Virus record (IMG/VR): IMGVR_UViG_3300035698_011044
Location: 23,554 to 87,553 of that record
DNA: 64,000 nucleotides
Direction: 5' to 3' (one strand)
Source of the DNA: a virus
Shown here: in pieces, positions 1 to 64,000 of the stretch
Position numbering within the stretch: the stretch's first letter is position 1
Layout of the letters: every line of letters begins with the position of its first letter
The notes under the pieces: generated by a model
The model's database searches: none
Seen by the model: the letters and a program-made list of their open reading frames with translations, nothing else
What the model was told of the DNA's origin: nothing
Made by a program: the position numbers and the translations under genes

Positions 1-170
1 ATCTCCTCGTGAATTTCTGGTATTGTAAACTCCCAAAGAATAACAGTGCTATTGCCATCCGCAGTGGTTATCCTAAACTTATGAGTCTTCTTCGTCTTCT
101 CCTTCGATGTTTGTGAAAAAATCGACAAGTAAAGACTCTTCACTTTCGACAGATAATGTTTTGTTCTCAT
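1..170 (-). CDS. hypothetical protein, runs off the window edge
   Basis: ATG at 170 overlaps the TGA of the upstream gene; frame open to position 1 (MRTKHYLSKVKSLY...). Confidence 0.45.
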   Translation of the reverse strand, partial: MRTKHYLSKVKSLYLSIFSQTSKEKTKKTHKFRITTADGNSTVILWEFTIPEIHEE

Positions 171-859
171 CAGCTTTCATCCGTATATACTGGTCGTCCG
201 CACCCTTCATATTTGTTTCCTATGAATGAATAGTTATTCGGCAATGGAATAACGAATGGCAGTTCGTCCCCACGAATCGTTTTCCGGTCATCGTGAGTGA
301 GCATGTCTTCTTCATACAAAGGATACATGATGTTTGAGTAGAATGTTGTGTCTACTCCAAAGTACAACTTCTCTGGCTTCATGCAAATTGTGTCTCCAAA
401 CGGAGTATCAATAAACCTTGATAGTATTCTCTGAAATCCGGCCATCTGACTCGGTACTCCGCCCCACATTCCACCCGTAATCGGATGAGTATGGTTCTTG
501 TGGTCTCTCATGTTATGTATCGTTTTTCCGGATTCTTCCCACTCCTTGACAGCAACAGCCTCTCGCTCACTCAGAAGAGCGTCGCAATCCCTGGAGATGA
601 ATCTCTCAACATCTGGGTCGTCAAATGACGGGAATGCCCGCCAGAACTCTTTCATATAGCCCTCGAATGATTCCCCAACCCTTATTTCAGCACCAAGCCG
701 TTTTAGTTCACCTACGGTCTCTAATGGCACCGTGTCGTCAATATAGAAACGACAAGTCCAGTCAGGATATACATCTGGAGCTACTTTTGCGTTTCGCACT
801 GCCCCATCGGTAAACATAGGGTCCTTGCCCCATAAACAAAAACTTATAATCTTTTTCAC
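170..859 (-). CDS. putative GT-A fold glycosyltransferase-like protein
   Basis: KKIISFCLWG start, FWR, SRDCD (DxD) and GGMWG motifs; likely GTG start at 859 after AGGAG (ORF track starts at 889). Confidence 0.6.
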   Translation of the reverse strand: MKKIISFCLWGKDPMFTDGAVRNAKVAPDVYPDWTCRFYIDDTVPLETVGELKRLGAEIRVGESFEGYMKEFWRAFPSFDDPDVERFISRDCDALLSEREAVAVKEWEESGKTIHNMRDHKNHTHPITGGMWGGVPSQMAGFQRILSRFIDTPFGDTICMKPEKLYFGVDTTFYSNIMYPLYEEDMLTHDDRKTIRGDELPFVIPLPNNYSFIGNKYEGCGRPVYTDES

Positions 860-867
860 ACGTTCTC

Positions 868-1473
868 CTATTTCTGTATCGTTATGCAAGCTATGCCTAT
901 AATATCCTCGCCAACTCCATAATGCTTTAAATCAAAAAACTCCTTAGCATCATAGCAAGGAATCCATCTTAACCCACTTTTCTTAAACGTCTCAAAATCT
1001 ATAGACGCATCATGCCTACCCACTATCAAATGTTGCCACAATTGGATTTCAAGAGGAGAGTATGATTTTATCCAGTGGCGCACAAAATAACCTGGCACAG
1101 AAAACGGAACTGTAACATAGAGAATCCCACCCGTTTTAATTCTCCTTAACATGCTTCCAAGAGCCACAAGGTCTCCATACAAAGACGTTTTTTGGTTGTA
1201 ACAATCTAACCCAAGATGCTCCACAACAGAAACACAAATGCCTGTATCAACAGACTCTCTATCAGGCATTCCTGCGCCAGTAATAAGATTAGCCTGTATA
1301 ATCCCATCATGAGCGGGGTTTAGATCATATTGACGATACTCGTTTTTCTCAAGGTCCACCCCATAGGTCTCCTTGCCCGTCTCGCACCCAAAGTCGCAGA
1401 TCACTTTTCCTTCAACGCCTTTAAGTTTCTCTGTTATCCATGGAACTTCACAAGATCTTCCGCCATCTCCCAT
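868..1473 (-). CDS. class I SAM-dependent methyltransferase
   Basis: ICDFGC motif I, SVVEHLG, GGILYVTVP. Confidence 0.75.
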   Translation of the reverse strand: MGDGGRSCEVPWITEKLKGVEGKVICDFGCETGKETYGVDLEKNEYRQYDLNPAHDGIIQANLITGAGMPDRESVDTGICVSVVEHLGLDCYNQKTSLYGDLVALGSMLRRIKTGGILYVTVPFSVPGYFVRHWIKSYSPLEIQLWQHLIVGRHDASIDFETFKKSGLRWIPCYDAKEFFDLKHYGVGEDIIGIACITIQK

Positions 1474-2105
1474 TAATAAGTCGCCTCCAAAATATAAAGC
1501 CCTCGCTCATCAGAATTTTGTGTACTGCGAGAAATACCATACTCAAATTTGTTAATAAAATCAAAAACCGCATTATTAACATCTGGAATGGCCTTAACAT
1601 CATCCAGCCCTATCACATGGCAGCAATCTGCACATTGATAGAGATCGTAATAAGCTGCTGTCTCTGTGTGTTTGCCATCAACCCACCCAAATTCATACCA
1701 GGAAGATCTACCAGACTCTGTAACACGAGCAACAATGTCCGGCATGATTTCAAGTGATGACCCATGATAGAATTTAATCCTGTTTCCAAACTTTTCATTT
1801 AAAATATCAACAGGATTTTGACACCAAGCCTGAGGATCCATTGTGTCAATGGTAGCATCCTCGTCTGCAAGCATGGTCAAATAACAGAAAAGCCCCTTGT
1901 TGGTTCCTATCTCTAATATCTTTGGTTTACAAGACCCGTCACTATAAACAGCATCAGGAACAAGAAACTCTGCCAACAATTCAACCTGCTCCTTCATCCC
2001 TTTGCGATTGGGATTATGCAACAAAGCACCCTCGTTATGTTCTTGTGGAGAACAGCTCTTCAGTCTTTCTACGAAGTCCCAGTCTATTTTATCCCAGAGA
2101 TCCAT
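1473..2105 (-). CDS. SAM-dependent methyltransferase (Methyltransf_24-like)
   Basis: ILEIGTNKG motif I, VDGKH, LDD. Confidence 0.75.
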   Translation of the reverse strand: MDLWDKIDWDFVERLKSCSPQEHNEGALLHNPNRKGMKEQVELLAEFLVPDAVYSDGSCKPKILEIGTNKGLFCYLTMLADEDATIDTMDPQAWCQNPVDILNEKFGNRIKFYHGSSLEIMPDIVARVTESGRSSWYEFGWVDGKHTETAAYYDLYQCADCCHVIGLDDVKAIPDVNNAVFDFINKFEYGISRSTQNSDERGLYILEATY

Positions 2106-2912
2106 CTAAGCCTCCAATCCAGCATCTAAAAATGGAACAGTATTTGGGATCAGCCCCATTCTGTGCTGTCTCATCCGGTTCCTGTAAATGTCTACATCTT
2201 CCTCGTAGTAAATTGCCCGCTTATCGTTTCCGTCCTCGATGCTGAGAACTTTGATGTCCCAGCAATTCTTCGGCTTAAATCCAAAAGAATAGGCTCGGTG
2301 CGCCATATCTCCATCAGCACAATAATACCGGTAAGCAGTATCGTACATCCCAACTTTGCGGAAAACATCTTTCTTGTAAAGTCCATAATTAAGGACAATC
2401 TCATATTTTGCCACAGTGTTAAAGGCAACATCTCCATCTCCAGGCTGACTCACTGCAGGTATAGTATTGTGGAGAAACCAGCCATTCTCTCGCCGGTTCC
2501 CATAATACCAATCAGTGCTTTCCAGATCCTCCCTGCAGCCACGCTTCCAATTGAAGAGATAGAAGTCGTGCTCCTCGTCGATCTCCTTAATCACATCATC
2601 CCAGGAACTAACGAGAAGAGTGTCGTCGTTAAACTGACACACAATCTCGTTACTCGCTGCTTCAATTGCCAGATTCATGTAGTGGGGGTAGGAAGATCTC
2701 TCTCCAACCTTAATGACTTTTATGCGAGAGAAAACATCGCTCTCAGTATCCTGGCTATACCCTCGATACTTATCTAAAAACTCCAGTGTTCCATCCGTAG
2801 ATCCTCCATCAACCAGGATCAGCTCAATTCGATCATCCGCAAGGACAGTATTCTCCAATAGGTCCGGAAGAAACTCTACCCGATTCAATGTTCCTGTGAT
2901 TACGCTAATCAT
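2106..2912 (-). CDS. glycosyltransferase family 2
   Basis: ISVITGTLNR, LVDGGSTDGT, NDD, ADGD; probable start at 2912 coupled (ATGA) to the upstream stop. Confidence 0.85.
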   Translation of the reverse strand: MISVITGTLNRVEFLPDLLENTVLADDRIELILVDGGSTDGTLEFLDKYRGYSQDTESDVFSRIKVIKVGERSSYPHYMNLAIEAASNEIVCQFNDDTLLVSSWDDVIKEIDEEHDFYLFNWKRGCREDLESTDWYYGNRRENGWFLHNTIPAVSQPGDGDVAFNTVAKYEIVLNYGLYKKDVFRKVGMYDTAYRYYCADGDMAHRAYSFGFKPKNCWDIKVLSIEDGNDKRAIYYEEDVDIYRNRMRQHRMGLIPNTVPFLDAGLEA

Positions 2913-3553
2913 CCAACAATCTCTCTTAGTTTCATTTTGAAGTAGTCGTAGAGCTTCTGTTCGCTTGGAAGCTTGCAATACATGGCGAGGATATCGTCTG
3001 CAGTGGCGAGAAGATCTGAAGCAGAATATTCCATGCTTTTTATCACGCTAACCTCCGTAGAGCTATTAAAAGTCCCAGCAGCAAATGGACCCTCCACTAG
3101 CTTCTCGTGATTTCCAAGACGATATCCAAATTTTACCAGGAGACTATTTAAAGAGTTGTGCGACCACATGTTGATATGGTACGCCCATGTTCCCTCGGCA
3201 CTTCCACACATCAGCCTTGTAACCGCCAACATTTTGGGAAAGTCGCGACTACCACAGGCTTCAAGGTACTGTGCGCATAGTCTTCGCATGTCAGGAACCC
3301 CAATATAGAGAACTCCCCCAGGCTTCAAAGCAAGCGTCCACTTAATCATCATTCCAAGTGCCTCATAGTAATTGAGATGCTCAAAGAAGTGGTGAGAGTA
3401 GATCTCCTCGCACGGCTCATAGTCGAACTTCAGCAAGTCGGCATGGATATCAGCATTAACCGTCACGGTGTTGTGCTCGGATTGCGGGAAATCAATATTA
3501 ACATAGCCCTGTTTATACTGAGCCCCGCATCCGCAATGGTATTTAATCCCCAT
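2909..3553 (-). CDS. SAM-dependent methyltransferase (type 11-like)
   Basis: HCGCG...GYVNID, SHHFFEH, LKPGGVLYIGVPD. Confidence 0.8.
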   Translation of the reverse strand: MGIKYHCGCGAQYKQGYVNIDFPQSEHNTVTVNADIHADLLKFDYEPCEEIYSHHFFEHLNYYEALGMMIKWTLALKPGGVLYIGVPDMRRLCAQYLEACGSRDFPKMLAVTRLMCGSAEGTWAYHINMWSHNSLNSLLVKFGYRLGNHEKLVEGPFAAGTFNSSTEVSVIKSMEYSASDLLATADDILAMYCKLPSEQKLYDYFKMKLREIVG

Positions 3554-3900
3554 TATTTCTTGCCAGCCCTGAAAGCGTTAAGCTCTGTCTCCATGTTGAT
3601 AGCAAGCTGACGATACTGATCTCTCTCGTTTGCAATAGCATTGAAAGATGTCTGAATGCCGTACAAGACATCCATGATCTCAAGGTTCTGCCTGTTCTTC
3701 GTGTTGAAGAGCTTGCTCATGTTGGCAACAACTTCATCAATCGTCGGCAGTCTCTGCTCCGGCTGCTGAGGGGCTGCAGGAGTCTGTGGGATCGCAGGAG
3801 CTGGCGGAACTACTGGGGCAGCCTTCTCCGGAGTTACCGGTGGGGTCATCGGGATGACGTTTGTTGTTAGGTTCTTTCTTGCTGGTTTCTTGTTGCTCAT
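3553..3900 (-). CDS. hypothetical Pro-rich/coiled-coil protein
   Basis: ORF with GGAGG before the ATG at 3900; stop coupled to next gene. Confidence 0.55.
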   Translation of the reverse strand: MSNKKPARKNLTTNVIPMTPPVTPEKAAPVVPPAPAIPQTPAAPQQPEQRLPTIDEVVANMSKLFNTKNRQNLEIMDVLYGIQTSFNAIANERDQYRQLAINMETELNAFRAGKK

Positions 3901-4192
3901 TACGAGCCTCCTTGTAGGTGGTTGAACATTCGGTTCCATCATCTATTACTAAAACATTTATTGATACAGTTTCTTTTCCAGTATCACCAGTCCCCTTGCA
4001 ACACGGGCAAGTTATAAGATTAAACGAGATATTCATAAGGTGTCCAGGCTCAGTAGAAAATCCGTTCCCACCTCGAATTGTAGTTGATGTCCTATTCCAT
4101 ATCTTCTGAAACCCATCACAAACAGGACAACTGTATGTGTCCTTATTTCCTGGCCATAGAGGAAGTTTTGCTGGTATAAAACCTGACATCAT
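3737..4192 (-). CDS. hypothetical protein with DnaJ-type zinc-finger motifs
   Basis: CPVCDG and CPCCKGTG; 3' part overlaps the next ORF. Confidence 0.5.
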   Translation of the reverse strand: MMSGFIPAKLPLWPGNKDTYSCPVCDGFQKIWNRTSTTIRGGNGFSTEPGHLMNISFNLITCPCCKGTGDTGKETVSINVLVIDDGTECSTTYKEARNEQQETSKKEPNNKRHPDDPTGNSGEGCPSSSASSCDPTDSCSPSAAGAETADD

Positions 4193-4752
4193 TTCACCGC
4201 CTCCACGTTAAGACTTATAAGAGTCCCATGCACCTTATCCATATGAGGAATGTATGCTTGGGAGTAATCATCAATATCTGCATGCTCGGTCTTGCGCCAG
4301 TCGTACTTGCGAACTTTACTGAACCCGGCGTTTACAAGTTCGTAGGAGAGAAGATCGTATGTAAATAGAGAATTATGGATATTGTAAAGATAGTCCTGCC
4401 GTCCCATAATTGGACCAACAACTTCGCTGAAATTCTTGCGTGTCATATAAACCTTACACAACGCATCGAAATCTGGAACAGATATTCGACAAACTCCTCC
4501 ATAATCAAGAACTCTTGCCCACTCACGCAAAGCATGCCGAACATGTCTGCGAGGGAAGTGTTCGAGAACATGACATACATAAACTAATATCGCGCTTCCG
4601 TCTTCAAATAGCTCAAGGTCTTCGACTGGAGACTGGCAATTAATATGCGGATATTCTACAGCATCTATATGATGAGTAAAGCGATCTCCATAATCACGTT
4701 TTCCGCACCCCAGACATAGCCTTAAACCAAATCCTTCAATAGTTTTTCCCAC
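4189..4752 (-). CDS. SAM-dependent methyltransferase (type 11-like)
   Basis: LCLGCG, CHVLEH, GGVCRISVPD, SLNVEAVK end. Confidence 0.85.
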   Translation of the reverse strand: MGKTIEGFGLRLCLGCGKRDYGDRFTHHIDAVEYPHINCQSPVEDLELFEDGSAILVYVCHVLEHFPRRHVRHALREWARVLDYGGVCRISVPDFDALCKVYMTRKNFSEVVGPIMGRQDYLYNIHNSLFTYDLLSYELVNAGFSKVRKYDWRKTEHADIDDYSQAYIPHMDKVHGTLISLNVEAVK

Positions 4753-5543
4753 AACTTTCTTTCTGCAACAGTATATTCAGAAGCCTTGTCAAAGTTTTCT
4801 CGAATAGCCTTTTGTCTTTTATTATAATTTAGTTCCGTAGCATTGACAAGCAATCTCTCCAATTCACTTAAATTACTAAACCATAACACTCCACGCTTAT
4901 TGAAATAATCAGCAATTTTATTCGCCCCCCAATAGATAGGAATAGTCCCAGTCCTGAAAGCGTCTACAATTTTCTCGGTAAATAAATGGTCTGATTTATC
5001 ATTCTCAACAACAATGGTATACCGGTATCGTTTAAGAGCTTCAAGCTTCTCTTCTATCTCATAATATCCACGTCCGCACAGGAAATCAATCTTGTACGCA
5101 AACCTCTCGGCTATCCTATGCCGGAGCTTATGACCTTTAGTATCATTTTTGCTAGAAGCAATCATTGAAATACCCTGAGTCTTGGGATAGATAAATTGCT
5201 GATCCGGATGAACCCAGCATCCTCCTGGGGACAAAAGGATATGCTTTGGTGATAAGATATACTTGGCCTCCGGAAGAACAATCCAGTCAAAATCGTCCTG
5301 CCCGCCATTGAAGATATATTTATAGGCTTCAGGGTTAATTACCTCTGGCTCCAATAGCCAAGCAATCTTGATCTTAGCACCAGAAGTCTTTGCTTCACGA
5401 AAACATTGATCCGTAAACACAGCAATATCCTGCGACTCTTCGCCACGACACCACTCGAAATAACCGATATCGACATCGTATATGCCATTCTGGTAATTGT
5501 AGGTATGTGCAAAATTCTTGTCATGTAATTTAATCTTTACCAT
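4722..5543 (-). CDS. glycosyltransferase family 10-like (fucosyltransferase type)
   Basis: YRYTIVVEN...FTEKIVDAF.TGTIPIYWG motif; probable start at 5543. Confidence 0.8.
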   Translation of the reverse strand: MVKIKLHDKNFAHTYNYQNGIYDVDIGYFEWCRGEESQDIAVFTDQCFREAKTSGAKIKIAWLLEPEVINPEAYKYIFNGGQDDFDWIVLPEAKYILSPKHILLSPGGCWVHPDQQFIYPKTQGISMIASSKNDTKGHKLRHRIAERFAYKIDFLCGRGYYEIEEKLEALKRYRYTIVVENDKSDHLFTEKIVDAFRTGTIPIYWGANKIADYFNKRGVLWFSNLSELERLLVNATELNYNKRQKAIRENFDKASEYTVAERKLWEKLLKDLV

Positions 5544-6291
5544 GCGGATCTCCTTGGATCTTCTTATACGGTTCTTTTGCTTTAATTCTCCACGTGCAGT
5601 TTGACTGCTCTCCACCTGGCCTTTTGTGTTCAGACAAATTGTTCAGCCCATTATAGCAATATAATATATCTTCAACGAACCTTGAGTGTTCATGTCCAGC
5701 CATTTCGATTACAGGAGCCATGATTGCCAAATCTCCAGCCATTGGATAAAACTCACCATTTTCATCAATCAGGTCTTCAGGCTTGATTAGCCTAAACAGC
5801 CACACCCTAAACGTCCTCAAGTGAGATATGAGCCATGGCTTGTTAACATCCCTAGCGTCCGCAAGATCTTCCTGCAGTGCAGCCCACCCAACAGCAACAC
5901 CGCTTCTTTCTGTGTAAATCTCATAGCTTCCGTAAGAAGTCCACACTTTAGGATCACTATAGATCTGCTGCACTCTATCAAAAACATTGTTGTGTGGCAA
6001 CCAATCATCACCATCGACGTTTATGCAGATATCTTCCGGGCGGATCTCTGGGCGATTTAATGTGTGATAATAATTACCTGCGACAAATCTCTTCTCTGTG
6101 TTTTGAATGAAGACGAATCTCCCATCAGTATCCGCAAACACCTTAATCTTCTGAGGAGTTTCGTCAACAGAGAGGTCGTCTATAATATAACACACCCAAT
6201 CTTCAACGCTCTGAGACTTGATTGACTCGAGACATCTCTCGATATAATCTTCGCAATTCCAGCAAGTAGTTACTATTCTGAGCATTTGCAT
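5530..6291 (-). CDS. glycosyltransferase family 2
   Basis: IDDLSVDET, VDGDD, SHLRTF; tandem paralog of 6273..7022. Confidence 0.85.
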   Translation of the reverse strand: MQMLRIVTTCWNCEDYIERCLESIKSQSVEDWVCYIIDDLSVDETPQKIKVFADTDGRFVFIQNTEKRFVAGNYYHTLNRPEIRPEDICINVDGDDWLPHNNVFDRVQQIYSDPKVWTSYGSYEIYTERSGVAVGWAALQEDLADARDVNKPWLISHLRTFRVWLFRLIKPEDLIDENGEFYPMAGDLAIMAPVIEMAGHEHSRFVEDILYCYNGLNNLSEHKRPGGEQSNCTWRIKAKEPYKKIQGDPHGKD

Positions 6292-7022
6292 TTCAACTTT
6301 CTGTACTGAGGCTTCTCTTTTATCTTCCAGCCGAGCCGCATCTGCAGCTTCTTGTTTTTGTTCCAGTCTGACACTGGATTATCAGCTCGGTATTTATATA
6401 ACACCTCTTTAATGAACTTTGAATTTTCCAAGCCAGCCATCTCAAGCATTGGTATCATTATTGCAAGATCTCCAGCCATTGGATACCAAATTCCATCGGA
6501 CCCTATAAGGTCTTCCCGTTTAATCTTCCTGAAGAGCCAGGTTTTAAATGTCCTGAGATGAGACGCATTCCAGTTTTTGTTTGGATCTCTGAGATCATCA
6601 ATACTCTCGATCTGCTTGGAATTTCCACGAATGATATTGTTCGGTTCCGCAATGCAGTCAAAGCTACCGTAAGTAATCCATACATCAGGATCTTCGTATT
6701 CTCGTAGCACAACTCCAAGAACACCATTGTGGGCAAGAGAGTCGTCGCCATCCACGTTGATACAAATATCCTCTGGATGGAACTGAGAGAGATGAACTAC
6801 AGAATAACAGTTTCCTGGAACATAAAGTTTTCGGTAATTTGAAAGAACTGAAAATCGAGAATCATCCTTAGTCAGCTCTCGCGCCCGCTCCCATGTTCTG
6901 TCTGTAGACATGTCGTCAAGAATGTAGCACTCCCACTCCTGGACAGTCTGAGCTTTAATGGAGATAATGCACTGCTCTATATATCGAACACAGTTCCAGC
7001 ATGGAACAATTATCCTTATCAC
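6273..7022 (-). CDS. glycosyltransferase family 2
   Basis: IIVPCWN, LDDMSTDRT, VDGDD, SHLRTF. Confidence 0.85.
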   Translation of the reverse strand: MIRIIVPCWNCVRYIEQCIISIKAQTVQEWECYILDDMSTDRTWERARELTKDDSRFSVLSNYRKLYVPGNCYSVVHLSQFHPEDICINVDGDDSLAHNGVLGVVLREYEDPDVWITYGSFDCIAEPNNIIRGNSKQIESIDDLRDPNKNWNASHLRTFKTWLFRKIKREDLIGSDGIWYPMAGDLAIMIPMLEMAGLENSKFIKEVLYKYRADNPVSDWNKNKKLQMRLGWKIKEKPQYRKLKCKCSE

Positions 7023-8017
7023 ACGTATCTCCTTATCAATTTTCCGAAAGAAGAGTTGTCACAGAATCTTCCCGCAGCTATACTCATAATAAACAGGTGG
7101 TGAGTTTTGTACATTGCGAACGCTTCCTCCAGCCCCTCAAGGATTGAAGATGGCATGGTGTTTTTTAGCATCACGCCGGTTTTCCCTGGAGTCATTGTCG
7201 CAGCAGCTCCACCGCTCGGAGTCATTACCGGAATGCACCCGCATCTTTGAGCTTCAACGCTCGCGAGAGAGAATGATTCCTGCTGAGAAGGGATGCAAAG
7301 AACTTGGTGCTGCGCATATATGTCTGGCATGTCTTCGTTTTTTATTTCTCCCCAGAACACAATGCGATCTGACTCAAATTCCTTCTTAAGCGTGTCGAGA
7401 TATTCAGTAGATGTCTCATTCCATAAGTCAGGACTTCCGTAAATATCGAGAATGCAATCCAGATTTCGGGCTGCCATGCAAAGACGATCAATATTTTTAG
7501 TTGGATAAATTGCCCCCGCATACATAATGCTCCTGGGAGAAGAGCTCCTGCCGCGAAATCGAAAAGTGCTTGGATCCACGAAGTGAGGAATGACCCAGAT
7601 CATCTCTCGCGGGAACTTGAATGATAGAATGTTGTTTGCGTGAGTATCACTGAGTGTTACAAAGACATCAAACTTAGCCATATCCTTAACGGTTTCTTTC
7701 CCAGGATTCCAACAGTTGAAATATCTCACCCATATCTGGTGTCGCTGCTTCCTGAGAGGAACGCCTATTGGATAAGAGGCGAAGACAATCACGTCGTAAT
7801 GGCTGTAGTCATCCGGATTCGTCATATACTTCTGCAGGTGATGGTCTTGAACAGTCTCGTTCTTCCTTGTAGATTTGCCTGTTATAGTTACGTCGTACCC
7901 CAACTTCTTGCATGACTCAGCAGCGTTAAACACTGCCACACAGCTTCCGCCGTACGCTCTCCCAGAATTGTGCATCCCGTCATAGTAGAATAGAATGTGT
8001 GGATTGTCGCCTCTCAT
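7019..8017 (-). CDS. glycosyltransferase family 4 (GT-B)
   Basis: YAGAIYPTKN, PSQQESFSLASVEAQRCG (E-x7-E). Confidence 0.85.
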   Translation of the reverse strand: MRGDNPHILFYYDGMHNSGRAYGGSCVAVFNAAESCKKLGYDVTITGKSTRKNETVQDHHLQKYMTNPDDYSHYDVIVFASYPIGVPLRKQRHQIWVRYFNCWNPGKETVKDMAKFDVFVTLSDTHANNILSFKFPREMIWVIPHFVDPSTFRFRGRSSSPRSIMYAGAIYPTKNIDRLCMAARNLDCILDIYGSPDLWNETSTEYLDTLKKEFESDRIVFWGEIKNEDMPDIYAQHQVLCIPSQQESFSLASVEAQRCGCIPVMTPSGGAAATMTPGKTGVMLKNTMPSSILEGLEEAFAMYKTHHLFIMSIAAGRFCDNSSFGKLIRRYV

Positions 8018-8039
8018 GCTATTGCTTTAACCTCTCCTT

Positions 8040-8110
8040 AAAAGAGGCGCACTCAACCGACGCAGGGAGGAATAGTAGTACCTGCGTGTAGAACGGTATT
8101 ATTGTGCGCC
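8040..8110 (-). promoter_or_regulatory. long interrupted hairpin followed by UCUUUU in the leader of the glycosyltransferase cluster
   Basis: Nested stems GGCGCAC/GTGCGCC, ACCG/CGGT, ACGCAGG/CCTGCGT. Confidence 0.55.
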
Positions 8111-8189
8111 GAGTCATTCGTTGTCCAAAGGATGGACAATCCCTTTTAGCTCATCAAAGACTTGATCCTTGAGACCTTGAGAGATTTCA

Positions 8190-8666
8190 TCACGCCTCCC
8201 ACTTAGTATCGTCAATAACTTTCCCGCCCACGGTTATAACCTGCTTCTCAACAAACTCACTGAGCTTCTCATACTTCACTTTGAAGCCCCAAAAGAAGAA
8301 CATCCTGCGCAAAACCACAATTGGCTTAACAAATATAAAGCTCAGTATCAGAGCCACCACCTCAAATGGAAGATAGAACAAGGATGTAAATGCGTTCTTG
8401 GGAGCAAGTTTATAGATGAACACTGGAGGCAGTAGTCCAATGATGAAGCGCCACATGTTCAGATACCAGGCTGGAGCTACATTGCGGGAAAGATACTGTG
8501 CCCATTTGGGAACGTGTTTCAATCTGAGTGGCTCGGCGTGGGCCTGCATTTTCTTGCGAGCAGCTTCATGCCGGAGATTTCTCTGCCGGTCCAGCTCTGC
8601 TCTGTATCGGTCTTCGTGGCCAAGATCTTTCATGCGCTTCCTCTTCATTGCTCTGTTTGGTTTCAT
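8190..8666 (-). CDS. hypothetical membrane protein
   Basis: Basic N-terminus, hydrophobic segments. Confidence 0.6.
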   Translation of the reverse strand: MKPNRAMKRKRMKDLGHEDRYRAELDRQRNLRHEAARKKMQAHAEPLRLKHVPKWAQYLSRNVAPAWYLNMWRFIIGLLPPVFIYKLAPKNAFTSLFYLPFEVVALILSFIFVKPIVVLRRMFFFWGFKVKYEKLSEFVEKQVITVGGKVIDDTKWEA

Positions 8667-9203
8667 TTATTCCTCTTTGGTAATTAGTTCTGGATGCTCT
8701 ATATTCTCCAATAGAAACACACAAAACTCTCTGATTATATAAAGTTTGTGATTGCTTCTCTGCTTGATTATGTTGAAGATATTCTTGTAGTTCAGCTTCC
8801 AGATACGAGTCTGCAGGAACCCCTCCGGCAACTTCCGCTTCAGTCTAATGAAGTCATTTTCCTTAATTAGATGGTTAAGCATTGACAGATACCGTGCGGA
8901 AATATCTCCAGCCTCAAAATTCTCTGCAGTCAATGGACCCTTCATAATTGTATGATTAGTGCTCTCAGACTGCTTTGAAGTCAAGCGATAAGTATCAAAG
9001 TCCTGCCACACATACCTGGGAACCCGAACCTCTACCCAAACATCGATGCTCTCCAGGAACTTGTTGTGCCCGTAGTCATGAAATGCCAGTTTCTCTGCAA
9101 CCGATGGCATCTTGTCTTCTGGTTGATTCTTATTTAGAGAGATACCCTTTAATGCAGGGAGATATCCAGCCTCTTCTAATATTTTGAATTTGTGTCCACG
9201 CAT
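8667..9203 (-). CDS. ThyX-like flavin-dependent thymidylate synthase family protein (divergent phage type)
   Basis: GHNKFLESI, PRYVWQDFDTYR, SESTNHT, LPEGFLQ, NIIKQRSNHKL. Confidence 0.65.
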   Translation of the reverse strand: MRGHKFKILEEAGYLPALKGISLNKNQPEDKMPSVAEKLAFHDYGHNKFLESIDVWVEVRVPRYVWQDFDTYRLTSKQSESTNHTIMKGPLTAENFEAGDISARYLSMLNHLIKENDFIRLKRKLPEGFLQTRIWKLNYKNIFNIIKQRSNHKLYIIREFCVFLLENIEHPELITKEE

Positions 9204-9218
9204 GTTGTTCTGTTCCTT

Positions 9219-9710
9219 TTAAAGTTCGACTTTTTCGTAAGTCTGCTTAAAGATATCTGGTTTGCATGGGTAATACTCACCCTTCACTCCAGTTATAATG
9301 AAATCTCCAGGACAGACGACGTGTCCACCCTCTAGGGTATCTATATCATTAAGAGATAAAAGCTTGCCAGAATCACTACAACCCGAAAGCACTCTCTTCC
9401 GTAATCTACGTACATTGATACCTGTTAATTCAGACCATTCTGATACGGACCTAGTTACACCATTATGGGTAATTCTAATAGTGGAGCTCTTATTACGAGC
9501 CTGCTCAGTCTTAGTTGCCCATTTGCAATTATCTTTATAATAGCCCTTATTGTTATCAATACGCTCTATAGAATAATTGGATCCTGGGCGAGACCCCATA
9601 TCTCTAAAAAAAGACTCAAAACTATTCATCCAATCAGGGCATATGACTACACCTCTACCTCCGTACCTATCAAAGAACTCACTGTTTGGGTTAGTTGTCC
9701 TAGTCTTCAT
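9219..9710 (-). CDS. HNH endonuclease fused to a C-terminal TLEG...PGD...YPCKPDIF phage domain
   Basis: YGGRG...SIERIDNNKGY...NCKWAT..EQARN, then IDTLEG...PGDFIITGVKGEYYPCKPDIFKQTYE. Confidence 0.8.
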   Translation of the reverse strand: MKTRTTNPNSEFFDRYGGRGVVICPDWMNSFESFFRDMGSRPGSNYSIERIDNNKGYYKDNCKWATKTEQARNKSSTIRITHNGVTRSVSEWSELTGINVRRLRKRVLSGCSDSGKLLSLNDIDTLEGGHVVCPGDFIITGVKGEYYPCKPDIFKQTYEKVEL

Positions 9711-9743
9711 AGATTCCCAACAGACATATTCAGGGCTATCATC

Positions 9744-10211
9744 CTAACAAGGGTATTCGTTTTGCAATAAATACCCCTCAAGCTGCCAGATCTTATCCCG
9801 AGCATTCTTGAATGCGATTTTATTCCCGATATCCTGGTCAAAGTTCTCTGGAGAAACACAAGCACTCTCACCACGAACAGTGTAACCGTTCTGAAGAGTG
9901 ATCTCGCAAATTACACACTTCTTCGATGGGAGGTTGGTGTAAGTTGTGTCGGCGATTTTCTTGTCGATATCGAGGGGGGTCAGGCGTGGAGCATTGAGCC
10001 CCTTCTCCTGGATTTGCTGCTCAATGTTTTCTTCTGTACTCATATCTATTCCTTTGGTTTGAGACTCACTGACTACTGTTAATATGTCTAAGTTTTCTGA
10101 TACCGGCACTAATTTCGTTGTGCGGCCACTTGTTGTAACATAGTACTCTATAGGCTTTATTTTCTTCTCCACCATAAAAGCTGCCATTTTTCTTAGCGAC
10201 GCTGTATCCAT
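9744..10211 (-). CDS. phage Gp49/Sf6 gp66 family protein (candidate Acb4-like nucleotide sponge)
   Basis: APRLT, LQNGYTVRGESACVSPENFD..IG.KIA..NA..KIWQLEGYLL; conserved domain starts at an internal ATG at 10043. Confidence 0.75.
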   Translation of the reverse strand: MDTASLRKMAAFMVEKKIKPIEYYVTTSGRTTKLVPVSENLDILTVVSESQTKGIDMSTEENIEQQIQEKGLNAPRLTPLDIDKKIADTTYTNLPSKKCVICEITLQNGYTVRGESACVSPENFDQDIGNKIAFKNARDKIWQLEGYLLQNEYPC

Positions 10212-10480
10212 TATCTAAACACAGTCTTCATTGGAGGTTCCCAGAACGGATCCACGTCAGCTTTAATCTGCACCGCCGGAAATCTCTTGCTCTTCTCCGC
10301 AACTTCAGCATCACGCTTCAACTTCTCTTCTGCACGCTTCTTCTTGCGCTCCATCTCGGAATCATCGCTCCAATCAATGTTCTCGAAGTTCTTGTCGAAT
10401 ACCTCGTGATCAATATTGAGAGCAGTTTCCGGACGTGAAACAGTGCGGATAACGCGCTTAACGCTCTTCTTGTCTGACAT
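10211..10480 (-). CDS. hypothetical protein
   Basis: ORF with GGGAG RBS. Confidence 0.55.
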   Translation of the reverse strand: MSDKKSVKRVIRTVSRPETALNIDHEVFDKNFENIDWSDDSEMERKKKRAEEKLKRDAEVAEKSKRFPAVQIKADVDPFWEPPMKTVFR

Positions 10481-10580
10481 AATTTCTCCCTGAAGCTTTC
10501 ACTCTTCTATTCCGTTTAAGAGCGGGCAGTGGCCAATGTTTTTACGGTCGCACTGCCCTTTACTGAATTAGCATACAAAT

Positions 10581-10609
10581 AATATAATAGCACGTTTTGT
10601 TATTGGCAA
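10581..10609 (-). promoter_or_regulatory. sigma70-like promoter with operator-like palindrome in the spacer
   Basis: TTGCCA-17-TATATT; AATAGCA-N5-TGTTATT at 10586-10604. Confidence 0.6.
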
Positions 10610-10645
10610 TCTCTTTCTTAATTTTTAATAAGAGACTGCCAACAA

Positions 10646-10834
10646 CTACATTTTTCCCATGGTAGTCTTAGCCTTGCCCGCCTGCTTGTACGCCATTGCT
10701 GAGGCTATATCGCGAGCGTGCTTATCGGATCTCGGAGTAATGTTTCCGATACGACCAGTAGACTTGTAGCCATTGAGAATCTCTTCGATGTTACCCTGAA
10801 TGGTCTGGGTAGACTGTCCTTTCGCTAATGGCAT
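10646..10834 (-). CDS. small conserved phage protein (MPLxKG family)
   Basis: MPLAKGQS..TIQGNI...A.AMAYKQAGK pattern recalled from phage packaging regions. Confidence 0.6.
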   Translation of the reverse strand: MPLAKGQSTQTIQGNIEEILNGYKSTGRIGNITPRSDKHARDIASAMAYKQAGKAKTTMGKM

Positions 10835-11529
10835 TATGCGCCTCCATATTTATAACGGGACATCCCATTACGTTTTCCTGCATACTGAGCTCGAGGTGAC
10901 CTACCGCCGATTGTCTGGAACTGAGCACTGTCACCTGAAGTGGTAGATGGAGCGCTATATCTATTCTTGATCCTGCCAAGAGCCCGTCCGTTTTCTGCGA
11001 CATTGGCTGGGGAGGCGTTCTTTGCTGCTTGCTCGGCATAATACTTCTCTTTAGCAGCTTGTTGTCCAGCACTTCCGCCAGCCGACCTCATTCCAGCAGT
11101 AGCGCTACTTGCCATCCCTTGACTTGTGTTCATCTTGCCCTGCTGCCCAGAGGCTTTGGCTTGGGAAGTTTTTATCGCAGCCTCTTTGGCCCTAGACGCT
11201 GCAATAGACTTAGCCCTTGCCTCTTGTTGCCCTGCACTTCCCCTAGCATGGCCAACGCCAGCAGAAGCGTTGCTTGCCATACCCTGATTGATATTCATCT
11301 TACCTTGCCGAGCAGAAGCTTTTGCCTGAGAAGCTTTCTTTTCGGAGATACGATCTTCCATCGGTTTAAGTGCAGACATCTGAGCCTGCCTCTTTTCGGC
11401 CATCTGAGTCTGTCTGTCTGCTTGAGTATTATTCATCCCACCATACCGGCTCTGCATTTGAGCCCTGTTTTCATTTGAGTCAGTTCTACCTGCCTGAGAA
11501 CTGCCTGCTTTTCTTCTGCCGTACATCAT
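10834..11529 (-). CDS. Ala/Gln/Ser-rich basic protein with internal duplication
   Basis: Two copies of QAKAS..QGKMN..QGMAS.A.AG...GSAGQQ.A. Confidence 0.6.
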   Translation of the reverse strand: MMYGRRKAGSSQAGRTDSNENRAQMQSRYGGMNNTQADRQTQMAEKRQAQMSALKPMEDRISEKKASQAKASARQGKMNINQGMASNASAGVGHARGSAGQQEARAKSIAASRAKEAAIKTSQAKASGQQGKMNTSQGMASSATAGMRSAGGSAGQQAAKEKYYAEQAAKNASPANVAENGRALGRIKNRYSAPSTTSGDSAQFQTIGGRSPRAQYAGKRNGMSRYKYGGA

Positions 11530-11554
11530 AACTGTCTCCCATTGAAGTCTAAAT

Positions 11555-13618
11555 TTAAGTCATCCATCCACTGCCGGAGGACGCATTACTAACACCTCTC
11601 TCAGCCTGAGCTACTTCTCTCCACCGTCCTGCTGCGGTTTGTGCTGCGAGATTCTTGAGATACCTCGTGTGTTCATTGGAGTAATTTTTCATCTTATGCT
11701 GCCGAGGAGACATTCTGCCGGTCTCCCAGAGAGATGAGACGATATTACTGAGCGCCCTGCACAATCCATGTCCCGGGGCTGGTTTGTTGCGCTCCATTGT
11801 CCAAGAACTCATTTGCCGAGAAAGCTTCTGACACTTTGCGTGTATTACAAGCTTCTTCCTGGAGAGTAATCTGCTAACATAAGTAATGGATCCAAGTTCA
11901 TCGTATTTATGGTTAGGTCTCAGATTATACTTCAGCTTCCGGTATGCAGACCGAGTATCACCTCCGGCCTTTCCAAACATCTTCGGGCTACCATACCACT
12001 CGAAAGCTCTCATATCTCTTAATATACCATTGGTATCTGCTTTTAGCATCTCTGTAAGTGCAACAGCCGTAATTTGTGGCCGAGTAGTTCCAGAGACATA
12101 TTCATCAAAAACAACGAGCCTTCCAGTTTTAGCCGTCCAAAGCATGAAGAGAACGCTGGTTGAGTAGTCGTCGTCAATCCACTCGCTGCAGAGGAGAATA
12201 GTCCGGTCATCGAGCCCCTCCCATCCAATATTAAATTCTGCAGTTTCCCCACGGTACTCCTTAAAGATTCGCTTCTCCAACTTCAAAATCTTATTCCCGC
12301 CCGATACCGCATCCACGCCATCACGTTTTCCAAATGGGAACGCTACGCACTGCGCAATGAAAGCCTTGTTCCAATTAGCACGAAGGAGATACACTCCTCC
12401 CTGTTCAGCAAGTGCATTCCATGGCCTAGCCCTCTCCACCTTTTTACCGCTCGGAGGATCCCCGATAACAATTCTGTCCGCCAACACATTCCTGGTGTAA
12501 TGATCTGTCACGAATTTTCCGGAAGAACCTTTCTCCTCCTCGATTGCGACTCTGACATCCGGCCCATCCATATCTGCACAGGCTCGAACCTTCTTCTCTG
12601 TATTCGCTGGCAACTCTTTGAACATGGTGATATCTGCAATATAGAGGTTTGCCCCCTGATACCCCACGAGGGCCCCTGCAGTGAAGTCTGGATCATTATC
12701 CTCCTTCTCTTCGGTTGCAGCGAAATCCCAGTACCTGAGCCATTCTACGCCGTCTGGGAGTATGTCTAGGTATTTGAACCACTCAGCTCTGAACATTCCC
12801 TTCTTGGAAGAGATATTCCAGTTACCTTTGAGTAGTTGTTCACGAGTAACTGCATCCTGCATTGATAATTTTCTAGCGTAGTCAGCATCACCCTCTGGAT
12901 TATCAGAGAGTAGCGCTGGAATAAACGTGAATGAATAAGGAGGAAATCCCTCTTCATCGATGAAATCTTTATCTACCCATGTAATTATGTCGTCCACAAC
13001 GACAAAGTATCGAACAACCCCACTCCGCTCTGCAATCGGATAACCATTTTCGCCAATCCACCAATCAACGAGAGTTCTTACCCAGCCACCAATTGGATCC
13101 TCTTCCTCCCCGCTGGTTGGATTGCAAGTAGCTCGGGTATAACATTTTCGGTCATACCCATTCGCCTGCCTATTCCTGGTGAGGAGATAAAAGAACATCT
13201 TCCTGGTAAAGTGAGTAAGCTCATCAAATCCGAGAAAGGCAATCTGATCTCCCTGGTGATCGATTGTATTCTTCTCATGTTCGAGATGTGAGAATGATAT
13301 CTCTGAGCCCGAAGGAAATCTCCACTTGAGTCTGTTCTCAACCGGCACTCCTCCTTGAGTAGGAAATAACTGCATAGAAGTATCCCAGAGTCCACCTGAG
13401 CTTGTTACTTGCTTACCGGTTCTCCTGAAGATCGTTGCAGTGAATCGTGGATGACTAACGTGTCGAAGTGGATCCAGAAGCATAGCATAAGATTTTCCCC
13501 CGCCGGCAGCCCCGCCATATAGCACAAAATCTGCCTTCGACTCCAGGAATTTAGTCTGGGGTCCAGGGTTTGCCCTGATCACATTATAAGTAACTCCGTC
13601 TATTACTTCGAGGGGCAT
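11555..13618 (-). CDS. terL: terminase large subunit with C-terminal extension
   Basis: PQ motif, YGGAAGGGKS Walker A, GFDELTHF Walker B, ATCNP, RYWDFAAT and RDGVDA nuclease motifs. Confidence 0.92.
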   Translation of the reverse strand: MPLEVIDGVTYNVIRANPGPQTKFLESKADFVLYGGAAGGGKSYAMLLDPLRHVSHPRFTATIFRRTGKQVTSSGGLWDTSMQLFPTQGGVPVENRLKWRFPSGSEISFSHLEHEKNTIDHQGDQIAFLGFDELTHFTRKMFFYLLTRNRQANGYDRKCYTRATCNPTSGEEEDPIGGWVRTLVDWWIGENGYPIAERSGVVRYFVVVDDIITWVDKDFIDEEGFPPYSFTFIPALLSDNPEGDADYARKLSMQDAVTREQLLKGNWNISSKKGMFRAEWFKYLDILPDGVEWLRYWDFAATEEKEDNDPDFTAGALVGYQGANLYIADITMFKELPANTEKKVRACADMDGPDVRVAIEEEKGSSGKFVTDHYTRNVLADRIVIGDPPSGKKVERARPWNALAEQGGVYLLRANWNKAFIAQCVAFPFGKRDGVDAVSGGNKILKLEKRIFKEYRGETAEFNIGWEGLDDRTILLCSEWIDDDYSTSVLFMLWTAKTGRLVVFDEYVSGTTRPQITAVALTEMLKADTNGILRDMRAFEWYGSPKMFGKAGGDTRSAYRKLKYNLRPNHKYDELGSITYVSRLLSRKKLVIHAKCQKLSRQMSSWTMERNKPAPGHGLCRALSNIVSSLWETGRMSPRQHKMKNYSNEHTRYLKNLAAQTAAGRWREVAQAERGVSNASSGSGWMT

Positions 13619-14136
13619 GGCGCTGGTTTCTCTGTCCCGTTAGAAGGAAGCATGATAAGTGTCTGGATTCCAGCAGATCCATCCGAGCTGGTAATATCGA
13701 CAGCCTTCTTGGATGGAGCCAGTGCGCCCGCCATCTCATTGTAGATCTTAATGAAGCCCTTGTCTCCAGCAGCAACTCCCTCTACAACCTTCTTGATAAC
13801 ATCCCCAGGAGGAAGACCCTGCTTCGCAAACATTTCTACAGTGAAGTTCTCGTAAGCGTGCTGGATTTTCTCTTTGTTGACAGCCTTCCCCCACTTGTCT
13901 CTCACGCCTCGCTTCTTAATGGCAGAAAGAGATGGACAGACTTTCATCACTTTAGAACAAGCTTGGTGCAACAGCCTAAAGCTCGCAAAAGATCCAGATT
14001 CATAGTACGACTTGAGTAATGCCCACTCCTGTTCTGTGTACTTTAATCCAGATGACCTCCGCTGCTTCTTGGGTTCCTCAGTCTTCTTAGCGACTTTCTT
14101 CTTCGGCCCTTTTACTGGGCTCCTCTTCGTTGCCAT
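13603..14136 (-). CDS. probable terminase small subunit
   Basis: Directly upstream of and overlapping terL; HTH-like N-half, VDITSSDG C-terminus. Confidence 0.65.
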   Translation of the reverse strand: MATKRSPVKGPKKKVAKKTEEPKKQRRSSGLKYTEQEWALLKSYYESGSFASFRLLHQACSKVMKVCPSLSAIKKRGVRDKWGKAVNKEKIQHAYENFTVEMFAKQGLPPGDVIKKVVEGVAAGDKGFIKIYNEMAGALAPSKKAVDITSSDGSAGIQTLIMLPSNGTEKPAPCPSK

Positions 14137-14221
14137 GTTATCTCCTCTGGACGTTTGTTACTTCTTCCGTGTACCAGTGGAGTTGCTTGCCTTACTATGC
14201 TTGTTGCCTGTTCTGGTTTCC

Positions 14222-14677
14222 TCACACATAGGATGGCGCTACCCGCTTAACTTCAGTAGCGACAATATCTCTCATAATGGCGCTAAATGTCTTCTCTGAA
14301 TAATCGCCATCGGCCAAGTCGCCACTTCTGTGCCAGTCTTCTCCAACACAACACTTTCTGTTAGTAACGATGCATCCGAGGTAGCCGCGGGTGTATTTAT
14401 TAGCTTCATTCTGCATACCTGGCTTCACTGCGATTTTGTAGTTGTGGTTCTCAGTGTAGAGATTGACACTAATCCTCTCTGGCTCATTAGAATATTGCTG
14501 AAACACGGCGTTTTTTGCTATCCCGCCGCTTCTGCTAAGGTATTTGTCCAGCCAATAGTTCAGCTCTGGAGCAAACTCTTTGAATTTCTCCGCCGAGAGA
14601 TTATGCCTGTAAGGCTTTTGCGAAAAAGGTCCTTCGCACTTATTGGTAGTTGGTGTTTTTTCTGTTTTCATAATCAA
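14222..14677 (-). CDS. hypothetical phage protein
   Basis: ORF with GYLGC...RK...GEDWHR..DLADG pattern. Confidence 0.65.
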   Translation of the reverse strand: MIMKTEKTPTTNKCEGPFSQKPYRHNLSAEKFKEFAPELNYWLDKYLSRSGGIAKNAVFQQYSNEPERISVNLYTENHNYKIAVKPGMQNEANKYTRGYLGCIVTNRKCCVGEDWHRSGDLADGDYSEKTFSAIMRDIVATEVKRVAPSYV

Positions 14678-14708
14678 CTCTCTTTCCTACGCCGAGTACC
14701 TATGTAAG

Positions 14709-14828
14709 TTATTTCTTGGGAGCCTTCTTAACCGGCTGCTGTTTTGTTCCCTTGTTTCCTCTTCCTCCGCCTGTTCCATCTCTTCGTGGTGTTCCTCCGC
14801 AAGCTCCCTGCTTTGTTCCTTTTGGCAT
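14709..14828 (-). CDS. small Gly/Lys-rich protein (39 aa), not in ORF track
   Basis: AAGGAG RBS; MPKGTKQGACGGTPRRDGTGGGRGNKGTKQQPVKKAPKK. Confidence 0.5.
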   Translation of the reverse strand: MPKGTKQGACGGTPRRDGTGGGRGNKGTKQQPVKKAPKK

Positions 14829-14857
14829 AACATGCTCCTTCTGTTGGTTTGGATTAA

Positions 14858-15142
14858 TTACTTGTGCTTACTTAAATCAAGAAACTCTCCTCCGGAAAGG
14901 ATGTTGCCTCCGAAGATCTTCTCTGGGCCAGTGCACTCTATGTTGCAAATCTCCTTTGCACTGGGAACATAAGCCATCCCTCTGCGATCGCCGTCACCCG
15001 GGTCTCCCAGCTTATCTTTTAGGGTCTTGGCAGTCTCTTTGATTTTCTTGATCTCAGGAGAGTCGGGCTCGGGCTTTCCAGCTACAAGAACACCGTGTCT
15101 CTCCCAAGTGCGAGCATCTATTGTGTCGCTAAGAATTGACAT
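14858..15142 (-). CDS. hypothetical protein
   Basis: Translationally coupled ORF. Confidence 0.5.
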   Translation of the reverse strand: MSILSDTIDARTWERHGVLVAGKPEPDSPEIKKIKETAKTLKDKLGDPGDGDRRGMAYVPSAKEICNIECTGPEKIFGGNILSGGEFLDLSKHK

Positions 15143-15369
15143 TATGCTTTCCTTTCATTGAAGAATATATTTAGCCAGGATTTTTTCTCAGGTTCAGGAG
15201 TGTCTGAAATTCTCGCCGTCCCAATCACGCGGGGAGTAGATATTGCATTGCAAAGGTTTCCGCAAGCCCCCTCGGAAGAACGACTGTGCCTAATTGGTTC
15301 TTCTATCTGTCTGGAGCTATCTGCAATAACCTGCCCCAAAGCAAGTCCTGTTGTTAGATCAAGCATCAT
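15142..15369 (-). CDS. hypothetical protein
   Basis: Translationally coupled ORF. Confidence 0.5.
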   Translation of the reverse strand: MMLDLTTGLALGQVIADSSRQIEEPIRHSRSSEGACGNLCNAISTPRVIGTARISDTPEPEKKSWLNIFFNERKA

Positions 15370-15602
15370 GTCCTTCCGGCTTCAACCGTAGTTATCGGTC
15401 TTGGGATTGGGTTATAGATAAACATCTCTTCCCGAGAGCTGCTCAAGCTACCGAGATGTCCCCACGTGATCCTACGTGATCCTACGTGATCCTACGTGAT
15501 CCTACGTGCTTCTTGGGATAACTTTAAAGCTCTGGCAACATCATAAACATCAACCATCGTCAAAGGTTTAGATATTACTTTTTTGATAGTTTGTGTTTCC
15601 AC
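15366..15602 (-). pseudogene. small gene interrupted by a TAG created by tandem-repeat expansion
   Basis: GTG at 15602 to TGA at 15366 is one frame with a single TAG at 15492-15494 inside the repeat; both ends overlap neighbouring stop/start codons. Confidence 0.6.
15464..15508. repeat. 10-bp tandem repeat (ACGTGATCCT) x4.5
   Basis: Perfect copies visible in the sequence. Confidence 0.95.
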
Positions 15603-15904
15603 TACTCCCACACTACAAGGTTACTTAATGATTTGCAAAATTGTTCTGGAGTAGCCTGTTCGAGCTTGTATTTTTTATACCACAGCTTACAATCGAACGC
15701 TTCTCTCCGTGAGTTTTTAAACTCTCCCGCACTTCTTTCGGTAATGTACTCTTCCGTTTCATTTACTATCCTGTTTTTCGCTTCCCGCTTTTCAGCAGTT
15801 TTGCTCCCACGCTCGTCACTTTCCCACCAATTAACATACCCCTTTTGAGGATGGCAGTCGGTTTTCCCCGGGAAGTTGATTGGTCTTCTACCCATTGGTT
15901 GCAT
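15602..15904 (-). CDS. hypothetical phage protein
   Basis: Coupled ORF, HPQKGYVNWWE motif. Confidence 0.55.
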   Translation of the reverse strand: MQPMGRRPINFPGKTDCHPQKGYVNWWESDERGSKTAEKREAKNRIVNETEEYITERSAGEFKNSRREAFDCKLWYKKYKLEQATPEQFCKSLSNLVVWE

Positions 15905-16233
15905 TAAGAAGCTTCTCCGGCTTTCCGGACCCGCCGAGATTCCTCGTATTTTCTCAATTCAGCCTCGTATTCAGCCTTCTGTTTTGGGGTTGTGGTAACA
16001 CTATGTCTTTTAGTGAACTTCTCCATTGCAGATTCATACTCTCTAGGAGTAAGACCTTTGCCTATAGCAAGAGCATCCTCGATCTCCTTGGTGCAAGTGC
16101 CTGCTGGCATTGTTTTGTCTATGTTAGATATTATTCCACACCTCCCACGCCTTTTTAAAGCATTCGAGTTGATAGACTCGCACACAACTCCTATCACTGC
16201 AGGTGGAGATATTGCGTTTGGGTAAGATGTCAT
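15904..16233 (-). CDS. hypothetical protein
   Basis: Coupled ORF. Confidence 0.55.
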   Translation of the reverse strand: MTSYPNAISPPAVIGVVCESINSNALKRRGRCGIISNIDKTMPAGTCTKEIEDALAIGKGLTPREYESAMEKFTKRHSVTTTPKQKAEYEAELRKYEESRRVRKAGEAS

Positions 16234-16727
16234 GATCTCCCCCGCCTTTTAGAGAGCATTTTATCGAGGGCTTCGTTACGGCTTAGAGCTTTCTTCTTTT
16301 CTTTAGTTTCAATGGGAGCATAAAAATCCTTGTATCGCACAGGAAAAGCATGGAACACGAAAGATTCTTCTGGGCCCGCCAATCTTTTGCGTCCATAATC
16401 GTCGATTTCCTTGCATTTTTTAAGAGTTAATGGCTCGGGGGATATTTTGTGAGAATTATAGGAATGATAATTTTCAGAGTCTCTGGCAGTACAATCCTCT
16501 GACACTTTCCCAAAAAGCTCTGCAACCATATTTTCCTGAATTTCTTCCCAATGATCGGCAATCACAATCTCTAACATCTCCTGTAGAGCTTTCGCAATTT
16601 CCGAAGATACCTCATGATCAACAATCACTACTGGGGGGTGGTCCTTCAAAGCCTGCTTGTAATTGTCAGAAATTCTTTGACAGAACACTCTCGCGGTCTC
16701 GGATGGTTGGCGTTCTCTTTGCATCAT
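16230..16727 (-). CDS. hypothetical protein
   Basis: Coupled ORF (ATGA overlaps). Confidence 0.55.
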   Translation of the reverse strand: MMQRERQPSETARVFCQRISDNYKQALKDHPPVVIVDHEVSSEIAKALQEMLEIVIADHWEEIQENMVAELFGKVSEDCTARDSENYHSYNSHKISPEPLTLKKCKEIDDYGRKRLAGPEESFVFHAFPVRYKDFYAPIETKEKKKALSRNEALDKMLSKRRGRS

Positions 16728-17614
16728 AGGCCACTTGAATTGCTAGAGTTTTCGCCAGTACGAGTAGCCTTCTCTTGTGTTTTCCGTTTGTCCATATACG
16801 TCTTCACGCCATTCTCAAGCTCCTGCTTGACGTTGATAGGTTGTTCTGGTGTTGGAAGAGGAGATGGTCCAGTAAATGGTGGCCCGAAAGATTCTACAAG
16901 GTAAACTCCATCAAATTTTCCGACAAGAAATGGGATCTCAGGCATTGTCTCGCATTCAGATTCAGGAATAGCTATCATTTTAGCAAGACGATCTTTTGGG
17001 CAAAATACGCCAAGTTCCTTCTTTGTAAGATAACAGATTGGCAATCCTCCTGCCTTGGAACCCGTTTTAATCCAAGCGTCCTTAATATTAGAAATTCTCT
17101 CGAGCAGAAAGGCTCTGGTTATTGGTAACGCTGAAATCCCAGCCTCTTCGTAAACTTTTTCTGTTGCATCCTGATATTCTTTTGCTTTTGCGTTTTCAAC
17201 TTCCTCCAGAGCCCCGTGACCAACCACTTCTACAGGATGGCACCTCTTGGCCATATCTTTCTCAGTCTTCGCCTTAGCTTCTTTCATATAAGCAAGATGC
17301 TCTTTTCCCCATAGGCTATCTTCCATAACATACATGACATCCTCGCGTACTTTTTTATCAATTGCACTTGTGCGAAGATGAGGGGTCTCTGCTTTTTCTA
17401 GGGGATTTTCCAGCTCTTTTATTATAAACCTGAACCCCTCGAGCTGGCAAGGCCGAAAATGTTCCAGTGTAAAAATTCCATCTTTACTGATTGGCACAAT
17501 TTCGGGAAACGCAGTCGTGACTACAAATCCCATTTTGGCCAAGTGATCTCTAAGTATTTGCTCGACCTTCTTGGCTGGCATTATGATTGTTGTTGTTTTC
17601 TTGATGTCCATCAC
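16724..17614 (-). CDS. hypothetical protein
   Basis: 296-aa ORF on the coding strand. Confidence 0.6.
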   Translation of the reverse strand: MMDIKKTTTIIMPAKKVEQILRDHLAKMGFVVTTAFPEIVPISKDGIFTLEHFRPCQLEGFRFIIKELENPLEKAETPHLRTSAIDKKVREDVMYVMEDSLWGKEHLAYMKEAKAKTEKDMAKRCHPVEVVGHGALEEVENAKAKEYQDATEKVYEEAGISALPITRAFLLERISNIKDAWIKTGSKAGGLPICYLTKKELGVFCPKDRLAKMIAIPESECETMPEIPFLVGKFDGVYLVESFGPPFTGPSPLPTPEQPINVKQELENGVKTYMDKRKTQEKATRTGENSSNSSGL

Positions 17615-17657
17615 TATTCCTTTTCCGGCTTTTTGACTAAGCTCTTGGTACTATATA

Positions 17658-18134
17658 TTATACATTATGTTCAGGGTTTTGGCAACTACAGGATACATTT
17701 TCAACCATGTCTATTAGCCCTTTGACAATCTCCATCACGCTGTAGTATCCCTTCTCTCCGCGCAGATAGACCGCATTGCAACGACGCTCAGAAAGTCCCA
17801 CGCCCAGCCGCTCACACACTTCGTCTGTAGTCTTGCTTGGCTTTGGGAGAGCGTCTCCTATAATATTAAGGGTATGCGTATCAAGATCGAATAGAGAGCA
17901 TTCGGCGCAGAATCCATCTATCTCCACCACCTTCATGTGCTGCGTGCATTTCTCCTCATAGCAGTAGCGTCTAAAAGGCTCCCCCCCCGACTTGGGTTCT
18001 TTCCGATGCTTGCACCCGAACTCTCGCTGGTTCTGGTTGAGATCATTCTTCTTTGCTTTCTTAAGGAACTCTGCTACTCCTCCGGCTGGAATGTCAATGC
18101 CTTTGGATGTTTTGATTTTCATTTTCATATTCAC
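17658..18134 (-). CDS. hypothetical Cys-containing protein
   Basis: AAGGAG RBS, 158-aa ORF. Confidence 0.55.
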   Translation of the reverse strand: MNMKMKIKTSKGIDIPAGGVAEFLKKAKKNDLNQNQREFGCKHRKEPKSGGEPFRRYCYEEKCTQHMKVVEIDGFCAECSLFDLDTHTLNIIGDALPKPSKTTDEVCERLGVGLSERRCNAVYLRGEKGYYSVMEIVKGLIDMVENVSCSCQNPEHNV

Positions 18135-18337
18135 TGTTCTCCTTAATCAATGGTTACTGTCAAGATTTAAATACCTTTTGTTTATTTCACTTTTAATTTT
18201 TCCTATCTCACGCTCAAAATATGTAATCCTACGTTTTGACGCTTTGTGTTTCAAGCTGTTTAGCTCTGCTTTGTGTATCATTAAAGTTGAAATTGAATAT
18301 TTTGAATAGTCCACACTCTCTCCTTGTGTCTACTGGT

Positions 18338-18544
18338 TTAAGTTATACGCTCCACAACATTTTTTGTAGAGTCTGGGGGCTGCTCCATGCGCCTAAGCTC
18401 TTTCCTTGCATCGGCAAGCCTTTTAGCCTGTCTCGACTCTGCCTTCTCCCATAACTCCAGACATCTATCACAGACCACGTTTAGCTTTTGGCCTGTAGTT
18501 ATCTGCATTTGGAATTTTCCGCAGATTATGCAGTTGTATGTCAT
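18338..18544 (-). CDS. small zinc-finger-like protein
   Basis: CIICG...CDRC; starts right after the 109-bp repeat. Confidence 0.55.
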   Translation of the reverse strand: MTYNCIICGKFQMQITTGQKLNVVCDRCLELWEKAESRQAKRLADARKELRRMEQPPDSTKNVVERIT

Positions 18545-18547
18545 CCT

Positions 18548-18656
18548 CTATTCCTCTCTACTAATTTATTAATTATTAGTACCTGTTAATTATCAATGGG
18601 TTACAGTCATGTTTTGCTTATGCATGCAGTTTGGTACTACTCCTCTTTATGGTCTA
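18548..18656. repeat. 109-bp dispersed direct repeat, copy 1
   Basis: 98/109 identical to 31200..31308 by manual alignment; IHF consensus TATCAA-N4-TTA at 18591-18603. Confidence 0.92.
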
Positions 18657-18795
18657 CAGAAACACACTTTACTATCTCAAATTGCGAATCAGATCCGATA
18701 TAACCACATCGTACGGCTTCACCTGTACATTCATGTAATTCCCGATGCCTACACTCTGGCGGGCAATGCTTATTTTTCCCATTACATATCTTCAT
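18637..18795 (-). CDS. small Cys-rich protein (52 aa), not in ORF track
   Basis: MKICNGKNKHCPPECRHRELHECTG...VDHKEE; GGAGG upstream; ends inside the repeat. Confidence 0.55.
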   Translation of the reverse strand: MKICNGKNKHCPPECRHRELHECTGEAVRCGYIGSDSQFEIVKCVSVDHKEE

Positions 18796-18798
18796 CCT

Positions 18799-19089
18799 CT
18801 ACACCTCCGGTTTATCGGTTGACTTCTGACGGTCTCTATGTTTCTTTAATGCACCGATAGCTTGCTCAGGATACCTCAAGCACGCTTCCCTAAAAGAGAG
18901 CCCACACATATCAAGTTTATAAAACGGTTTCTCTTGGTTGGCATCTTCAAGAAGTCCATCTATCCGCATGGTTACCTTTTTTGTTTTCTGATTAATCACA
19001 AAATTAACTAATACCTTTTCTTCGGAGATGTTAAGTCCATTTACAATATCCACCACCATGTCTGTTAACTCTTCTGCCGACCTATCCAT
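18799..19089 (-). CDS. hypothetical protein
   Basis: ORF with AGGAG RBS, ends DKPEV. Confidence 0.55.
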   Translation of the reverse strand: MDRSAEELTDMVVDIVNGLNISEEKVLVNFVINQKTKKVTMRIDGLLEDANQEKPFYKLDMCGLSFREACLRYPEQAIGALKKHRDRQKSTDKPEV

Positions 19090-19449
19090 ATTTCACTCTC
19101 CTTTACCGGTTTACCATGAAACATTACCTACGATAAATTGTTTCTTGCATTCTTCGCACTGTATTATTTCTCCCCAATCCTCCCACCTCGCACACCCGCC
19201 AGGACATACGAAGACGGTTTTCCCGAGATCATCTTTTCTTCTGGCTTTTATGCGTCGCATTTCTGATTTGCATTTGGGACAGTTCATTTTTTAGCCTCCT
19301 TCTCCCATCTATGATAACCATAACAGGTATTACATCTGTCGATTTTTATACTTGATTTTCCATATCTACACGTCTCACAAATCTTATCAACGTCTTCCTT
19401 CTCCTCGACCTCCTCAGGTTTTTGTTTGGATGGGCGGGCACAAACTTCG

Positions 19450-19875
19450 TCATCTTCTAATATGACAGCCTTGTTTAACTATCGGTTGAGATTTTTCCAA
19501 GAACTCCATAGTTCTGAGAATATGTGGTCCGACTTTTTCCCAATCAACCATCGGCCTGCCATCCATCTCTTTTGACGCTATCATCGGACAACCAAAGGCA
19601 GCATCGTCGATATAGACATGGGCATAGGCTTTGGGAGAGCTTGTCCAGGAGTCCTGATCCGGATTGTGGTTAATGCCATACATCTTGATATCGCAATCCC
19701 GCAGATATCGGACAGCATCATCCAGCTCTCTCCCGCTCCGCATTGTGAAGAGGATGAGCTTTGCACCGGCCTCCTGGAACTTTCTCATGAAGTGAAGAGC
19801 GAAGGGAACGTCTTTCCCGATCTTTGGGTATTTGTGCTCTACGATGGTTCCGTCAAAATCAATTGCAATGTACAT
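19450..19875 (-). CDS. HAD-superfamily phosphatase
   Basis: IAIDFDGTIV (DxDxT), FTMR, K.YAHVYIDD. Confidence 0.85.
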   Translation of the reverse strand: MYIAIDFDGTIVEHKYPKIGKDVPFALHFMRKFQEAGAKLILFTMRSGRELDDAVRYLRDCDIKMYGINHNPDQDSWTSSPKAYAHVYIDDAAFGCPMIASKEMDGRPMVDWEKVGPHILRTMEFLEKSQPIVKQGCHIRR

Positions 19876-19960
19876 ATCTACTCCTCTTTAAAAGTTGCTG
19901 ACGGCAGTTTAGCCATTTTTTCCCAATTGTTGAGAGACCACCGCCAGCAGTGAATTTTAT

Positions 19961-20254
19961 TTACCGATATCGGTCTCTTTTCAAGTAGAGCATAAAAACA
20001 CCACCAGTATTGGCGGCACATATTATTACAGACACAATCGCAAATGGATTCCCGTCTAAAACCCCAGGAACATTTGCCGCTGTAGCCAATAAACAAATAA
20101 TAACAGATATCATAACACTCCTTCTTACATTATTGAGCCCAGTGAGCTCATCAGTGATCAGATAGTCGCCTGATTTTCCCTGCACCACGCAGAATTTCTG
20201 ATCTTTTTTTAGCTGTCTTGCCCTCAGCAATCTTGGTATCGACATAACTTTCAT
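19961..20254 (-). CDS. small membrane protein
   Basis: Two hydrophobic segments. Confidence 0.5.
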   Translation of the reverse strand: MKVMSIPRLLRARQLKKDQKFCVVQGKSGDYLITDELTGLNNVRRSVMISVIICLLATAANVPGVLDGNPFAIVSVIICAANTGGVFMLYLKRDRYR

Positions 20255-20347
20255 AGTATTCCCGTTCCCGTCTATTCCGTTTGAGGTTTGCGATATTGCA
20301 GGTAGTGGCTCCGATATTTAGAACCAGGATGCAGACTATTAGAAAGT

Positions 20348-20533
20348 TCATTTCCGGCTCTTAGACTCTTTGATTTTTGCACTAATAAAATCAGATCCTA
20401 CCACAAACCCCATGACCAGACACAGGGAACAAGCTACGCCAATAACGCCGATATACGACATTACAACATGCTCAGGTAACGGAAGGGCTCTATAGATTGT
20501 ATCGATTAAGGTTGTGTATACGGTATCCATCAA
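20348..20533 (-). CDS. small membrane protein
   Basis: One hydrophobic segment; coupled ORF. Confidence 0.45.
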   Translation of the reverse strand: MMDTVYTTLIDTIYRALPLPEHVVMSYIGVIGVACSLCLVMGFVVGSDFISAKIKESKSRK

Positions 20534-20609
20534 GATCTATTCCTTTCTTCTGTGATAGATGCTGCCACCAACGCAATCAAGATCAGTAGCAGCTTGAACA
20601 AAGCAATCA

Positions 20610-21380
20610 TTATCGTCCTGTGTACCGAAGAGGGTTTTCTTTATACTTCCAAGAATCATCACCATTCGTAACCTCAAGGGATCCCCAATGCTTCAGCACT
20701 TCGATACCACTGAGATACTCCTCCATGATTTTAAGCTGCGCATCCTGGATTATCTCATCAAACTCAAGGCATCTAAGCTTGAACGAGAGCGTAATATCTC
20801 CATCACCACCATCAGAATAATCAAATACCGGCTCCATTGGAATCTTTACGGTTTCCGGATGGAACTGCAGGAGTGGGACTGTAACGAAAATTACTTCAGG
20901 AAACTCAGCCGTCTCTTTGTTGTTTTTTCTCTGAACAGCATACTTGTAGTTTCCGTTGTCATCCTTCTGACGTTCAACGTCGGTGATCTTCTGCATTTTG
21001 AAATCACGAACTTTTGCAAGAAGCTGCTGCCCCTCGAAATCCAAATACTTTTTCATCTCACCCAAGAGATCCTCGAATTGAGAAATAGCGAATGCTTTCC
21101 CGATAAGATTTTCCACTCTTCCAGCCTGAACCGAAAGCTGAATCGCACATGTGGCGAGAGGTTTTGAATAACGGGTTGTGTTGCTGCTCATAGCATAGCA
21201 CTTCCGGTGATCATAAAAGATCTCAAACTTATCATCCTCAGGAGATGCTGCAAGATAGCCCTTGAAAGCCTCAAGTTTATCTGTCTTGAACGTGATTTGA
21301 GACTGATCTTTTAAAACATGAAAATCTCCACCAATAACTACTTTGCCATCTTTGGCAACAACATTAATCTTTGGTTCCAT
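20610..21380 (-). CDS. hypothetical protein, possibly DUF2303/YfdQ-like
   Basis: Size, pairing with a small upstream gene and loose resemblance; probable start at 21380. Confidence 0.45.
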   Translation of the reverse strand: MEPKINVVAKDGKVVIGGDFHVLKDQSQITFKTDKLEAFKGYLAASPEDDKFEIFYDHRKCYAMSSNTTRYSKPLATCAIQLSVQAGRVENLIGKAFAISQFEDLLGEMKKYLDFEGQQLLAKVRDFKMQKITDVERQKDDNGNYKYAVQRKNNKETAEFPEVIFVTVPLLQFHPETVKIPMEPVFDYSDGGDGDITLSFKLRCLEFDEIIQDAQLKIMEEYLSGIEVLKHWGSLEVTNGDDSWKYKENPLRYTGR

Positions 21381-21738
21381 TTTTTTCCTCAAACGGTATA
21401 GTGTTAAGAATTTTCCCAGACTCGTCCAAGAAACTGAGCTGGAGTATATCGACCATATCTTTTCCGTCCATAAGATGGATCCCCTCGTCATTTGTTTCGG
21501 AGATCATTGTTGGAGACTGTCTTTTTGGAGGTTTGATATACATGGTGTGCCTGTAGGTTGTAAACAGATCATCCTTACCCTGCCGAGGGTAAACAATAAG
21601 CTTCAGGCCAATCTCAGTAGGTTTTCCATGGTGTTCGGAAAGCTCCTGAGCCTCTATAAATAACGCCTGGAGTTCCTCGGAAAACTTCCCCTTCTGTAAT
21701 GCCATAATATGTAATGGCCGTTTTTTGTCGCTACTCAT
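21364..21738 (-). CDS. hypothetical phage protein (possible YfdP-like partner)
   Basis: GKPTEIGLKLIVYP pattern and position. Confidence 0.45.
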   Translation of the reverse strand: MSSDKKRPLHIMALQKGKFSEELQALFIEAQELSEHHGKPTEIGLKLIVYPRQGKDDLFTTYRHTMYIKPPKRQSPTMISETNDEGIHLMDGKDMVDILQLSFLDESGKILNTIPFEEKNGTKD

Positions 21739-22084
21739 TTTCGTCTACGCTTTCTGCTAACTCAAGAGCCTGCTGCTCACCGTCAACCGCTTTTGGTCGA
21801 GGGATCCCAGAGAGATTGAGCCGCTCATTGGTTTCGTATTTTCTGATTAACACATCTGCCCAGGATTCAAACATACTCTTCTGCATTCGCTGAACAAACT
21901 CAGCATCCTCAAGAGGAATCCCGTCCACAAGAATAACATCCTTAACCTGTACTCGATATCCTTTTAAGCCCTGAGTAACTGTTGGCAGTAGTCTGACAGG
22001 AACCCTGCACATATCTTCTGCTGCACGGATATAGTTTTGTGCCTCAGCAGATCTTACTCGGATATCATCTAAAATCTGTCCCAT
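21731..22084 (-). CDS. hypothetical protein
   Basis: GGAGG RBS, coupled ORF. Confidence 0.55.
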   Translation of the reverse strand: MGQILDDIRVRSAEAQNYIRAAEDMCRVPVRLLPTVTQGLKGYRVQVKDVILVDGIPLEDAEFVQRMQKSMFESWADVLIRKYETNERLNLSGIPRPKAVDGEQQALELAESVDENE

Positions 22085-22180
22085 CCTATCCTCCGTATAC
22101 CCTTTCGCATATCAGATGCCCCACAAATATGCCAGAACCTGTAGTCACAGCAAACATCAGCAGAGCAATCAATATATCTT

Positions 22181-22471
22181 TTACAAGTTGCATTTTTTAT
22201 GATTCTTCAGGAACATCAGATCCTTTACAAACGCGAGTAACCTTTCCACGTCCTCCGGAACCATCTTTTTTATCTTTCCGATCAGGATATTTTTTCTCTC
22301 GTCCAACTTTATCCCTGGAAATATTCTTCTTAGTCGCCTGGCCATAATGTCTGACGGATTTCTTATCCCCGTCTCGATCATTGACACATGCGCCTGTGAC
22401 ACTCTTAGTCGTTTCGCAAGCTCTGGTTGTGTCATCCCCGCATCCTCTCTCGCTTTTATTATTGCTTTCAT
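22181..22471 (-). CDS. XRE-family HTH transcriptional regulator
   Basis: IKAREDAGMTQPELAKRLRVSQAHVSMIETG.RNPS; probable leaderless ATG at 22471. Confidence 0.88.
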   Translation of the reverse strand: MKAIIKAREDAGMTQPELAKRLRVSQAHVSMIETGIRNPSDIMARRLRRIFPGIKLDERKNILIGKIKKMVPEDVERLLAFVKDLMFLKNHKKCNL

Positions 22472-23075
22472 ATTTGTTAATATAACATGTTTTGTTATAT
22501 TTGCCAACAGGTTCTTGTTCGTTAAAGTTAATTAATTTTTCTAGCATTCTCACAGTCTTCAGAAACACATCAAAGTCTCTCTGAAAGTCTTCTACAGAAT
22601 GCCACTCCCTAACACTGCAACATTTCGCCCATTCTTTCTGAGCGTGATTAAACTTATCCCGTCCAATCTTCACATCTCCCTGGAGATCAAGATTCATACC
22701 ATTTCCGAGAGATGCAAAAACCTTAAGATCCGGTTTGCCCTTAAACTCATCAGCCCATTCCTTTTTAATGCGAAGAGCAATCTGGTATCCCAGAGCTTTA
22801 TCTAAAACTCCTGAGAGACCGTTTGGTTTAATCGGATTGTAGATCCCGAAAGTCTGGTATAGAGTGTCTGGGACGTGCTCATATTTTAATCCCGCCAGCT
22901 CAACGCGCTCAATGCAAGCGAAGAGTACATCGTTGTGCCGAGGCAGAATGGTTACAGTTCCGTCTTTGTTCTTGGTTATTTTAGCCTGCCTCCATGCGTC
23001 CCCTGAGCTTCGCTTTTTACGGCGAGGCTTCGGGAACGCGCATCCGGAGGTGGCTTTTGGAGTTTCGTATCTCAT
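22197..23075 (-). CDS. possible VRR-NUC/PD-(D/E)XK nuclease; 3' end overlaps the HTH gene
   Basis: GKPDL...DVK.GRDK...QKEW pattern. Confidence 0.5.
   Translation of the reverse strand: MRYETPKATSGCAFPKPRRKKRSSGDAWRQAKITKNKDGTVTILPRHNDVLFACIERVELAGLKYEHVPDTLYQTFGIYNPIKPNGLSGVLDKALGYQIALRIKKEWADEFKGKPDLKVFASLGNGMNLDLQGDVKIGRDKFNHAQKEWAKCCSVREWHSVEDFQRDFDVFLKTVRMLEKLINFNEQEPVGKYNKTCYINKYESNNKSERGCGDDTTRACETTKSVTGACVNDRDGDKKSVRHYGQATKKNISRDKVGREKKYPDRKDKKDGSGGRGKVTRVCKGSDVPEES
22479..22507 (-). promoter_or_regulatory. promoter/operator of the HTH gene
   Basis: TTGGCA-17-TATATT, 7 nt before the ATG; perfect inverted repeat AATATAACA-N5-TGTTATATT at 22479-22501. Confidence 0.75.
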
Positions 23076-23078
23076 AGA

Positions 23079-23672
23079 TTAAAATTGGAGATCGCTTTCC
23101 TCAACCAATGGCGCAGACTGCTGTCCTTGAGGCTGCTGAAAAGCATTTTGCTGTGTAGCTGGTTGCTGTTGATAGTTCTGCTGCACCGGCTGTTGATATG
23201 ACTGGTTCTGGGGCTGATAGTTCTGCTGCTGTCCTTGAGGCTGCTGTTGATATTGCTGGGTCTGGTTGTAGTTCTGTTGCTGTGGAGCTTGGTTATACCC
23301 CTGCTGCTGATAGTTCTGTTGTCCCTGCTGCTGATTCTGGGGAGCTGGATCGAGGAACTGAAAGTCCTGCACATTCACCTCTGTGGAATATCTCTTGTTC
23401 CCATCTTTATCGTCCCAGCTACGATGAATAGTTTTTCCCTCAATGTAAACCTTAGAACCCTTCTTAAGGTACTGAGCAAAAACGTCTGCAGCTTTACCCC
23501 AGACTACAAGGTTGTGCCATTGGGTGTCAGTTTGTTTCTGTCCATTCGCATCAGTGTAGCTATCGGATGTTGCTATCGTTGCCGACACAACCGACTTACC
23601 ACTTTGCGTCTTACGCATCTCGGGATCTTTCCCAAGATTTCCTAAAAGTATTGCTTTGTTTACTCCTGCCAT
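23079..23672 (-). CDS. ssb: single-stranded DNA-binding protein
   Basis: VNKAILLGNLGKDPE, TQWH, YLKKGSKVYIEG, Q-rich linker, acidic DLQF tip. Confidence 0.95.
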   Translation of the reverse strand: MAGVNKAILLGNLGKDPEMRKTQSGKSVVSATIATSDSYTDANGQKQTDTQWHNLVVWGKAADVFAQYLKKGSKVYIEGKTIHRSWDDKDGNKRYSTEVNVQDFQFLDPAPQNQQQGQQNYQQQGYNQAPQQQNYNQTQQYQQQPQGQQQNYQPQNQSYQQPVQQNYQQQPATQQNAFQQPQGQQSAPLVEESDLQF

Positions 23673-23925
23673 ATTTCCTCCTGGTTAAAATTATTCAATA
23701 TCGTATTTTTTAATCGATGTAACAGGGACAACAAGACTACCTTTTATAGTCGCAACTTCACCATTATTTACCCTTCTTTGCAAGAGGAGAAAACCTCTCT
23801 AATAATCCGTGAGCAAAAATACGAAAGTGAAGCAGTTTTTTGCGTCCGCAAGGTCACTACAAGAGAAACCACTATAAAAGAGGGTTTTAATGCAGCACCT
23901 TGCTCGGATCTGTACTCATTCAAAG

Positions 23926-25188
23926 CTATCCCACCATTCCGCAATCTTTAAGCATGATACAATTCTGAGTTCCCCCAGCATTATCTCCGACAAATTCTAT
24001 CAGAAGCTGGAACCCGCGGGATGTGAGATCCTTGATAACTTCACGCTGATTGTCATTATCTAGAAGCTGAAAGTCCTGGAGGAAAATATACTTAAATTCC
24101 GACTTACTTTTCTCAGCCATGAGGACGGGTACAATCCTCAGAGCTTCCCCCGAGCTGAGGTGCTTCATGTATCTATCGTTGTAGAGGAGTTCTCCAGCCT
24201 CGTTGATAGAGAGTTCTGGGAATGGGAGATTCTGAGTCGCAAGATATTCTCCACGCACTACCTCGATCTCTTTCTGCTCGGCACGATTGCCAGCAAGAGC
24301 CTTTGTGGAAACTTCTTTGTCGGCTATAGATTTAATGTACGCCTGATAGAGATTGGCTTTATTATTAGTTTCGTTGATATTGAAAATTTTTGTTTCAATC
24401 ACTGAAATGTCAAGGCGAGGGTTTTGCTCTATCCAGGAATCGATCCCAGCAAGACGCTCTGTCCGGGCCACTATCTCCCCCCTCATTAACCGAATCTCTT
24501 CTTCCTTTTCGATAATGTATTTTCGATCTGAAACATTATCCTCTTCAAGAGATGCCTTAATGGCAAGTCTCTGGTCAACGCTCAGATTGAACTGATTAGC
24601 ACTTGCCAGCGCACCCATCAGCTCTCCCGCATTTGCCCCAACGACTTCCTCAACTGGATCCGGAACAACAATCTTATTGTCGTCACGCTTCAGGTTGGTG
24701 TGCGTCTCTTTAAGCTTCTGAAGACAAGCATCAAAGTCGTCGGTATCTATACCGAGAGATCCAGCCTGCTGCTTTGGAGTAAGTTCCAAAAATCTTCTAG
24801 GAGCAATGAGGTGAAGATTAAAAAGTCCGTTCAACCAGTCCTGGTCAAGAGTAACTCCCTCCGGACCGTCAATTTTAAGTGTTTGTTTACTCTTCGTAAA
24901 ATTGCGAGCAACTCGCACTTCCTGCCCAAGGTGATCTACTAATGATATTGAGATATTCGCAGAAGCTCCAGCCTTCCCAATATATTCATCCTTCGTGCCT
25001 GGGAGAGGAATTACCTCACCCTTCTTTACTGCAGCAATACCCTGGAGGGCTGCCCAAATAACATCGAGCCCAACAGTCGTCTTACCAGCACCATTTTTAC
25101 CAATGAGATATGTAACATTATTGCTGAAGCTTGCCTCAAACTCCATGAACCCAGCGAAGTTTGTGAGGTTGATTTTTTTGAGTTTCAT
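23926..25188 (-). CDS. SMC/Rad50-like ABC ATPase
   Basis: GKNGAGKT Walker A, coiled coil, LSSGE signature, IFLQD Walker B; probable start at 25188. Confidence 0.8.
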   Translation of the reverse strand: MKLKKINLTNFAGFMEFEASFSNNVTYLIGKNGAGKTTVGLDVIWAALQGIAAVKKGEVIPLPGTKDEYIGKAGASANISISLVDHLGQEVRVARNFTKSKQTLKIDGPEGVTLDQDWLNGLFNLHLIAPRRFLELTPKQQAGSLGIDTDDFDACLQKLKETHTNLKRDDNKIVVPDPVEEVVGANAGELMGALASANQFNLSVDQRLAIKASLEEDNVSDRKYIIEKEEEIRLMRGEIVARTERLAGIDSWIEQNPRLDISVIETKIFNINETNNKANLYQAYIKSIADKEVSTKALAGNRAEQKEIEVVRGEYLATQNLPFPELSINEAGELLYNDRYMKHLSSGEALRIVPVLMAEKSKSEFKYIFLQDFQLLDNDNQREVIKDLTSRGFQLLIEFVGDNAGGTQNCIMLKDCGMVG

Positions 25189-25213
25189 CCGTGTACCTAT
25201 TCCTTTGAATATA

Positions 25214-25266
25214 GTATAAGAAAACATGTTATATTTAAGATACTATTAATAACAGTTTGCGTTAAT
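25214..25266 (-). promoter_or_regulatory. promoter with two operator-like sites
   Basis: TTAACG-17-TATCTT; GTATAAGA-N5-TGTTATAT (25214-25234) and AATAACA-N5-CGTTAAT (25248-25266). Confidence 0.55.
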
Positions 25267-26164
25267 AGTTTTGTTGTATTAATTTTGAATAATCAATATT
25301 TCTGGAAAGGGCATATCCAATTCCCTCATAGGTATCATTGTATTCTACTGCGTCCATCTTGTCCATTTTTGCCGGTATCTTCTGGTCGCTATGTTGGAAT
25401 GTTACATTTCGTTTTGTGCGAGCAATTTCCCTCATGTCTTGAACAGAAGATCTAATTGACTCGGCACGAGCAAGACCGCCATGTTTAGGACTCAAAAATG
25501 CCATAACCTGCTTCCCCGCACGAGCCCTAATTGCGTCTTTGTAACTCATAGAATAATCTGACCACCCACAACCCAGGGATAAAATGTGGATCCGTTTGTC
25601 GTCCCAGCCCTGACGATTGATTTCTACCCATGCCTGACGGAGAGGAGAGTTTGCTCCGCCACATCCGCCATCCATCCAAACTTCTTTTTCGATAGGATCT
25701 ATCATCGAACCAAAAAATAGGGGAGCTGCGAAAGATCTACAGACCACTTCAGTGAGTGCAAGTTTTCCGTCCTTTGGCTCCCAGCTTTTAAAGTAGTGTG
25801 TCCGGCCAGATACAAGTCCAAAGGAAGTGCTCATGAACCTAGTGTCCATATCTTCCATCTGGAGGTGAGGCCCAATATTATCGTGCAAAAGGTTGGAGAC
25901 TTTTTTGCGATCGTACTTTGGGATCCTGAAGAATCTTTTTTTGAAAATGTCCGGCAAATTCTTCATTGCAAGATCGTGACTCGTGCCTGCTGTTATTCGG
26001 CCAGAAGCCATGAGAGCCCCGTTAATCGATCCGGCAGAGGTTCCAACTATAAGGTCGAAGATGTCACTGATCGACATTTTTACGCGCTGCTCTATCATTT
26101 TGAGCTGCATCGATTCTATTGGGAGTTTATCTCCTCCGCCTGCTAATACGAGTACACGTTTCAT
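25262..26164 (-). CDS. patatin-like phospholipase
   Basis: VLVLAGGG.K, GTSAG nucleophile elbow, SFAAP, DGG, LSLGCG; probable start at 26164. Confidence 0.88.
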   Translation of the reverse strand: MKRVLVLAGGGDKLPIESMQLKMIEQRVKMSISDIFDLIVGTSAGSINGALMASGRITAGTSHDLAMKNLPDIFKKRFFRIPKYDRKKVSNLLHDNIGPHLQMEDMDTRFMSTSFGLVSGRTHYFKSWEPKDGKLALTEVVCRSFAAPLFFGSMIDPIEKEVWMDGGCGGANSPLRQAWVEINRQGWDDKRIHILSLGCGWSDYSMSYKDAIRARAGKQVMAFLSPKHGGLARAESIRSSVQDMREIARTKRNVTFQHSDQKIPAKMDKMDAVEYNDTYEGIGYALSRNIDYSKLIQQNY

Positions 26165-26195
26165 AAGCCATTCCCATTTGGGTTGTATGTAAAGA

Positions 26196-26489
26196 CTAAA
26201 GCGTTTTTGCTTCCCATCTTTGAAACTCATTGTATTCATATGTGATCTTATTTAATTTTTCCTGAGCTTTCGAGACGTTAGATTGCAACACTTCTCTATA
26301 TCCAGCGATAGCCTCTTCAGAAGTTTTAAAATACCACAACCCTACATCTGACTTTGATATCTTCTTTAAATATCTATCCATTGTGGTGTTTTTCAGGGTT
26401 ATAGTATTCTTGGTCTCTTTTTCAATTAAAGTTTCACAGACTTTTATGTTCCCATCCCAAAACTTATGTACATAGTAAATTTTTTCCAT
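26196..26489 (-). CDS. hypothetical protein
   Basis: ORF on the coding strand. Confidence 0.55.
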   Translation of the reverse strand: MEKIYYVHKFWDGNIKVCETLIEKETKNTITLKNTTMDRYLKKISKSDVGLWYFKTSEEAIAGYREVLQSNVSKAQEKLNKITYEYNEFQRWEAKTL

Positions 26490-26662
26490 TATCCCATTCC
26501 TTAGTTAAAGTAACTGTTTACTCTTTACCAATATGCTTATCACTATTCCCACAGTAAGGGCATTTGTAATACGTTAAAATTTTGTCTCCGCAAGAGCTTT
26601 GGCCTTTTTTCCTAGACGGCTTATTGCATTTCGTACAGTTCATCAATTCTCCATTCTGTTTT

Positions 26663-27055
26663 TTAACAATCATGATCTACCATATCTATTAGTTCTGGAT
26701 TTTCAAACATATTCCCAGCAAGTTTTATCTCAGACATTAATCGGAGACAATCCGGCGTTTCGTAATTACCAATAAAGGATAATAGGTTGTATCCAATCAA
26801 TTCGTATGCGTCAACATGTATAGGCTTGAGAGCAATGAGAATATGACTTCCAAAATCACTATCAACAACAAGGTCGCCTTCGTATATTAAATTGCCGTTG
26901 CGGTCCAGGAGAGTCGTGCATTGCATCACATAGTAATCACTCGTGTCAGTTCCGCTTTCCAGGATAGCTTTTTGAAAGTCTTCGTGCTCCTGGAAGTTGT
27001 TAATTATTACCTTGTTCTTTTTGTCCCATGCTCGGAACCTGTATCGGTCGGTCAT
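26663..27055 (-). CDS. YopX family protein
   Basis: RFRAWDK, MQCT.L.D.NG.LIYEGD, GNMFENPEL. Confidence 0.85.
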   Translation of the reverse strand: MTDRYRFRAWDKKNKVIINNFQEHEDFQKAILESGTDTSDYYVMQCTTLLDRNGNLIYEGDLVVDSDFGSHILIALKPIHVDAYELIGYNLLSFIGNYETPDCLRLMSEIKLAGNMFENPELIDMVDHDC

Positions 27056-27279
27056 TATTCCTCCTCCACAAATCCATTTTCTAGTGCCCACTCGCGAAGG
27101 TATTCGTCTTCACAAACATCTTCGATTGATTGGTTTTTAGCCCAATCAAACAAGTCTTTTTCTGCAAACACTTCCTCAGGGCTAAGGGTTTCTTTAATCC
27201 AAGTTAGAGCCTCTTCCAAAAGGCTATCTCTATCAATTATAGAGTCCGTAAACCTCCTGCTTGATTCGTATGAGGCCAT
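27055..27279 (-). CDS. hypothetical acidic protein
   Basis: Repeated E(E/D)V...L.(D/E)WA unit; coupled ORF. Confidence 0.55.
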   Translation of the reverse strand: MASYESSRRFTDSIIDRDSLLEEALTWIKETLSPEEVFAEKDLFDWAKNQSIEDVCEDEYLREWALENGFVEEE

Positions 27280-27499
27280 AAGTTATTCCTTTTCTGCGCA
27301 GTAAATAGGTGTCCGCGCGGGTAGTTTAAGTTGTCTCCAAAAGTAATCTCTAAACTGTTGTATCATTCCTACTGTTACCCATTTTTTAGGAGCGAAGTAG
27401 AGACACCACTTCTCCACATCTCTCCGGCACTTAATTGACTCGATTAGGATGGAGTGTGTGAATCCATATCCCGGGTTATAGAACTCTACGAAGTAGCCA

Positions 27500-28846
27500 C
27501 TAAAAACTATCATACGGTCCTTCTGCGACTTCCTCAAAGAGAGAATATTGCCCTTGAAAACTAAACTTAGCGGGAACCTTTCCTGTTGAACCATCTCTTT
27601 GTTTGGCAACAATTAATTCAGCAACACCCTTGAGTTCAAGATCATTTTTATAAACCTCTTCTCTAAATGGAAAAATTATAATATCTGCATCCTGCTCAAT
27701 CTCACCAGAATTTCTAAGATCCGACATTTTGGGGCGCGGATCCGGACGGTTCTCTGTTTGTCTTGAGAGTTGACTTAAAGCAATTACCGGAATGTTAAGC
27801 TCTTTAGATATCTGCTTAAGCCCGCGAGTAATAGATCCAGTCTTCTCACTTGTACTCACATCATCTCCACCCTCAAGTTTCATAAGTTGCAAATAGTCAA
27901 TTATAACCATCCCAATATTCTCCTGCTTATACATCCTGCGAGTTTTTGATTTTATGCTAGATATCGTAGTGTTAGTATCGTCATCAATGTAAAGTGGATA
28001 GTTTACCAACGAAGAAACCGTACTATTTAACTGCGTCCAATCATCATGAGTAAGTTTGCCAGATCTAAGCCTACCCATAGAAATCTTCGCTTCTGACGCC
28101 ATGCAACGCCGAACAAGCTGCTCTTTAGACATCTCTATAGAAAAAATTAACACATGAGTTTGCATAAGCTTAATAGCGTTAAGGGCAAAGTTAAGAGCTA
28201 AAGCTGTCTTTCCCATACTTGGTCTTCCAGCAATAACCGTAAGTTGTCCTCCCTCAAATCCATATATCATTCTATCAAGAGATGGGAAGCCTGTAATTAT
28301 ACCCTTAATCTCATCCCTGGATCTCCGCTCAATATTCTCCAGTGTTCCAGGAAGGATATCTTTAACATTACTGATTTTTGAGGCATAAGTCTCTTCTGAA
28401 AACCCAATCGTTTTCTTCTCAGAAAAATCAATAAGGTTGCCGACATTAACATCTGGCTCATACGCTTTACCTAAAATCTCAGTAGAACTCACAATAATGT
28501 CCCTGAGAGTAGCCTTATTTTTGAGTATATTTACATGCCCTTCAATTTTAGATACGGAACTTATGCTCTCTGTGAGCTCACAAAGAAAGAGCTCTCCTCC
28601 ACAGTCCTTAAGACACTTTTGAGTACGCATCTCTTCTGCAAGTGTTACAATATCGATACCAGTACCTCTTGAGTACAAAGTCTCTATACAGTTGAACACT
28701 TTTTTGTGAATACTACTGTAAAAATAACTTTCTTGCATTAAGTCAATAATATCATCTATAAGATTTGGGTTTGTCATCGCTGTTGCAAGGACAACTTTTT
28801 CAATACAGGTAGATTGTGGCATCATCTTGTTTTGGTGGTAAGACAT
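27500..28846 (-). CDS. dnaB: replicative DNA helicase
   Basis: TGFPSLD, AGRPSMGKT, FSIEMS, IDYLQL, LSQLSR, SDLRNSGEIEQDAD, AKQRDG. Confidence 0.96.
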   Translation of the reverse strand: MSYHQNKMMPQSTCIEKVVLATAMTNPNLIDDIIDLMQESYFYSSIHKKVFNCIETLYSRGTGIDIVTLAEEMRTQKCLKDCGGELFLCELTESISSVSKIEGHVNILKNKATLRDIIVSSTEILGKAYEPDVNVGNLIDFSEKKTIGFSEETYASKISNVKDILPGTLENIERRSRDEIKGIITGFPSLDRMIYGFEGGQLTVIAGRPSMGKTALALNFALNAIKLMQTHVLIFSIEMSKEQLVRRCMASEAKISMGRLRSGKLTHDDWTQLNSTVSSLVNYPLYIDDDTNTTISSIKSKTRRMYKQENIGMVIIDYLQLMKLEGGDDVSTSEKTGSITRGLKQISKELNIPVIALSQLSRQTENRPDPRPKMSDLRNSGEIEQDADIIIFPFREEVYKNDLELKGVAELIVAKQRDGSTGKVPAKFSFQGQYSLFEEVAEGPYDSF

Positions 28847-29636
28847 ATTCGTCTCCTTCTAGGTTTTCAAGTTCTGCTACGGAATGGTAGTTAAGATTAT
28901 GTTGAGCTTGACCATTTATAGGTTTATCAACTTTCCAAGTAACGCTATTTAATGGATCACATTCGGGAAGATACTGTTTGAAAGGAGAGCTTTTTTGACT
29001 ATCAGGTCGAAAGAAGTTCTCAAGAGTATATTTATATTTCCCATAAAAATCCCGGCCATCAACCATAAGCGCATTATAATTCTTAATACTCCCAGCAATA
29101 TCCTCAAAAGAATGCTCACCCAAAACTCTACGGATAACATCCTTCATTCTTTTAGTTATTCCCTTATGAGTAGTAATACCCTTAAGGCTTTGCCAATAAC
29201 TATAAACACCATCAATATTAAAATTCTGAGGCGGGCTTTTTATCTCTTTTTTATTCTTACTTCTTACTTCTAACTTCTGGCTTCCACTTTTTTTTAAGTT
29301 ACTTCTAACATTTTTCGTGTAAGTGTCTGATATTGCAGTAAGTTTTTGGCAGGATATTGAAATTCTATTTGAAGTGTAACTCAACTGGAATCGATCTCTA
29401 CTTGAGAAGTAATTCAAAATAAGCTTAAGTTTTGGTCCAGATATTCCAGGAAACCACATCTTAAAAGCCTTGAAATTCATATCAAGCGGCTCTTCTATCG
29501 CATCCTCTCTACTGAGTATTTCAAGCGTATTAAAGAATACATAATATCCCGCAGGCCCAAACTCCATAATTGCAGTAACAAGATCGCCGTCAGAAGTGCT
29601 ATTGGCTAAATGTTTAAACCACTTCATTTTTATCAA
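28800..29636 (-). CDS. phage replication initiator protein
   Basis: Directly upstream of dnaB; MKWFKH...G..GY..F...LE N-terminus; internal 7-bp repeats. Confidence 0.65.
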   Translation of the reverse strand: MIKMKWFKHLANSTSDGDLVTAIMEFGPAGYYVFFNTLEILSREDAIEEPLDMNFKAFKMWFPGISGPKLKLILNYFSSRDRFQLSYTSNRISISCQKLTAISDTYTKNVRSNLKKSGSQKLEVRSKNKKEIKSPPQNFNIDGVYSYWQSLKGITTHKGITKRMKDVIRRVLGEHSFEDIAGSIKNYNALMVDGRDFYGKYKYTLENFFRPDSQKSSPFKQYLPECDPLNSVTWKVDKPINGQAQHNLNYHSVAELENLEGDEYVLPPKQDDATIYLY

Positions 29637-29859
29637 CTTTTTCTATATTGTCAAAAATTTTGACGACATCATCCTCGGTGTAACCCTTGTGTTTAATTAG
29701 CACAGTAAAAAACCATAAAGAGACACTCTTACTATGTCCTCCATGTATTTCGTAATGGCAACAGGTGCATCGATAAGAGTCTCTGCTTAACACCGCACCT
29801 CTTAATTTAAGCCACTTAATATCTTTAAGGCTAGTTGAGTACCTCTTTTTAAAATCCAT
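29614..29859 (-). CDS. short, degenerate HNH-like protein
   Basis: KW.KLR..VLSRD.YRC.CC but the rest of the HNH motif is truncated. Confidence 0.45.
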   Translation of the reverse strand: MDFKKRYSTSLKDIKWLKLRGAVLSRDSYRCTCCHYEIHGGHSKSVSLWFFTVLIKHKGYTEDDVVKIFDNIEKVDKNEVV

Positions 29860-30028
29860 AATTAACCTTTAAAAAGAACAGGACCAACAACCAGTTGAGA
29901 GGAATTACCCAATGGAGAAAGGAATTCGTATTCTGATTGCCAATCCTGTTTTGTTTTTTTGAGTTTGTAACATTTTGAAGCTCCATTGTTTTTGAGTCTG
30001 CGTCGGATCTCACACCTTCACACTAACC

Positions 30029-30056
30029 AATATAGATCTCGCAATTTACTTGTCAA
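30029..30056 (-). promoter_or_regulatory. sigma70-like promoter of the replication operon
   Basis: TTGACA-16-TATATT followed by a structured leader. Confidence 0.65.
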
Positions 30057-30071
30057 TCAATTTTTAATTTA

Positions 30072-30443
30072 TTAACTACAATCATCAATATACCCACTAA
30101 GAGTCCTAATAGCGTCAATCACATACAGGGCTTTATAGAAGGTATCCCTGAAAAAATAGTCACCATTGTTTTTGTGATAGACAAAAAAACACATACACAC
30201 ATCATTCTCTTCACCACTCTTGTAAAGCGCATAAATCTCCACAAAGCTATCTCTATCACAAGACACATCTTCTTCTTTATAGCACAGCATTGATCCTATT
30301 AATATTTTTTTTGCAGGGAAAGTCCATAGTCCATTATCTAAATCAATCTTGTTTTCGCTCAGAATTTTTGTTGCTTTACGCTTATCCATCAACTTCTCCT
30401 CACATGTTAGGAACTGATTGTTGTTTATCCAGCATATCTGCAT
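30072..30443 (-). CDS. hypothetical protein
   Basis: ORF; true start probably the internal MDKRK. Confidence 0.5.
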   Translation of the reverse strand: MQICWINNNQFLTCEEKLMDKRKATKILSENKIDLDNGLWTFPAKKILIGSMLCYKEEDVSCDRDSFVEIYALYKSGEENDVCMCFFVYHKNNGDYFFRDTFYKALYVIDAIRTLSGYIDDCS

Positions 30444-30681
30444 ACGAGTCGGTCTTCTTAGCTCGCCTGATTATCTTGCTCCACCTGTCATAGTATTCCT
30501 CAAACTTCTCAGAGAACTTGTGGCTAGGGCCTTTCATGCTGGCATCCTTCAAGTTGTGGAAACACTTTCTTAGTGGGCAGTCCTCAACATCGTCCGGAGT
30601 TTTTGAAGAGCAGTCCATGATCGCTGTTTTAGAGTGCCGGTCGCAGAGGTAGTTTCTACATTGCTGTTTATGTGGAGCCAT
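30400..30681 (-). CDS. hypothetical Cys-rich protein
   Basis: Coupled ORF. Confidence 0.5.
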   Translation of the reverse strand: MAPHKQQCRNYLCDRHSKTAIMDCSSKTPDDVEDCPLRKCFHNLKDASMKGPSHKFSEKFEEYYDRWSKIIRRAKKTDSYADMLDKQQSVPNM

Positions 30682-30890
30682 TAGGTTTTACCTTTCGTTA
30701 TTCCGGTTTCACATTTGTCTTTGCCGTACTTTGGATGTTTGTGGTTATTGAAAATAAGTTTTCCTCTTAGATGATGAGTGTAGTTCATTGCGCCACATTT
30801 TCTGCACCAATTAGCCCTGTAAATTATCACTCCTTTTTCTATAAGAATTTCCTTTTTAACAATTTGGACATAGTCGTGGTGAGTGCTCAT
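30681..30890 (-). CDS. hypothetical protein
   Basis: CRKCG motif; coupled ORF. Confidence 0.5.
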   Translation of the reverse strand: MSTHHDYVQIVKKEILIEKGVIIYRANWCRKCGAMNYTHHLRGKLIFNNHKHPKYGKDKCETGITKGKT

Positions 30891-30893
30891 TTT

Positions 30894-31196
30894 TTATTTC
30901 TCCTTTCGCTTATCCCATGAGAGAAGTAATTCGTATTTGCCATTATATTTAGTCCGGCCAGAATCTCGCTCGGATACCTGTCTCACTTCTACCATCGCGT
31001 TGTCGAGGAGTATTCCCACAAAAGCGTCATCCTCTTTACCTATATGGTGAGTCCGAGTTCTTAGCCCCGCCTCATTTAAAGCCGTTAGAAGAGGAATTGC
31101 CTTGTTGTTGGCTACAAATGGACCATCGCCGAGATCGATGAGCTGGTGATCTGCTCCGATCTCGTGGTGGTGATTACAGTTGTACTTGCATTGCAT
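30894..31196 (-). CDS. hypothetical phage protein
   Basis: Starts right after the 109-bp repeat; PLLTALNEAGLRT motif. Confidence 0.55.
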   Translation of the reverse strand: MQCKYNCNHHHEIGADHQLIDLGDGPFVANNKAIPLLTALNEAGLRTRTHHIGKEDDAFVGILLDNAMVEVRQVSERDSGRTKYNGKYELLLSWDKRKEK

Positions 31197-31199
31197 TCG

Positions 31200-31308
31200 C
31201 TATTCCTCTCTACTAATTTATTAATTATTAGTACCTGGTAATTATCAATGGATTACATTCGCATTCTGCTTATGCTGGCAGTTTGGTACTATTCCTCTCT
31301 ATGGTCTA
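31200..31308. repeat. 109-bp dispersed direct repeat, copy 2
   Basis: 98/109 identical to 18548..18656; IHF consensus at 31243-31255; internal direct repeat CTATTCCTCTCT near both ends. Confidence 0.92.
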
Positions 31309-31465
31309 TGGGTTCATAGCAACTATGCTTCATCCCGTCTTTAATATTGTGTGGCAATAGATTTGGACAATCATTTTCTATGTGACATTGATGATTTCTC
31401 TCTCTAGCCTCTAATGGTAATGTCTACACCTTCGGTTTATCTGGGGTTTCCGTGTTATTGCTCGG

Positions 31466-31855
31466 CTAGACTATATATCGATCTTTTGGGTGAACCACGT
31501 TATTGCCAGTAATATAATCAGCTATTTTTTTAAATAATCTTACCCAAAACCCCCAGCTAGAGTTCTGTTTTTTTAACTTAATCCTAATAGCCTCGATACT
31601 AGCTAACTGTTCGTTACGAAGGTCTGGCAAGCTCCAATCAGCATCAAAATACTGGCATCCACAACAAAACTTCAAACCGTGAATACTCTGCTGAGCACAC
31701 CCAACACAACCACCATGGAAGACACGAGTTGTCTTACGGTTAGAACTATTCATCATTCGGCTCCCATTCCAGCGTACTCTCATTGCAAACAAAACCACAC
31801 TCGTGACAAGCGCGCACTCCACGACGTTCTGAATTATGGGAGTGACAACATTCAT
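31466..31855 (-). CDS. hypothetical Cys-rich protein
   Basis: FHGGCVGC...CCGCQYFDADWSLPDL; true start uncertain. Confidence 0.5.
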   Translation of the reverse strand: MNVVTPIIQNVVECALVTSVVLFAMRVRWNGSRMMNSSNRKTTRVFHGGCVGCAQQSIHGLKFCCGCQYFDADWSLPDLRNEQLASIEAIRIKLKKQNSSWGFWVRLFKKIADYITGNNVVHPKDRYIV

Positions 31856-31906
31856 GTTCTTCGTAAGGATCGATATGACTGGTGTCTGGAAAATTGCGTT
31901 TCATAA

Positions 31907-32182
31907 CTAAGCCTTAATCCCAATAGTGTCAAGAGCATCCATGATAATCGTTCCGGCTACTGCGGGATCTGTAGCGTAAGATGTGCGCTCTTCCCCATTC
32001 GCATTGTTAAGCTTTCCGAGGAGAGCCTCGATAACCTGAGGAACCTCCGCGTTAGCATCGATGCCAACCAGGAGAGAGTCTGCACTCTGCTTAAAGAGAA
32101 TCTTCATGTTTATGACATACCCCTTATTATCGCAAGGCACAACCTCGACGAACAATTTATACAATTCCTTTTTTGGGCTCAT
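31907..32182 (-). CDS. hypothetical protein
   Basis: AAGGAG RBS. Confidence 0.6.
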   Translation of the reverse strand: MSPKKELYKLFVEVVPCDNKGYVINMKILFKQSADSLLVGIDANAEVPQVIEALLGKLNNANGEERTSYATDPAVAGTIIMDALDTIGIKA

Positions 32183-32215
32183 TACAACTCCTTGTTAATT
32201 GTTGTTTGCTTTAAT

Positions 32216-32434
32216 TTAACTTTTAATGTACGCCTTGTACCATCTTCTACAAACTGATTTAAAACTTCCCTCGCTTGCTGAGAGAGTCGAACCGCTCAAT
32301 CTTCCACCCCTACATATCTGATTTCCGAGCGTTCCATCTTTACCGTTGAGGTTGACGTATACGTATGATGTTCCGTTTCCGCTGAAGAATGTAATTTTTT
32401 TGTTAAGTTTTCTGCTTTTAATTGTGTGTTCCAT
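32216..32434 (-). CDS. small basic hypothetical protein downstream of the ribozyme
   Basis: AAGGAG RBS; 72 aa. Confidence 0.65.
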   Translation of the reverse strand: MEHTIKSRKLNKKITFFSGNGTSYVYVNLNGKDGTLGNQICRGGRLSGSTLSASEGSFKSVCRRWYKAYIKS

Positions 32435-32457
32435 TTCGTTAACTCCTTTATTGATTG

Positions 32458-32520
32458 TTCAGCCTATCTCATCAGTATCGGTAGGCTAACCCCGATAGAC
32501 GCCCCGAAAGGCGTTTCGAC
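32458..32520 (-). ncRNA. type II hammerhead ribozyme with loop I/3' pseudoknot
   Basis: GUC-GAAA-CGCCU(UUCG)GGGCG-UC^UAUCGG(GGUUAGCCUA)CCGAUA-CUGAUGA-GAU-AGGCUGA: complete core, three stems, pseudoknot. Confidence 0.9.
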
Positions 32521-32569
32521 TTCTACTCTACTGATCCCACCCTTCTGGGAGTTCCTCCATGTCAAAGAA

Positions 32570-32636
32570 AGTTACCTTAGTTACCTTAGTTAACTGCTAC
32601 ACTATTAAAGGTAACTCTTCTAGGTAACTTTGTCAA
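32570..32636 (-). promoter_or_regulatory. sigma70-like promoter with AGTTACC repeats
   Basis: TTGACA-17-TACCTT (32608-32636); five AGTTA(C/A)C heptamers in both orientations. Confidence 0.7.
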
Positions 32637-32644
32637 CACTTATT

Positions 32645-33280
32645 TTATTTTATTTCGCTGAAGGCTGTATCATTGCATTCTTTTTTGTCTCCAGTAAAAT
32701 TAAAATAGCGATCTTCGCAAATCTCGATAAATTTCTCATAAGCAATAACATCTGCAAGTGCGTCATGAGCGCCTTCTCCTAGGTCAATCCCAAAGAACTC
32801 GCATACGCTGGTAAGCTTTAAGTTCTGGGTCGTTGGAATAATACCATAGAAACGAAGGATTCTGGCAAGACCGTATCCGTCATAAACGTAGGGCTCAAAG
32901 AGAGAGCCGTAAAATTTGTCACCATGATGAAACCAAAACTTCCGTGCAAACTTAGCGTCAAAGTTTCCCTGGTATCCAGAGAAGACCATTTTGTCGGTTT
33001 TATCGTATGGATCCACATAGGTTTTTATTATTGCAGAAATCTCTTCAAAAGCTTGTTTGGAAGGCATAAATTCCGCAAGCTCTTCCTTTGTAACCTTCCC
33101 AACCTTGAGAGCATCTTCGGAAATGTGCTCCATGCTAAACGGACGCATCTTGTAATTAAATTCATGAACATCTTTTCCCGGGCAGTGGATCCGTCCGGAA
33201 AATTGCCAGATGTTATGTATTGATGGATCTGTTCCGGTTGTTTCTGTGTCTGCGTTCATTATTTTTCTTGGACAATTCAT
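32645..33280 (-). CDS. DEDDh 3'-5' exonuclease (DnaQ-like)
   Basis: DTETTG, Y...FD, AHDALAD. Confidence 0.9.
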   Translation of the reverse strand: MNCPRKIMNADTETTGTDPSIHNIWQFSGRIHCPGKDVHEFNYKMRPFSMEHISEDALKVGKVTKEELAEFMPSKQAFEEISAIIKTYVDPYDKTDKMVFSGYQGNFDAKFARKFWFHHGDKFYGSLFEPYVYDGYGLARILRFYGIIPTTQNLKLTSVCEFFGIDLGEGAHDALADVIAYEKFIEICEDRYFNFTGDKKECNDTAFSEIK

Positions 33281-33440
33281 TATCTCTTTCCTCCAATATT
33301 TTTAAAGTTTCTAGTAGTTTAGGCTTTTCTGAATGACCATAGTCAAGACCTTCAATCCAGCCACGGACTGTTGCTGCACTTGTACCTCGATAACTTGATA
33401 AAACATCCTCTTTTTTAATGACCCAGCTCCCATCCTTCAA
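33213..33440 (-). CDS. hypothetical protein
   Basis: Short ORF between coupled genes. Confidence 0.4.
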   Translation of the reverse strand: MKDGSWVIKKEDVLSSYRGTSAATVRGWIEGLDYGHSEKPKLLETLKILEERDNELSKKNNERRHRNNRNRSINT

Positions 33441-33855
33441 CCTCGTTTGGCAGAGGAATATAAACCCCTAAAAATTCTGAAGCCCACATTCTTACCTCAA
33501 CCATTTTGTCTTCCCATTCCATAGCTTCCCACTCGCCTATTGCTGTGCTGCGAATGTAGTAAAGATCTAGCTGCTCATTGTAGTACCTGAAAAACTTGTC
33601 CTGGATTAATCCGTGCATTTCATCATCAGAATAACCGGTATCTCGGGCAAGGATCGCCAGCACTACTCCGCGATAATATTTCTGCTGAGGACGACTATTG
33701 TCTTTTGTCAACTCCTTGAGAATGAGCACACACTTTTTCCCACGTTGCTTAAGATACCAGCACCAACGCAAGAATCGAAAGCCATCTTGAAGGATAGGCA
33801 GGCCAGATTTTTTCCAGCCTGATATTTCCCAAGTATGAGTAAGCCTCTTACCCAT
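33415..33855 (-). CDS. NinB-like recombination accessory protein
   Basis: S.PQQKYYRGVV...TGY..DEMH...RST...W....LGVYIPLPNE. Confidence 0.6.
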   Translation of the reverse strand: MGKRLTHTWEISGWKKSGLPILQDGFRFLRWCWYLKQRGKKCVLILKELTKDNSRPQQKYYRGVVLAILARDTGYSDDEMHGLIQDKFFRYYNEQLDLYYIRSTAIGEWEAMEWEDKMVEVRMWASEFLGVYIPLPNEVEGWELGH

Positions 33856-35222
33856 TACGCTTTAGCCTTCCTGCTCTTAGCTTCATCGGACTGCTTCTTG
33901 TTTGCTTTGTCAATGATTGCTGCAGCCTTTGCCTCTTTGTCAAATCTTGCCTTTGTCTCTGCCAGTCCAGCGAACATCCCTGGCCCATTGGCAGAAATCT
34001 GAGCTTCGATATCATCATACCATGCTCGTGGAATATTGATAAGAGAGCTAATCTCAAGGTTCTGTTTTTGGGAATACATATTAAGCCAAATCTTCCAATC
34101 CTCAGGAGATATCTTATTCTGTGTCAGGAAGGTTTCGACGAAGGATATCTGAAAACAAGACAACAACCCATGGCGATGCTGATAAACCTCATTAATTCTT
34201 CCTCCAACAACCTGAGCACCAACATCAGCACCAACAGCATATCTATTGATCTGATCTTTATTCCCAGTAATTATCCCCTTGACAAGAACGACATCTTCAG
34301 CTCCGATATCGTACCATGCACAACCTAGCTCTTTGTCAAGCCAGACGATAAACTTCTCCATGATGATATTGTTGTCATTTAGAGCCTGAACCATTTCGAC
34401 AATCTCATCTCTGGAGATTAGGTTGGCATTGGTCTGGTATTCCTCGTTAATAGCTCGTCCAGTTTTGCGTTCAGGAGGAAGAGCCGGAAGCATTGAGCTT
34501 GCACTCTTTTTGTTTCCGGATCCTTTTGGAGGCTCATCCTTAATTGGATTTGTAATTTCCGGAAGAGCGTCATTCTGAACCTGAGGCGGAAGGTTCTGTT
34601 GCTGGGGAGGAATGTTCTGCTGAGGCTGAATGTTTTGAGGTTGCTGTTGCGGTGGAAGCGGGGGATAAAATCCACCTTGGTTCTGTTGCTGAAAGTTCTG
34701 TTGCCGAGGCTGATTAAACCCATTGTTCTGAGGATGCTGAAGCCCACTGGAAGCATTTCCATCGTCATCCTCACCCTGGGCTATAGTTCCAAGAATTGCC
34801 GAATAAGAATATCTGCGAAGGTATGTTATTGCAGATCCAACAATCTGAGAACTATTCGCGTTTTCAAGACCAGCACTGATTGTACTGCGAAACCATTGCC
34901 CAGACTTATGCGAGACCTCCGTGATTAGGTCAACCCTGCCAGCCTGTAATAAAACAGTTTTTTCCGAATCCTCATACTTAGTTTTCTTACGCTGAATGGT
35001 AGGTATAACGTCTCCAATAAGTATCACCTCTGGGTGCTGAGATACCATCAAGCCGTTATTAGCAAGCGCATCTTTTGCTGCTTGAATATGAGAATACAAC
35101 GATGCGTATTTTGATTTATGAAAAGTATTCTCGCAATCCAATTTTGCAGGCAACAATTCTGACTGCATTACTGCCATTGCACCTAAAATTTCCGAACATT
35201 CTTCCGAGCGTTCTATGCCCAT
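33855..35222 (-). CDS. ERF-family ssDNA annealing protein with long C-terminal extension
   Basis: N.FHKSKYASL, HKSGQW, GSAITYLRRYS...GEDDDGN. Confidence 0.88.
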   Translation of the reverse strand: MGIERSEECSEILGAMAVMQSELLPAKLDCENTFHKSKYASLYSHIQAAKDALANNGLMVSQHPEVILIGDVIPTIQRKKTKYEDSEKTVLLQAGRVDLITEVSHKSGQWFRSTISAGLENANSSQIVGSAITYLRRYSYSAILGTIAQGEDDDGNASSGLQHPQNNGFNQPRQQNFQQQNQGGFYPPLPPQQQPQNIQPQQNIPPQQQNLPPQVQNDALPEITNPIKDEPPKGSGNKKSASSMLPALPPERKTGRAINEEYQTNANLISRDEIVEMVQALNDNNIIMEKFIVWLDKELGCAWYDIGAEDVVLVKGIITGNKDQINRYAVGADVGAQVVGGRINEVYQHRHGLLSCFQISFVETFLTQNKISPEDWKIWLNMYSQKQNLEISSLINIPRAWYDDIEAQISANGPGMFAGLAETKARFDKEAKAAAIIDKANKKQSDEAKSRKAKA

Positions 35223-35250
35223 AAAAAACCTCTTTCTGTTATTCTATTAG

Positions 35251-35301
35251 ATATCACAAAACTTGTTATATTAAGATACCATTATACGCAAATAGTGTCA
35301 A
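35251..35301 (-). promoter_or_regulatory. sigma70-like promoter with downstream operator-like site
   Basis: TTGACA-17-TATCTT (35273-35301); ATATCACA-N5-TGTTATAT at 35251-35271. Confidence 0.72.
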
Positions 35302-35304
35302 CCA

Positions 35305-35889
35305 CTACTTGTTATAATAAGTATACCACTCGTTGTGGTTTTTGAATTTTGAATGATATTCTTTGCCGTCAATAATCATTACCCAATCATTCCAGGCAAT
35401 CTTACTATCTGGCACTACTATTCCGTTGCTATTGTAGTATTCCTTAAGCTGTTGCCCGCTATAATTGAGCTCCATCCAAACTTGCTTTGTTCCCCAAAAT
35501 GGCTCCAGCCCATGTTCACTTAGCAGTTTAAAGCCACGCGATAAGACATATAAGATATGGTTCCGGTCAACAGCCCCCTTTGTATAAAGCGCAAAGAGTC
35601 GTCCTGAGTGGATAAACTTATGGCACGCGACACAAAGCGAAACAACCGCTTTAAATTCCACCCGTCCCGTATCGGGACAGATATAGTAACATTCGTGAGC
35701 TTCGAGCCGTTTCTGAAAACGAGCTTTGCTCTTATGCGTCCCGCAAGCATGGCAACAACCATCGTGTTTTGCATAGGATTCCTCTCGAATAAAGTTCCAC
35801 CATTCAGCACCAAAGACACTCCTTGGATTAACTCCATGAAGTGCCGTTGGAATTGTTGGATGCTGAAGGATTGTTGGGTTAAAAGACAT
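35305..35889 (-). CDS. HNH-type endonuclease
   Basis: CHACG...LEAHE...LCVACH.FIH. Confidence 0.7.
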   Translation of the reverse strand: MSFNPTILQHPTIPTALHGVNPRSVFGAEWWNFIREESYAKHDGCCHACGTHKSKARFQKRLEAHECYYICPDTGRVEFKAVVSLCVACHKFIHSGRLFALYTKGAVDRNHILYVLSRGFKLLSEHGLEPFWGTKQVWMELNYSGQQLKEYYNSNGIVVPDSKIAWNDWVMIIDGKEYHSKFKNHNEWYTYYNK

Positions 35890-36926
35890 TAGTACCCGCT
35901 CTGCCCCACTTCAATATGGGTCTTGTTGTAGTAAGTACAAAAGCGCTTTGCAACACAATAATCTGCACAACGCTTGTCTATTCCAAGACGTTCTTCTATC
36001 CGAAATGTTGAAGCCGGATATTTTGTCTCCTGCTCCTTTTGGAAGCGATCAGCAAACCCATTATCCATTTCAAACTTCTTGAAGTTCTTGGATGACTTTT
36101 TGTTCCACTTGCCAGCAGTGCTCTTCATCAAAGCATACTCTGTCTCAGAAGCCCAGCGCTCTTCAAAAGTACAGTCTGGGATGTCATTATCAGAAGCCTT
36201 GCTACAAGCAATGAACAATTTCATCCGGTCAATGATATATTTCTCACACATAGTATTGGGCCATACATTGGGATACATTTCTGCGTATGGAATAACCGGA
36301 TAGTCACCTTTGCCTGCCTGGAATTTATCCCAGTTTTTCAGGAAAAAGCAAACTCGAAGCTTGTTTACCTCATGCCCGAGAAGCCTTAGTCCAAAAGCGC
36401 CAATGTTAAGCTGGCACTCACGCTCAGGCTTTAATCCATACACAATTTCCCATGGCTGAGTCCTCTTGTAATCTTCCAGACATTTTTCTGCAATCTCAAA
36501 ACAGTCATACTGCATCGAGAGATAGAACTTGTCTTTATCATACCATTCCTGCTTTGCAACATCAATACGAGTTTCGCCTGGTTCAGCAACGGCAAGATAG
36601 CATTTCCAGTCAGGAATTTGACGCCCCTCATGCATGGGAACCTCAATAAACATTCTCTCCTCAGATTTACGCTCGGTGCTAGGCTGCATATTAGACATCT
36701 CTAGTGCATAATGGACAGCAGATCCATCAAACATCCAGAAATTATCACTCACATCCCGCTCAAGCTCTTTGTCGTGCCTGCGCTTTAGAAAATATGGTTT
36801 TGGAGCACCAATTACCGTGGTGCAAGAGAATACATTCGCTGGCGGATTTACGAGGGCGTAGTCGTCAGCAGTCAACGCATCAACTACGGAGGGAGACTTG
36901 ATCTGATACTTGTTTGTAGTCTTCAC
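35889..36926 (-). CDS. PD-(D/E)XK Cas4-like exonuclease
   Basis: GSAVHYALE, YD...LEDYK, Q, C-terminal RC..YC....FC; probable GTG start at 36926. Confidence 0.75.
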   Translation of the reverse strand: MKTTNKYQIKSPSVVDALTADDYALVNPPANVFSCTTVIGAPKPYFLKRRHDKELERDVSDNFWMFDGSAVHYALEMSNMQPSTERKSEERMFIEVPMHEGRQIPDWKCYLAVAEPGETRIDVAKQEWYDKDKFYLSMQYDCFEIAEKCLEDYKRTQPWEIVYGLKPERECQLNIGAFGLRLLGHEVNKLRVCFFLKNWDKFQAGKGDYPVIPYAEMYPNVWPNTMCEKYIIDRMKLFIACSKASDNDIPDCTFEERWASETEYALMKSTAGKWNKKSSKNFKKFEMDNGFADRFQKEQETKYPASTFRIEERLGIDKRCADYCVAKRFCTYYNKTHIEVGQSGY

Positions 36927-37261
36927 TAGAACTCCCCTTTGATCTGAGCGCTTCCGCACACATGGTTCATAAATTGCAACTCACCCTCACACTCTGGGCA
37001 ATGCCCCTTTTTCCAGAAACCTACAACTTCACGCATGAATGATTCCTGAGTCTGCGTAGGAACTCCCGTGTCTGCAGCACACGCATTGTGGAGCTCTATC
37101 TGCGACACGAGATAGTCATGGTCTCCTGGCGTACACATAACGCCACTCAGCGCAGCTTTTACGCCGTGCATGGCCACACCATCCCAGGTCATGCCTGTTT
37201 TTTTCTTCTCCACAACATCTTCTTCCGTCAGATGCAAATGGACCAGCTTGGTTTTTGACAC
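36926..37261 (-). CDS. possible ribbon-helix-helix DNA-binding protein with C-terminal CxxC
   Basis: AGGAGG then GTG at 37261; alternating KLVHLHL strand followed by helices; CPEC. Confidence 0.4.
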   Translation of the reverse strand: MSKTKLVHLHLTEEDVVEKKKTGMTWDGVAMHGVKAALSGVMCTPGDHDYLVSQIELHNACAADTGVPTQTQESFMREVVGFWKKGHCPECEGELQFMNHVCGSAQIKGEF

Positions 37262-37274
37262 AAGTCCTCCTTTG

Positions 37275-37457
37275 TTAATAAAAAATCTTGGGGATACTTC
37301 TAGGATCATCTATACCATTCAATCTATCACACACCGCTTTAGCCATATCGTCATGAGCCCTGTCGCAGTATTCCATCGTCAGAACTCGATCACCATTGGT
37401 AGCACAGATATACGTCTGCATACCATCTTTTTCTGCGTAAAACGGCTTCTTACCCAT
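37275..37457 (-). CDS. hypothetical protein, first gene of the early operon
   Basis: AAGGAG RBS downstream of promoter. Confidence 0.55.
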   Translation of the reverse strand: MGKKPFYAEKDGMQTYICATNGDRVLTMEYCDRAHDDMAKAVCDRLNGIDDPRSIPKIFY

Positions 37458-37486
37458 CGCAACTCCTTTGGTTAAGTAATATTTAA

Positions 37487-37531
37487 AGTTACCTTACCAT
37501 TAAAGTTACCATATTGAGGTATCCTTGTCAA
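37487..37531 (-). promoter_or_regulatory. sigma70-like early promoter with AGTTACC repeats
   Basis: TTGACA-17-TAACTT (37503-37531); AGTTACC at 37487 and 37504. Confidence 0.7.
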
Positions 37532-37603
37532 TACTTTTCTTTTGTGGAGCGTATTTATGGATCGATACTCTATAAGAATGTTTGAGGATTATGTGTGTGC
37601 AAC

Positions 37604-37635
37604 AAAAAAAGCCCCAACTAGCAAGGTCGGGGCTT
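37604..37635 (-). terminator. rho-independent terminator after the lysis genes
   Basis: AAGCCCCGAC...GTTGGGGC followed by T7 on the minus strand. Confidence 0.8.
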
Positions 37636-37672
37636 AAACAAGTAGGAAAAGAAAGCGAAAACCTACCTGCTG

Positions 37673-38212
37673 TCAGTCGTTTTCTGCCATCCATTTTCTG
37701 ATACCATGGACGATGCTAATAGCTATTGAAAACTGGTATGACTCAATGTAGAGGCGACTCTCTTCGATTATGTTCGATAGAAATCCCACCTCTATCAGTG
37801 CGCATGGAAATCTTGTTTTCTTTAGAACTGCGAGGTTGTCGCGAGGATGGATCTTGCGGGCTCTGTCTGCAGCGCAAAGCATCTCAGTGTCTATACATGT
37901 GGCGAGCGCTTTACCTTTTGAAGAATAGGGGTAATACATAACATGATACCCGTGAGTCTTTGTATCAGTGCTTACGTCAGCATGGATGGACACTCCCCCT
38001 GTACACCCCATGCTTTTTGCGAGGCGAACATCAAAGGATCCGATTATCTGCCGATGCCGAATGTCCAACAATGACAATAGCATTGAGACTTTTGAAGAGA
38101 TCGATTGAGTGATAGCGGTCTCGATGCTATAGATAGAATCGTTTTCTCTACCGTCAATAGCACCGGAATCTTTTCCAGCGTGTCCAACGAATATGGCTAT
38201 GTCGTGCATCAT
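37673..38212 (-). CDS. N-acetylmuramoyl-L-alanine amidase (Amidase_3), probable endolysin
   Basis: GHAGKDSGA, E, VSIHAD, LAVLK, ALIEVGFLSN..E. Confidence 0.9.
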   Translation of the reverse strand: MMHDIAIFVGHAGKDSGAIDGRENDSIYSIETAITQSISSKVSMLLSLLDIRHRQIIGSFDVRLAKSMGCTGGVSIHADVSTDTKTHGYHVMYYPYSSKGKALATCIDTEMLCAADRARKIHPRDNLAVLKKTRFPCALIEVGFLSNIIEESRLYIESYQFSIAISIVHGIRKWMAEND

Positions 38213-38661
38213 TTACGCTCCTTAACGGCAGTGAGAATGCTGTCGAGGAGTTGTGCGGTCTTACCCTCTTCGTGCTGCAGGCGGATGTATTTGACATCAT
38301 CGCTAACACGCTGAACACTCAGCTTGGTTTCTGAGAGAGCATCTTTAATCTTATCTTGCTCTCCTTTGATATACTCATCTTCTTTCTGCGTATCATTTCT
38401 GAGATTAGTCTGTTCTTTCTCAATGGCAATCTGCCTGGTAATAATCGCCCCTTTATCTGGACACACAAATCCATTCGAGCGCTTTACTTTCCCGAAAGTT
38501 AGTCGGACATTTGAAAATCTTCCTTTAACAAAAAGGAATCCAGCAACACTCAAGATCCCTCCTCCCAAAAAAGTGCTAACCTGGGCAATCGTGTTTACCC
38601 CAGACTGACCATGTAGGACTGCTGCGCGTAGGGAATCTATCATAACTGTCAATGTATCCAT
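38209..38661 (-). CDS. membrane protein with coiled coil, holin-like by position
   Basis: One TM segment; coupled to the amidase. Confidence 0.5.
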   Translation of the reverse strand: MDTLTVMIDSLRAAVLHGQSGVNTIAQVSTFLGGGILSVAGFLFVKGRFSNVRLTFGKVKRSNGFVCPDKGAIITRQIAIEKEQTNLRNDTQKEDEYIKGEQDKIKDALSETKLSVQRVSDDVKYIRLQHEEGKTAQLLDSILTAVKERK

Positions 38662-41600
38662 TATTTGCCTTTCCGCATTTTTTTAACAAACTTCTTCTGA
38701 TCCTCCAAGATCTCTTTGCGCTTATCTTGGTACTCCTTCAAAGTATACTCTCCACTCTTTCGCTTCTTCTGAGCGTTACTGAGACGGACCTGGAAATTAG
38801 TCTTCACGGATTTCCCGCTCTTAGTCTTTCCTTGGCCGAGATTCTTGCTGAGATATTTATTTATTTTGGTGTAATCCTTTGCAAATTCCTTTAGCCCATA
38901 CTCTTTTCGGAATTTAAGTCTTTTTTCCGGAGAGAGCTTCTTGTACCACTCCTTAAAAGCAACCCTATCTTCCCATTTAGTAGATCTCTCAAGACGCTTC
39001 TTCATCGCTCCAGCTATTGAAGGATCTTTATCCATAACATACTTGGAATAAACAAGCGCCCTATGCTCTTTAATCTTCTCCCAAGTTGAAAGCTTTTCGC
39101 CTTCCTTGGTGTAAACTTTGGAAACTCTCATGCCTCCAACAATCAGCTTTTTAACTGCAGGATAACCCTGCCCACTGATTTTCATAAAAGATCTGAACGC
39201 CTTCTTGGGATTGTGTTGTGCAATACTAAGCGCAGCATCCTCCACTGGCCCCAATGAAGGAGGAAGTAGATTTAAGAGCATCTCCGCAGAACCGTAGTCC
39301 ACTTTTCCACCACGCGCCTTGATCGTTGCGTTAGTAATCCCCATCATGACTGAGTCTACCATCCTATTCCCAATTGCAAACCCTCCAGTAAACTGTGACA
39401 CAAAGAATTTTGCAAATCCCTCCGGGTCTTCCCATGGTGGTCTAAGTGCACTAGAAATCCAATACATGTACGTTGCCGGTAGGAGCGCAAGCAGTGACGC
39501 ATGCAAAAGGTTTTGACCGATATCACGTTTGCCTGTAGTCTGCTTATAGTCAATCAACATATTCGCATCTTGATTAAGCTGATTTGTAAATACTGTATAA
39601 GCTCTTGCAAGTCCGTTTCCTCGATATATAGCTGGAAGATGAACCAGACCACCCATTGGCTGAGTTCTCCTTATAACAGAATTAGCAGCTTTAATCGCAG
39701 TCTTTTCATTACCCGACTTCGCCATCACTTCGTGGTACTTGCCATACCATAAGATTGTCGTTGTCATCATATCCGCTTTTGTGATAAATGACATCGAAAA
39801 CTCTCTGACTTTCTCAAGCGCATCGACAGCTTTATCTTTAGCCATCTTAGTTCTCTGAAGAAGGGTCTTTTCGTTTATAGGAGTACCGTCCTGCTTCATC
39901 TGCTTAAGTTCTGATTTAGATATCCCAAGAGCTTCCGGAATAAGCTTCTTCTCCGCCATCTCCGCCATCTCGCGCTCATAACTCGTTGCACGATTCCGCA
40001 TCATAACGCTTTTCTCTTTAACAAAAGCCTCTTGAGCAGATCTGCCAGTCGCATACTTTCTGATGGAATGTGCGAGAGCCCCCTTATTGACCTCTTTTGA
40101 TCCCTGGAAAAAGGAGGCTGGCTGTTTTGCAACAGTTATAAGATTGAATCCAAGAGCGTAAGTCATATACTTGTTTCTAAGCCAGTCACTGGCTTGGTCG
40201 AGAACGTTTTCAGAAGCACCAATTCGACCATAAGCAGCAGCTCTCAGCCAATCGTTAAGCTGCAGAGAATATTCGGTGTTGCGATCATCCATAGCTTTTT
40301 TGACTTCAGTCTTGTTGAGGAACTGATTAACATCGCGCACTATGTCATTGTATGCAATGTAATGCTCGGATTGTCTAATGCTTTTAACCGTAGTTCCAAA
40401 GTAATCAAGTTCTGCAAAGGCAGCTTTGGAATTAACACGACTCTTAGTCATACCCTTCTTGATACTTGCCTGTCTGGAAGTGAATCTAGCGAGAAGATCT
40501 GCTGCCACGGCATTCTCAGCACGGTCAGTTTGCAGATTGGAAATTGGAAAGTAGTTGTGCTCTTTAGGCATATCTACATCATGCTCCCGAGCAAATACTG
40601 CACCCACCCGATCATACTGGGTATTATCAAAATAATCGATCATATCGTCTACAGATTTTCTGTGTTTTGCAGGAAGTTTATCCAAGACTTCTTCTATGAC
40701 ACTATCATATATGCCAGATCCATATAGATGAGATCTGTTCCCTGGATTCTTGGAATTGGCGTAGATAAACATCATCTGGTTGAGAGTGAGCTGGATTTTT
40801 TCTTTGAGCCCTTTCCCCGTATCATCAACAGTTTCATAAGTCAGCTCCATATAAGGCTCAGATAGCGCTTTCGCCACATCAATTCCCGCATGGATCTTCT
40901 GGAACTCTTTGACTGCCACCTCAGTATTGACCAACTGCGCCTCTTCAGCCTCAAGAATTTTATCAAAAACATTCCTCTTAAATACTGAATCTTCATTATA
41001 TCCAACTAAGAGATCATTCATCCTCTCAGGACGAACATGGTCCCAAGCAAACTTCTTTAACCAGTTTCGCCTTTTGCGCCCTTCTACAGACTTCTTGAAC
41101 CCACTCTTGTACTCCGGAGGATCGGTAATTGCCTCAATTTCTTTAACGGCTTTTTCAGCATCCTCTGCGAGCATCTCTTGCTTTTCAGTTTCTTCACGCT
41201 GCTTCTTGGTATATCCGTCAATCTTGATCTCATTGATATTCTTCACAACCTGCCGGAGTTGATCGTTATCCATATCATTTAAAGTGGCCTTAAATGTCTT
41301 GCGAAGATCGTTAGCTATTGCAGAGTCCATTGCGCGGTTTGGATTCTCAATGTACCAGTTAAGAGTCTTCTCGACATTATCAAGATCTTTGGGAGTCGCA
41401 TCGGTGAGAGCCATCAAATACGCTTTGAGCTTTCGATTTGAATTGAGATCTGTCCGGCTCTGGCGAGTCTTGCCTTCCAATCTCTTCAGACGCATTCGTT
41501 CCGCCATGATACGCTTCATTACCTGCTTCTTGAGCACTGAGTTCTGTCTCTTGTACAGAACTACGTCCATGGTCTCTAGCGCCTTCCTGAAGGCAGATAC

Positions 41601-44600
41601 TGTTTTGACATTTTTCATCAAAGTATCTACACGATTCCGAGGTTCCCCACGAAGTCCGATCTTCTTAGCGTAATCATAGATCATGTTTGTGAGCTTTTCC
41701 TGAAGATCGGCGCTGTAATTCAACATCTCGACTTCCATCTCAGCCCGCTGTCCGAGAACTTCATCGGAGACGTAACGGAGTTTGGAGCGGAGAGAGCGTG
41801 CTGCCTTCTCAATTTTATCTACCTGAGAAATAGTAGGTATTGGTTTTGGGACAGCTTTCTTGCGAGACGTCTTCTTTTCGCCATCTTTGTCGTCAGCGAT
41901 TTTTGCAAAGCGAATGTCGGGAGATTCTGCGTCAAATGTTCCAATGTTGCCAGTGGCAGATTTGATCTGGTTGGATTCAAACACGGCAATCTGACCGAAA
42001 GTTCCATCTGGAAATTCTTCAACAATACCATCAAAGCCATCTTTCTTAATTTGAGTGTCTAGCGACTTGATTGCTTTGTCACGTTCTTGCCTTGTCAAAT
42101 CAGGGTCAAACATCTCTTTACCGGTCAAATCTTTAAACCGTTCCTTGTATAGCTTTTCTGAGATAGGGTTTTCTACACTTAAATACACAGGCATAACATT
42201 AGGAGTTTTCCCCAGTTTTCTATTAGGAGCTCCCTCTGCAAATAGGGAGGCTGATTTTTCTGAGCCTGTAAAGTAAAATTTTCTAGCACCAAGACCTAGG
42301 CCCCTTCTCCGGCCTTCTAAGTCCTTTGCTTTAGCTAGAGAAAACTCGGTAATTCCGTTTCCTGTCCCATGATAAACAACAACAGGCTCACCACTCTTGT
42401 TCACAACTTTTGAATCCTTGAACCACTTCTTAAATGCAGGCGTTTCGGTTTGGTCATCAGAAGTCTTCGCGAACATAGGTTGTCCTGCATACTGAAGATC
42501 GTAGGCCATGTTACCGGAGAGAGATATTGACTGCTGATCAGTATTTCCAAGCATCACATCCTCAACCTTATTGCCCCACTTCTTAGCGTACTTGTTGAGG
42601 AAGTTCGGGATAGTTTTATCGTAGAGATTGACAGCCCACTCACCACCCATTTTGAGATCCTCACCCTCAAGCTTCGATTCTCCCTTCGCATCCATAATCT
42701 TCTTGGCAATTTTTTTTCCAACAACTTGATCGATAGTTCTGCCGACAGTGCTGCCAACCATAGAGGACTCGGTTATCTTCCCGTCCTTATCAAGAGAGAA
42801 GGAAAAGTCTGAGTTATTATCCATAAGAATGTAAACATCACGCCCACCCTCTTTTGGATTAACCCTAACGTGATCAATCTTCTTCTCCAACGAGTACCGA
42901 TCTGCAGTCTGCTTACCGTTAATCCATGCTACGCGATCATAGCCTTCATCGGCAGCTTTGCGGAGAATGTTTTTGAGAACGTATTCGTGCCATGCTCGGC
43001 GGTGAGGAAAGGGTTTGATTCCCTTTGCATCGAGACTTTTTTCTTGAAGCGACTTTCCAACTTTATCTTTAAGAATCTTCTGGTGTTCCTTTTCTTCTTT
43101 CGATAATTCTGGACCATCCCATGTTCTCCGATTTAATTCTCGCAACTCTTTTTCTTCTTTATCAAGAAGTTTCTCAAGGTCTTTTTGTACTCCTCTTTTC
43201 CTGATATCTCTCGCCCAGTCGCTCTGAATCTCCTCGATGAAGAGAACGCGCTCTCCGTCAGGAGTAACACGATCATTTAGCCTGGCGTGAGCAAAGACGT
43301 TGGGTTGTTCCCAGTGGCCAGACTTGTATGCTGTTTCTTTATGATTTTCCCGTGCATTTTCAAGAGCCTCTTCTTTTGTCACTCCGGTTCCAAGAGCAAC
43401 ATGGTTTTTAGCAAGAACATAATATCTATCGTTGTCGCTGTTCATGACAACCCTTACATCTGCAGGAAGAGGTTTGGTTGTAATCGGCATCCGAAACAGA
43501 ACCTCTTTGTAATTCGTTCCGCCTGGGAGAACATAGCTACCATGCTCAGTCAAACCTTCTTCGCGATTTTCTCTAAATTCTTCTCGCCTAGACTCTAAAA
43601 TATCTGGAGCTTCATTTTCAGCTATATAACGAGCACCTTGCTCAATCACATCTTTAGGAATAAGCTCAAATATATCCTCATCAGAAATGTCGAAAAGTTC
43701 TACCAATTCATCGCTATCCATATCTAAAGGATCGTCGTCTACATTGCGTGTTACATTATTATGTTTTAGAGTCCACACAGTCTCTCCGTCATCAGACTCT
43801 TTTTCTATTACGCTCTCTCTTATATCGTCAGCCACTTTCATTTTTTGAGATTGCATCTCATCAAACCAATACTCGCCATCTGCCAAACCTGGACTAAGCG
43901 CCTCCTTATACAAGTCATCGGTTACACTTTCTAATGTAGGCATAGTGGTAAGACCTTCGTCTAGCACAGTCTCCTCAACCGTAACCTGATTGCTCTTCAC
44001 GAAGTCCAGAACTTCAGTCTTCGTAGCTTTCGGATTCTCATCCAGCCACTCGTTCAGTCCCATCCACTCGATCTCAGCCTTTTTGAGCTGCTCCTTCTTG
44101 ATCATCGATTTGATCTGAGCAACTACGCCCTTTTCCTGCTTAAGCTCGGAGATCTTCTGCTCGGTAGGGGAGAAAAATGGATCTACCTTTTCGCGTTCTG
44201 CGAAGCGAATATCGGGATTAGTCTCTTCAAAAGTCCCGACGTTATCTGTAGCAGACTTGATTTGAGTAGGAAACCATGCCACATAATGTTTATGATCATC
44301 TCCAAAGTCCATCACAACGCCATCGTATCCAAGAACTTTATTCACAGCTTCTCTGAATTCAGTTGAGTCATCACCAAAGAAATCGCCTTCAAGAGACATT
44401 AGCGATGCTCCAGTGTAATTTTCCGCAACTTGGTCAATCATCCAGTCCTGTGGACCTTCGTCCCAATACTCCTCATGCCAGTCGCCAAGCGGAGACTCTT
44501 CTTTGTGCATAATGTCGGGAGCCATTCTTAATAGAGCAGCAGCATCTTCCTGCGTTAGATCTACATCCGATTCTCTTAAGTTGGAACCACTAACAATAAT

Positions 44601-47600
44601 AGGTTTCTGAATACTCAAGAAAGCGTCCATAACATTCGGACTATCTTCCCCGCCTGGTTTGTCCATCAGCTTACCAGTACGCGGATCTTGCAATTTTCCA
44701 GTCTGATATCCTTCGGCCTCACTCTTTTTCGTCGTAAAGTAAAATCCGGAGCCAAGCTGATTGTTTCCTTGACCAGTAAACCCCTCACCAAACTCCGTTA
44801 TTGTTGTGCCTGTCCCATGATAAACAACTACAGGCTCACCATTCTCATCCACAACTTTTGAATCTCCGAACCAATTCTTAAACGCCTTAGAATCTACTTG
44901 TGGAACTACTGCAAATAGAGTGTTCACCGGAACGCGGGATGGCTTCAGAGTCTCCTTTAGAGCCTCTAGTCTCGTAGCGTAATTTTGGTGACCGGATGGC
45001 ATCATATCCTCTTTTAGGATATTTGTAACTCTCCAGCCGTCTCCGTCGTTTCTTGGAGTTATGATATTATAGTAGCTATCACCAGCAATATTGATCGGCT
45101 TATCGGCAGGGTATTCAGATTCCCACTTCTCAACCTTTTTGCGCCAGTCGCTCTTCTCCTTCAAATATTGGTTCAGATGGTCAGGTGTGTTTTCTTTTTC
45201 GGCCATATCATCAAGTTTGGCAAGCTCTGCCTGAGTTGCCTTTTTCCTAAAGGTGGACCGTGTTCCATATTTCGCAACAAGAGATTCTCTAAACTCAACA
45301 CTTGAGCCATGGCGAATCGGAATAGAAGACAACTCCTCAAAATCTGCCGGAGGAAGTATTGTAGCAATCCTCACCGCATCATTCTTCGCTAATCTTACAT
45401 CATTTTCACGAGCAACCTCTGTAGCACTCTTCTCAACTCCCGCCTTCTGCATCTCTTTAATAATCAAGCGAGTCATCTGCTCGGAATCCTTAATGTCAAC
45501 GCCGATACTGTTTAGGAAGTCGTACCAAATATCAAGTATTGTTTTGGAAAGCCCCTTCTTATCCGGAGAAGCGAGAGCGTCCTCAATGCTCTTTACCCAA
45601 AACTCCTCGAAGTGTACAGTCTTGTCTGAATAAGCTTTGAGAACTTGTTTCATAACCCTGGTGTTTTTTGCAGCTTTGAACGCCTTCTCCATTTTAGCTT
45701 TATGTTTCGGAGAAGTCTTTAAAAGATTCTTCAGTCCGATATGAGAAACTTCATGAGCGTAATAGCGAGCTACTTCTTCAGCAGAAAGCTTGTTGCTCAA
45801 ATAGATTGTAATCGGGCCAGTCTTCGGCATCAATACTGCAGCCTTATTATCTTTTCCAAGCTTAAAAGTCTTTTTAGTAAGCTTGCCGTTTTCATCACGG
45901 ACTACTGCCTCAAATTGATCAGCAAACTTAACTCTGATCCGCCCAAACTCGCTCTTGGGAATAATGCTTACAGACTTCTCGTATGTGTCGTTTATGTAGG
46001 TTACATCGCCAGCAGGAAAGCTCTTCCGGAAGAGAGAGACCTGCTCTGCTCCGTCAACAATTCCGGCCCCGCCCTCAAATAGAGGGAGTCCAGATATATT
46101 GGCGGTTCCACCCTTATTGTCTTTGAGATACTGGTCAACTTCCTTCTGTGTCTTCGAGCGCTCGTCTCCGTACTCGGTTCCTTCAAAGAGATCTCCAGTA
46201 GAGTCTTCTAAGAGGTCTTTCTTGAAGAAGACATCTGCAGCCTTAGAGATCTTCTGAACCTTCTTGGTCCGGTCGCCATCTTTCCGAGAGTCGTATTGGA
46301 CAAAAGGAACATCATTCATAGCAAGAATGTCTTTAACCTTTTGAGAAGTTCCCTTCGGAATAACCGCCCCAGAGAACTCTGAAAGCCTTACTCCACGTTG
46401 GATCTTAGCTTCAAAGTATTCTGTAGGCATATTTTGCAGGTCCGTAGCAAAAGACACAATGTCATCTATATCAGAATCTGAAATATTACTAAAATCATTT
46501 TTCTTAAGAGATCGTTCCATTGCAGAGCGTCCCTTACCGCTACCTGTATAATAATCATATATTGATTTACTTAAGTCATCGAGATGATATGTGCTGAAAG
46601 AATCTTTGTGGTAATACTTGTAATTTTCCTTTACCTTATCAGAGAGGTCAAAAAATCGGTCATTACTTGCATCTTTTAATTTATCAAACGCCTTACTCTC
46701 AACAATTCTTTCTTTAGCCTTACGCATTTCGTCTAAATTCTTAAATCGCTTTGCTCCTCGACTACGAGCTTTTGCAACGCTCGTTGTCATCGTATTTTCA
46801 GAACCAGTAATAGCTTGCCCGAGCATTATATCAATGGCACTATTAAGACTAAAGTCAACCTTCTTGCGACCTTTTTTATAATGAGGTTCGACAAATATCT
46901 TATCAGCAATATCGAGTGCCCACTCCTCAAATTTGTCTTTACCTAATTTTTTCACTGCACGGTCTATACGATCAACAGTTTTTCTCCGATCAAGAGTTTT
47001 TTTCTTCTGACTAATAGTTTTGTAGTCATCAAGAGCTTCAGCTAAAAAGTTATAGTAAACTATACCATCAAGACTATCTCGATTAAGCATATCCTGAGCA
47101 AGTTTTAAATAGTGCTTTCGATTAGCTTCTAAAACACGCTCTCTCGTTTCACCCGATTCCATTAAAGTTTTAACTCGATCGTCAGCATACTCTTCGGTAG
47201 CTTTGACTGCCACATCGTATAATTCCTTTCGGATACGATCTTCATTACTCGAATCAACCTTTTCTGTCTTAACAAGATTTTTAATGTAAGAAACTATCGA
47301 AGGCATCCCAGTTAGAAAGCCTCGAAGGTGAGCAGGACTGGTCGCAACTCTCACGCTCACATTATTATCTTCAAGGAACATCCCTCTAAAAGACTCGTCA
47401 TATCCCACTGACCTAAGAAACATTTTCTTGTCCGAATTGCGAATGTGTTCTTCAAGACTACTTTCTCCAGTTGTCATTTCGTATTTAAGCCGAGCTTCCG
47501 ATAGCTTTAATGAAAAATCATTAGACTCTTTATTATTTAACTTGTACTCGATTTTTGGAGATCTGGGGGAATAGATGTCAGCATCAAACACTTTTACAAA

Positions 47601-50600
47601 TTCAGGATCAACCATGCTTTTGTCAGCAATAAGAGAGATTTCACCAAAACCCTCAAACCCTATATCTTTTTGAACTATAGCCAAACTTGGAAGTGGTATT
47701 CCGCCAACCTCATCAATAAAAACGATGCTATTTTCATCAAGATTATGCATAGCGACAAGATCTTTTTCCTTCGGCTGAGGTTTTGCCATCTTCTCTTTGA
47801 TAACTCCTATGTATTCGTCCGGATTAGTTCGGCGAGCAAACATGAGATCGACCTCATCTACATCCTCGCCAATATTTGCTCCAAAGTCAAATCCAGAATC
47901 AGCCGTATCCGCCTCCACCTTTTTAGGAGAACGCTTCTCTTCAGCCTTGCCTTGAATGTCTTTGGCTACATCGTATCTCTCTTTGGCGGAAAGGTTCATG
48001 TTAATCAAAACCTGTTCACCAATTTCTGATCTTAACTTACGGGCATAAGAGCTACCCTCTTTGCCTTTTTTGATTGCAGAAATAGCGGCTCTAATTTGCG
48101 ATTTAGGAATATCGTACAAGTCGGAAAGATCCTGGGAGTCTAAGGATGCAATAACAGTTTCAAATTCTTTTTGGAGAGTTGGGAAGTCGGTAGGTTTTCC
48201 GGTTGCTGCCCATTTGGCAAGGCGATTCTTTTCGGCCTCTACGTTTCTTGTGGAACTGTCCCTGTACTTACTTAGCTCTGCACGAAGAGCAGTGTGAAGA
48301 GCTTTGGATCTAACGTAAGCATCAGAATCTTTTAGGCCCTTCTTTTCAAGCTTGGCCATATTATCTGATTGTGCAACCCGCTCAAGTTGAGCAGCGTCAT
48401 ACTTCGCCTCCCTATTCAGCGCTTGGTATTCTTTTGTAAATGATATGGCACGACCGCCAGTGTACTTCTCTGCGATAATATTAGTAGCGCCGAACTCGTG
48501 GATCTCTTTGGTCCGGCGTTCTTCGCCTACTTTACGTTCTTTTTCGGGAACTTTACGCTCGGCATCGGAAGTCCCTTCGCCTTGATCAGGTCCTCTACGC
48601 TCTTGTACGTTTTTCCGCCGTAAGATATCTTTACGTTTTGCAACTTGTTCATCTTCAGATCTCCCTTCGTTGGCTATTCTAATTAGCTCTTCAGTCTTGG
48701 GTGTTCCAATAACGTCCTGTATATTAGAATAGCTCTTTTTTAGTTTTTTGTCAATAACAAAAGAATTTTTACCTACACTTTTTTTACTCGACTTGAGCAA
48801 AAGATCTGCTGTAGGGAAATCCTCAGCAATAGCCATGCTGACTCCAAATGGTATTTCTTTACCGTCTGGGGTAGTTAGCGTTATGCTATTGGTGGCCTCG
48901 TGAATCTCTGCCATGTCTTTATTGAATTTCTCAATATTGTTAGGCGGGATTCTAAACGTAGGCCGGTTTTCGTCACCCCCAACATGGAAACCATGATGCC
49001 CTCTTTTCTCAAGTTCGGAATGAAAATGTTTCATCATAGATTTAGCAATCTTATCACCAAATTCCTGTCCCCATGCATCGTTAAGAATTTTAAAGTCATT
49101 AAAATCATAAGAACCATAGACGACATGATTACCATCCTCGTCTCTATTGTTGTTAGCTTCATGTTTGCGTTGCTCGCTAACCCAGTGTAATTGCCCATCA
49201 AGTCCCGAGATGGGATGTCTGCCAGCGACATCAGCCATCTCGACAACAACATCAGAAACATCAACCCCTTCTTCTTTGAGTCTTACAATGGATGGCATTC
49301 CCTCTATTTCCAAAGCGACTTCTTCCAGCCCTCGATTCTCATCTACAATAGGCTTTCCATCAGGAGACATCTTTAGGTCAGCCTGGGCATTGTTTTGGTC
49401 TGCATTTACCTCGACTGAAATTCCAGGAGCAACTTTTTCAGCTTTAGATATCTGGGCATTAACAACTTCAGCCCGCTTGTCGCTTTCGTTTAAACCTTCC
49501 GGCATCTCTGCAACTTCACCGGTAAGCTCAACGCCCTCAGTTTCGTCTTCAGCTACCTGATACAAATTGGTTACAATATCCTGTTCTTCTTCGGAGAGGG
49601 TGGGGAATATCTCCTCGCGTTGAGTCTCGGGGAGATTCTGGAAGGACTTCATAGCTTCGGCAGCTTGGTCATCATCCATATCCTCAAAAGCTTTTGCGCG
49701 GTCGTCTGCGGGGAGTAGGAATACGTTGGCCTCATCAAGCTCAACTTCTGCTTCAGGTTTAGCTTCGACTTGTTTTGTGACTGGAATACTCTGGGTTTCG
49801 TCAAGTCTTTTCTGGGCTTCGATATCACCTTTTTGTGCAGCCTGGGCAAGGTCAAAAACGTCTTGGTCTGAGAGAGGTTTCTTCTCTTCCGCAGGAACAA
49901 TCTTCTCAGCTTCTTTGGGTCCAGGAAGAACAGCTTTTGTAGGGTCAACTTTTTCTTCCGGAGCAATCTCTGGAGCGACTTCTTTTTTCCCAACCTTTGC
50001 ACGCCTAGCAGCCTTAACACTGCCGGCACCGAGTCCGAGAGCAGAAAGGATGAGCATTTGAGGAGCTGCTGAACTCATCTCCTCACCCATGTTTTTCATC
50101 TCACCCCAAACTATCTCGCCGAGATCTTTTTCCGAAAGTCCCTCAGCTTGCATTCCAAGCTCTGTGCCAAGATCGGTAATAATGCGCTGAACACCTTCTT
50201 CTGAAACTTCCTTAATAAAATCTTTTCCTTTTTCTTTTGCAAGTTTAACCAGAGTTTTCTTGAGTCCTTCACGAACCATTCCCTCGGTTAATTTTGAACC
50301 AACATTTGCAAGCTGTCCAAGCTGAAGTCTTTCAATGGAGGCGTATATTATACCGGTAACTGGAGCAATTTGTTTTGCTGTTTCATGGCTCACGCCAGCA
50401 TCGATCATGTCTGCATAGGTATCTCCAGCACCTTGCTTTGCCCACTCATTAAGTGACCATGCAGTACCAAGGATTGGGACAGCACTTTTAACTCCAGTAA
50501 GAACCATCGGAGAAAGCATTCTTACCGTATCAGCGTAAAGTTTTCCCAAACCTTTTTCGTCAAGAGTTTGAGCTCCCATTAAGGCTTCAAAGCGACCCTT

Positions 50601-51947
50601 TAGTTCGATAGCCTGCTTTGCACCCTCTTCATCGTCAGCAAGAACTCTCTCGGCAATATGCTTGGATAACACAAATCCAATCCGGCCTTGCTCCCACGCT
50701 TGGTAGGTTTTGTTGTCTGATTTTTGCAATGCTTTCATATCCTGCTCAATATTATACGACCTAAGTTCTGCGGGATCGAGAACCTCTGCAACTTTCAATA
50801 AGTGAGATGTAACACTTTCTCGGTCATATTTCTCACGAGCACCTTTTGCCCCGACTTCTCGAAGATAAGTATTGATAGCTTGAGTAGTTTCTGCGTCAGA
50901 TGGAATGCTCTCCGATTCAGGGAAATTATTTTCACTATAAATCGGATTGCCATCAGAATCAAATTCCATTCCTTCGAGAACAATGCCATATTCTTTCGCG
51001 AGTTGCTCACCTTTTTTGTATCGTTCTTCATATCCTTTTAAAACACCTTGCCTATTACCTTTCTTGTCTTCTCTCAAGAAATGGTTGAGGTCATCGGTCA
51101 TTGTCGCACCGCCGTCTCCTGACGCATCAAGAAGCGTGGTTATGCGCTCGCTAAGCTTGGGTTCATTGTCTTTGCCGTAAGTAACATCTGCAGGTTTTAG
51201 ATTAAGTAATTCAGAGATCTTTTTTCCATTGCTGTATTTGTCTGCATACTCACCCTGTCGAGGAGCCTGGGCTTGGATTGACTTTTTCCAGTCTTTAGGC
51301 TTAAGTATCGTTTCTCCGATAGATGCGCCTGTCCTGATAGCCTCACCCCACATTGGACTCGCAGAGTTAAGCATGCTAATCTTCTCTTTTATTGAAGATT
51401 GATCAACAATGGGATACTCTGAAATTTTGATCTCTTGCTCTTCTGTAGGCAAATCTTTTATTGACTTTGCAATAGTGATATAATCAACGTCGCCACGGAC
51501 AACTTCGGCTGGTTTTGATACATCTTTTGGTAGATTGACGCTATAGGCAGCATCAGCAAAAGGCTCTTCAGGCTTAAGCTCTGGAACTTGCGGCTGGGAT
51601 AATGGCTGACTAGGTGTTTGGCTCTCGAAAGATACGGGGTCTATCCCGCCACCAGCGACAGGTTCAACAGGCTCATCCTCAAAGTCCATTTGTCCTACAG
51701 GGATGTTTACCGGTCCAGCGCCAATAGGTTCTGGCTCTTCCTTAATGGGAGTGTTCCAGAGGTCGTCAAACGTCAGCGAAGATGAGGCTGTAGTTGGAGC
51801 CGGCAATGGAGCTGGAGCTGCAACAGGAGCAAGAGATGGGGCTGGAGCTTGTAGTTGAGCAAACGGATCTATCGGGGCTGGAGCTGTTGCCTCCGGAATA
51901 GGTTCTGTAGAAGCTGGTGCATTCCAAAGATCATCAAAAGTTACCAT
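38661..51947 (-). CDS. giant polyvalent protein (GGDEF-like, HExxH peptidase, two ART-like domains, other modules)
   Basis: 4428-aa open frame; DFNDFKILND..G...GD...GGDEN; AHEVSH...EE; two VVYHGT...FYFT...G(Y/F)DG...QIKSAT domains; IEEIQSDW module. Confidence 0.85.
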   Translation of the reverse strand: MVTFDDLWNAPASTEPIPEATAPAPIDPFAQLQAPAPSLAPVAAPAPLPAPTTASSSLTFDDLWNTPIKEEPEPIGAGPVNIPVGQMDFEDEPVEPVAGGGIDPVSFESQTPSQPLSQPQVPELKPEEPFADAAYSVNLPKDVSKPAEVVRGDVDYITIAKSIKDLPTEEQEIKISEYPIVDQSSIKEKISMLNSASPMWGEAIRTGASIGETILKPKDWKKSIQAQAPRQGEYADKYSNGKKISELLNLKPADVTYGKDNEPKLSERITTLLDASGDGGATMTDDLNHFLREDKKGNRQGVLKGYEERYKKGEQLAKEYGIVLEGMEFDSDGNPIYSENNFPESESIPSDAETTQAINTYLREVGAKGAREKYDRESVTSHLLKVAEVLDPAELRSYNIEQDMKALQKSDNKTYQAWEQGRIGFVLSKHIAERVLADDEEGAKQAIELKGRFEALMGAQTLDEKGLGKLYADTVRMLSPMVLTGVKSAVPILGTAWSLNEWAKQGAGDTYADMIDAGVSHETAKQIAPVTGIIYASIERLQLGQLANVGSKLTEGMVREGLKKTLVKLAKEKGKDFIKEVSEEGVQRIITDLGTELGMQAEGLSEKDLGEIVWGEMKNMGEEMSSAAPQMLILSALGLGAGSVKAARRAKVGKKEVAPEIAPEEKVDPTKAVLPGPKEAEKIVPAEEKKPLSDQDVFDLAQAAQKGDIEAQKRLDETQSIPVTKQVEAKPEAEVELDEANVFLLPADDRAKAFEDMDDDQAAEAMKSFQNLPETQREEIFPTLSEEEQDIVTNLYQVAEDETEGVELTGEVAEMPEGLNESDKRAEVVNAQISKAEKVAPGISVEVNADQNNAQADLKMSPDGKPIVDENRGLEEVALEIEGMPSIVRLKEEGVDVSDVVVEMADVAGRHPISGLDGQLHWVSEQRKHEANNNRDEDGNHVVYGSYDFNDFKILNDAWGQEFGDKIAKSMMKHFHSELEKRGHHGFHVGGDENRPTFRIPPNNIEKFNKDMAEIHEATNSITLTTPDGKEIPFGVSMAIAEDFPTADLLLKSSKKSVGKNSFVIDKKLKKSYSNIQDVIGTPKTEELIRIANEGRSEDEQVAKRKDILRRKNVQERRGPDQGEGTSDAERKVPEKERKVGEERRTKEIHEFGATNIIAEKYTGGRAISFTKEYQALNREAKYDAAQLERVAQSDNMAKLEKKGLKDSDAYVRSKALHTALRAELSKYRDSSTRNVEAEKNRLAKWAATGKPTDFPTLQKEFETVIASLDSQDLSDLYDIPKSQIRAAISAIKKGKEGSSYARKLRSEIGEQVLINMNLSAKERYDVAKDIQGKAEEKRSPKKVEADTADSGFDFGANIGEDVDEVDLMFARRTNPDEYIGVIKEKMAKPQPKEKDLVAMHNLDENSIVFIDEVGGIPLPSLAIVQKDIGFEGFGEISLIADKSMVDPEFVKVFDADIYSPRSPKIEYKLNNKESNDFSLKLSEARLKYEMTTGESSLEEHIRNSDKKMFLRSVGYDESFRGMFLEDNNVSVRVATSPAHLRGFLTGMPSIVSYIKNLVKTEKVDSSNEDRIRKELYDVAVKATEEYADDRVKTLMESGETRERVLEANRKHYLKLAQDMLNRDSLDGIVYYNFLAEALDDYKTISQKKKTLDRRKTVDRIDRAVKKLGKDKFEEWALDIADKIFVEPHYKKGRKKVDFSLNSAIDIMLGQAITGSENTMTTSVAKARSRGAKRFKNLDEMRKAKERIVESKAFDKLKDASNDRFFDLSDKVKENYKYYHKDSFSTYHLDDLSKSIYDYYTGSGKGRSAMERSLKKNDFSNISDSDIDDIVSFATDLQNMPTEYFEAKIQRGVRLSEFSGAVIPKGTSQKVKDILAMNDVPFVQYDSRKDGDRTKKVQKISKAADVFFKKDLLEDSTGDLFEGTEYGDERSKTQKEVDQYLKDNKGGTANISGLPLFEGGAGIVDGAEQVSLFRKSFPAGDVTYINDTYEKSVSIIPKSEFGRIRVKFADQFEAVVRDENGKLTKKTFKLGKDNKAAVLMPKTGPITIYLSNKLSAEEVARYYAHEVSHIGLKNLLKTSPKHKAKMEKAFKAAKNTRVMKQVLKAYSDKTVHFEEFWVKSIEDALASPDKKGLSKTILDIWYDFLNSIGVDIKDSEQMTRLIIKEMQKAGVEKSATEVARENDVRLAKNDAVRIATILPPADFEELSSIPIRHGSSVEFRESLVAKYGTRSTFRKKATQAELAKLDDMAEKENTPDHLNQYLKEKSDWRKKVEKWESEYPADKPINIAGDSYYNIITPRNDGDGWRVTNILKEDMMPSGHQNYATRLEALKETLKPSRVPVNTLFAVVPQVDSKAFKNWFGDSKVVDENGEPVVVYHGTGTTITEFGEGFTGQGNNQLGSGFYFTTKKSEAEGYQTGKLQDPRTGKLMDKPGGEDSPNVMDAFLSIQKPIIVSGSNLRESDVDLTQEDAAALLRMAPDIMHKEESPLGDWHEEYWDEGPQDWMIDQVAENYTGASLMSLEGDFFGDDSTEFREAVNKVLGYDGVVMDFGDDHKHYVAWFPTQIKSATDNVGTFEETNPDIRFAEREKVDPFFSPTEQKISELKQEKGVVAQIKSMIKKEQLKKAEIEWMGLNEWLDENPKATKTEVLDFVKSNQVTVEETVLDEGLTTMPTLESVTDDLYKEALSPGLADGEYWFDEMQSQKMKVADDIRESVIEKESDDGETVWTLKHNNVTRNVDDDPLDMDSDELVELFDISDEDIFELIPKDVIEQGARYIAENEAPDILESRREEFRENREEGLTEHGSYVLPGGTNYKEVLFRMPITTKPLPADVRVVMNSDNDRYYVLAKNHVALGTGVTKEEALENARENHKETAYKSGHWEQPNVFAHARLNDRVTPDGERVLFIEEIQSDWARDIRKRGVQKDLEKLLDKEEKELRELNRRTWDGPELSKEEKEHQKILKDKVGKSLQEKSLDAKGIKPFPHRRAWHEYVLKNILRKAADEGYDRVAWINGKQTADRYSLEKKIDHVRVNPKEGGRDVYILMDNNSDFSFSLDKDGKITESSMVGSTVGRTIDQVVGKKIAKKIMDAKGESKLEGEDLKMGGEWAVNLYDKTIPNFLNKYAKKWGNKVEDVMLGNTDQQSISLSGNMAYDLQYAGQPMFAKTSDDQTETPAFKKWFKDSKVVNKSGEPVVVYHGTGNGITEFSLAKAKDLEGRRRGLGLGARKFYFTGSEKSASLFAEGAPNRKLGKTPNVMPVYLSVENPISEKLYKERFKDLTGKEMFDPDLTRQERDKAIKSLDTQIKKDGFDGIVEEFPDGTFGQIAVFESNQIKSATGNIGTFDAESPDIRFAKIADDKDGEKKTSRKKAVPKPIPTISQVDKIEKAARSLRSKLRYVSDEVLGQRAEMEVEMLNYSADLQEKLTNMIYDYAKKIGLRGEPRNRVDTLMKNVKTVSAFRKALETMDVVLYKRQNSVLKKQVMKRIMAERMRLKRLEGKTRQSRTDLNSNRKLKAYLMALTDATPKDLDNVEKTLNWYIENPNRAMDSAIANDLRKTFKATLNDMDNDQLRQVVKNINEIKIDGYTKKQREETEKQEMLAEDAEKAVKEIEAITDPPEYKSGFKKSVEGRKRRNWLKKFAWDHVRPERMNDLLVGYNEDSVFKRNVFDKILEAEEAQLVNTEVAVKEFQKIHAGIDVAKALSEPYMELTYETVDDTGKGLKEKIQLTLNQMMFIYANSKNPGNRSHLYGSGIYDSVIEEVLDKLPAKHRKSVDDMIDYFDNTQYDRVGAVFAREHDVDMPKEHNYFPISNLQTDRAENAVAADLLARFTSRQASIKKGMTKSRVNSKAAFAELDYFGTTVKSIRQSEHYIAYNDIVRDVNQFLNKTEVKKAMDDRNTEYSLQLNDWLRAAAYGRIGASENVLDQASDWLRNKYMTYALGFNLITVAKQPASFFQGSKEVNKGALAHSIRKYATGRSAQEAFVKEKSVMMRNRATSYEREMAEMAEKKLIPEALGISKSELKQMKQDGTPINEKTLLQRTKMAKDKAVDALEKVREFSMSFITKADMMTTTILWYGKYHEVMAKSGNEKTAIKAANSVIRRTQPMGGLVHLPAIYRGNGLARAYTVFTNQLNQDANMLIDYKQTTGKRDIGQNLLHASLLALLPATYMYWISSALRPPWEDPEGFAKFFVSQFTGGFAIGNRMVDSVMMGITNATIKARGGKVDYGSAEMLLNLLPPSLGPVEDAALSIAQHNPKKAFRSFMKISGQGYPAVKKLIVGGMRVSKVYTKEGEKLSTWEKIKEHRALVYSKYVMDKDPSIAGAMKKRLERSTKWEDRVAFKEWYKKLSPEKRLKFRKEYGLKEFAKDYTKINKYLSKNLGQGKTKSGKSVKTNFQVRLSNAQKKRKSGEYTLKEYQDKRKEILEDQKKFVKKMRKGK

Positions 51948-51998
51948 CTTTTTTTCCCTTTATTTTTATAGTACATCATAATCAGTTCGCTGTTGTTA

Positions 51999-53198
51999 TT
52001 ATCTTACTATATAGCCTGCCTGTTTAAGCATTTCTATTGCAGCAGTACGATCAGTCGTTTTCGCCTTAATCGCATTAAGCACCTTCTCGTGTTCTGGATT
52101 GTTAGGATCAAAAGGAATCGGAGCGCTTGGCTGAGGAACTCCAGCATTTGCACCAGGACCAGGAGCCTGTATAGGATTCGGAGCCTCGGTTTCTGCGTCA
52201 TCTGCCAATCCGGAAAACTTCAATGTCTGGCCTTTTTTGAGTGTTCCAAGCTTTGACCACTCTTGCTTGTTTGCAAGACTATTTAGTAGTTCAATTTTAT
52301 TTTCCAGTAAGACTTTAGCCTTGTGGTCTACTTCTGGAACAATCATCTCGAATGAATTAGGGTCAATAGTAGGATCTGGATTCAATACTTTTTTAAGCGC
52401 TTCTTTGGCTTTGGATGCCTGCAACTGATAGTCTCCAACTTGCTTGTCAATAATGCGCCGTTTCTCAGCCCTAGCAGCACCATCTTTCTCTTCCTGCATA
52501 GCCATTGTCTGGTAGCGAAGAGCTATCATTTGGTGCTTGTACCACTCGTTTGTCTCACTAGCATTCTTCTGTTTTAGGATATCTGCGCTAGAAGGATACT
52601 TGTTCATTGAAGACTGAACATCTGGTCTAAGCTGAACTCCTGGGGCAGCACTAAAAACCTTCGGAGCAATATCTTCATAGATTGTCCCCCTTGGAGCTTG
52701 GCTCATAATTTGAGCCTGCTTAGTCTGACCCTCTTGGATCTTAAGTTCTTTAGCCTTTTTGTCTGAAACTGCCTTTTGCTCTAAATATTTCCCAATACCA
52801 GTAGTCATGGATTGGTAATATTGATAAGGCTTAAATTGACCAGTAGCCATGTCATAAGAAAGCTCTTGTGGAGGAATCCACATTTTAATTTCTTCTCCAA
52901 AAGTTTTAACAGCATCATCATAAACTAGCTTGACTCCACGCTCACCTTTTGCTAAAATATTCTCAAATTCTTTTTTCATTTTACGGTTATGCACTTGTTT
53001 TTGAGCAATCCGTATTCCGTCCTCCATGCTACTAAAAACATTCCCGCCTGCAATTATACTTCCAGCCTTGGAGTTGTACTTAAGCTTAGGCGCAGGTGGA
53101 ATCTGCAAAGATTCTGCTATAGTGCTTGTTGGATATTTCTGCTCTGCAAAAAATTCTTGTGTATGCTCTGGATTATCTTTTAGATATGGATTTGCCAT
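51999..53198 (-). CDS. hypothetical helical protein, possible internal virion protein
   Basis: Position before the giant gene; Ala/Gln/Lys-rich. Confidence 0.55.
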   Translation of the reverse strand: MANPYLKDNPEHTQEFFAEQKYPTSTIAESLQIPPAPKLKYNSKAGSIIAGGNVFSSMEDGIRIAQKQVHNRKMKKEFENILAKGERGVKLVYDDAVKTFGEEIKMWIPPQELSYDMATGQFKPYQYYQSMTTGIGKYLEQKAVSDKKAKELKIQEGQTKQAQIMSQAPRGTIYEDIAPKVFSAAPGVQLRPDVQSSMNKYPSSADILKQKNASETNEWYKHQMIALRYQTMAMQEEKDGAARAEKRRIIDKQVGDYQLQASKAKEALKKVLNPDPTIDPNSFEMIVPEVDHKAKVLLENKIELLNSLANKQEWSKLGTLKKGQTLKFSGLADDAETEAPNPIQAPGPGANAGVPQPSAPIPFDPNNPEHEKVLNAIKAKTTDRTAAIEMLKQAGYIVR

Positions 53199-53201
53199 TT
53201 C

Positions 53202-54419
53202 TTATGCTCCTCTAAACATTTTCATTCTATCACTCACTCTACCCTTTTCAGCTCCACCTGCAGCTAAAAAGGCATCCATTATTTGTGATCGTCTTTCTTT
53301 CGCAGAAGTAATCTTCTTTTGTTTACTTTCCTTGTCTCTAGTTTCTCTCTTTGCCCTAATCGCTTTTCTTCCTAGCTTCTTTTCATCAAGGTACTTCTTG
53401 TATTTAGCAGCTTTAATTGTATCCTTCTTTATTGTCCACTGTTTCAACACGCGCTCATACTCTTCTCTGGCCTTGCGCCTATTTTCAGCATCTTCCTTCT
53501 CAGCTTTACCAAATCCCGAAACACCACTCACAAGTCCACCAAGAGCTCCAACAACAGTTCCAATAACAGTTCCCCATCCAGGAAGAACTGACGATCCGAT
53601 TTTAGCCCCTTTTATTGCTCCCTCACCTCCCTTGTGGTGAGCATACTCAAACATCCCTGGATGCTTTTTAGTGGCAGCCGCACCAATACCAACAAAAGGA
53701 TTGCCAAGTCCAGCAGCTACAGCAGAATACCCCTTTATATTTTTATCTTTAGAAAGAGCTCCGCCAGTAAGAGAGGCGTCAACTAAAGAACCTGTTACAG
53801 TAGGCATATTATCAAGATAAGTTTCGATCTCTGGTCTCGTCTCAATATCATTAGGATTCATCCAGTATTTGCCTTCATTTTTCCAATCTTCCATATCCTT
53901 TTCGTAGGTATCTATAGCTTCCTGAGCTTTTTTAGCAACAATATTAGTTACCATTGATCCACCAATCTTAAGCGCTCCACCAGCATCAAGACCACCTTCG
54001 CCACCAATAATGCCACCCTTACCATCTTCCGACCCACTATCTGTTCTGCTATCTTGGATACGCGCCATAGCCCTTTGAAGAAAATTCATATCATCATAAG
54101 TCTGACCACTAGCAAATCCTTTTGCTTCATCACTTTCTCCAAAAGTAATCGCTTTGCCCATATCTTTAGAAAAAGATCCACCAAGTTCGGGAGTATCTCC
54201 ACCAGATTCATCTAATCGATTATTTATTAGCGAATTACCACCACCAAAAAGACGGTATCCAGGATCATCTTTTTGGTAAAAATTTTGCCCATAGAAACTT
54301 TGCCCAGCGTTGGGATCTGGCGCATTTCCTCCAATAGTATTTGTAGTAACCTTACTGAGCTCTTCTGGGTCATATCCCTTCGGATACACAGACCCTAATC
54401 TACTGTAATCCATAGCCAT
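53202..54419 (-). CDS. glycine-zipper protein, probable DNA ejection/pilot protein
   Basis: GAKIGSSVLPGWGTVIGTVVGALGGLVSG followed by a charged coil. Confidence 0.6.
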   Translation of the reverse strand: MAMDYSRLGSVYPKGYDPEELSKVTTNTIGGNAPDPNAGQSFYGQNFYQKDDPGYRLFGGGNSLINNRLDESGGDTPELGGSFSKDMGKAITFGESDEAKGFASGQTYDDMNFLQRAMARIQDSRTDSGSEDGKGGIIGGEGGLDAGGALKIGGSMVTNIVAKKAQEAIDTYEKDMEDWKNEGKYWMNPNDIETRPEIETYLDNMPTVTGSLVDASLTGGALSKDKNIKGYSAVAAGLGNPFVGIGAAATKKHPGMFEYAHHKGGEGAIKGAKIGSSVLPGWGTVIGTVVGALGGLVSGVSGFGKAEKEDAENRRKAREEYERVLKQWTIKKDTIKAAKYKKYLDEKKLGRKAIRAKRETRDKESKQKKITSAKERRSQIMDAFLAAGGAEKGRVSDRMKMFRGA

Positions 54420-54437
54420 ATTTATCTCCTCTATATA

Positions 54438-57400
54438 CTAATCATTTATTGAAATTGACGTTCCAAAAGTAAATAGAATCTCTTTTCCATTTTCGTCAGC
54501 AACTCTTAGTGCTTCTGCATCACCATTAGAAAAGGCCTTTCTGTAGCCACGAAATCCGGCTGACGCAGAAACTGCTTTAAAAGAAGTTAATCCAGCTAGA
54601 GGATCTTCTAAAACAGTATACACTGACCCATCCCACTCAAATGTATTTCCAATATTATCTGTAGCCCAATTTTTAAATTCTTTATTAAAAGTAGCTTTAG
54701 CATAACCAGACTCAGTATACCCCTCGTATATATTTTTATTATAGTTAATTCCAGAAGTAACTTTGCCAACTGGAGACATCCATTTGGCTGACTCGTCAGT
54801 TGTTTTCTCACTATAATTCTTAGAATTAAAAACATTATTATCAAAACGGCTTGTATCTCCAGAAATCCCTGCGGGAGAATACTTTTTCATATCTCCAATT
54901 CTATAATTACTAATCGCAGCAATATTGTTTTTGTCTTGGAAATCTTTAGTAAAATTCAGTATTACTCCGTTCTTATCGACAACATATCCTTCACCGTCTT
55001 TCCATAAGCTTTTAAACTGATCTGAGGCAACATCGAAATGCTCGCCCTCCTTAAGAAAAGCTCTTTCCATTTGCAGTACAATTTTAGAGAGTAGTGTTGT
55101 GTCTGTTGCAATCTGTCTGTCTCCAGCAGAATCTAAGTATGTAAAATAGCCAAGTTCTCCAATATCTGTAATAAGATTAGATATCTTCATGCCATTTGGA
55201 GCCTCACCATCTTCTCTCCACTCTTCTGGAACAGTGAAATTTGAAACAAATTCGTCGGCAATAATAGCTACCTGCCGTATATCTTCAATGTTATCGGTGT
55301 TAGAGATGTAGTCGTCTATCTCTTTAATGTCTGCGAAAAGAGGAGCATTTTTTGAACCATCTACCCTGCCAAATTTATCTGTGACAAATTGCTTGATATT
55401 TGGATTTCCATTTTCATCGAAATAATCTGCACGTTCTGATTCACTAAGCTCATTCCACTTATTATCCATATCAGCAAATGTGATCGGCTTGGTGACAGTT
55501 TCACCATCAACAGTTGTACGCATACCAAAATCTGTTCCATTGCCGTCAACATTGACCTCGGTAGCGCCATAGTTTTCCGGTTTTTTGCCATCGGTATAGT
55601 TAATGTCGTTTCCGTTCCAATCTTCATAATTAAAATGCAGAGTTGGGTCGTCCCACGGAAGCATGTAAGTCTCGTCTTCGGTAAGATTTCCATCTTTGTC
55701 GATAATACCATTAACAAGCATATCATTGAATGCTGCCACCATATTGCCCCTGTTTTCTGGGGTATCTACATAATCTTTTGCCAGTCCTTCTGCAATAAAG
55801 GCATCAACATACTTTTCTGCCATAGGTAATACCTGGGCATCATGCACGGTCTTTATGTATTCGCTAATTTTGGCATCGCTTCCTTCGGCATTACGATCTA
55901 TTCCAAGATAAGCTGCAACTGCCTTTATGGTTTTATAGTCATCAAGCATATAATCAAGATCACGGTCATTACTCCTCAGTTGACTAACAAGAGACTCTAC
56001 TTTACCACCAAAGTATTCGTTTTTATCAGAAGAAACAGCATCAATACGAAGCATTATTTCTTTGTCAATATCTTCGTCAGTAGCATTTCCACCTAGTTCT
56101 CTATTTATCTGATCTCGAATAATTGGATCAGATATTATTGAATCATAATCTCTAGTAAGTAGCATCCCCATAACGCGTTCAGATACATCAATATCGCCCC
56201 TTTGTTCACGATTATAGTCGTTAAGAACTCCGCGAGCCTCTTCTTCGCTAAGTCCAAGCTGTTCTATTACATCAGGAATAGCAGCCTCTCCACCAATTTT
56301 AAGCATCTCAAGAGCACTCTCATACTGGTTGACGCTAAGGTTGATTTTAGCTGCACGCTTTGCAATATCAAGTGAATCTATGTTATACTGGTCTTTCTTT
56401 GTTTGATAAGCCTGCTGCTCTGTTATGTAGTTGAGATCGGGAACATCCCCACCAAATATTTTAACGTGCTCCGTTTGGAGTATCCTTAATCCTTCGGCAG
56501 TTGTGGGATCATGTGTCTCAAGAAGATGCTTCCATTCTCTATCTTTGAGATCATTATCGTGAGTCTCTTTTCTCTGGTAAAAATCTTCCATGCTTCTAGC
56601 TTGAGTAAGAATGTCGAGAGCTGCCGCGTCTGCTCGCCCCTGGGCATTAACGACAAGATCACCAACCAGGTTAGATCGACCGATTGCATAGCCTCTTTCG
56701 AGCTCCATTGAAAGTCTGTTTTTGGCTCCAGATGTCATGTTTGGATCCGCATTGATTCTTTGGAGAGTAGCTTGAGTATTTGCAGCACTAGACGCATCAA
56801 ATTCTGCGAAATAGTTATTCGCGATAGTTTTATCAACTTCACTTAGTCCATTTGAGATATCTACAAGTTTCTGAAAAGCCTCTTCTGCCTTCAGCTCATA
56901 AACAGATGGTGGATCATCGTCCTGTTTAGGAATATCTGTTCCAGCTATCTTAGTATTATCTTTACTTACTTGCGGAGAAAGTCCACCCTGCATAACCTTA
57001 CCATCAGCATCAATCTCTACCTTGTCTCCATTTTTAAGAGTATAGGTGATATTACCCTTGTCATTTAGTTGGGGAGGAACCTGAAACTTCTCATTTGTAC
57101 CTTTGAGAAAATTGAGTCTCTTGATTTGAGTTTCGTAATCAGTCCCTCCGGTGATATCTCCCAGGTAGTCTTGAAGCTGCGAAGGTTTTTGGAGCAACTC
57201 TGTCTGCTTCTGCCTTATAATATTAGAAGCGTTTTCGGCATGGTATTCCCCAGAACTCTCTGCTGCGGTATCAAGAGACTCTGAAAGCTGTTTGCCATAA
57301 TCTGAGCTTTTTTCGTAGGTAACAACACCTTCGTCATTTATACTTCCACGCTTACCATCTTTTCTGGTGAACATGACAGTCTGACCATCATCAGCGATAT

Positions 57401-58628
57401 AGGGCTGTACTTCAAATTCGTTAGATCCATCCTTGAGATAATCAATCATGCCGGGAAGGGATCCGTCAATATTCCCAGATGATGCCTGAGCAAGCTCTAT
57501 CATTTTACCCTGGAAAGAAGCGTGGTTTTGTACGATCTTTTCAACCGGTATACTTATCTGTCTTGCTGCGCTCTCCGATCCAGCCTGAAGAGATTCAGAA
57601 AGCTTTTTTCCAAAGTCCTGGCCTTTTGCCCAAATAAGAGACCCGTCAGCTTTGAAATACCCCTTACGCCCTTCTGCGTTTGTAAACATAATAATTCCAG
57701 AAGCAACTAACTCAGGTTCTTTTTGCCATTTCTCACCTGACTGTTTCAGGAAATTAACTATTTTGCTTGTGGCATTATCTGGACTCATATCAGCTACAAG
57801 TCTCTTCATATCACCCCCGGCTTTATCAAAATCAATAGCACTTGACACAAAATCGTCAGAAGCGCCGTAGCTCGGAATAGCACCAGGAACCTCTGGCTGT
57901 TTAGCCATAGTTCTTCTTCTTGGTTCAGAGACAACTCTACCCATTGGAACTGTTGTTGCTGTGGGCTCTGGAATAGCTGGTACTGGAGCCGCTTCTTGAA
58001 CAGGAGCCGGAGCGATAGTTGATTGCGGAACTTGAGATGTAGTCTTTTGGACCGGAGGAACTGTGTCCCCAGGTTTTATAGGAGTAACCATGTCCGGAAC
58101 AGGCTTCGGAGCACCAGTGCTTATCGGAGCTGGAGCTATCGTAGATTGTGGGACTGGAGCTGGAGCAGGCTGTCCTTGGGCTGGAGCGATTGTCTGTGCA
58201 GGAAGTTCAGTTGGATTATATCCGCCATCCTGATACCTGCGCATACCGCCACACTTGTATCCAGGAATACCATTCTGCTCAACTTCGCCTAAGCGAGCCT
58301 GTTGATCTTCGGTTTGAGCTTGGGAAATACCTGGCATGCCATCGGACGGAGTAATAATACGACCGCCTGGAACCTGATCAACAATTTCGTCTTCATGATA
58401 CATGGCTGGATTTCTACCACTATTATCCATAGCTGCAGGTTTGCTTGGCTCAACTATACCGTTTTGTCCCGCACCAGTATAATGTGGACCCTGCATTCCA
58501 CCTATAGTAGAAAGACTCTGGCGCGGAACTTGCGATCCTCTACCAGCGCTACCTATGATCGTTAATTGATCGGGAACCTCAGACTCTTTTTTAGCGTAGT
58601 CTACTGCCCATTTTGGTTTCTTCTGCAT
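54438..58628 (-). CDS. large probable internal virion/ejection protein with internal repeats
   Basis: 1396 aa; Pro-rich TIAPAP repeats, three related ~45-60 aa units, helical middle. Confidence 0.6.
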   Translation of the reverse strand: MQKKPKWAVDYAKKESEVPDQLTIIGSAGRGSQVPRQSLSTIGGMQGPHYTGAGQNGIVEPSKPAAMDNSGRNPAMYHEDEIVDQVPGGRIITPSDGMPGISQAQTEDQQARLGEVEQNGIPGYKCGGMRRYQDGGYNPTELPAQTIAPAQGQPAPAPVPQSTIAPAPISTGAPKPVPDMVTPIKPGDTVPPVQKTTSQVPQSTIAPAPVQEAAPVPAIPEPTATTVPMGRVVSEPRRRTMAKQPEVPGAIPSYGASDDFVSSAIDFDKAGGDMKRLVADMSPDNATSKIVNFLKQSGEKWQKEPELVASGIIMFTNAEGRKGYFKADGSLIWAKGQDFGKKLSESLQAGSESAARQISIPVEKIVQNHASFQGKMIELAQASSGNIDGSLPGMIDYLKDGSNEFEVQPYIADDGQTVMFTRKDGKRGSINDEGVVTYEKSSDYGKQLSESLDTAAESSGEYHAENASNIIRQKQTELLQKPSQLQDYLGDITGGTDYETQIKRLNFLKGTNEKFQVPPQLNDKGNITYTLKNGDKVEIDADGKVMQGGLSPQVSKDNTKIAGTDIPKQDDDPPSVYELKAEEAFQKLVDISNGLSEVDKTIANNYFAEFDASSAANTQATLQRINADPNMTSGAKNRLSMELERGYAIGRSNLVGDLVVNAQGRADAAALDILTQARSMEDFYQRKETHDNDLKDREWKHLLETHDPTTAEGLRILQTEHVKIFGGDVPDLNYITEQQAYQTKKDQYNIDSLDIAKRAAKINLSVNQYESALEMLKIGGEAAIPDVIEQLGLSEEEARGVLNDYNREQRGDIDVSERVMGMLLTRDYDSIISDPIIRDQINRELGGNATDEDIDKEIMLRIDAVSSDKNEYFGGKVESLVSQLRSNDRDLDYMLDDYKTIKAVAAYLGIDRNAEGSDAKISEYIKTVHDAQVLPMAEKYVDAFIAEGLAKDYVDTPENRGNMVAAFNDMLVNGIIDKDGNLTEDETYMLPWDDPTLHFNYEDWNGNDINYTDGKKPENYGATEVNVDGNGTDFGMRTTVDGETVTKPITFADMDNKWNELSESERADYFDENGNPNIKQFVTDKFGRVDGSKNAPLFADIKEIDDYISNTDNIEDIRQVAIIADEFVSNFTVPEEWREDGEAPNGMKISNLITDIGELGYFTYLDSAGDRQIATDTTLLSKIVLQMERAFLKEGEHFDVASDQFKSLWKDGEGYVVDKNGVILNFTKDFQDKNNIAAISNYRIGDMKKYSPAGISGDTSRFDNNVFNSKNYSEKTTDESAKWMSPVGKVTSGINYNKNIYEGYTESGYAKATFNKEFKNWATDNIGNTFEWDGSVYTVLEDPLAGLTSFKAVSASAGFRGYRKAFSNGDAEALRVADENGKEILFTFGTSISIND

Positions 58629-58655
58629 ACAAAAGCTCCTGTATTTATAATCGAG

Positions 58656-59012
58656 TTATCGACGTAATTTTAACCCTGCGACTGAAACGCCAGCATCAGT
58701 ATATGCTTTGGATGTAATTGCTGTAGTGCCAACATAATACTGATAAACTTTCGTAACATTTCTAATTGCCATAAGAGTTGGTCCAACGATAAGGACCTCT
58801 GTTTTTGAGTTCCCGCCAGCATCCCCATAAGAGATTTTGCAGATCCCAGAAACGTCGGCGTAAATGTATCTGCAGTTCTGCATGGATGGAGTAGCATCTC
58901 CAGCCGAAGCATCTACAGACTCATGCTCAATACTAGGCACGGTTAATCGATCTGCGTTGTTGCCAGTGTCATCAGCCATTCCCTTAAATTCTTCGTTTGT
59001 TGCACCCATCAT
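58656..59012 (-). CDS. putative virion structural protein
   Basis: Beta-rich small protein in the structural cluster. Confidence 0.5.
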   Translation of the reverse strand: MMGATNEEFKGMADDTGNNADRLTVPSIEHESVDASAGDATPSMQNCRYIYADVSGICKISYGDAGGNSKTEVLIVGPTLMAIRNVTKVYQYYVGTTAITSKAYTDAGVSVAGLKLRR

Positions 59013-59023
59013 TATCTCCTTAT

Positions 59024-60112
59024 TTATGTTCTATCTTCTATAAAACAATTTGCCAATACCTGCATTTCCAGCAATCCAGACAAGTCATCTCTTATTGTTA
59101 TTCTAAGTTCATCTCGACTCTCAGGTTTTAGTACAAGAGGAACAGGGAATGTCCAATCGATAAACAGACAAGAGTTAGTCCCGTCAGAAAAACTTTGCGT
59201 CCCCGCCTTAGGCCATTTAATTAAGTCGAATATATTATCCGCTATCCATGAGTTTGCACGAGATTCCTGGACATAATTTTCAACTAGGATTCCATTTGTC
59301 AATGTGGCAGCAAGAAGCTTGTTGTATGCATACCCTGCCATTGTTCCGTCTGATACCGCACCAGACATAACATCAGCAAAAGCAAATCTTAGACTTATAA
59401 TATGTAGCCATGTTCCTTTATCGGGCTCTACATTAAAACTTATGTTTTCGCCAGACTCTTCTAGCTCAATGTTATCCATATAGAACTTGGGGGATTTACC
59501 GCCCTCTCTTGTAGCAATCTCAAATCTAATGGCGTCAATAGTGCCAGTGGTCAGCCCCATATCAACTAACGGAATTGCGACAAATTGCCAAAGATCATAA
59601 GTACCATAGCTAAAATAGTCTTCTAGCGCAACGCTACTCCCAACATACCCAACGCCAACGTCATAACCCTGAATTACCACAGAGTCTCCCGCCAACCAGT
59701 CCTTGTCCACATATACCCACAGCGTAAAAGCAGCATAACCAGATACGGTTATATCTGTTCCAGCCTCGGCTATCTGAACAATATCGCCAATGTTACCCTT
59801 GTCCCACTTGATACTTTTTGTTCCAGCATAAGCTTGATCGGTACTATCTTCAACAGCTTTAGTCCCTACGGGTTCTGAAAAAGTCTTATACGTGTCATCA
59901 GTACCATTGTGGAAATAGATGGGAGTTCCGCCAAAAGCAGCGTTCTGGTTCATATCTCGGCCATAAGTATCATTGTCCAAGTAATAAATATTTGGAAGAT
60001 ATGTTTTTTGTGGCCGAGTAGCTACAGCAAGAGATTTAACCTCACCATTACCATTAACGACTTCTGCAACATCTCCGTTTTTAATATCCGCTATATAGGT
60101 ACTAAGAGCCAT
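59024..60112 (-). CDS. putative virion protein with beta-sandwich/carbohydrate-binding-like domain
   Basis: GTKSIK...LWVYV...WQFVAIPL...FYMDNIEL pattern. Confidence 0.55.
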   Translation of the reverse strand: MALSTYIADIKNGDVAEVVNGNGEVKSLAVATRPQKTYLPNIYYLDNDTYGRDMNQNAAFGGTPIYFHNGTDDTYKTFSEPVGTKAVEDSTDQAYAGTKSIKWDKGNIGDIVQIAEAGTDITVSGYAAFTLWVYVDKDWLAGDSVVIQGYDVGVGYVGSSVALEDYFSYGTYDLWQFVAIPLVDMGLTTGTIDAIRFEIATREGGKSPKFYMDNIELEESGENISFNVEPDKGTWLHIISLRFAFADVMSGAVSDGTMAGYAYNKLLAATLTNGILVENYVQESRANSWIADNIFDLIKWPKAGTQSFSDGTNSCLFIDWTFPVPLVLKPESRDELRITIRDDLSGLLEMQVLANCFIEDRT

Positions 60113-60115
60113 TTG

Positions 60116-60691
60116 TTAAGAAACTTCATTCTTATGGAAAAAGTAAAGAACGGTTCCCCGTATATTAGTGTCTCCGCCTACAGCCCAGATTGAGAATGTC
60201 CCGTTCTTAGGAAGAATCATAAGTCCTGGGAAATCATAATACTTGCTATCTCCAGCATCATTAATCCAAATAGTCTGCGTTTTTGCGCCTCCGCTTAATC
60301 CAGTGATATCGACTGCGCCATCAGAGATATTAGAATAACACAGCACATCAGCAACCTCTCCACTGGCAACATTAAGATTAGCGGCAACAAGATCTGTGCC
60401 ATTTGTCTTTACAGCAGTTCCGGTGTCCCCCAAATTAAAGTATACTTCTTCTCCGCCACTTGATTGCAACCAAAGGCCTTGAAGAAAAAGCTCTTCGGAG
60501 TCTTGATTCTTGAGGTAAAAAATACAGTCGCCAGCACCATCAGGATTAACTCCAAAGTCTACAGAAAAAGCCTTTTGGTGGTCGTGATTAGAGTGTGGCG
60601 CCACTCCTCGAGTAACAGTTGATGTCATAAGTCTATTTTCGTCATTTACACCCGCTGGCTTGCTGTTGCCTAATCCACTATTGATCAGCAT
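60116..60691 (-). CDS. putative virion structural protein
   Basis: Beta-rich ORF in a coupled cluster. Confidence 0.55.
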   Translation of the reverse strand: MLINSGLGNSKPAGVNDENRLMTSTVTRGVAPHSNHDHQKAFSVDFGVNPDGAGDCIFYLKNQDSEELFLQGLWLQSSGGEEVYFNLGDTGTAVKTNGTDLVAANLNVASGEVADVLCYSNISDGAVDITGLSGGAKTQTIWINDAGDSKYYDFPGLMILPKNGTFSIWAVGGDTNIRGTVLYFFHKNEVS

Positions 60692-60912
60692 ACATCCTCC
60701 TCGGCTACATCGCTATGAGTTATTTCGTTATCAGTTATTAATTCAAATTGCATATTCATCTTTACAAGCTGACAAAGAATCCTGTTTAAGATATCTTTCT
60801 CAGAAACAGATTCTGTCTTAATTTCACCCTGACTATTAACGCCAATATCCGCGCCGCTCCCACCAGCATCGATTCCTGCTATTCTCGTCTTTGATGGATG
60901 CCGTGTTATCAT
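60685..60912 (-). CDS. small hypothetical protein
   Basis: Coupled ORF. Confidence 0.5.
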   Translation of the reverse strand: MITRHPSKTRIAGIDAGGSGADIGVNSQGEIKTESVSEKDILNRILCQLVKMNMQFELITDNEITHSDVAEEDVC

Positions 60913-61235
60913 TTCGACAGCGCCCCACTAATCCTCATATTGACATCGCCATTACTCGCATATCCCTGAATAGTAGCCTTCTCAGACAAGACTTGCCACG
61001 TGCCATATTCAACATGCTCGTTAGGCTCAATCACAAATTTGTATAGAAATGCGTCAGTATCATCAAGAGTTTCGCCACTTTCTACTAAATACAGGTAAAC
61101 ATCGGCATTAGAACTGCCTTTATTTGTCATAGATATCTGTTTAATTTCAGCATACTGACCCGTTGCAATAGTGGCCAAAGTAGCTACGCTGCTTCCCAGA
61201 GTTCCGCCGTAGAATTTTTTAGGTGTAAGTGGCAT
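60909..61235 (-). CDS. small beta-sandwich virion protein
   Basis: IKQISMTN...VYLYLV...MRISG pattern. Confidence 0.6.
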   Translation of the reverse strand: MPLTPKKFYGGTLGSSVATLATIATGQYAEIKQISMTNKGSSNADVYLYLVESGETLDDTDAFLYKFVIEPNEHVEYGTWQVLSEKATIQGYASNGDVNMRISGALSK

Positions 61236-61487
61236 TTACATCTCCGAACACATGAGGGAGTTAAGCCGACTATCAGTCCGCTCTCTTTCCATATAATCTA
61301 ATATATCGCTGATTGAAGTGCTATCTCCAATACGACTTTGTGTCTTCCCTGTAATATGCTCCATGTCAGACTCTAGTCGGATTACTTTCCGCCATAGGTT
61401 TGTTACATTCTTTTCAACATTATCAACCCTAATTTCTGGAGGCTGATTCCGATTGGTTTTGACAGCATTATTAATGCTTTTAGGCAT
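61236..61487 (-). CDS. hypothetical protein
   Basis: Coupled ORF. Confidence 0.5.
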   Translation of the reverse strand: MPKSINNAVKTNRNQPPEIRVDNVEKNVTNLWRKVIRLESDMEHITGKTQSRIGDSTSISDILDYMERERTDSRLNSLMCSEM

Positions 61488-61489
61488 AT

Positions 61490-62953
61490 CTATATCCCAG
61501 GCAAAACAATGTCTCCGGAGTTCCCGTCAACATCATTAAAGTAATAAGTTCGTGCACCAGAACTAACTGCAGCATTAAATGCACGGAGATCGAATATATC
61601 AACAATTCCGGTCGGAGTAATAACCATATCCCCAGATTCAGTAACCGTTTCAGCATACCCCAAAGTCCAGCCACCAGAAGTATCGTGAATAGTAAGCGCT
61701 ACAGCGTTTCCGCCAATAGTCAAACCAATCGTACCTTGATACCATAACATAAGAGTTCCGCTAGACAGGCTTACAGAGCCTAAATTTTGCGCTGTGTCAA
61801 ACTCTATAGCAGAGTTCGTGTTGCCATCTAATCCAGCAATACGAGTGATCCCTATGAGACTGAGAGGGATTCCAGTGTACCGATTAACAAGGTTGTTGCG
61901 ACTATATCCCAGCCAAAGAGTCGGACAAGCTAACTCTCTCTGCCAATCATCGTGATTCATTAGCATATTGTCAGGAGCAGCAGGCGTATCCATGACTACA
62001 TATTTTTGGATACGTTCCATAACTCTAAACTCAGCTTTGTTTCCGACAATCTTTGAGTAAATGCGATTCCCTTCAACCTTTTTGTCATAGGAGATCATGT
62101 GTTTTGGGATACTGATATCTGCTGCTGTAGCCTTTGCTGTAGTCTGCTCGCCATCAGTAAAGATAGATATGTCGAGTTCTAGTCCCGTAGGGTATCCATT
62201 TGCATCATACCCTGAAGCGCCTCGGTTATCTTCGTTGATAGGTCTTGTAAAGAAATGGTTCCGATTTGAGCGAAGAAAATAGTCTTCTTCTTCACCGGTG
62301 TCTTCACGAAAAGTTACTTCCGGAATAATATCAGTTCCACCACTCCCACTTGTATCAACCTTATCTTTCCAAACCTTGGTCTGGCCACTTCCGGAGGGAC
62401 CATTAAAAGTTGTGATATCATAAAGCATTCCATCACGATAATCCATTACTAGCAAATGAGGATAATAGCTTTCGTCATATACCGAGATAACGCCTACTCT
62501 CCCCTCGGGGAAAGGAAAACCATCTCCAGAGCACTCAGAAAAACCAAGTCCTTGGTCAGTGTTAAATCCATAACGGAAACATTTGCCAGTTTTGGAAACA
62601 TCTCTACCAGAACCTCCAGATGCCGCCCACGGATAAAGGGTAACATAATCCTCCTTGGTTTCAGTTTCAGAGTTGCCTTTCTGGTCTGTTACAGTGTGGG
62701 ATATCGTATATTTCCCAACCATAGAATAAGCGTGCCTAGGATTCTGCTCTGCAGATTGTTCGCCATCACCAAAATCCCACAAATGGGTATATGTTTCTAC
62801 GCTTTCCACAAGAATTACTTGTGAAGAATAGTAGTTCCATAGCAAATGGGCACGATCAGTATCATCAATTCCCAGACTTGGTGTCGGAGGAAGAGAGCCC
62901 ATGATTGAGAAATTGATGGCCCTCCTCCGTTTTTTAGCAGTGTCTATTGCCAA
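61490..62953 (-). CDS. PKD-domain virion protein
   Basis: LWDFGDG..S.EQNP.HAY...GKYTISHTVTD. Confidence 0.75.
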   Translation of the reverse strand: MAIDTAKKRRRAINFSIMGSLPPTPSLGIDDTDRAHLLWNYYSSQVILVESVETYTHLWDFGDGEQSAEQNPRHAYSMVGKYTISHTVTDQKGNSETETKEDYVTLYPWAASGGSGRDVSKTGKCFRYGFNTDQGLGFSECSGDGFPFPEGRVGVISVYDESYYPHLLVMDYRDGMLYDITTFNGPSGSGQTKVWKDKVDTSGSGGTDIIPEVTFREDTGEEEDYFLRSNRNHFFTRPINEDNRGASGYDANGYPTGLELDISIFTDGEQTTAKATAADISIPKHMISYDKKVEGNRIYSKIVGNKAEFRVMERIQKYVVMDTPAAPDNMLMNHDDWQRELACPTLWLGYSRNNLVNRYTGIPLSLIGITRIAGLDGNTNSAIEFDTAQNLGSVSLSSGTLMLWYQGTIGLTIGGNAVALTIHDTSGGWTLGYAETVTESGDMVITPTGIVDIFDLRAFNAAVSSGARTYYFNDVDGNSGDIVLPGI

Positions 62954-62954
62954 G

Positions 62955-64000
62955 TTAAACTCCCGTTATAGCTTCAGCACGAGTAAATAGGATTCCGTTA
63001 TCAGTCAATCCCCACCTGGAGATTTCAGTTGTTCCATCGTCAGCATAGAGAACCTTAAGCGAACTTGTGGCTGTCACAAGATTTCTTTGCAGCATATAGA
63101 GTAAGGACATGCAATCAGCAAGAGTAGTCTCTGCCACAGGAACACCCTGAGTAAGAGCGGCTACATTATAGCTTCCGTCTAGTCCGATCGCAGCACCAAC
63201 CTCAACCTTAATGACGGCAGCTTCAGTAGCATCTATTCCGCCATCAGCATCTGTTGAGCCGCTCAAATAAGCTTTGGATGGGAGCTTGGCCTCTACAGCG
63301 TTAACTCCTGTGTCAATATCCGTAAGAGCTCCTGCGTTAGGCAGAGCGTCTGTTACGGCCTTTATGGCGTCTATCTCGTCATCCTTGTCGGTAACTACTG
63401 AGCTTCCCATGATATAATTAGTAGGAAGTTTAGCTTGCGTTTCATTTGTATCCGCAAGAATAGAAGTCACATTGCCCTGCATTGTCGTTATGGTTCCTGG
63501 AATTGTGGTTGCGGTGTCAATTAGAATCGCAGCAGTATCAACCTTGATTGCATCAACTACAGTGTCTACCGTTGCAAGATTAACCGCAGTTGCAAGACCT
63601 GACTGAATTTCAGTTACCGCATTTGCTGCTAGTGCATCAGCGTCTATAGCGTCAGTGGCTATTGCCGTAGCAGTAATCGTATTAGCGGCCATTGCCGTTA
63701 CATTGACTTCAAGACTATCAGTCGTAGTGGCATCTAAGTCTTTGCCAGTACCCTGAGCCTCAAGTTTCATGCCGTTTCCGTTATTTACTCCACCCTTAGC
63801 ATAAATGCCAGAATAAGCTCCAGATCCAAGAGTGTTTATGCCATATCCATTTGAAGATTGAGCAACGATTTTGATTCCATCACCTGTTGCTCCACCGCCA
63901 CTAGTTATTTGTAGGCCATCCCCTGTACCTGAGGCGGCAACAACAAGACCATCTCCATTCGTGGCCTGAGACGTAATATTGAGACCATTTCCTGTAGCAC
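62955..64000 (-). CDS. tail fibre/spike-like structural protein, 5' end outside the window
   Basis: Frame stays open upstream of 63770 to the window edge with G-x-G repeats (GNGLNI, GDGLVV, GDGLQI, GDGIKI), then an Ala/Thr/Asp-rich coil. Confidence 0.6.
   Translation of the reverse strand, partial: ATGNGLNITSQATNGDGLVVAASGTGDGLQITSGGGATGDGIKIVAQSSNGYGINTLGSGAYSGIYAKGGVNNGNGMKLEAQGTGKDLDATTTDSLEVNVTAMAANTITATAIATDAIDADALAANAVTEIQSGLATAVNLATVDTVVDAIKVDTAAILIDTATTIPGTITTMQGNVTSILADTNETQAKLPTNYIMGSSVVTDKDDEIDAIKAVTDALPNAGALTDIDTGVNAVEAKLPSKAYLSGSTDADGGIDATEAAVIKVEVGAAIGLDGSYNVAALTQGVPVAETTLADCMSLLYMLQRNLVTATSSLKVLYADDGTTEISRWGLTDNGILFTRAEAITGV

Follow-up and report, generated by a model that had tools for sequence, protein, structure and literature searches.

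The window, the whole 64,000-nucleotide stretch of uncultured phage DNA analysed here, carries on its minus strand an open reading frame of 4,428 amino acids (38661-51947; ORF listing and translation), whose product we call P0001. Pfam finds in it two ART-PolyVal domains and one PBECR5 domain, all above cut-offs, and P0001 is a phage polyvalent protein, a string of independent modules. It opens with a GGDEF-like stretch and a PBECR5 nuclease; a mini-module of 65 aa, the zincin-like HExxH module and an unnamed part come next, followed by an ART, then a large unnamed module and another ART, with a C-terminal carrier as the last part. The features are as follows, from the N-terminal end of the protein.

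38661-51947, minus strand: polyvalent protein gene (P0001); ORF listing, translation and Pfam
48969-49169, minus strand: GGDEF-like stretch, aa 927-993; Pfam GGDEF, beyond the range covered by the earlier note
47829-47849, minus strand: seam 1, DLMFARR, aa 1367-1373; precedes the PBECR5-containing module, with 41 HSP starts at 0 to +30 residues
46218-47828, minus strand: PBECR5-containing module, aa 1374-1910; Pfam and phrog_22978, terminates in seam 2
46218-46235, minus strand: seam 2, DVFFKK, aa 1905-1910; 24 HSP ends on the motif
46023-46217, minus strand: 65-aa mini-module, aa 1911-1975; three x-L-F motifs, terminates in seam 3
46023-46040, minus strand: seam 3, VSLFRK, aa 1970-1975; C-terminal end of the mini-module
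45384-46022, minus strand: HExxH module, aa 1976-2188; AHEVSH, hhalign to zincin-like classes, terminates in seam 4
45741-45758, minus strand: AHEVSH, aa 2064-2069; ORF translation
45384-45401, minus strand: seam 4, DVRLAK, aa 2183-2188; the alignment with homologue P0122 stops at aa 2185
44907-45383, minus strand: unnamed module or modules, aa 2189-2347; match to stand-alone P0125, terminates in seam 5
45240-45257, minus strand: possible extra seam, STFRKK, aa 2231-2236; P0125 match
44907-44924, minus strand: seam 5, NTLFAV, aa 2342-2347; 146 HSP starts within +30 residues
44196-44906, minus strand: ART-PolyVal copy 1, aa 2348-2584; Pfam, terminates in seam 6
44196-44216, minus strand: seam 6, PDIRFAE, aa 2578-2584; 82 HSP ends on the motif
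42465-44195, minus strand: module with the start FFSPTEQ, aa 2585-3161; HSPs but no named family, terminates in seam 7
42465-42482, minus strand: seam 7, QPMFAK, aa 3156-3161; 166 HSP starts within +30 residues
41901-42464, minus strand: ART-PolyVal copy 2, aa 3162-3349; best Pfam stretch aa 3183-3338, terminates in seam 8
41901-41921, minus strand: seam 8, PDIRFAK, aa 3343-3349; 135 HSP ends on the motif
38664-41900, minus strand: C-terminal region, aa 3350-4428; common to the closest relatives, phrog_9880 and HSPs

The GGDEF-like stretch scores 24.1 bits on the segment (cut-off 23.8) and 20.6 bits in the whole protein, with weak NCBIfam matches. The PBECR5 match covers aa 1387-1610 (E 5.5e-24) and phrog_22978 spans aa 1390-1912. 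Among 1.84 billion representatives the mini-module matches only P0121 (two copies), P0122 and P0123, over aa 1914-1980, and Q-x-x-L-F is present in all five copies, the window's own included. Residues 2251-2334 match the stand-alone 196-aa protein P0125 beginning at its residue 17, so that the start of P0125 falls just past STFRKK. The FFSPTEQ module has HSPs to P0002, P0009, P0122 and P0023, and its end can be recognised in homologues as G-[QL]-P-[ML]-F-[SA]-[KR]. The C-terminal region is probably the carrier part; phrog_9880 spans aa 3555-4158, HSPs run over aa 3386-4426 to P0002 and 2800-4283 to P0023, and the PLxRFG 'tail-700' domain was not found there.

An earlier note on this DNA had proposed that one linker motif recurs at eight module boundaries. 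All eight strings are present in the translation where it had placed them, and seven fit [DPNS]-x(1-2)-F-[ARK], DVRLAK having no F. The motif exceeds its shuffled frequency weakly, the pattern being too loose as written: the whole protein has 24 matches where 2,000 shuffles give 16.0 ± 4.1 (P = 0.04), and there are 16 against 8.9 within aa 1360-3360 (P = 0.03), where nine unlisted matches fall within modules, two of them the ART N-terminal 'AFK'. The sites themselves are seams between modules. In BLAST comparisons with 119 giant homologues, 254 of 546 HSP ends lie within -3 to +6 residues of the eight sites, which make up 6.0% of the region, and 372 of 554 HSP starts lie 0 to +30 residues past one, counts that come mostly from ART copies and are non-independent; when eight windows were placed at random, 1 of 2,000 placements did as well for HSP ends (P = 0.0005). 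Only one of these HSP starts belongs to VSLFRK and none to DVRLAK, the boundary status of both drawing on few homologues. Module gain or loss also breaks at the sites, as shown by comparison with P0122: the window has an extra cassette of about 399 aa, consisting of the unknown module and the first ART, whose ends fall, give or take a few residues, at DVRLAK and at the residue past PDIRFAE, and P0122 has KPLFSK at the corresponding single seam.

The eight motifs are instances of a widespread junction peptide, roughly [D/N/G]-hydrophobic-x-[F/Y/M]-[S/A/Q/R/K], and this conserved peptide links non-homologous modules. PBECR5-containing modules end in [ILVMF].F[SAQRKMED] in 34 of 39 homologue windows (81 of 1,170 random windows). 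Seam-like peptides also lie upstream of PBECR5 starts regardless of the preceding module (15/39 with a strict regex against 9% of random windows; 22/39 with a broad one against 20%), and a seam precedes the start motif of the 'FYS' module, [FY][FY]S..[EQ][KRQ], in 14 of 31 cases (9% of random windows). For ART starts the figure is 38 of 154 against 9-10%, and 'FS' is the most enriched dipeptide in the 22 aa before ARTs with a non-ART predecessor (20/130 against 172/3,900, p = 2e-6). The regexes recover the peptide at no more than a quarter to a half of the tested junctions, and a five-residue profile of the ART tail transfers poorly to other seams (11/144 against 2.7%). We found no paper describing such a seam peptide.

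Two of the eight motifs, PDIRFAE and PDIRFAK, are the conserved tail of ART-PolyVal. Stand-alone ART-PolyVal proteins carry 'NP[DN]I' 2-8 residues ahead of the stop, and because these enzymes retain it, 'PDI' is the intrinsic end of the domain; the motif is therefore not purely a linker as had been proposed, although it does lie at seams. The aromatic is junction-specific, added with a small residue only where another module follows. Two positions past the conserved Ile, none of 17 terminal tails of stand-alone ARTs has an aromatic residue or Met, as against 51 of 84 internal tails from IMG/VR loci (p = 1e-6), and the same position in 150 giant-protein ART tails holds F in 68, Y in 27 and M in 11.

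Each protein has its own variant of the peptide, tracking either zinc-peptidase class or backbone lineage. Among ARTs matched for core identity (20-39%), tails from one protein are identical to 0.64-0.67, tails from different proteins to 0.27-0.30. A protein's own ART-tail 3-mer recurs at 16 of 125 non-ART seams against 1.6 when permuted, with none of 2,000 permutations reaching 16. Where the PBECR5-containing module ends in F-Q, the ART tails are x-Q in all eight proteins, compared with 3 of 15 that lack F-Q (table 8/0/3/12, p = 3e-4, n = 23). One zincin class pairs with I-L-x-Q tails in 21 of 25 proteins and in 0 of 60 others (p = 3e-16), an association confounded by lineage, as the same proteins also have an N-terminal LPD22 domain; phylogenetically independent contrasts on supported branches number only five, all in the same direction (p = 0.0625). 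Paralogous linkers of the module that follows, as in P0016, could account for some of the sharing within a protein.

The zinc-peptidase site noted earlier, AHEVSH, is in place, and such sites are near-universal in these proteins: HExxH is found in 97 of 120 giants, with 6.2 expected from shuffling. The window's HExxH module has no Pfam match, and hhalign relates it to the 'GHE' (96.2%, E 2.6e-9) and 'PIHE' (96.0%) zincin-like classes of other polyvalent proteins. HExxH and a later E are retained in P0122 and P0124, the only two close homologues. The module differs from the Pfam MPTase-PolyVal family of the polyvalent proteins described in PMC5512222, and no MPTase-PolyVal was found in the genome.

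The explanation that we favour, at a probability of roughly 0.4 and from sequence comparisons, is that the junction peptide is read by the zincin-like module of the same protein and the chain cut. One common factor would read the peptide at all seams, most likely this peptidase module; since it lies within the same protein, and HExxH is present in most giants, a peptidase would be at hand for seam cleavage. Zincin-like peptidases are selective at P1', and the seam aromatic would occupy that position. The chain would be cut into separate enzymes, either inside the capsid or once it has been ejected into the host. Processing of polyvalent proteins by zincin-like peptidases has been proposed before, with no site named in the main text (Iyer et al. 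2017, PMC5512222), and the junction peptides provide exact places for testing that old idea. The observation in the earlier note is partly confirmed, and its interpretation of the motif, as a cleavage site or a homology handle, is partly supported.

A rather unlikely alternative is that the peptide is a structural joint that is never cut, a short terminal strand or cap whose hydrophobic and aromatic side chains pack against the module before or after it and keep neighbours from disturbing each other's folding. This fits with 'NP[DN]I' ending stand-alone ARTs, and hence being part of the fold, with local alignments stopping exactly on the motif as a conserved last strand would give, and with site flanks that are not unusually hydrophilic (hydropathy is ordinary at the eight sites except past PDIRFAK). 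By eye, six of about 16 stand-alone ARTs also start with M-R-[Y/L]-[S/C/H]-[E/D], 12-14 residues ahead of the domain's 'PxF' and with the same spacing as at internal seams, and the aromatic in M-R-Y-[S/C/H]-E starts would fit an aromatic that is structurally part of the next module. Several other stand-alone ARTs, however, begin right at the domain without any N-terminal element, and the absence of the aromatic from 17 of 17 terminal tails indicates that the ART fold does not need it. Moreover, one kind of peptide both follows and precedes modules unrelated in sequence, and its variant is common to non-homologous modules of one protein but differs between proteins, which is not expected of a module-intrinsic strand.

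A protein-wide, junction-specific constraint fits any common reader, and the motif might be bound rather than cut, as a docking or loading signal for a capsid-loading or ejection component, a chaperone or a hub protein of the host, for example the beta sliding clamp. The last motif of the mini-module, QVSLF in the window and QLDLF, QEDLF, QLSLF and QKNLF in four homologous copies, resembles the clamp-binding pentapeptide QL[SD]LF. We regard docking as improbable, since most seams (DIRFS, ILYQ) lack Gln at that position and binding gives no reason for a motif at nearly every seam instead of once per protein.

We disfavour, as having little chance of being right, the possibility that the peptides share no function, a hydrophobic strand followed by polar residues being common at domain ends and boundary matches having been picked by eye. 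The marginal excess of the loose pattern, its nine unlisted matches inside modules and the 9-21% of random windows matched by broad regexes are in keeping with this, but enrichments over matched random windows reach p = 1e-6 to 1e-13, an unbiased dipeptide scan picks FS, and selection by eye does not explain the terminal/internal contrast or the protein-specific variants. The proposal that seam DNA serves as short homology for cassette exchange within and between phage genomes, with peptide conservation as a by-product, is less probable still and finds no support in the DNA, even though module gain and loss break at seams, variants are uniform within a protein and genes for an Erf-like annealing protein and an exonuclease are present in the phage. 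The gene's sole DNA repeat is a 96-nt stretch of ART core (82% identity), and the two PDIRFA sites agree at 16 of 18 nt while the other six seams share no DNA. Identical residues have identical codons in 17 of 37 cases at seams, no more often than in the ART core with 43 of 76 (only 7 within-locus pairs from 7 loci), and the peptide persists across proteins whose modules have diverged to only about 30% identity, too far for any DNA homology to be left.

Head proteases process packaged phage proteins, including the internal proteins and Alt of T4. The likeness to seam cleavage lies in capsid-carried, injected proteins being cut at short conserved motifs. Phage P1 DdrB/DarA provide another case of such processing, as described in PMC5512222. 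No head protease is recognisable in this genome by searches for Peptidase_S78, S77 and ClpP, the S77 search being empty in control genomes also and so of little weight, and the seam regex matches the portal once but the major capsid protein not at all. A difference from head-protease systems is that a giant protein encoded on a Massilia plasmid record has the same junction peptide.

Polyvalent proteins of phages and conjugative elements (Iyer, Burroughs, Anand, de Souza and Aravind 2017, PMC5512222) are similar to P0001 as phage-encoded multi-activity polypeptides with ART-PolyVal (two copies here), PBECR nuclease, GGDEF-type and zincin-like parts. The main text of that paper names no cleavage or junction motif and does not use the word 'linker', and a tail motif is absent from its sections on ART and LPD, although the supplementary alignments may show the ART tail. 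Gp60 of Pseudomonas phage F116 and its relatives, which Hardies et al. (2016, PMC4819975) call homologues of T7 internal virion protein D, is also a large late protein encoded just ahead of the lysis genes, with two HExxH motifs and an ART-PolyVal with the tail 'PDILFSR'. It has 1,650 aa against 4,428 for P0001, and BLASTP finds no similarity between their C-terminal regions. Internal virion proteins can carry domains that are bound for the cytoplasm, and phiRIO-1, which lacks a protease gene, gave no clear sign of proteolytic processing, F116 gp60 not being addressed in that part of the paper (PMC4819975). A tblastn search of 50,697 GenBank phage records with the window's portal gave no match, so that none of the named phages is a close relative. 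In tblastn the window's ART matches giant virion proteins of crAss-like phages (cr10_1, cr85_1, ctcc615) that bear the annotation 'RNAP associated protein fused to zincin protease', whereas a Pfam search found no RNA polymerase module in P0001. Short DNA matches also connect the window to crAss-like cr10_1 and cr271_1.

The polyvalent protein of this phage, P0001, is encoded by a single open reading frame that holds the whole of the finding described here. The features are listed with window coordinates and, in brackets, residue positions in the protein.

38661-51947, minus strand: open reading frame of P0001, 4,428 residues.
48969-49169 (aa 927-993), minus strand: GGDEF-like nucleotide cyclase domain, a borderline match in a segment search (24.1 bits against a Pfam cut-off of 23.8).
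46023-46217 (aa 1911-1975), minus strand: mini-module of 65 residues with three x-L-F motifs (GDLFEG, GLPLFEG and QVSLFRK).

Besides a portal and a major head protein, the source record, an IMG/VR virus sequence of 87,553 bp bearing direct terminal repeats, codes for an endolysin, an Erf-like annealing protein, an exonuclease and a DnaB-like helicase. The portal gives no tblastn match in 50,697 GenBank phage records and two crAss-like phages have DNA matches to the genome, short ones only, so that we regard this as an uncultured phage remote from every named phage. A 150-aa open reading frame and the endolysin gene lie directly downstream of the P0001 gene, the same arrangement as in Pseudomonas phage F116. 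This position is context for the putative packaging and injection of P0001 with the DNA, a trait of polyvalent proteins. PHROGs gives no useful match for the three genes directly upstream (54438-58628, 53202-54419 and 51999-53198, coding for 1,396, 405 and 399 aa), which probably code for additional virion proteins of a type not yet described.

Pfam places two ART-PolyVal domains (PF18760) in P0001, with 150.3 bits against a cut-off of 31.2, each match spanning profile positions 1-140 of 140 (90.4 and 85.8 bits), together with a PBECR5 nuclease domain (85.8 bits against a cut-off of 25). NCBIfam adds only weak diguanylate-cyclase matches, and the PHROGs matches are families without known function. 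Since it joins at least two domains of disparate activity in one phage-encoded chain, P0001 is, on its predicted domains, a polyvalent protein as Iyer et al. 2017 (PMC5512222) define the class, and a new one. Section 9 of that paper gives the ART-PolyVal active site an H-Y-D configuration; in an 86-sequence alignment of the second ART copy (ART2) with both flanking motifs, the His of YHGT (H54) and D167, both numbered by alignment column, are nearly invariant. No PDB chain matches the profile of this alignment at E<=1. P0001 lacks the PLxRFG or 'tail-700' domain (NCBIfam), a domain that other giants have at their C-terminus and that is unrelated to the junctions between modules, which we call seams.

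The earlier note listed eight peptides at apparent module boundaries of P0001 (DLMFARR, DVFFKK, VSLFRK, DVRLAK, NTLFAV, PDIRFAE, QPMFAK and PDIRFAK, from N- to C-terminus) and a zinc-peptidase motif, AHEVSH, and all of these strings are present in the translation where it placed them. The recurrent motif that it drew from them stood in part: the sites do lie at seams, but the pattern as written is too loose, with 24 matches against 16.0 in shuffles (P=0.04), nine more matches inside modules within aa 1360-3360, and one listed site, DVRLAK, falling outside it. Tighter patterns are strongly enriched in P0001 but are post hoc, derived after seeing the sites, and we therefore relied on comparison with homologues.

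A search with aa 1360-3360 against 5.8 billion proteins gave 371 matches at E<=1e-5, the best 120 of which, all giant proteins and P0001 among them, were used. BLASTP of P0001 against the other 119 yielded 578 HSPs. HSP ends fall within -3 to +6 residues of the eight sites in 254 of 546 cases (aa 1360-3400), and HSP starts no more than 30 residues after a site in 372 of 554, counts in which ART copies dominate and which are not independent. The sites cover 6.0% of the region, and for HSP ends eight windows placed at random do as well only once in 2,000 trials. The stretch aa 1911-2347 has only five relatives among 1.84 billion representatives, and they split it at the listed sites: the mini-module stops at VSLFRK and the HExxH module begins after it. 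From aa 2251 onward P0001 matches a stand-alone protein of 196 aa, P0125. In another homologue, P0122, a module starting FYSPTE (FFSPTEQ in P0001; the FYS module) comes immediately after the HExxH module, with KPLFSK at that seam. Relative to P0122, P0001 has about 399 extra residues, comprising an unnamed module and the first ART copy (ART1), and the ends of this cassette match DVRLAK and the residue after PDIRFAE to within a few residues. The expectation that module gain or loss would break at the motif is borne out by this indel, which ends at two of the sites. The seams also mark out modules without a named family, at least four in P0001 alone, which would help annotation. The peptide STFRKK (aa 2231-2236, window 45240-45257), just after which the P0125 alignment begins, may on this evidence be a ninth seam that the earlier note missed.

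Related peptides stand at the ends of modules unrelated to one another. At the C-terminal end of the PBECR5-containing module, [ILVMF].F[SAQRKMED] is found in 34 of 39 distinct homologue windows and in 81 of 1,170 random windows; the five homologue windows without it read PRFQ, TLFQ, TLFS, SFSL and ELFQ, and the pattern is present whatever comes next, be it an ART, an FYS module or another module. A strict pattern occurs upstream of 15/39 PBECR5, 14/31 FYS and 38/154 ART module starts, the baseline being 9–10% of random windows in the same proteins. A five-residue ART-tail profile is weak as a general seam detector (11/144 against 2.7%, medians unshifted), and because it transfers poorly we used simpler patterns and an unbiased dipeptide scan. 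When all dipeptides were scanned in the 22 residues before ARTs with a non-ART predecessor, FS ranked top (20/130 against 172/3,900, p=2e-6). The junction peptide is not universal; other conserved N-terminal extensions stand before many ARTs. Proteins of the P0001 type thus carry a conserved short motif between functional units, as protease-processed polyproteins do.

The ART tails, by which we mean the C-terminal ends of the ART-PolyVal domains, separate the end of the enzyme from the junction peptide. An ART profile built here detects ART in 113 of the 120 giants, 452 pieces in all; 231 tails reach the profile end, and 150 of them were anchorable and used. The consensus after QIKSAxGNxGxF is N-P-D-I-R-F-S, with F (68), Y (27) or M (11) at the second position past the tail Ile, and S (65) or Q (39) at the next. 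Judged from this alignment, PDIRFAE and PDIRFAK are the conserved ART-PolyVal tail just past the end of the Pfam model. P0001 has its own flavour, with Ala after the aromatic (FAR, FAV, FAE, FAK and FAK), which is rare at that position in the ART tails of other giants (8/150). Short stand-alone ART-PolyVal proteins (40 matches) keep NP[D/N]I and stop 2–8 residues on; at the second position past the Ile, 0 of 17 of their terminal tails carry an aromatic or Met, as opposed to 51 of 84 internal tails from an independent set of IMG/VR loci (Fisher p=1e-6), a test weakened somewhat in that the stand-alone ARTs are perhaps partly one clade.

Within a protein the peptide tends to be uniform. ART copies that are 20–39% identical in their cores have identities at the variable tail positions of 0.64–0.67 within a protein and 0.27–0.30 between proteins, pairs that are not independent and in which a few many-copy proteins weigh heavily. 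A protein's own 3-mer, taken from the aromatic onward, recurs at 16 of 125 of its non-ART junctions compared with 1.6 on permuting proteins. The end of the PBECR5 module, unrelated to ART, likewise tracks the ART tail of the same protein (F-Q versus x-Q, 8/0/3/12, p=3e-4, n=23), with finer agreements such as RFRV/RFRV and FSR/FSR; in one of these cases, the homologue P0016, the linker after the seam is duplicated as well, so that paralogy of the next module accounts for part of the agreement. Another homologue, P0007, has a different repeated peptide, HD(E/S)(K/R)GRFASG, after each ART tail in about ten copies, which makes it a second case of a private seam sequence.

A peptide found at seams of arbitrary module pairs, dispensable at free ends, uniform within but different between proteins, and maintained by selection on the protein, is best explained by one common reader. 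That this factor would be the built-in zincin-like module, with the peptide as its cleavage site, is a reading suggested by sequence comparison to which we give a probability of about 0.4, in part because the sequences flanking the eight sites are of ordinary hydrophilicity and show no general linker signature in hydropathy. The main rival is a structural joint at the seams, in whose favour PDI is clearly part of the ART fold and some stand-alone ARTs begin M-R-Y-[S/C/H]-E, spaced as at an internal seam; the behaviour of the peptide at free ends and across module pairs is better accounted for by a common reader. A docking motif, bound rather than cut, is a third option.

A homology handle acting at the level of DNA, which the earlier note had offered as its other explanation, is disfavoured. 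Codons are identical at identical residues in 17 of 37 cases at seams and 43 of 76 in the ART core (a small sample: 7 pairs within loci, from 7 loci), and the sole DNA repeat inside the P0001 gene is 96 nt of ART core. That synonymous codons are no more alike at seams argues against DNA exchange as the cause of the uniformity, and the junction peptide appears to be kept by selection on the protein. Chance, with no common function, is likewise disfavoured; 0 of 2,000 permutations reach 16 recurrences of a protein's own 3-mer.

The candidate protease for the cleavage reading is widespread. Of the 120 giants 97 contain HExxH, where shuffling gives 6.2 +/- 2.4, and the motif falls into a few recognisable classes. 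One class goes with I-L-x-Q tails in 21 of 25 proteins, as opposed to none of the 60 others (p=3e-16); the four that depart from this are mis-classed or read IFYQ and ILEQ. Outside ARTs, hydrophobic-L-[FYM]-Q occurs 20 times in this class against 6.9 expected from shuffling, and 13 times against 22.1 in the remaining proteins, which are together three times longer. The proteins of this class also share an N-terminal LPD22 domain, and thus represent one backbone lineage. In a FastTree tree of 134 ART cores I-L-x-Q needs 18 changes (shuffle mean 24.0, minimum 18), and independent contrasts on supported branches number only 5, all in the same direction (p=0.0625). The association of zincin class with tail is therefore suggestive, a pattern of the kind expected of protease-substrate co-evolution.

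MPTase-PolyVal (PF18818) is absent from P0001 (E<=0.1), from its HExxH module (E<=1) and from the whole genome (E<=0.1), and the HExxH module matches no Pfam family. The motif reads HEVSH in P0001, HEVAGH in P0122 and HEIGH in a further homologue, P0124, and a Glu about 45 residues downstream is conserved in all three alignments. By hhalign, a three-sequence profile of the module matches two zincin-like classes of other giants at 96.2% (E 2.6e-9, 139 columns) and 96.0%. For P0124 aa 870-1100 the ESM Atlas returns just unnamed clusters, plus one in which 18% of the members carry LPD23; this is a lead only. Processing by a head protease was rejected for this phage, as we found no S78, S77 or ClpP family (the S77 search also matched nothing in control genomes) and the seam regex has no match in the major capsid protein. 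In the mini-module preceding the HExxH module, Q-x-x-L-F is kept in 5/5 copies (QLDLF, QEDLF, QLSLF and QKNLF in the four homologous ones), and its last motif resembles the bacterial beta-clamp-binding pentapeptide, consensus QL[SD]LF.

In zincins, specificity lies mainly in the residue that follows the scissile bond. A bolder extension of the cleavage reading, which we think less likely than not, is that each polyvalent-protein lineage might have a private cutting code, the seam peptide being the cognate site of its own zincin-like peptidase. Site and peptidase would then co-evolve, I-L-[F/Y/M]-Q with one zincin class and I-R-[F/Y]-S with others, F-A-[K/R/E] would be the variant of this phage, and the 4,428-residue precursor would give about ten separate enzymes, their release depending on its own protease alone.

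Few proteins of phages and plasmids are as large or as varied as the polyvalent proteins, and to our knowledge their cutting into effectors by zinc peptidases, proposed since 2017, has never been shown. A junction peptide that is conserved across unrelated modules, absent from the free-standing enzyme, protein-specific and correlated with peptidase class turns this proposal into a test at exact residues. The main text of Iyer et al. 2017 (PMC5512222) proposes processing by a zincin-like peptidase in general terms and has 0 occurrences of 'linker'. A literature search found the strings NPDIRF, PDIRFS, DIRFSR and NPNILYQ in no paper, and in the literature on polyvalent proteins and cleavage we found no study of junction motifs or of such cleavage; the junction peptide thus seems absent from the searchable literature, although the supplementary alignments of PMC5512222, which lie outside that search, may show the ART tail. 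In phage phi24B, gp47 is a 2,811-aa polyvalent protein present in virions, and the available passages of that preprint (10.64898/2026.04.10.717836) are silent on its cleavage.

The same seam is found in gp60 of the cultured phage F116, which has the ART tail PDILFSR and two HExxH motifs, and, as NPDIAFSR, in a giant protein encoded by a Massilia plasmid record, making cleavage testable in practice. The break between F116 p59 and p60, considered as a natural split at a seam, is uninformative as the p59 end looks frameshifted. The plasmid record (NZ_CP024609.1) codes for a 5,555-aa protein annotated 'PLxRFG domain-containing protein', in which the PLxRFG ('tail-700') domain forms the last ~680 residues and weak DISARM DrmD and MADS methylase matches lie further up the chain.

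The C-terminal region of P0001 has no similarity to F116 gp60 by BLASTP. It contains a hydrophobic stretch, LLHASLLALLPATYMYWISSAL (aa ~4130-4180, window ~39400-39560), which is possibly the membrane segment of an ejection-protein-like carrier. At the other end, the N-terminus (aa 1-66, window ~51750-51947), which no homologue covers in BLAST, contains two copies of (V/L)TFDDLWN(A/T)P, spaced about 55 residues apart in Ala/Pro-rich surroundings, and the pair may act in tandem as an element for docking or loading.
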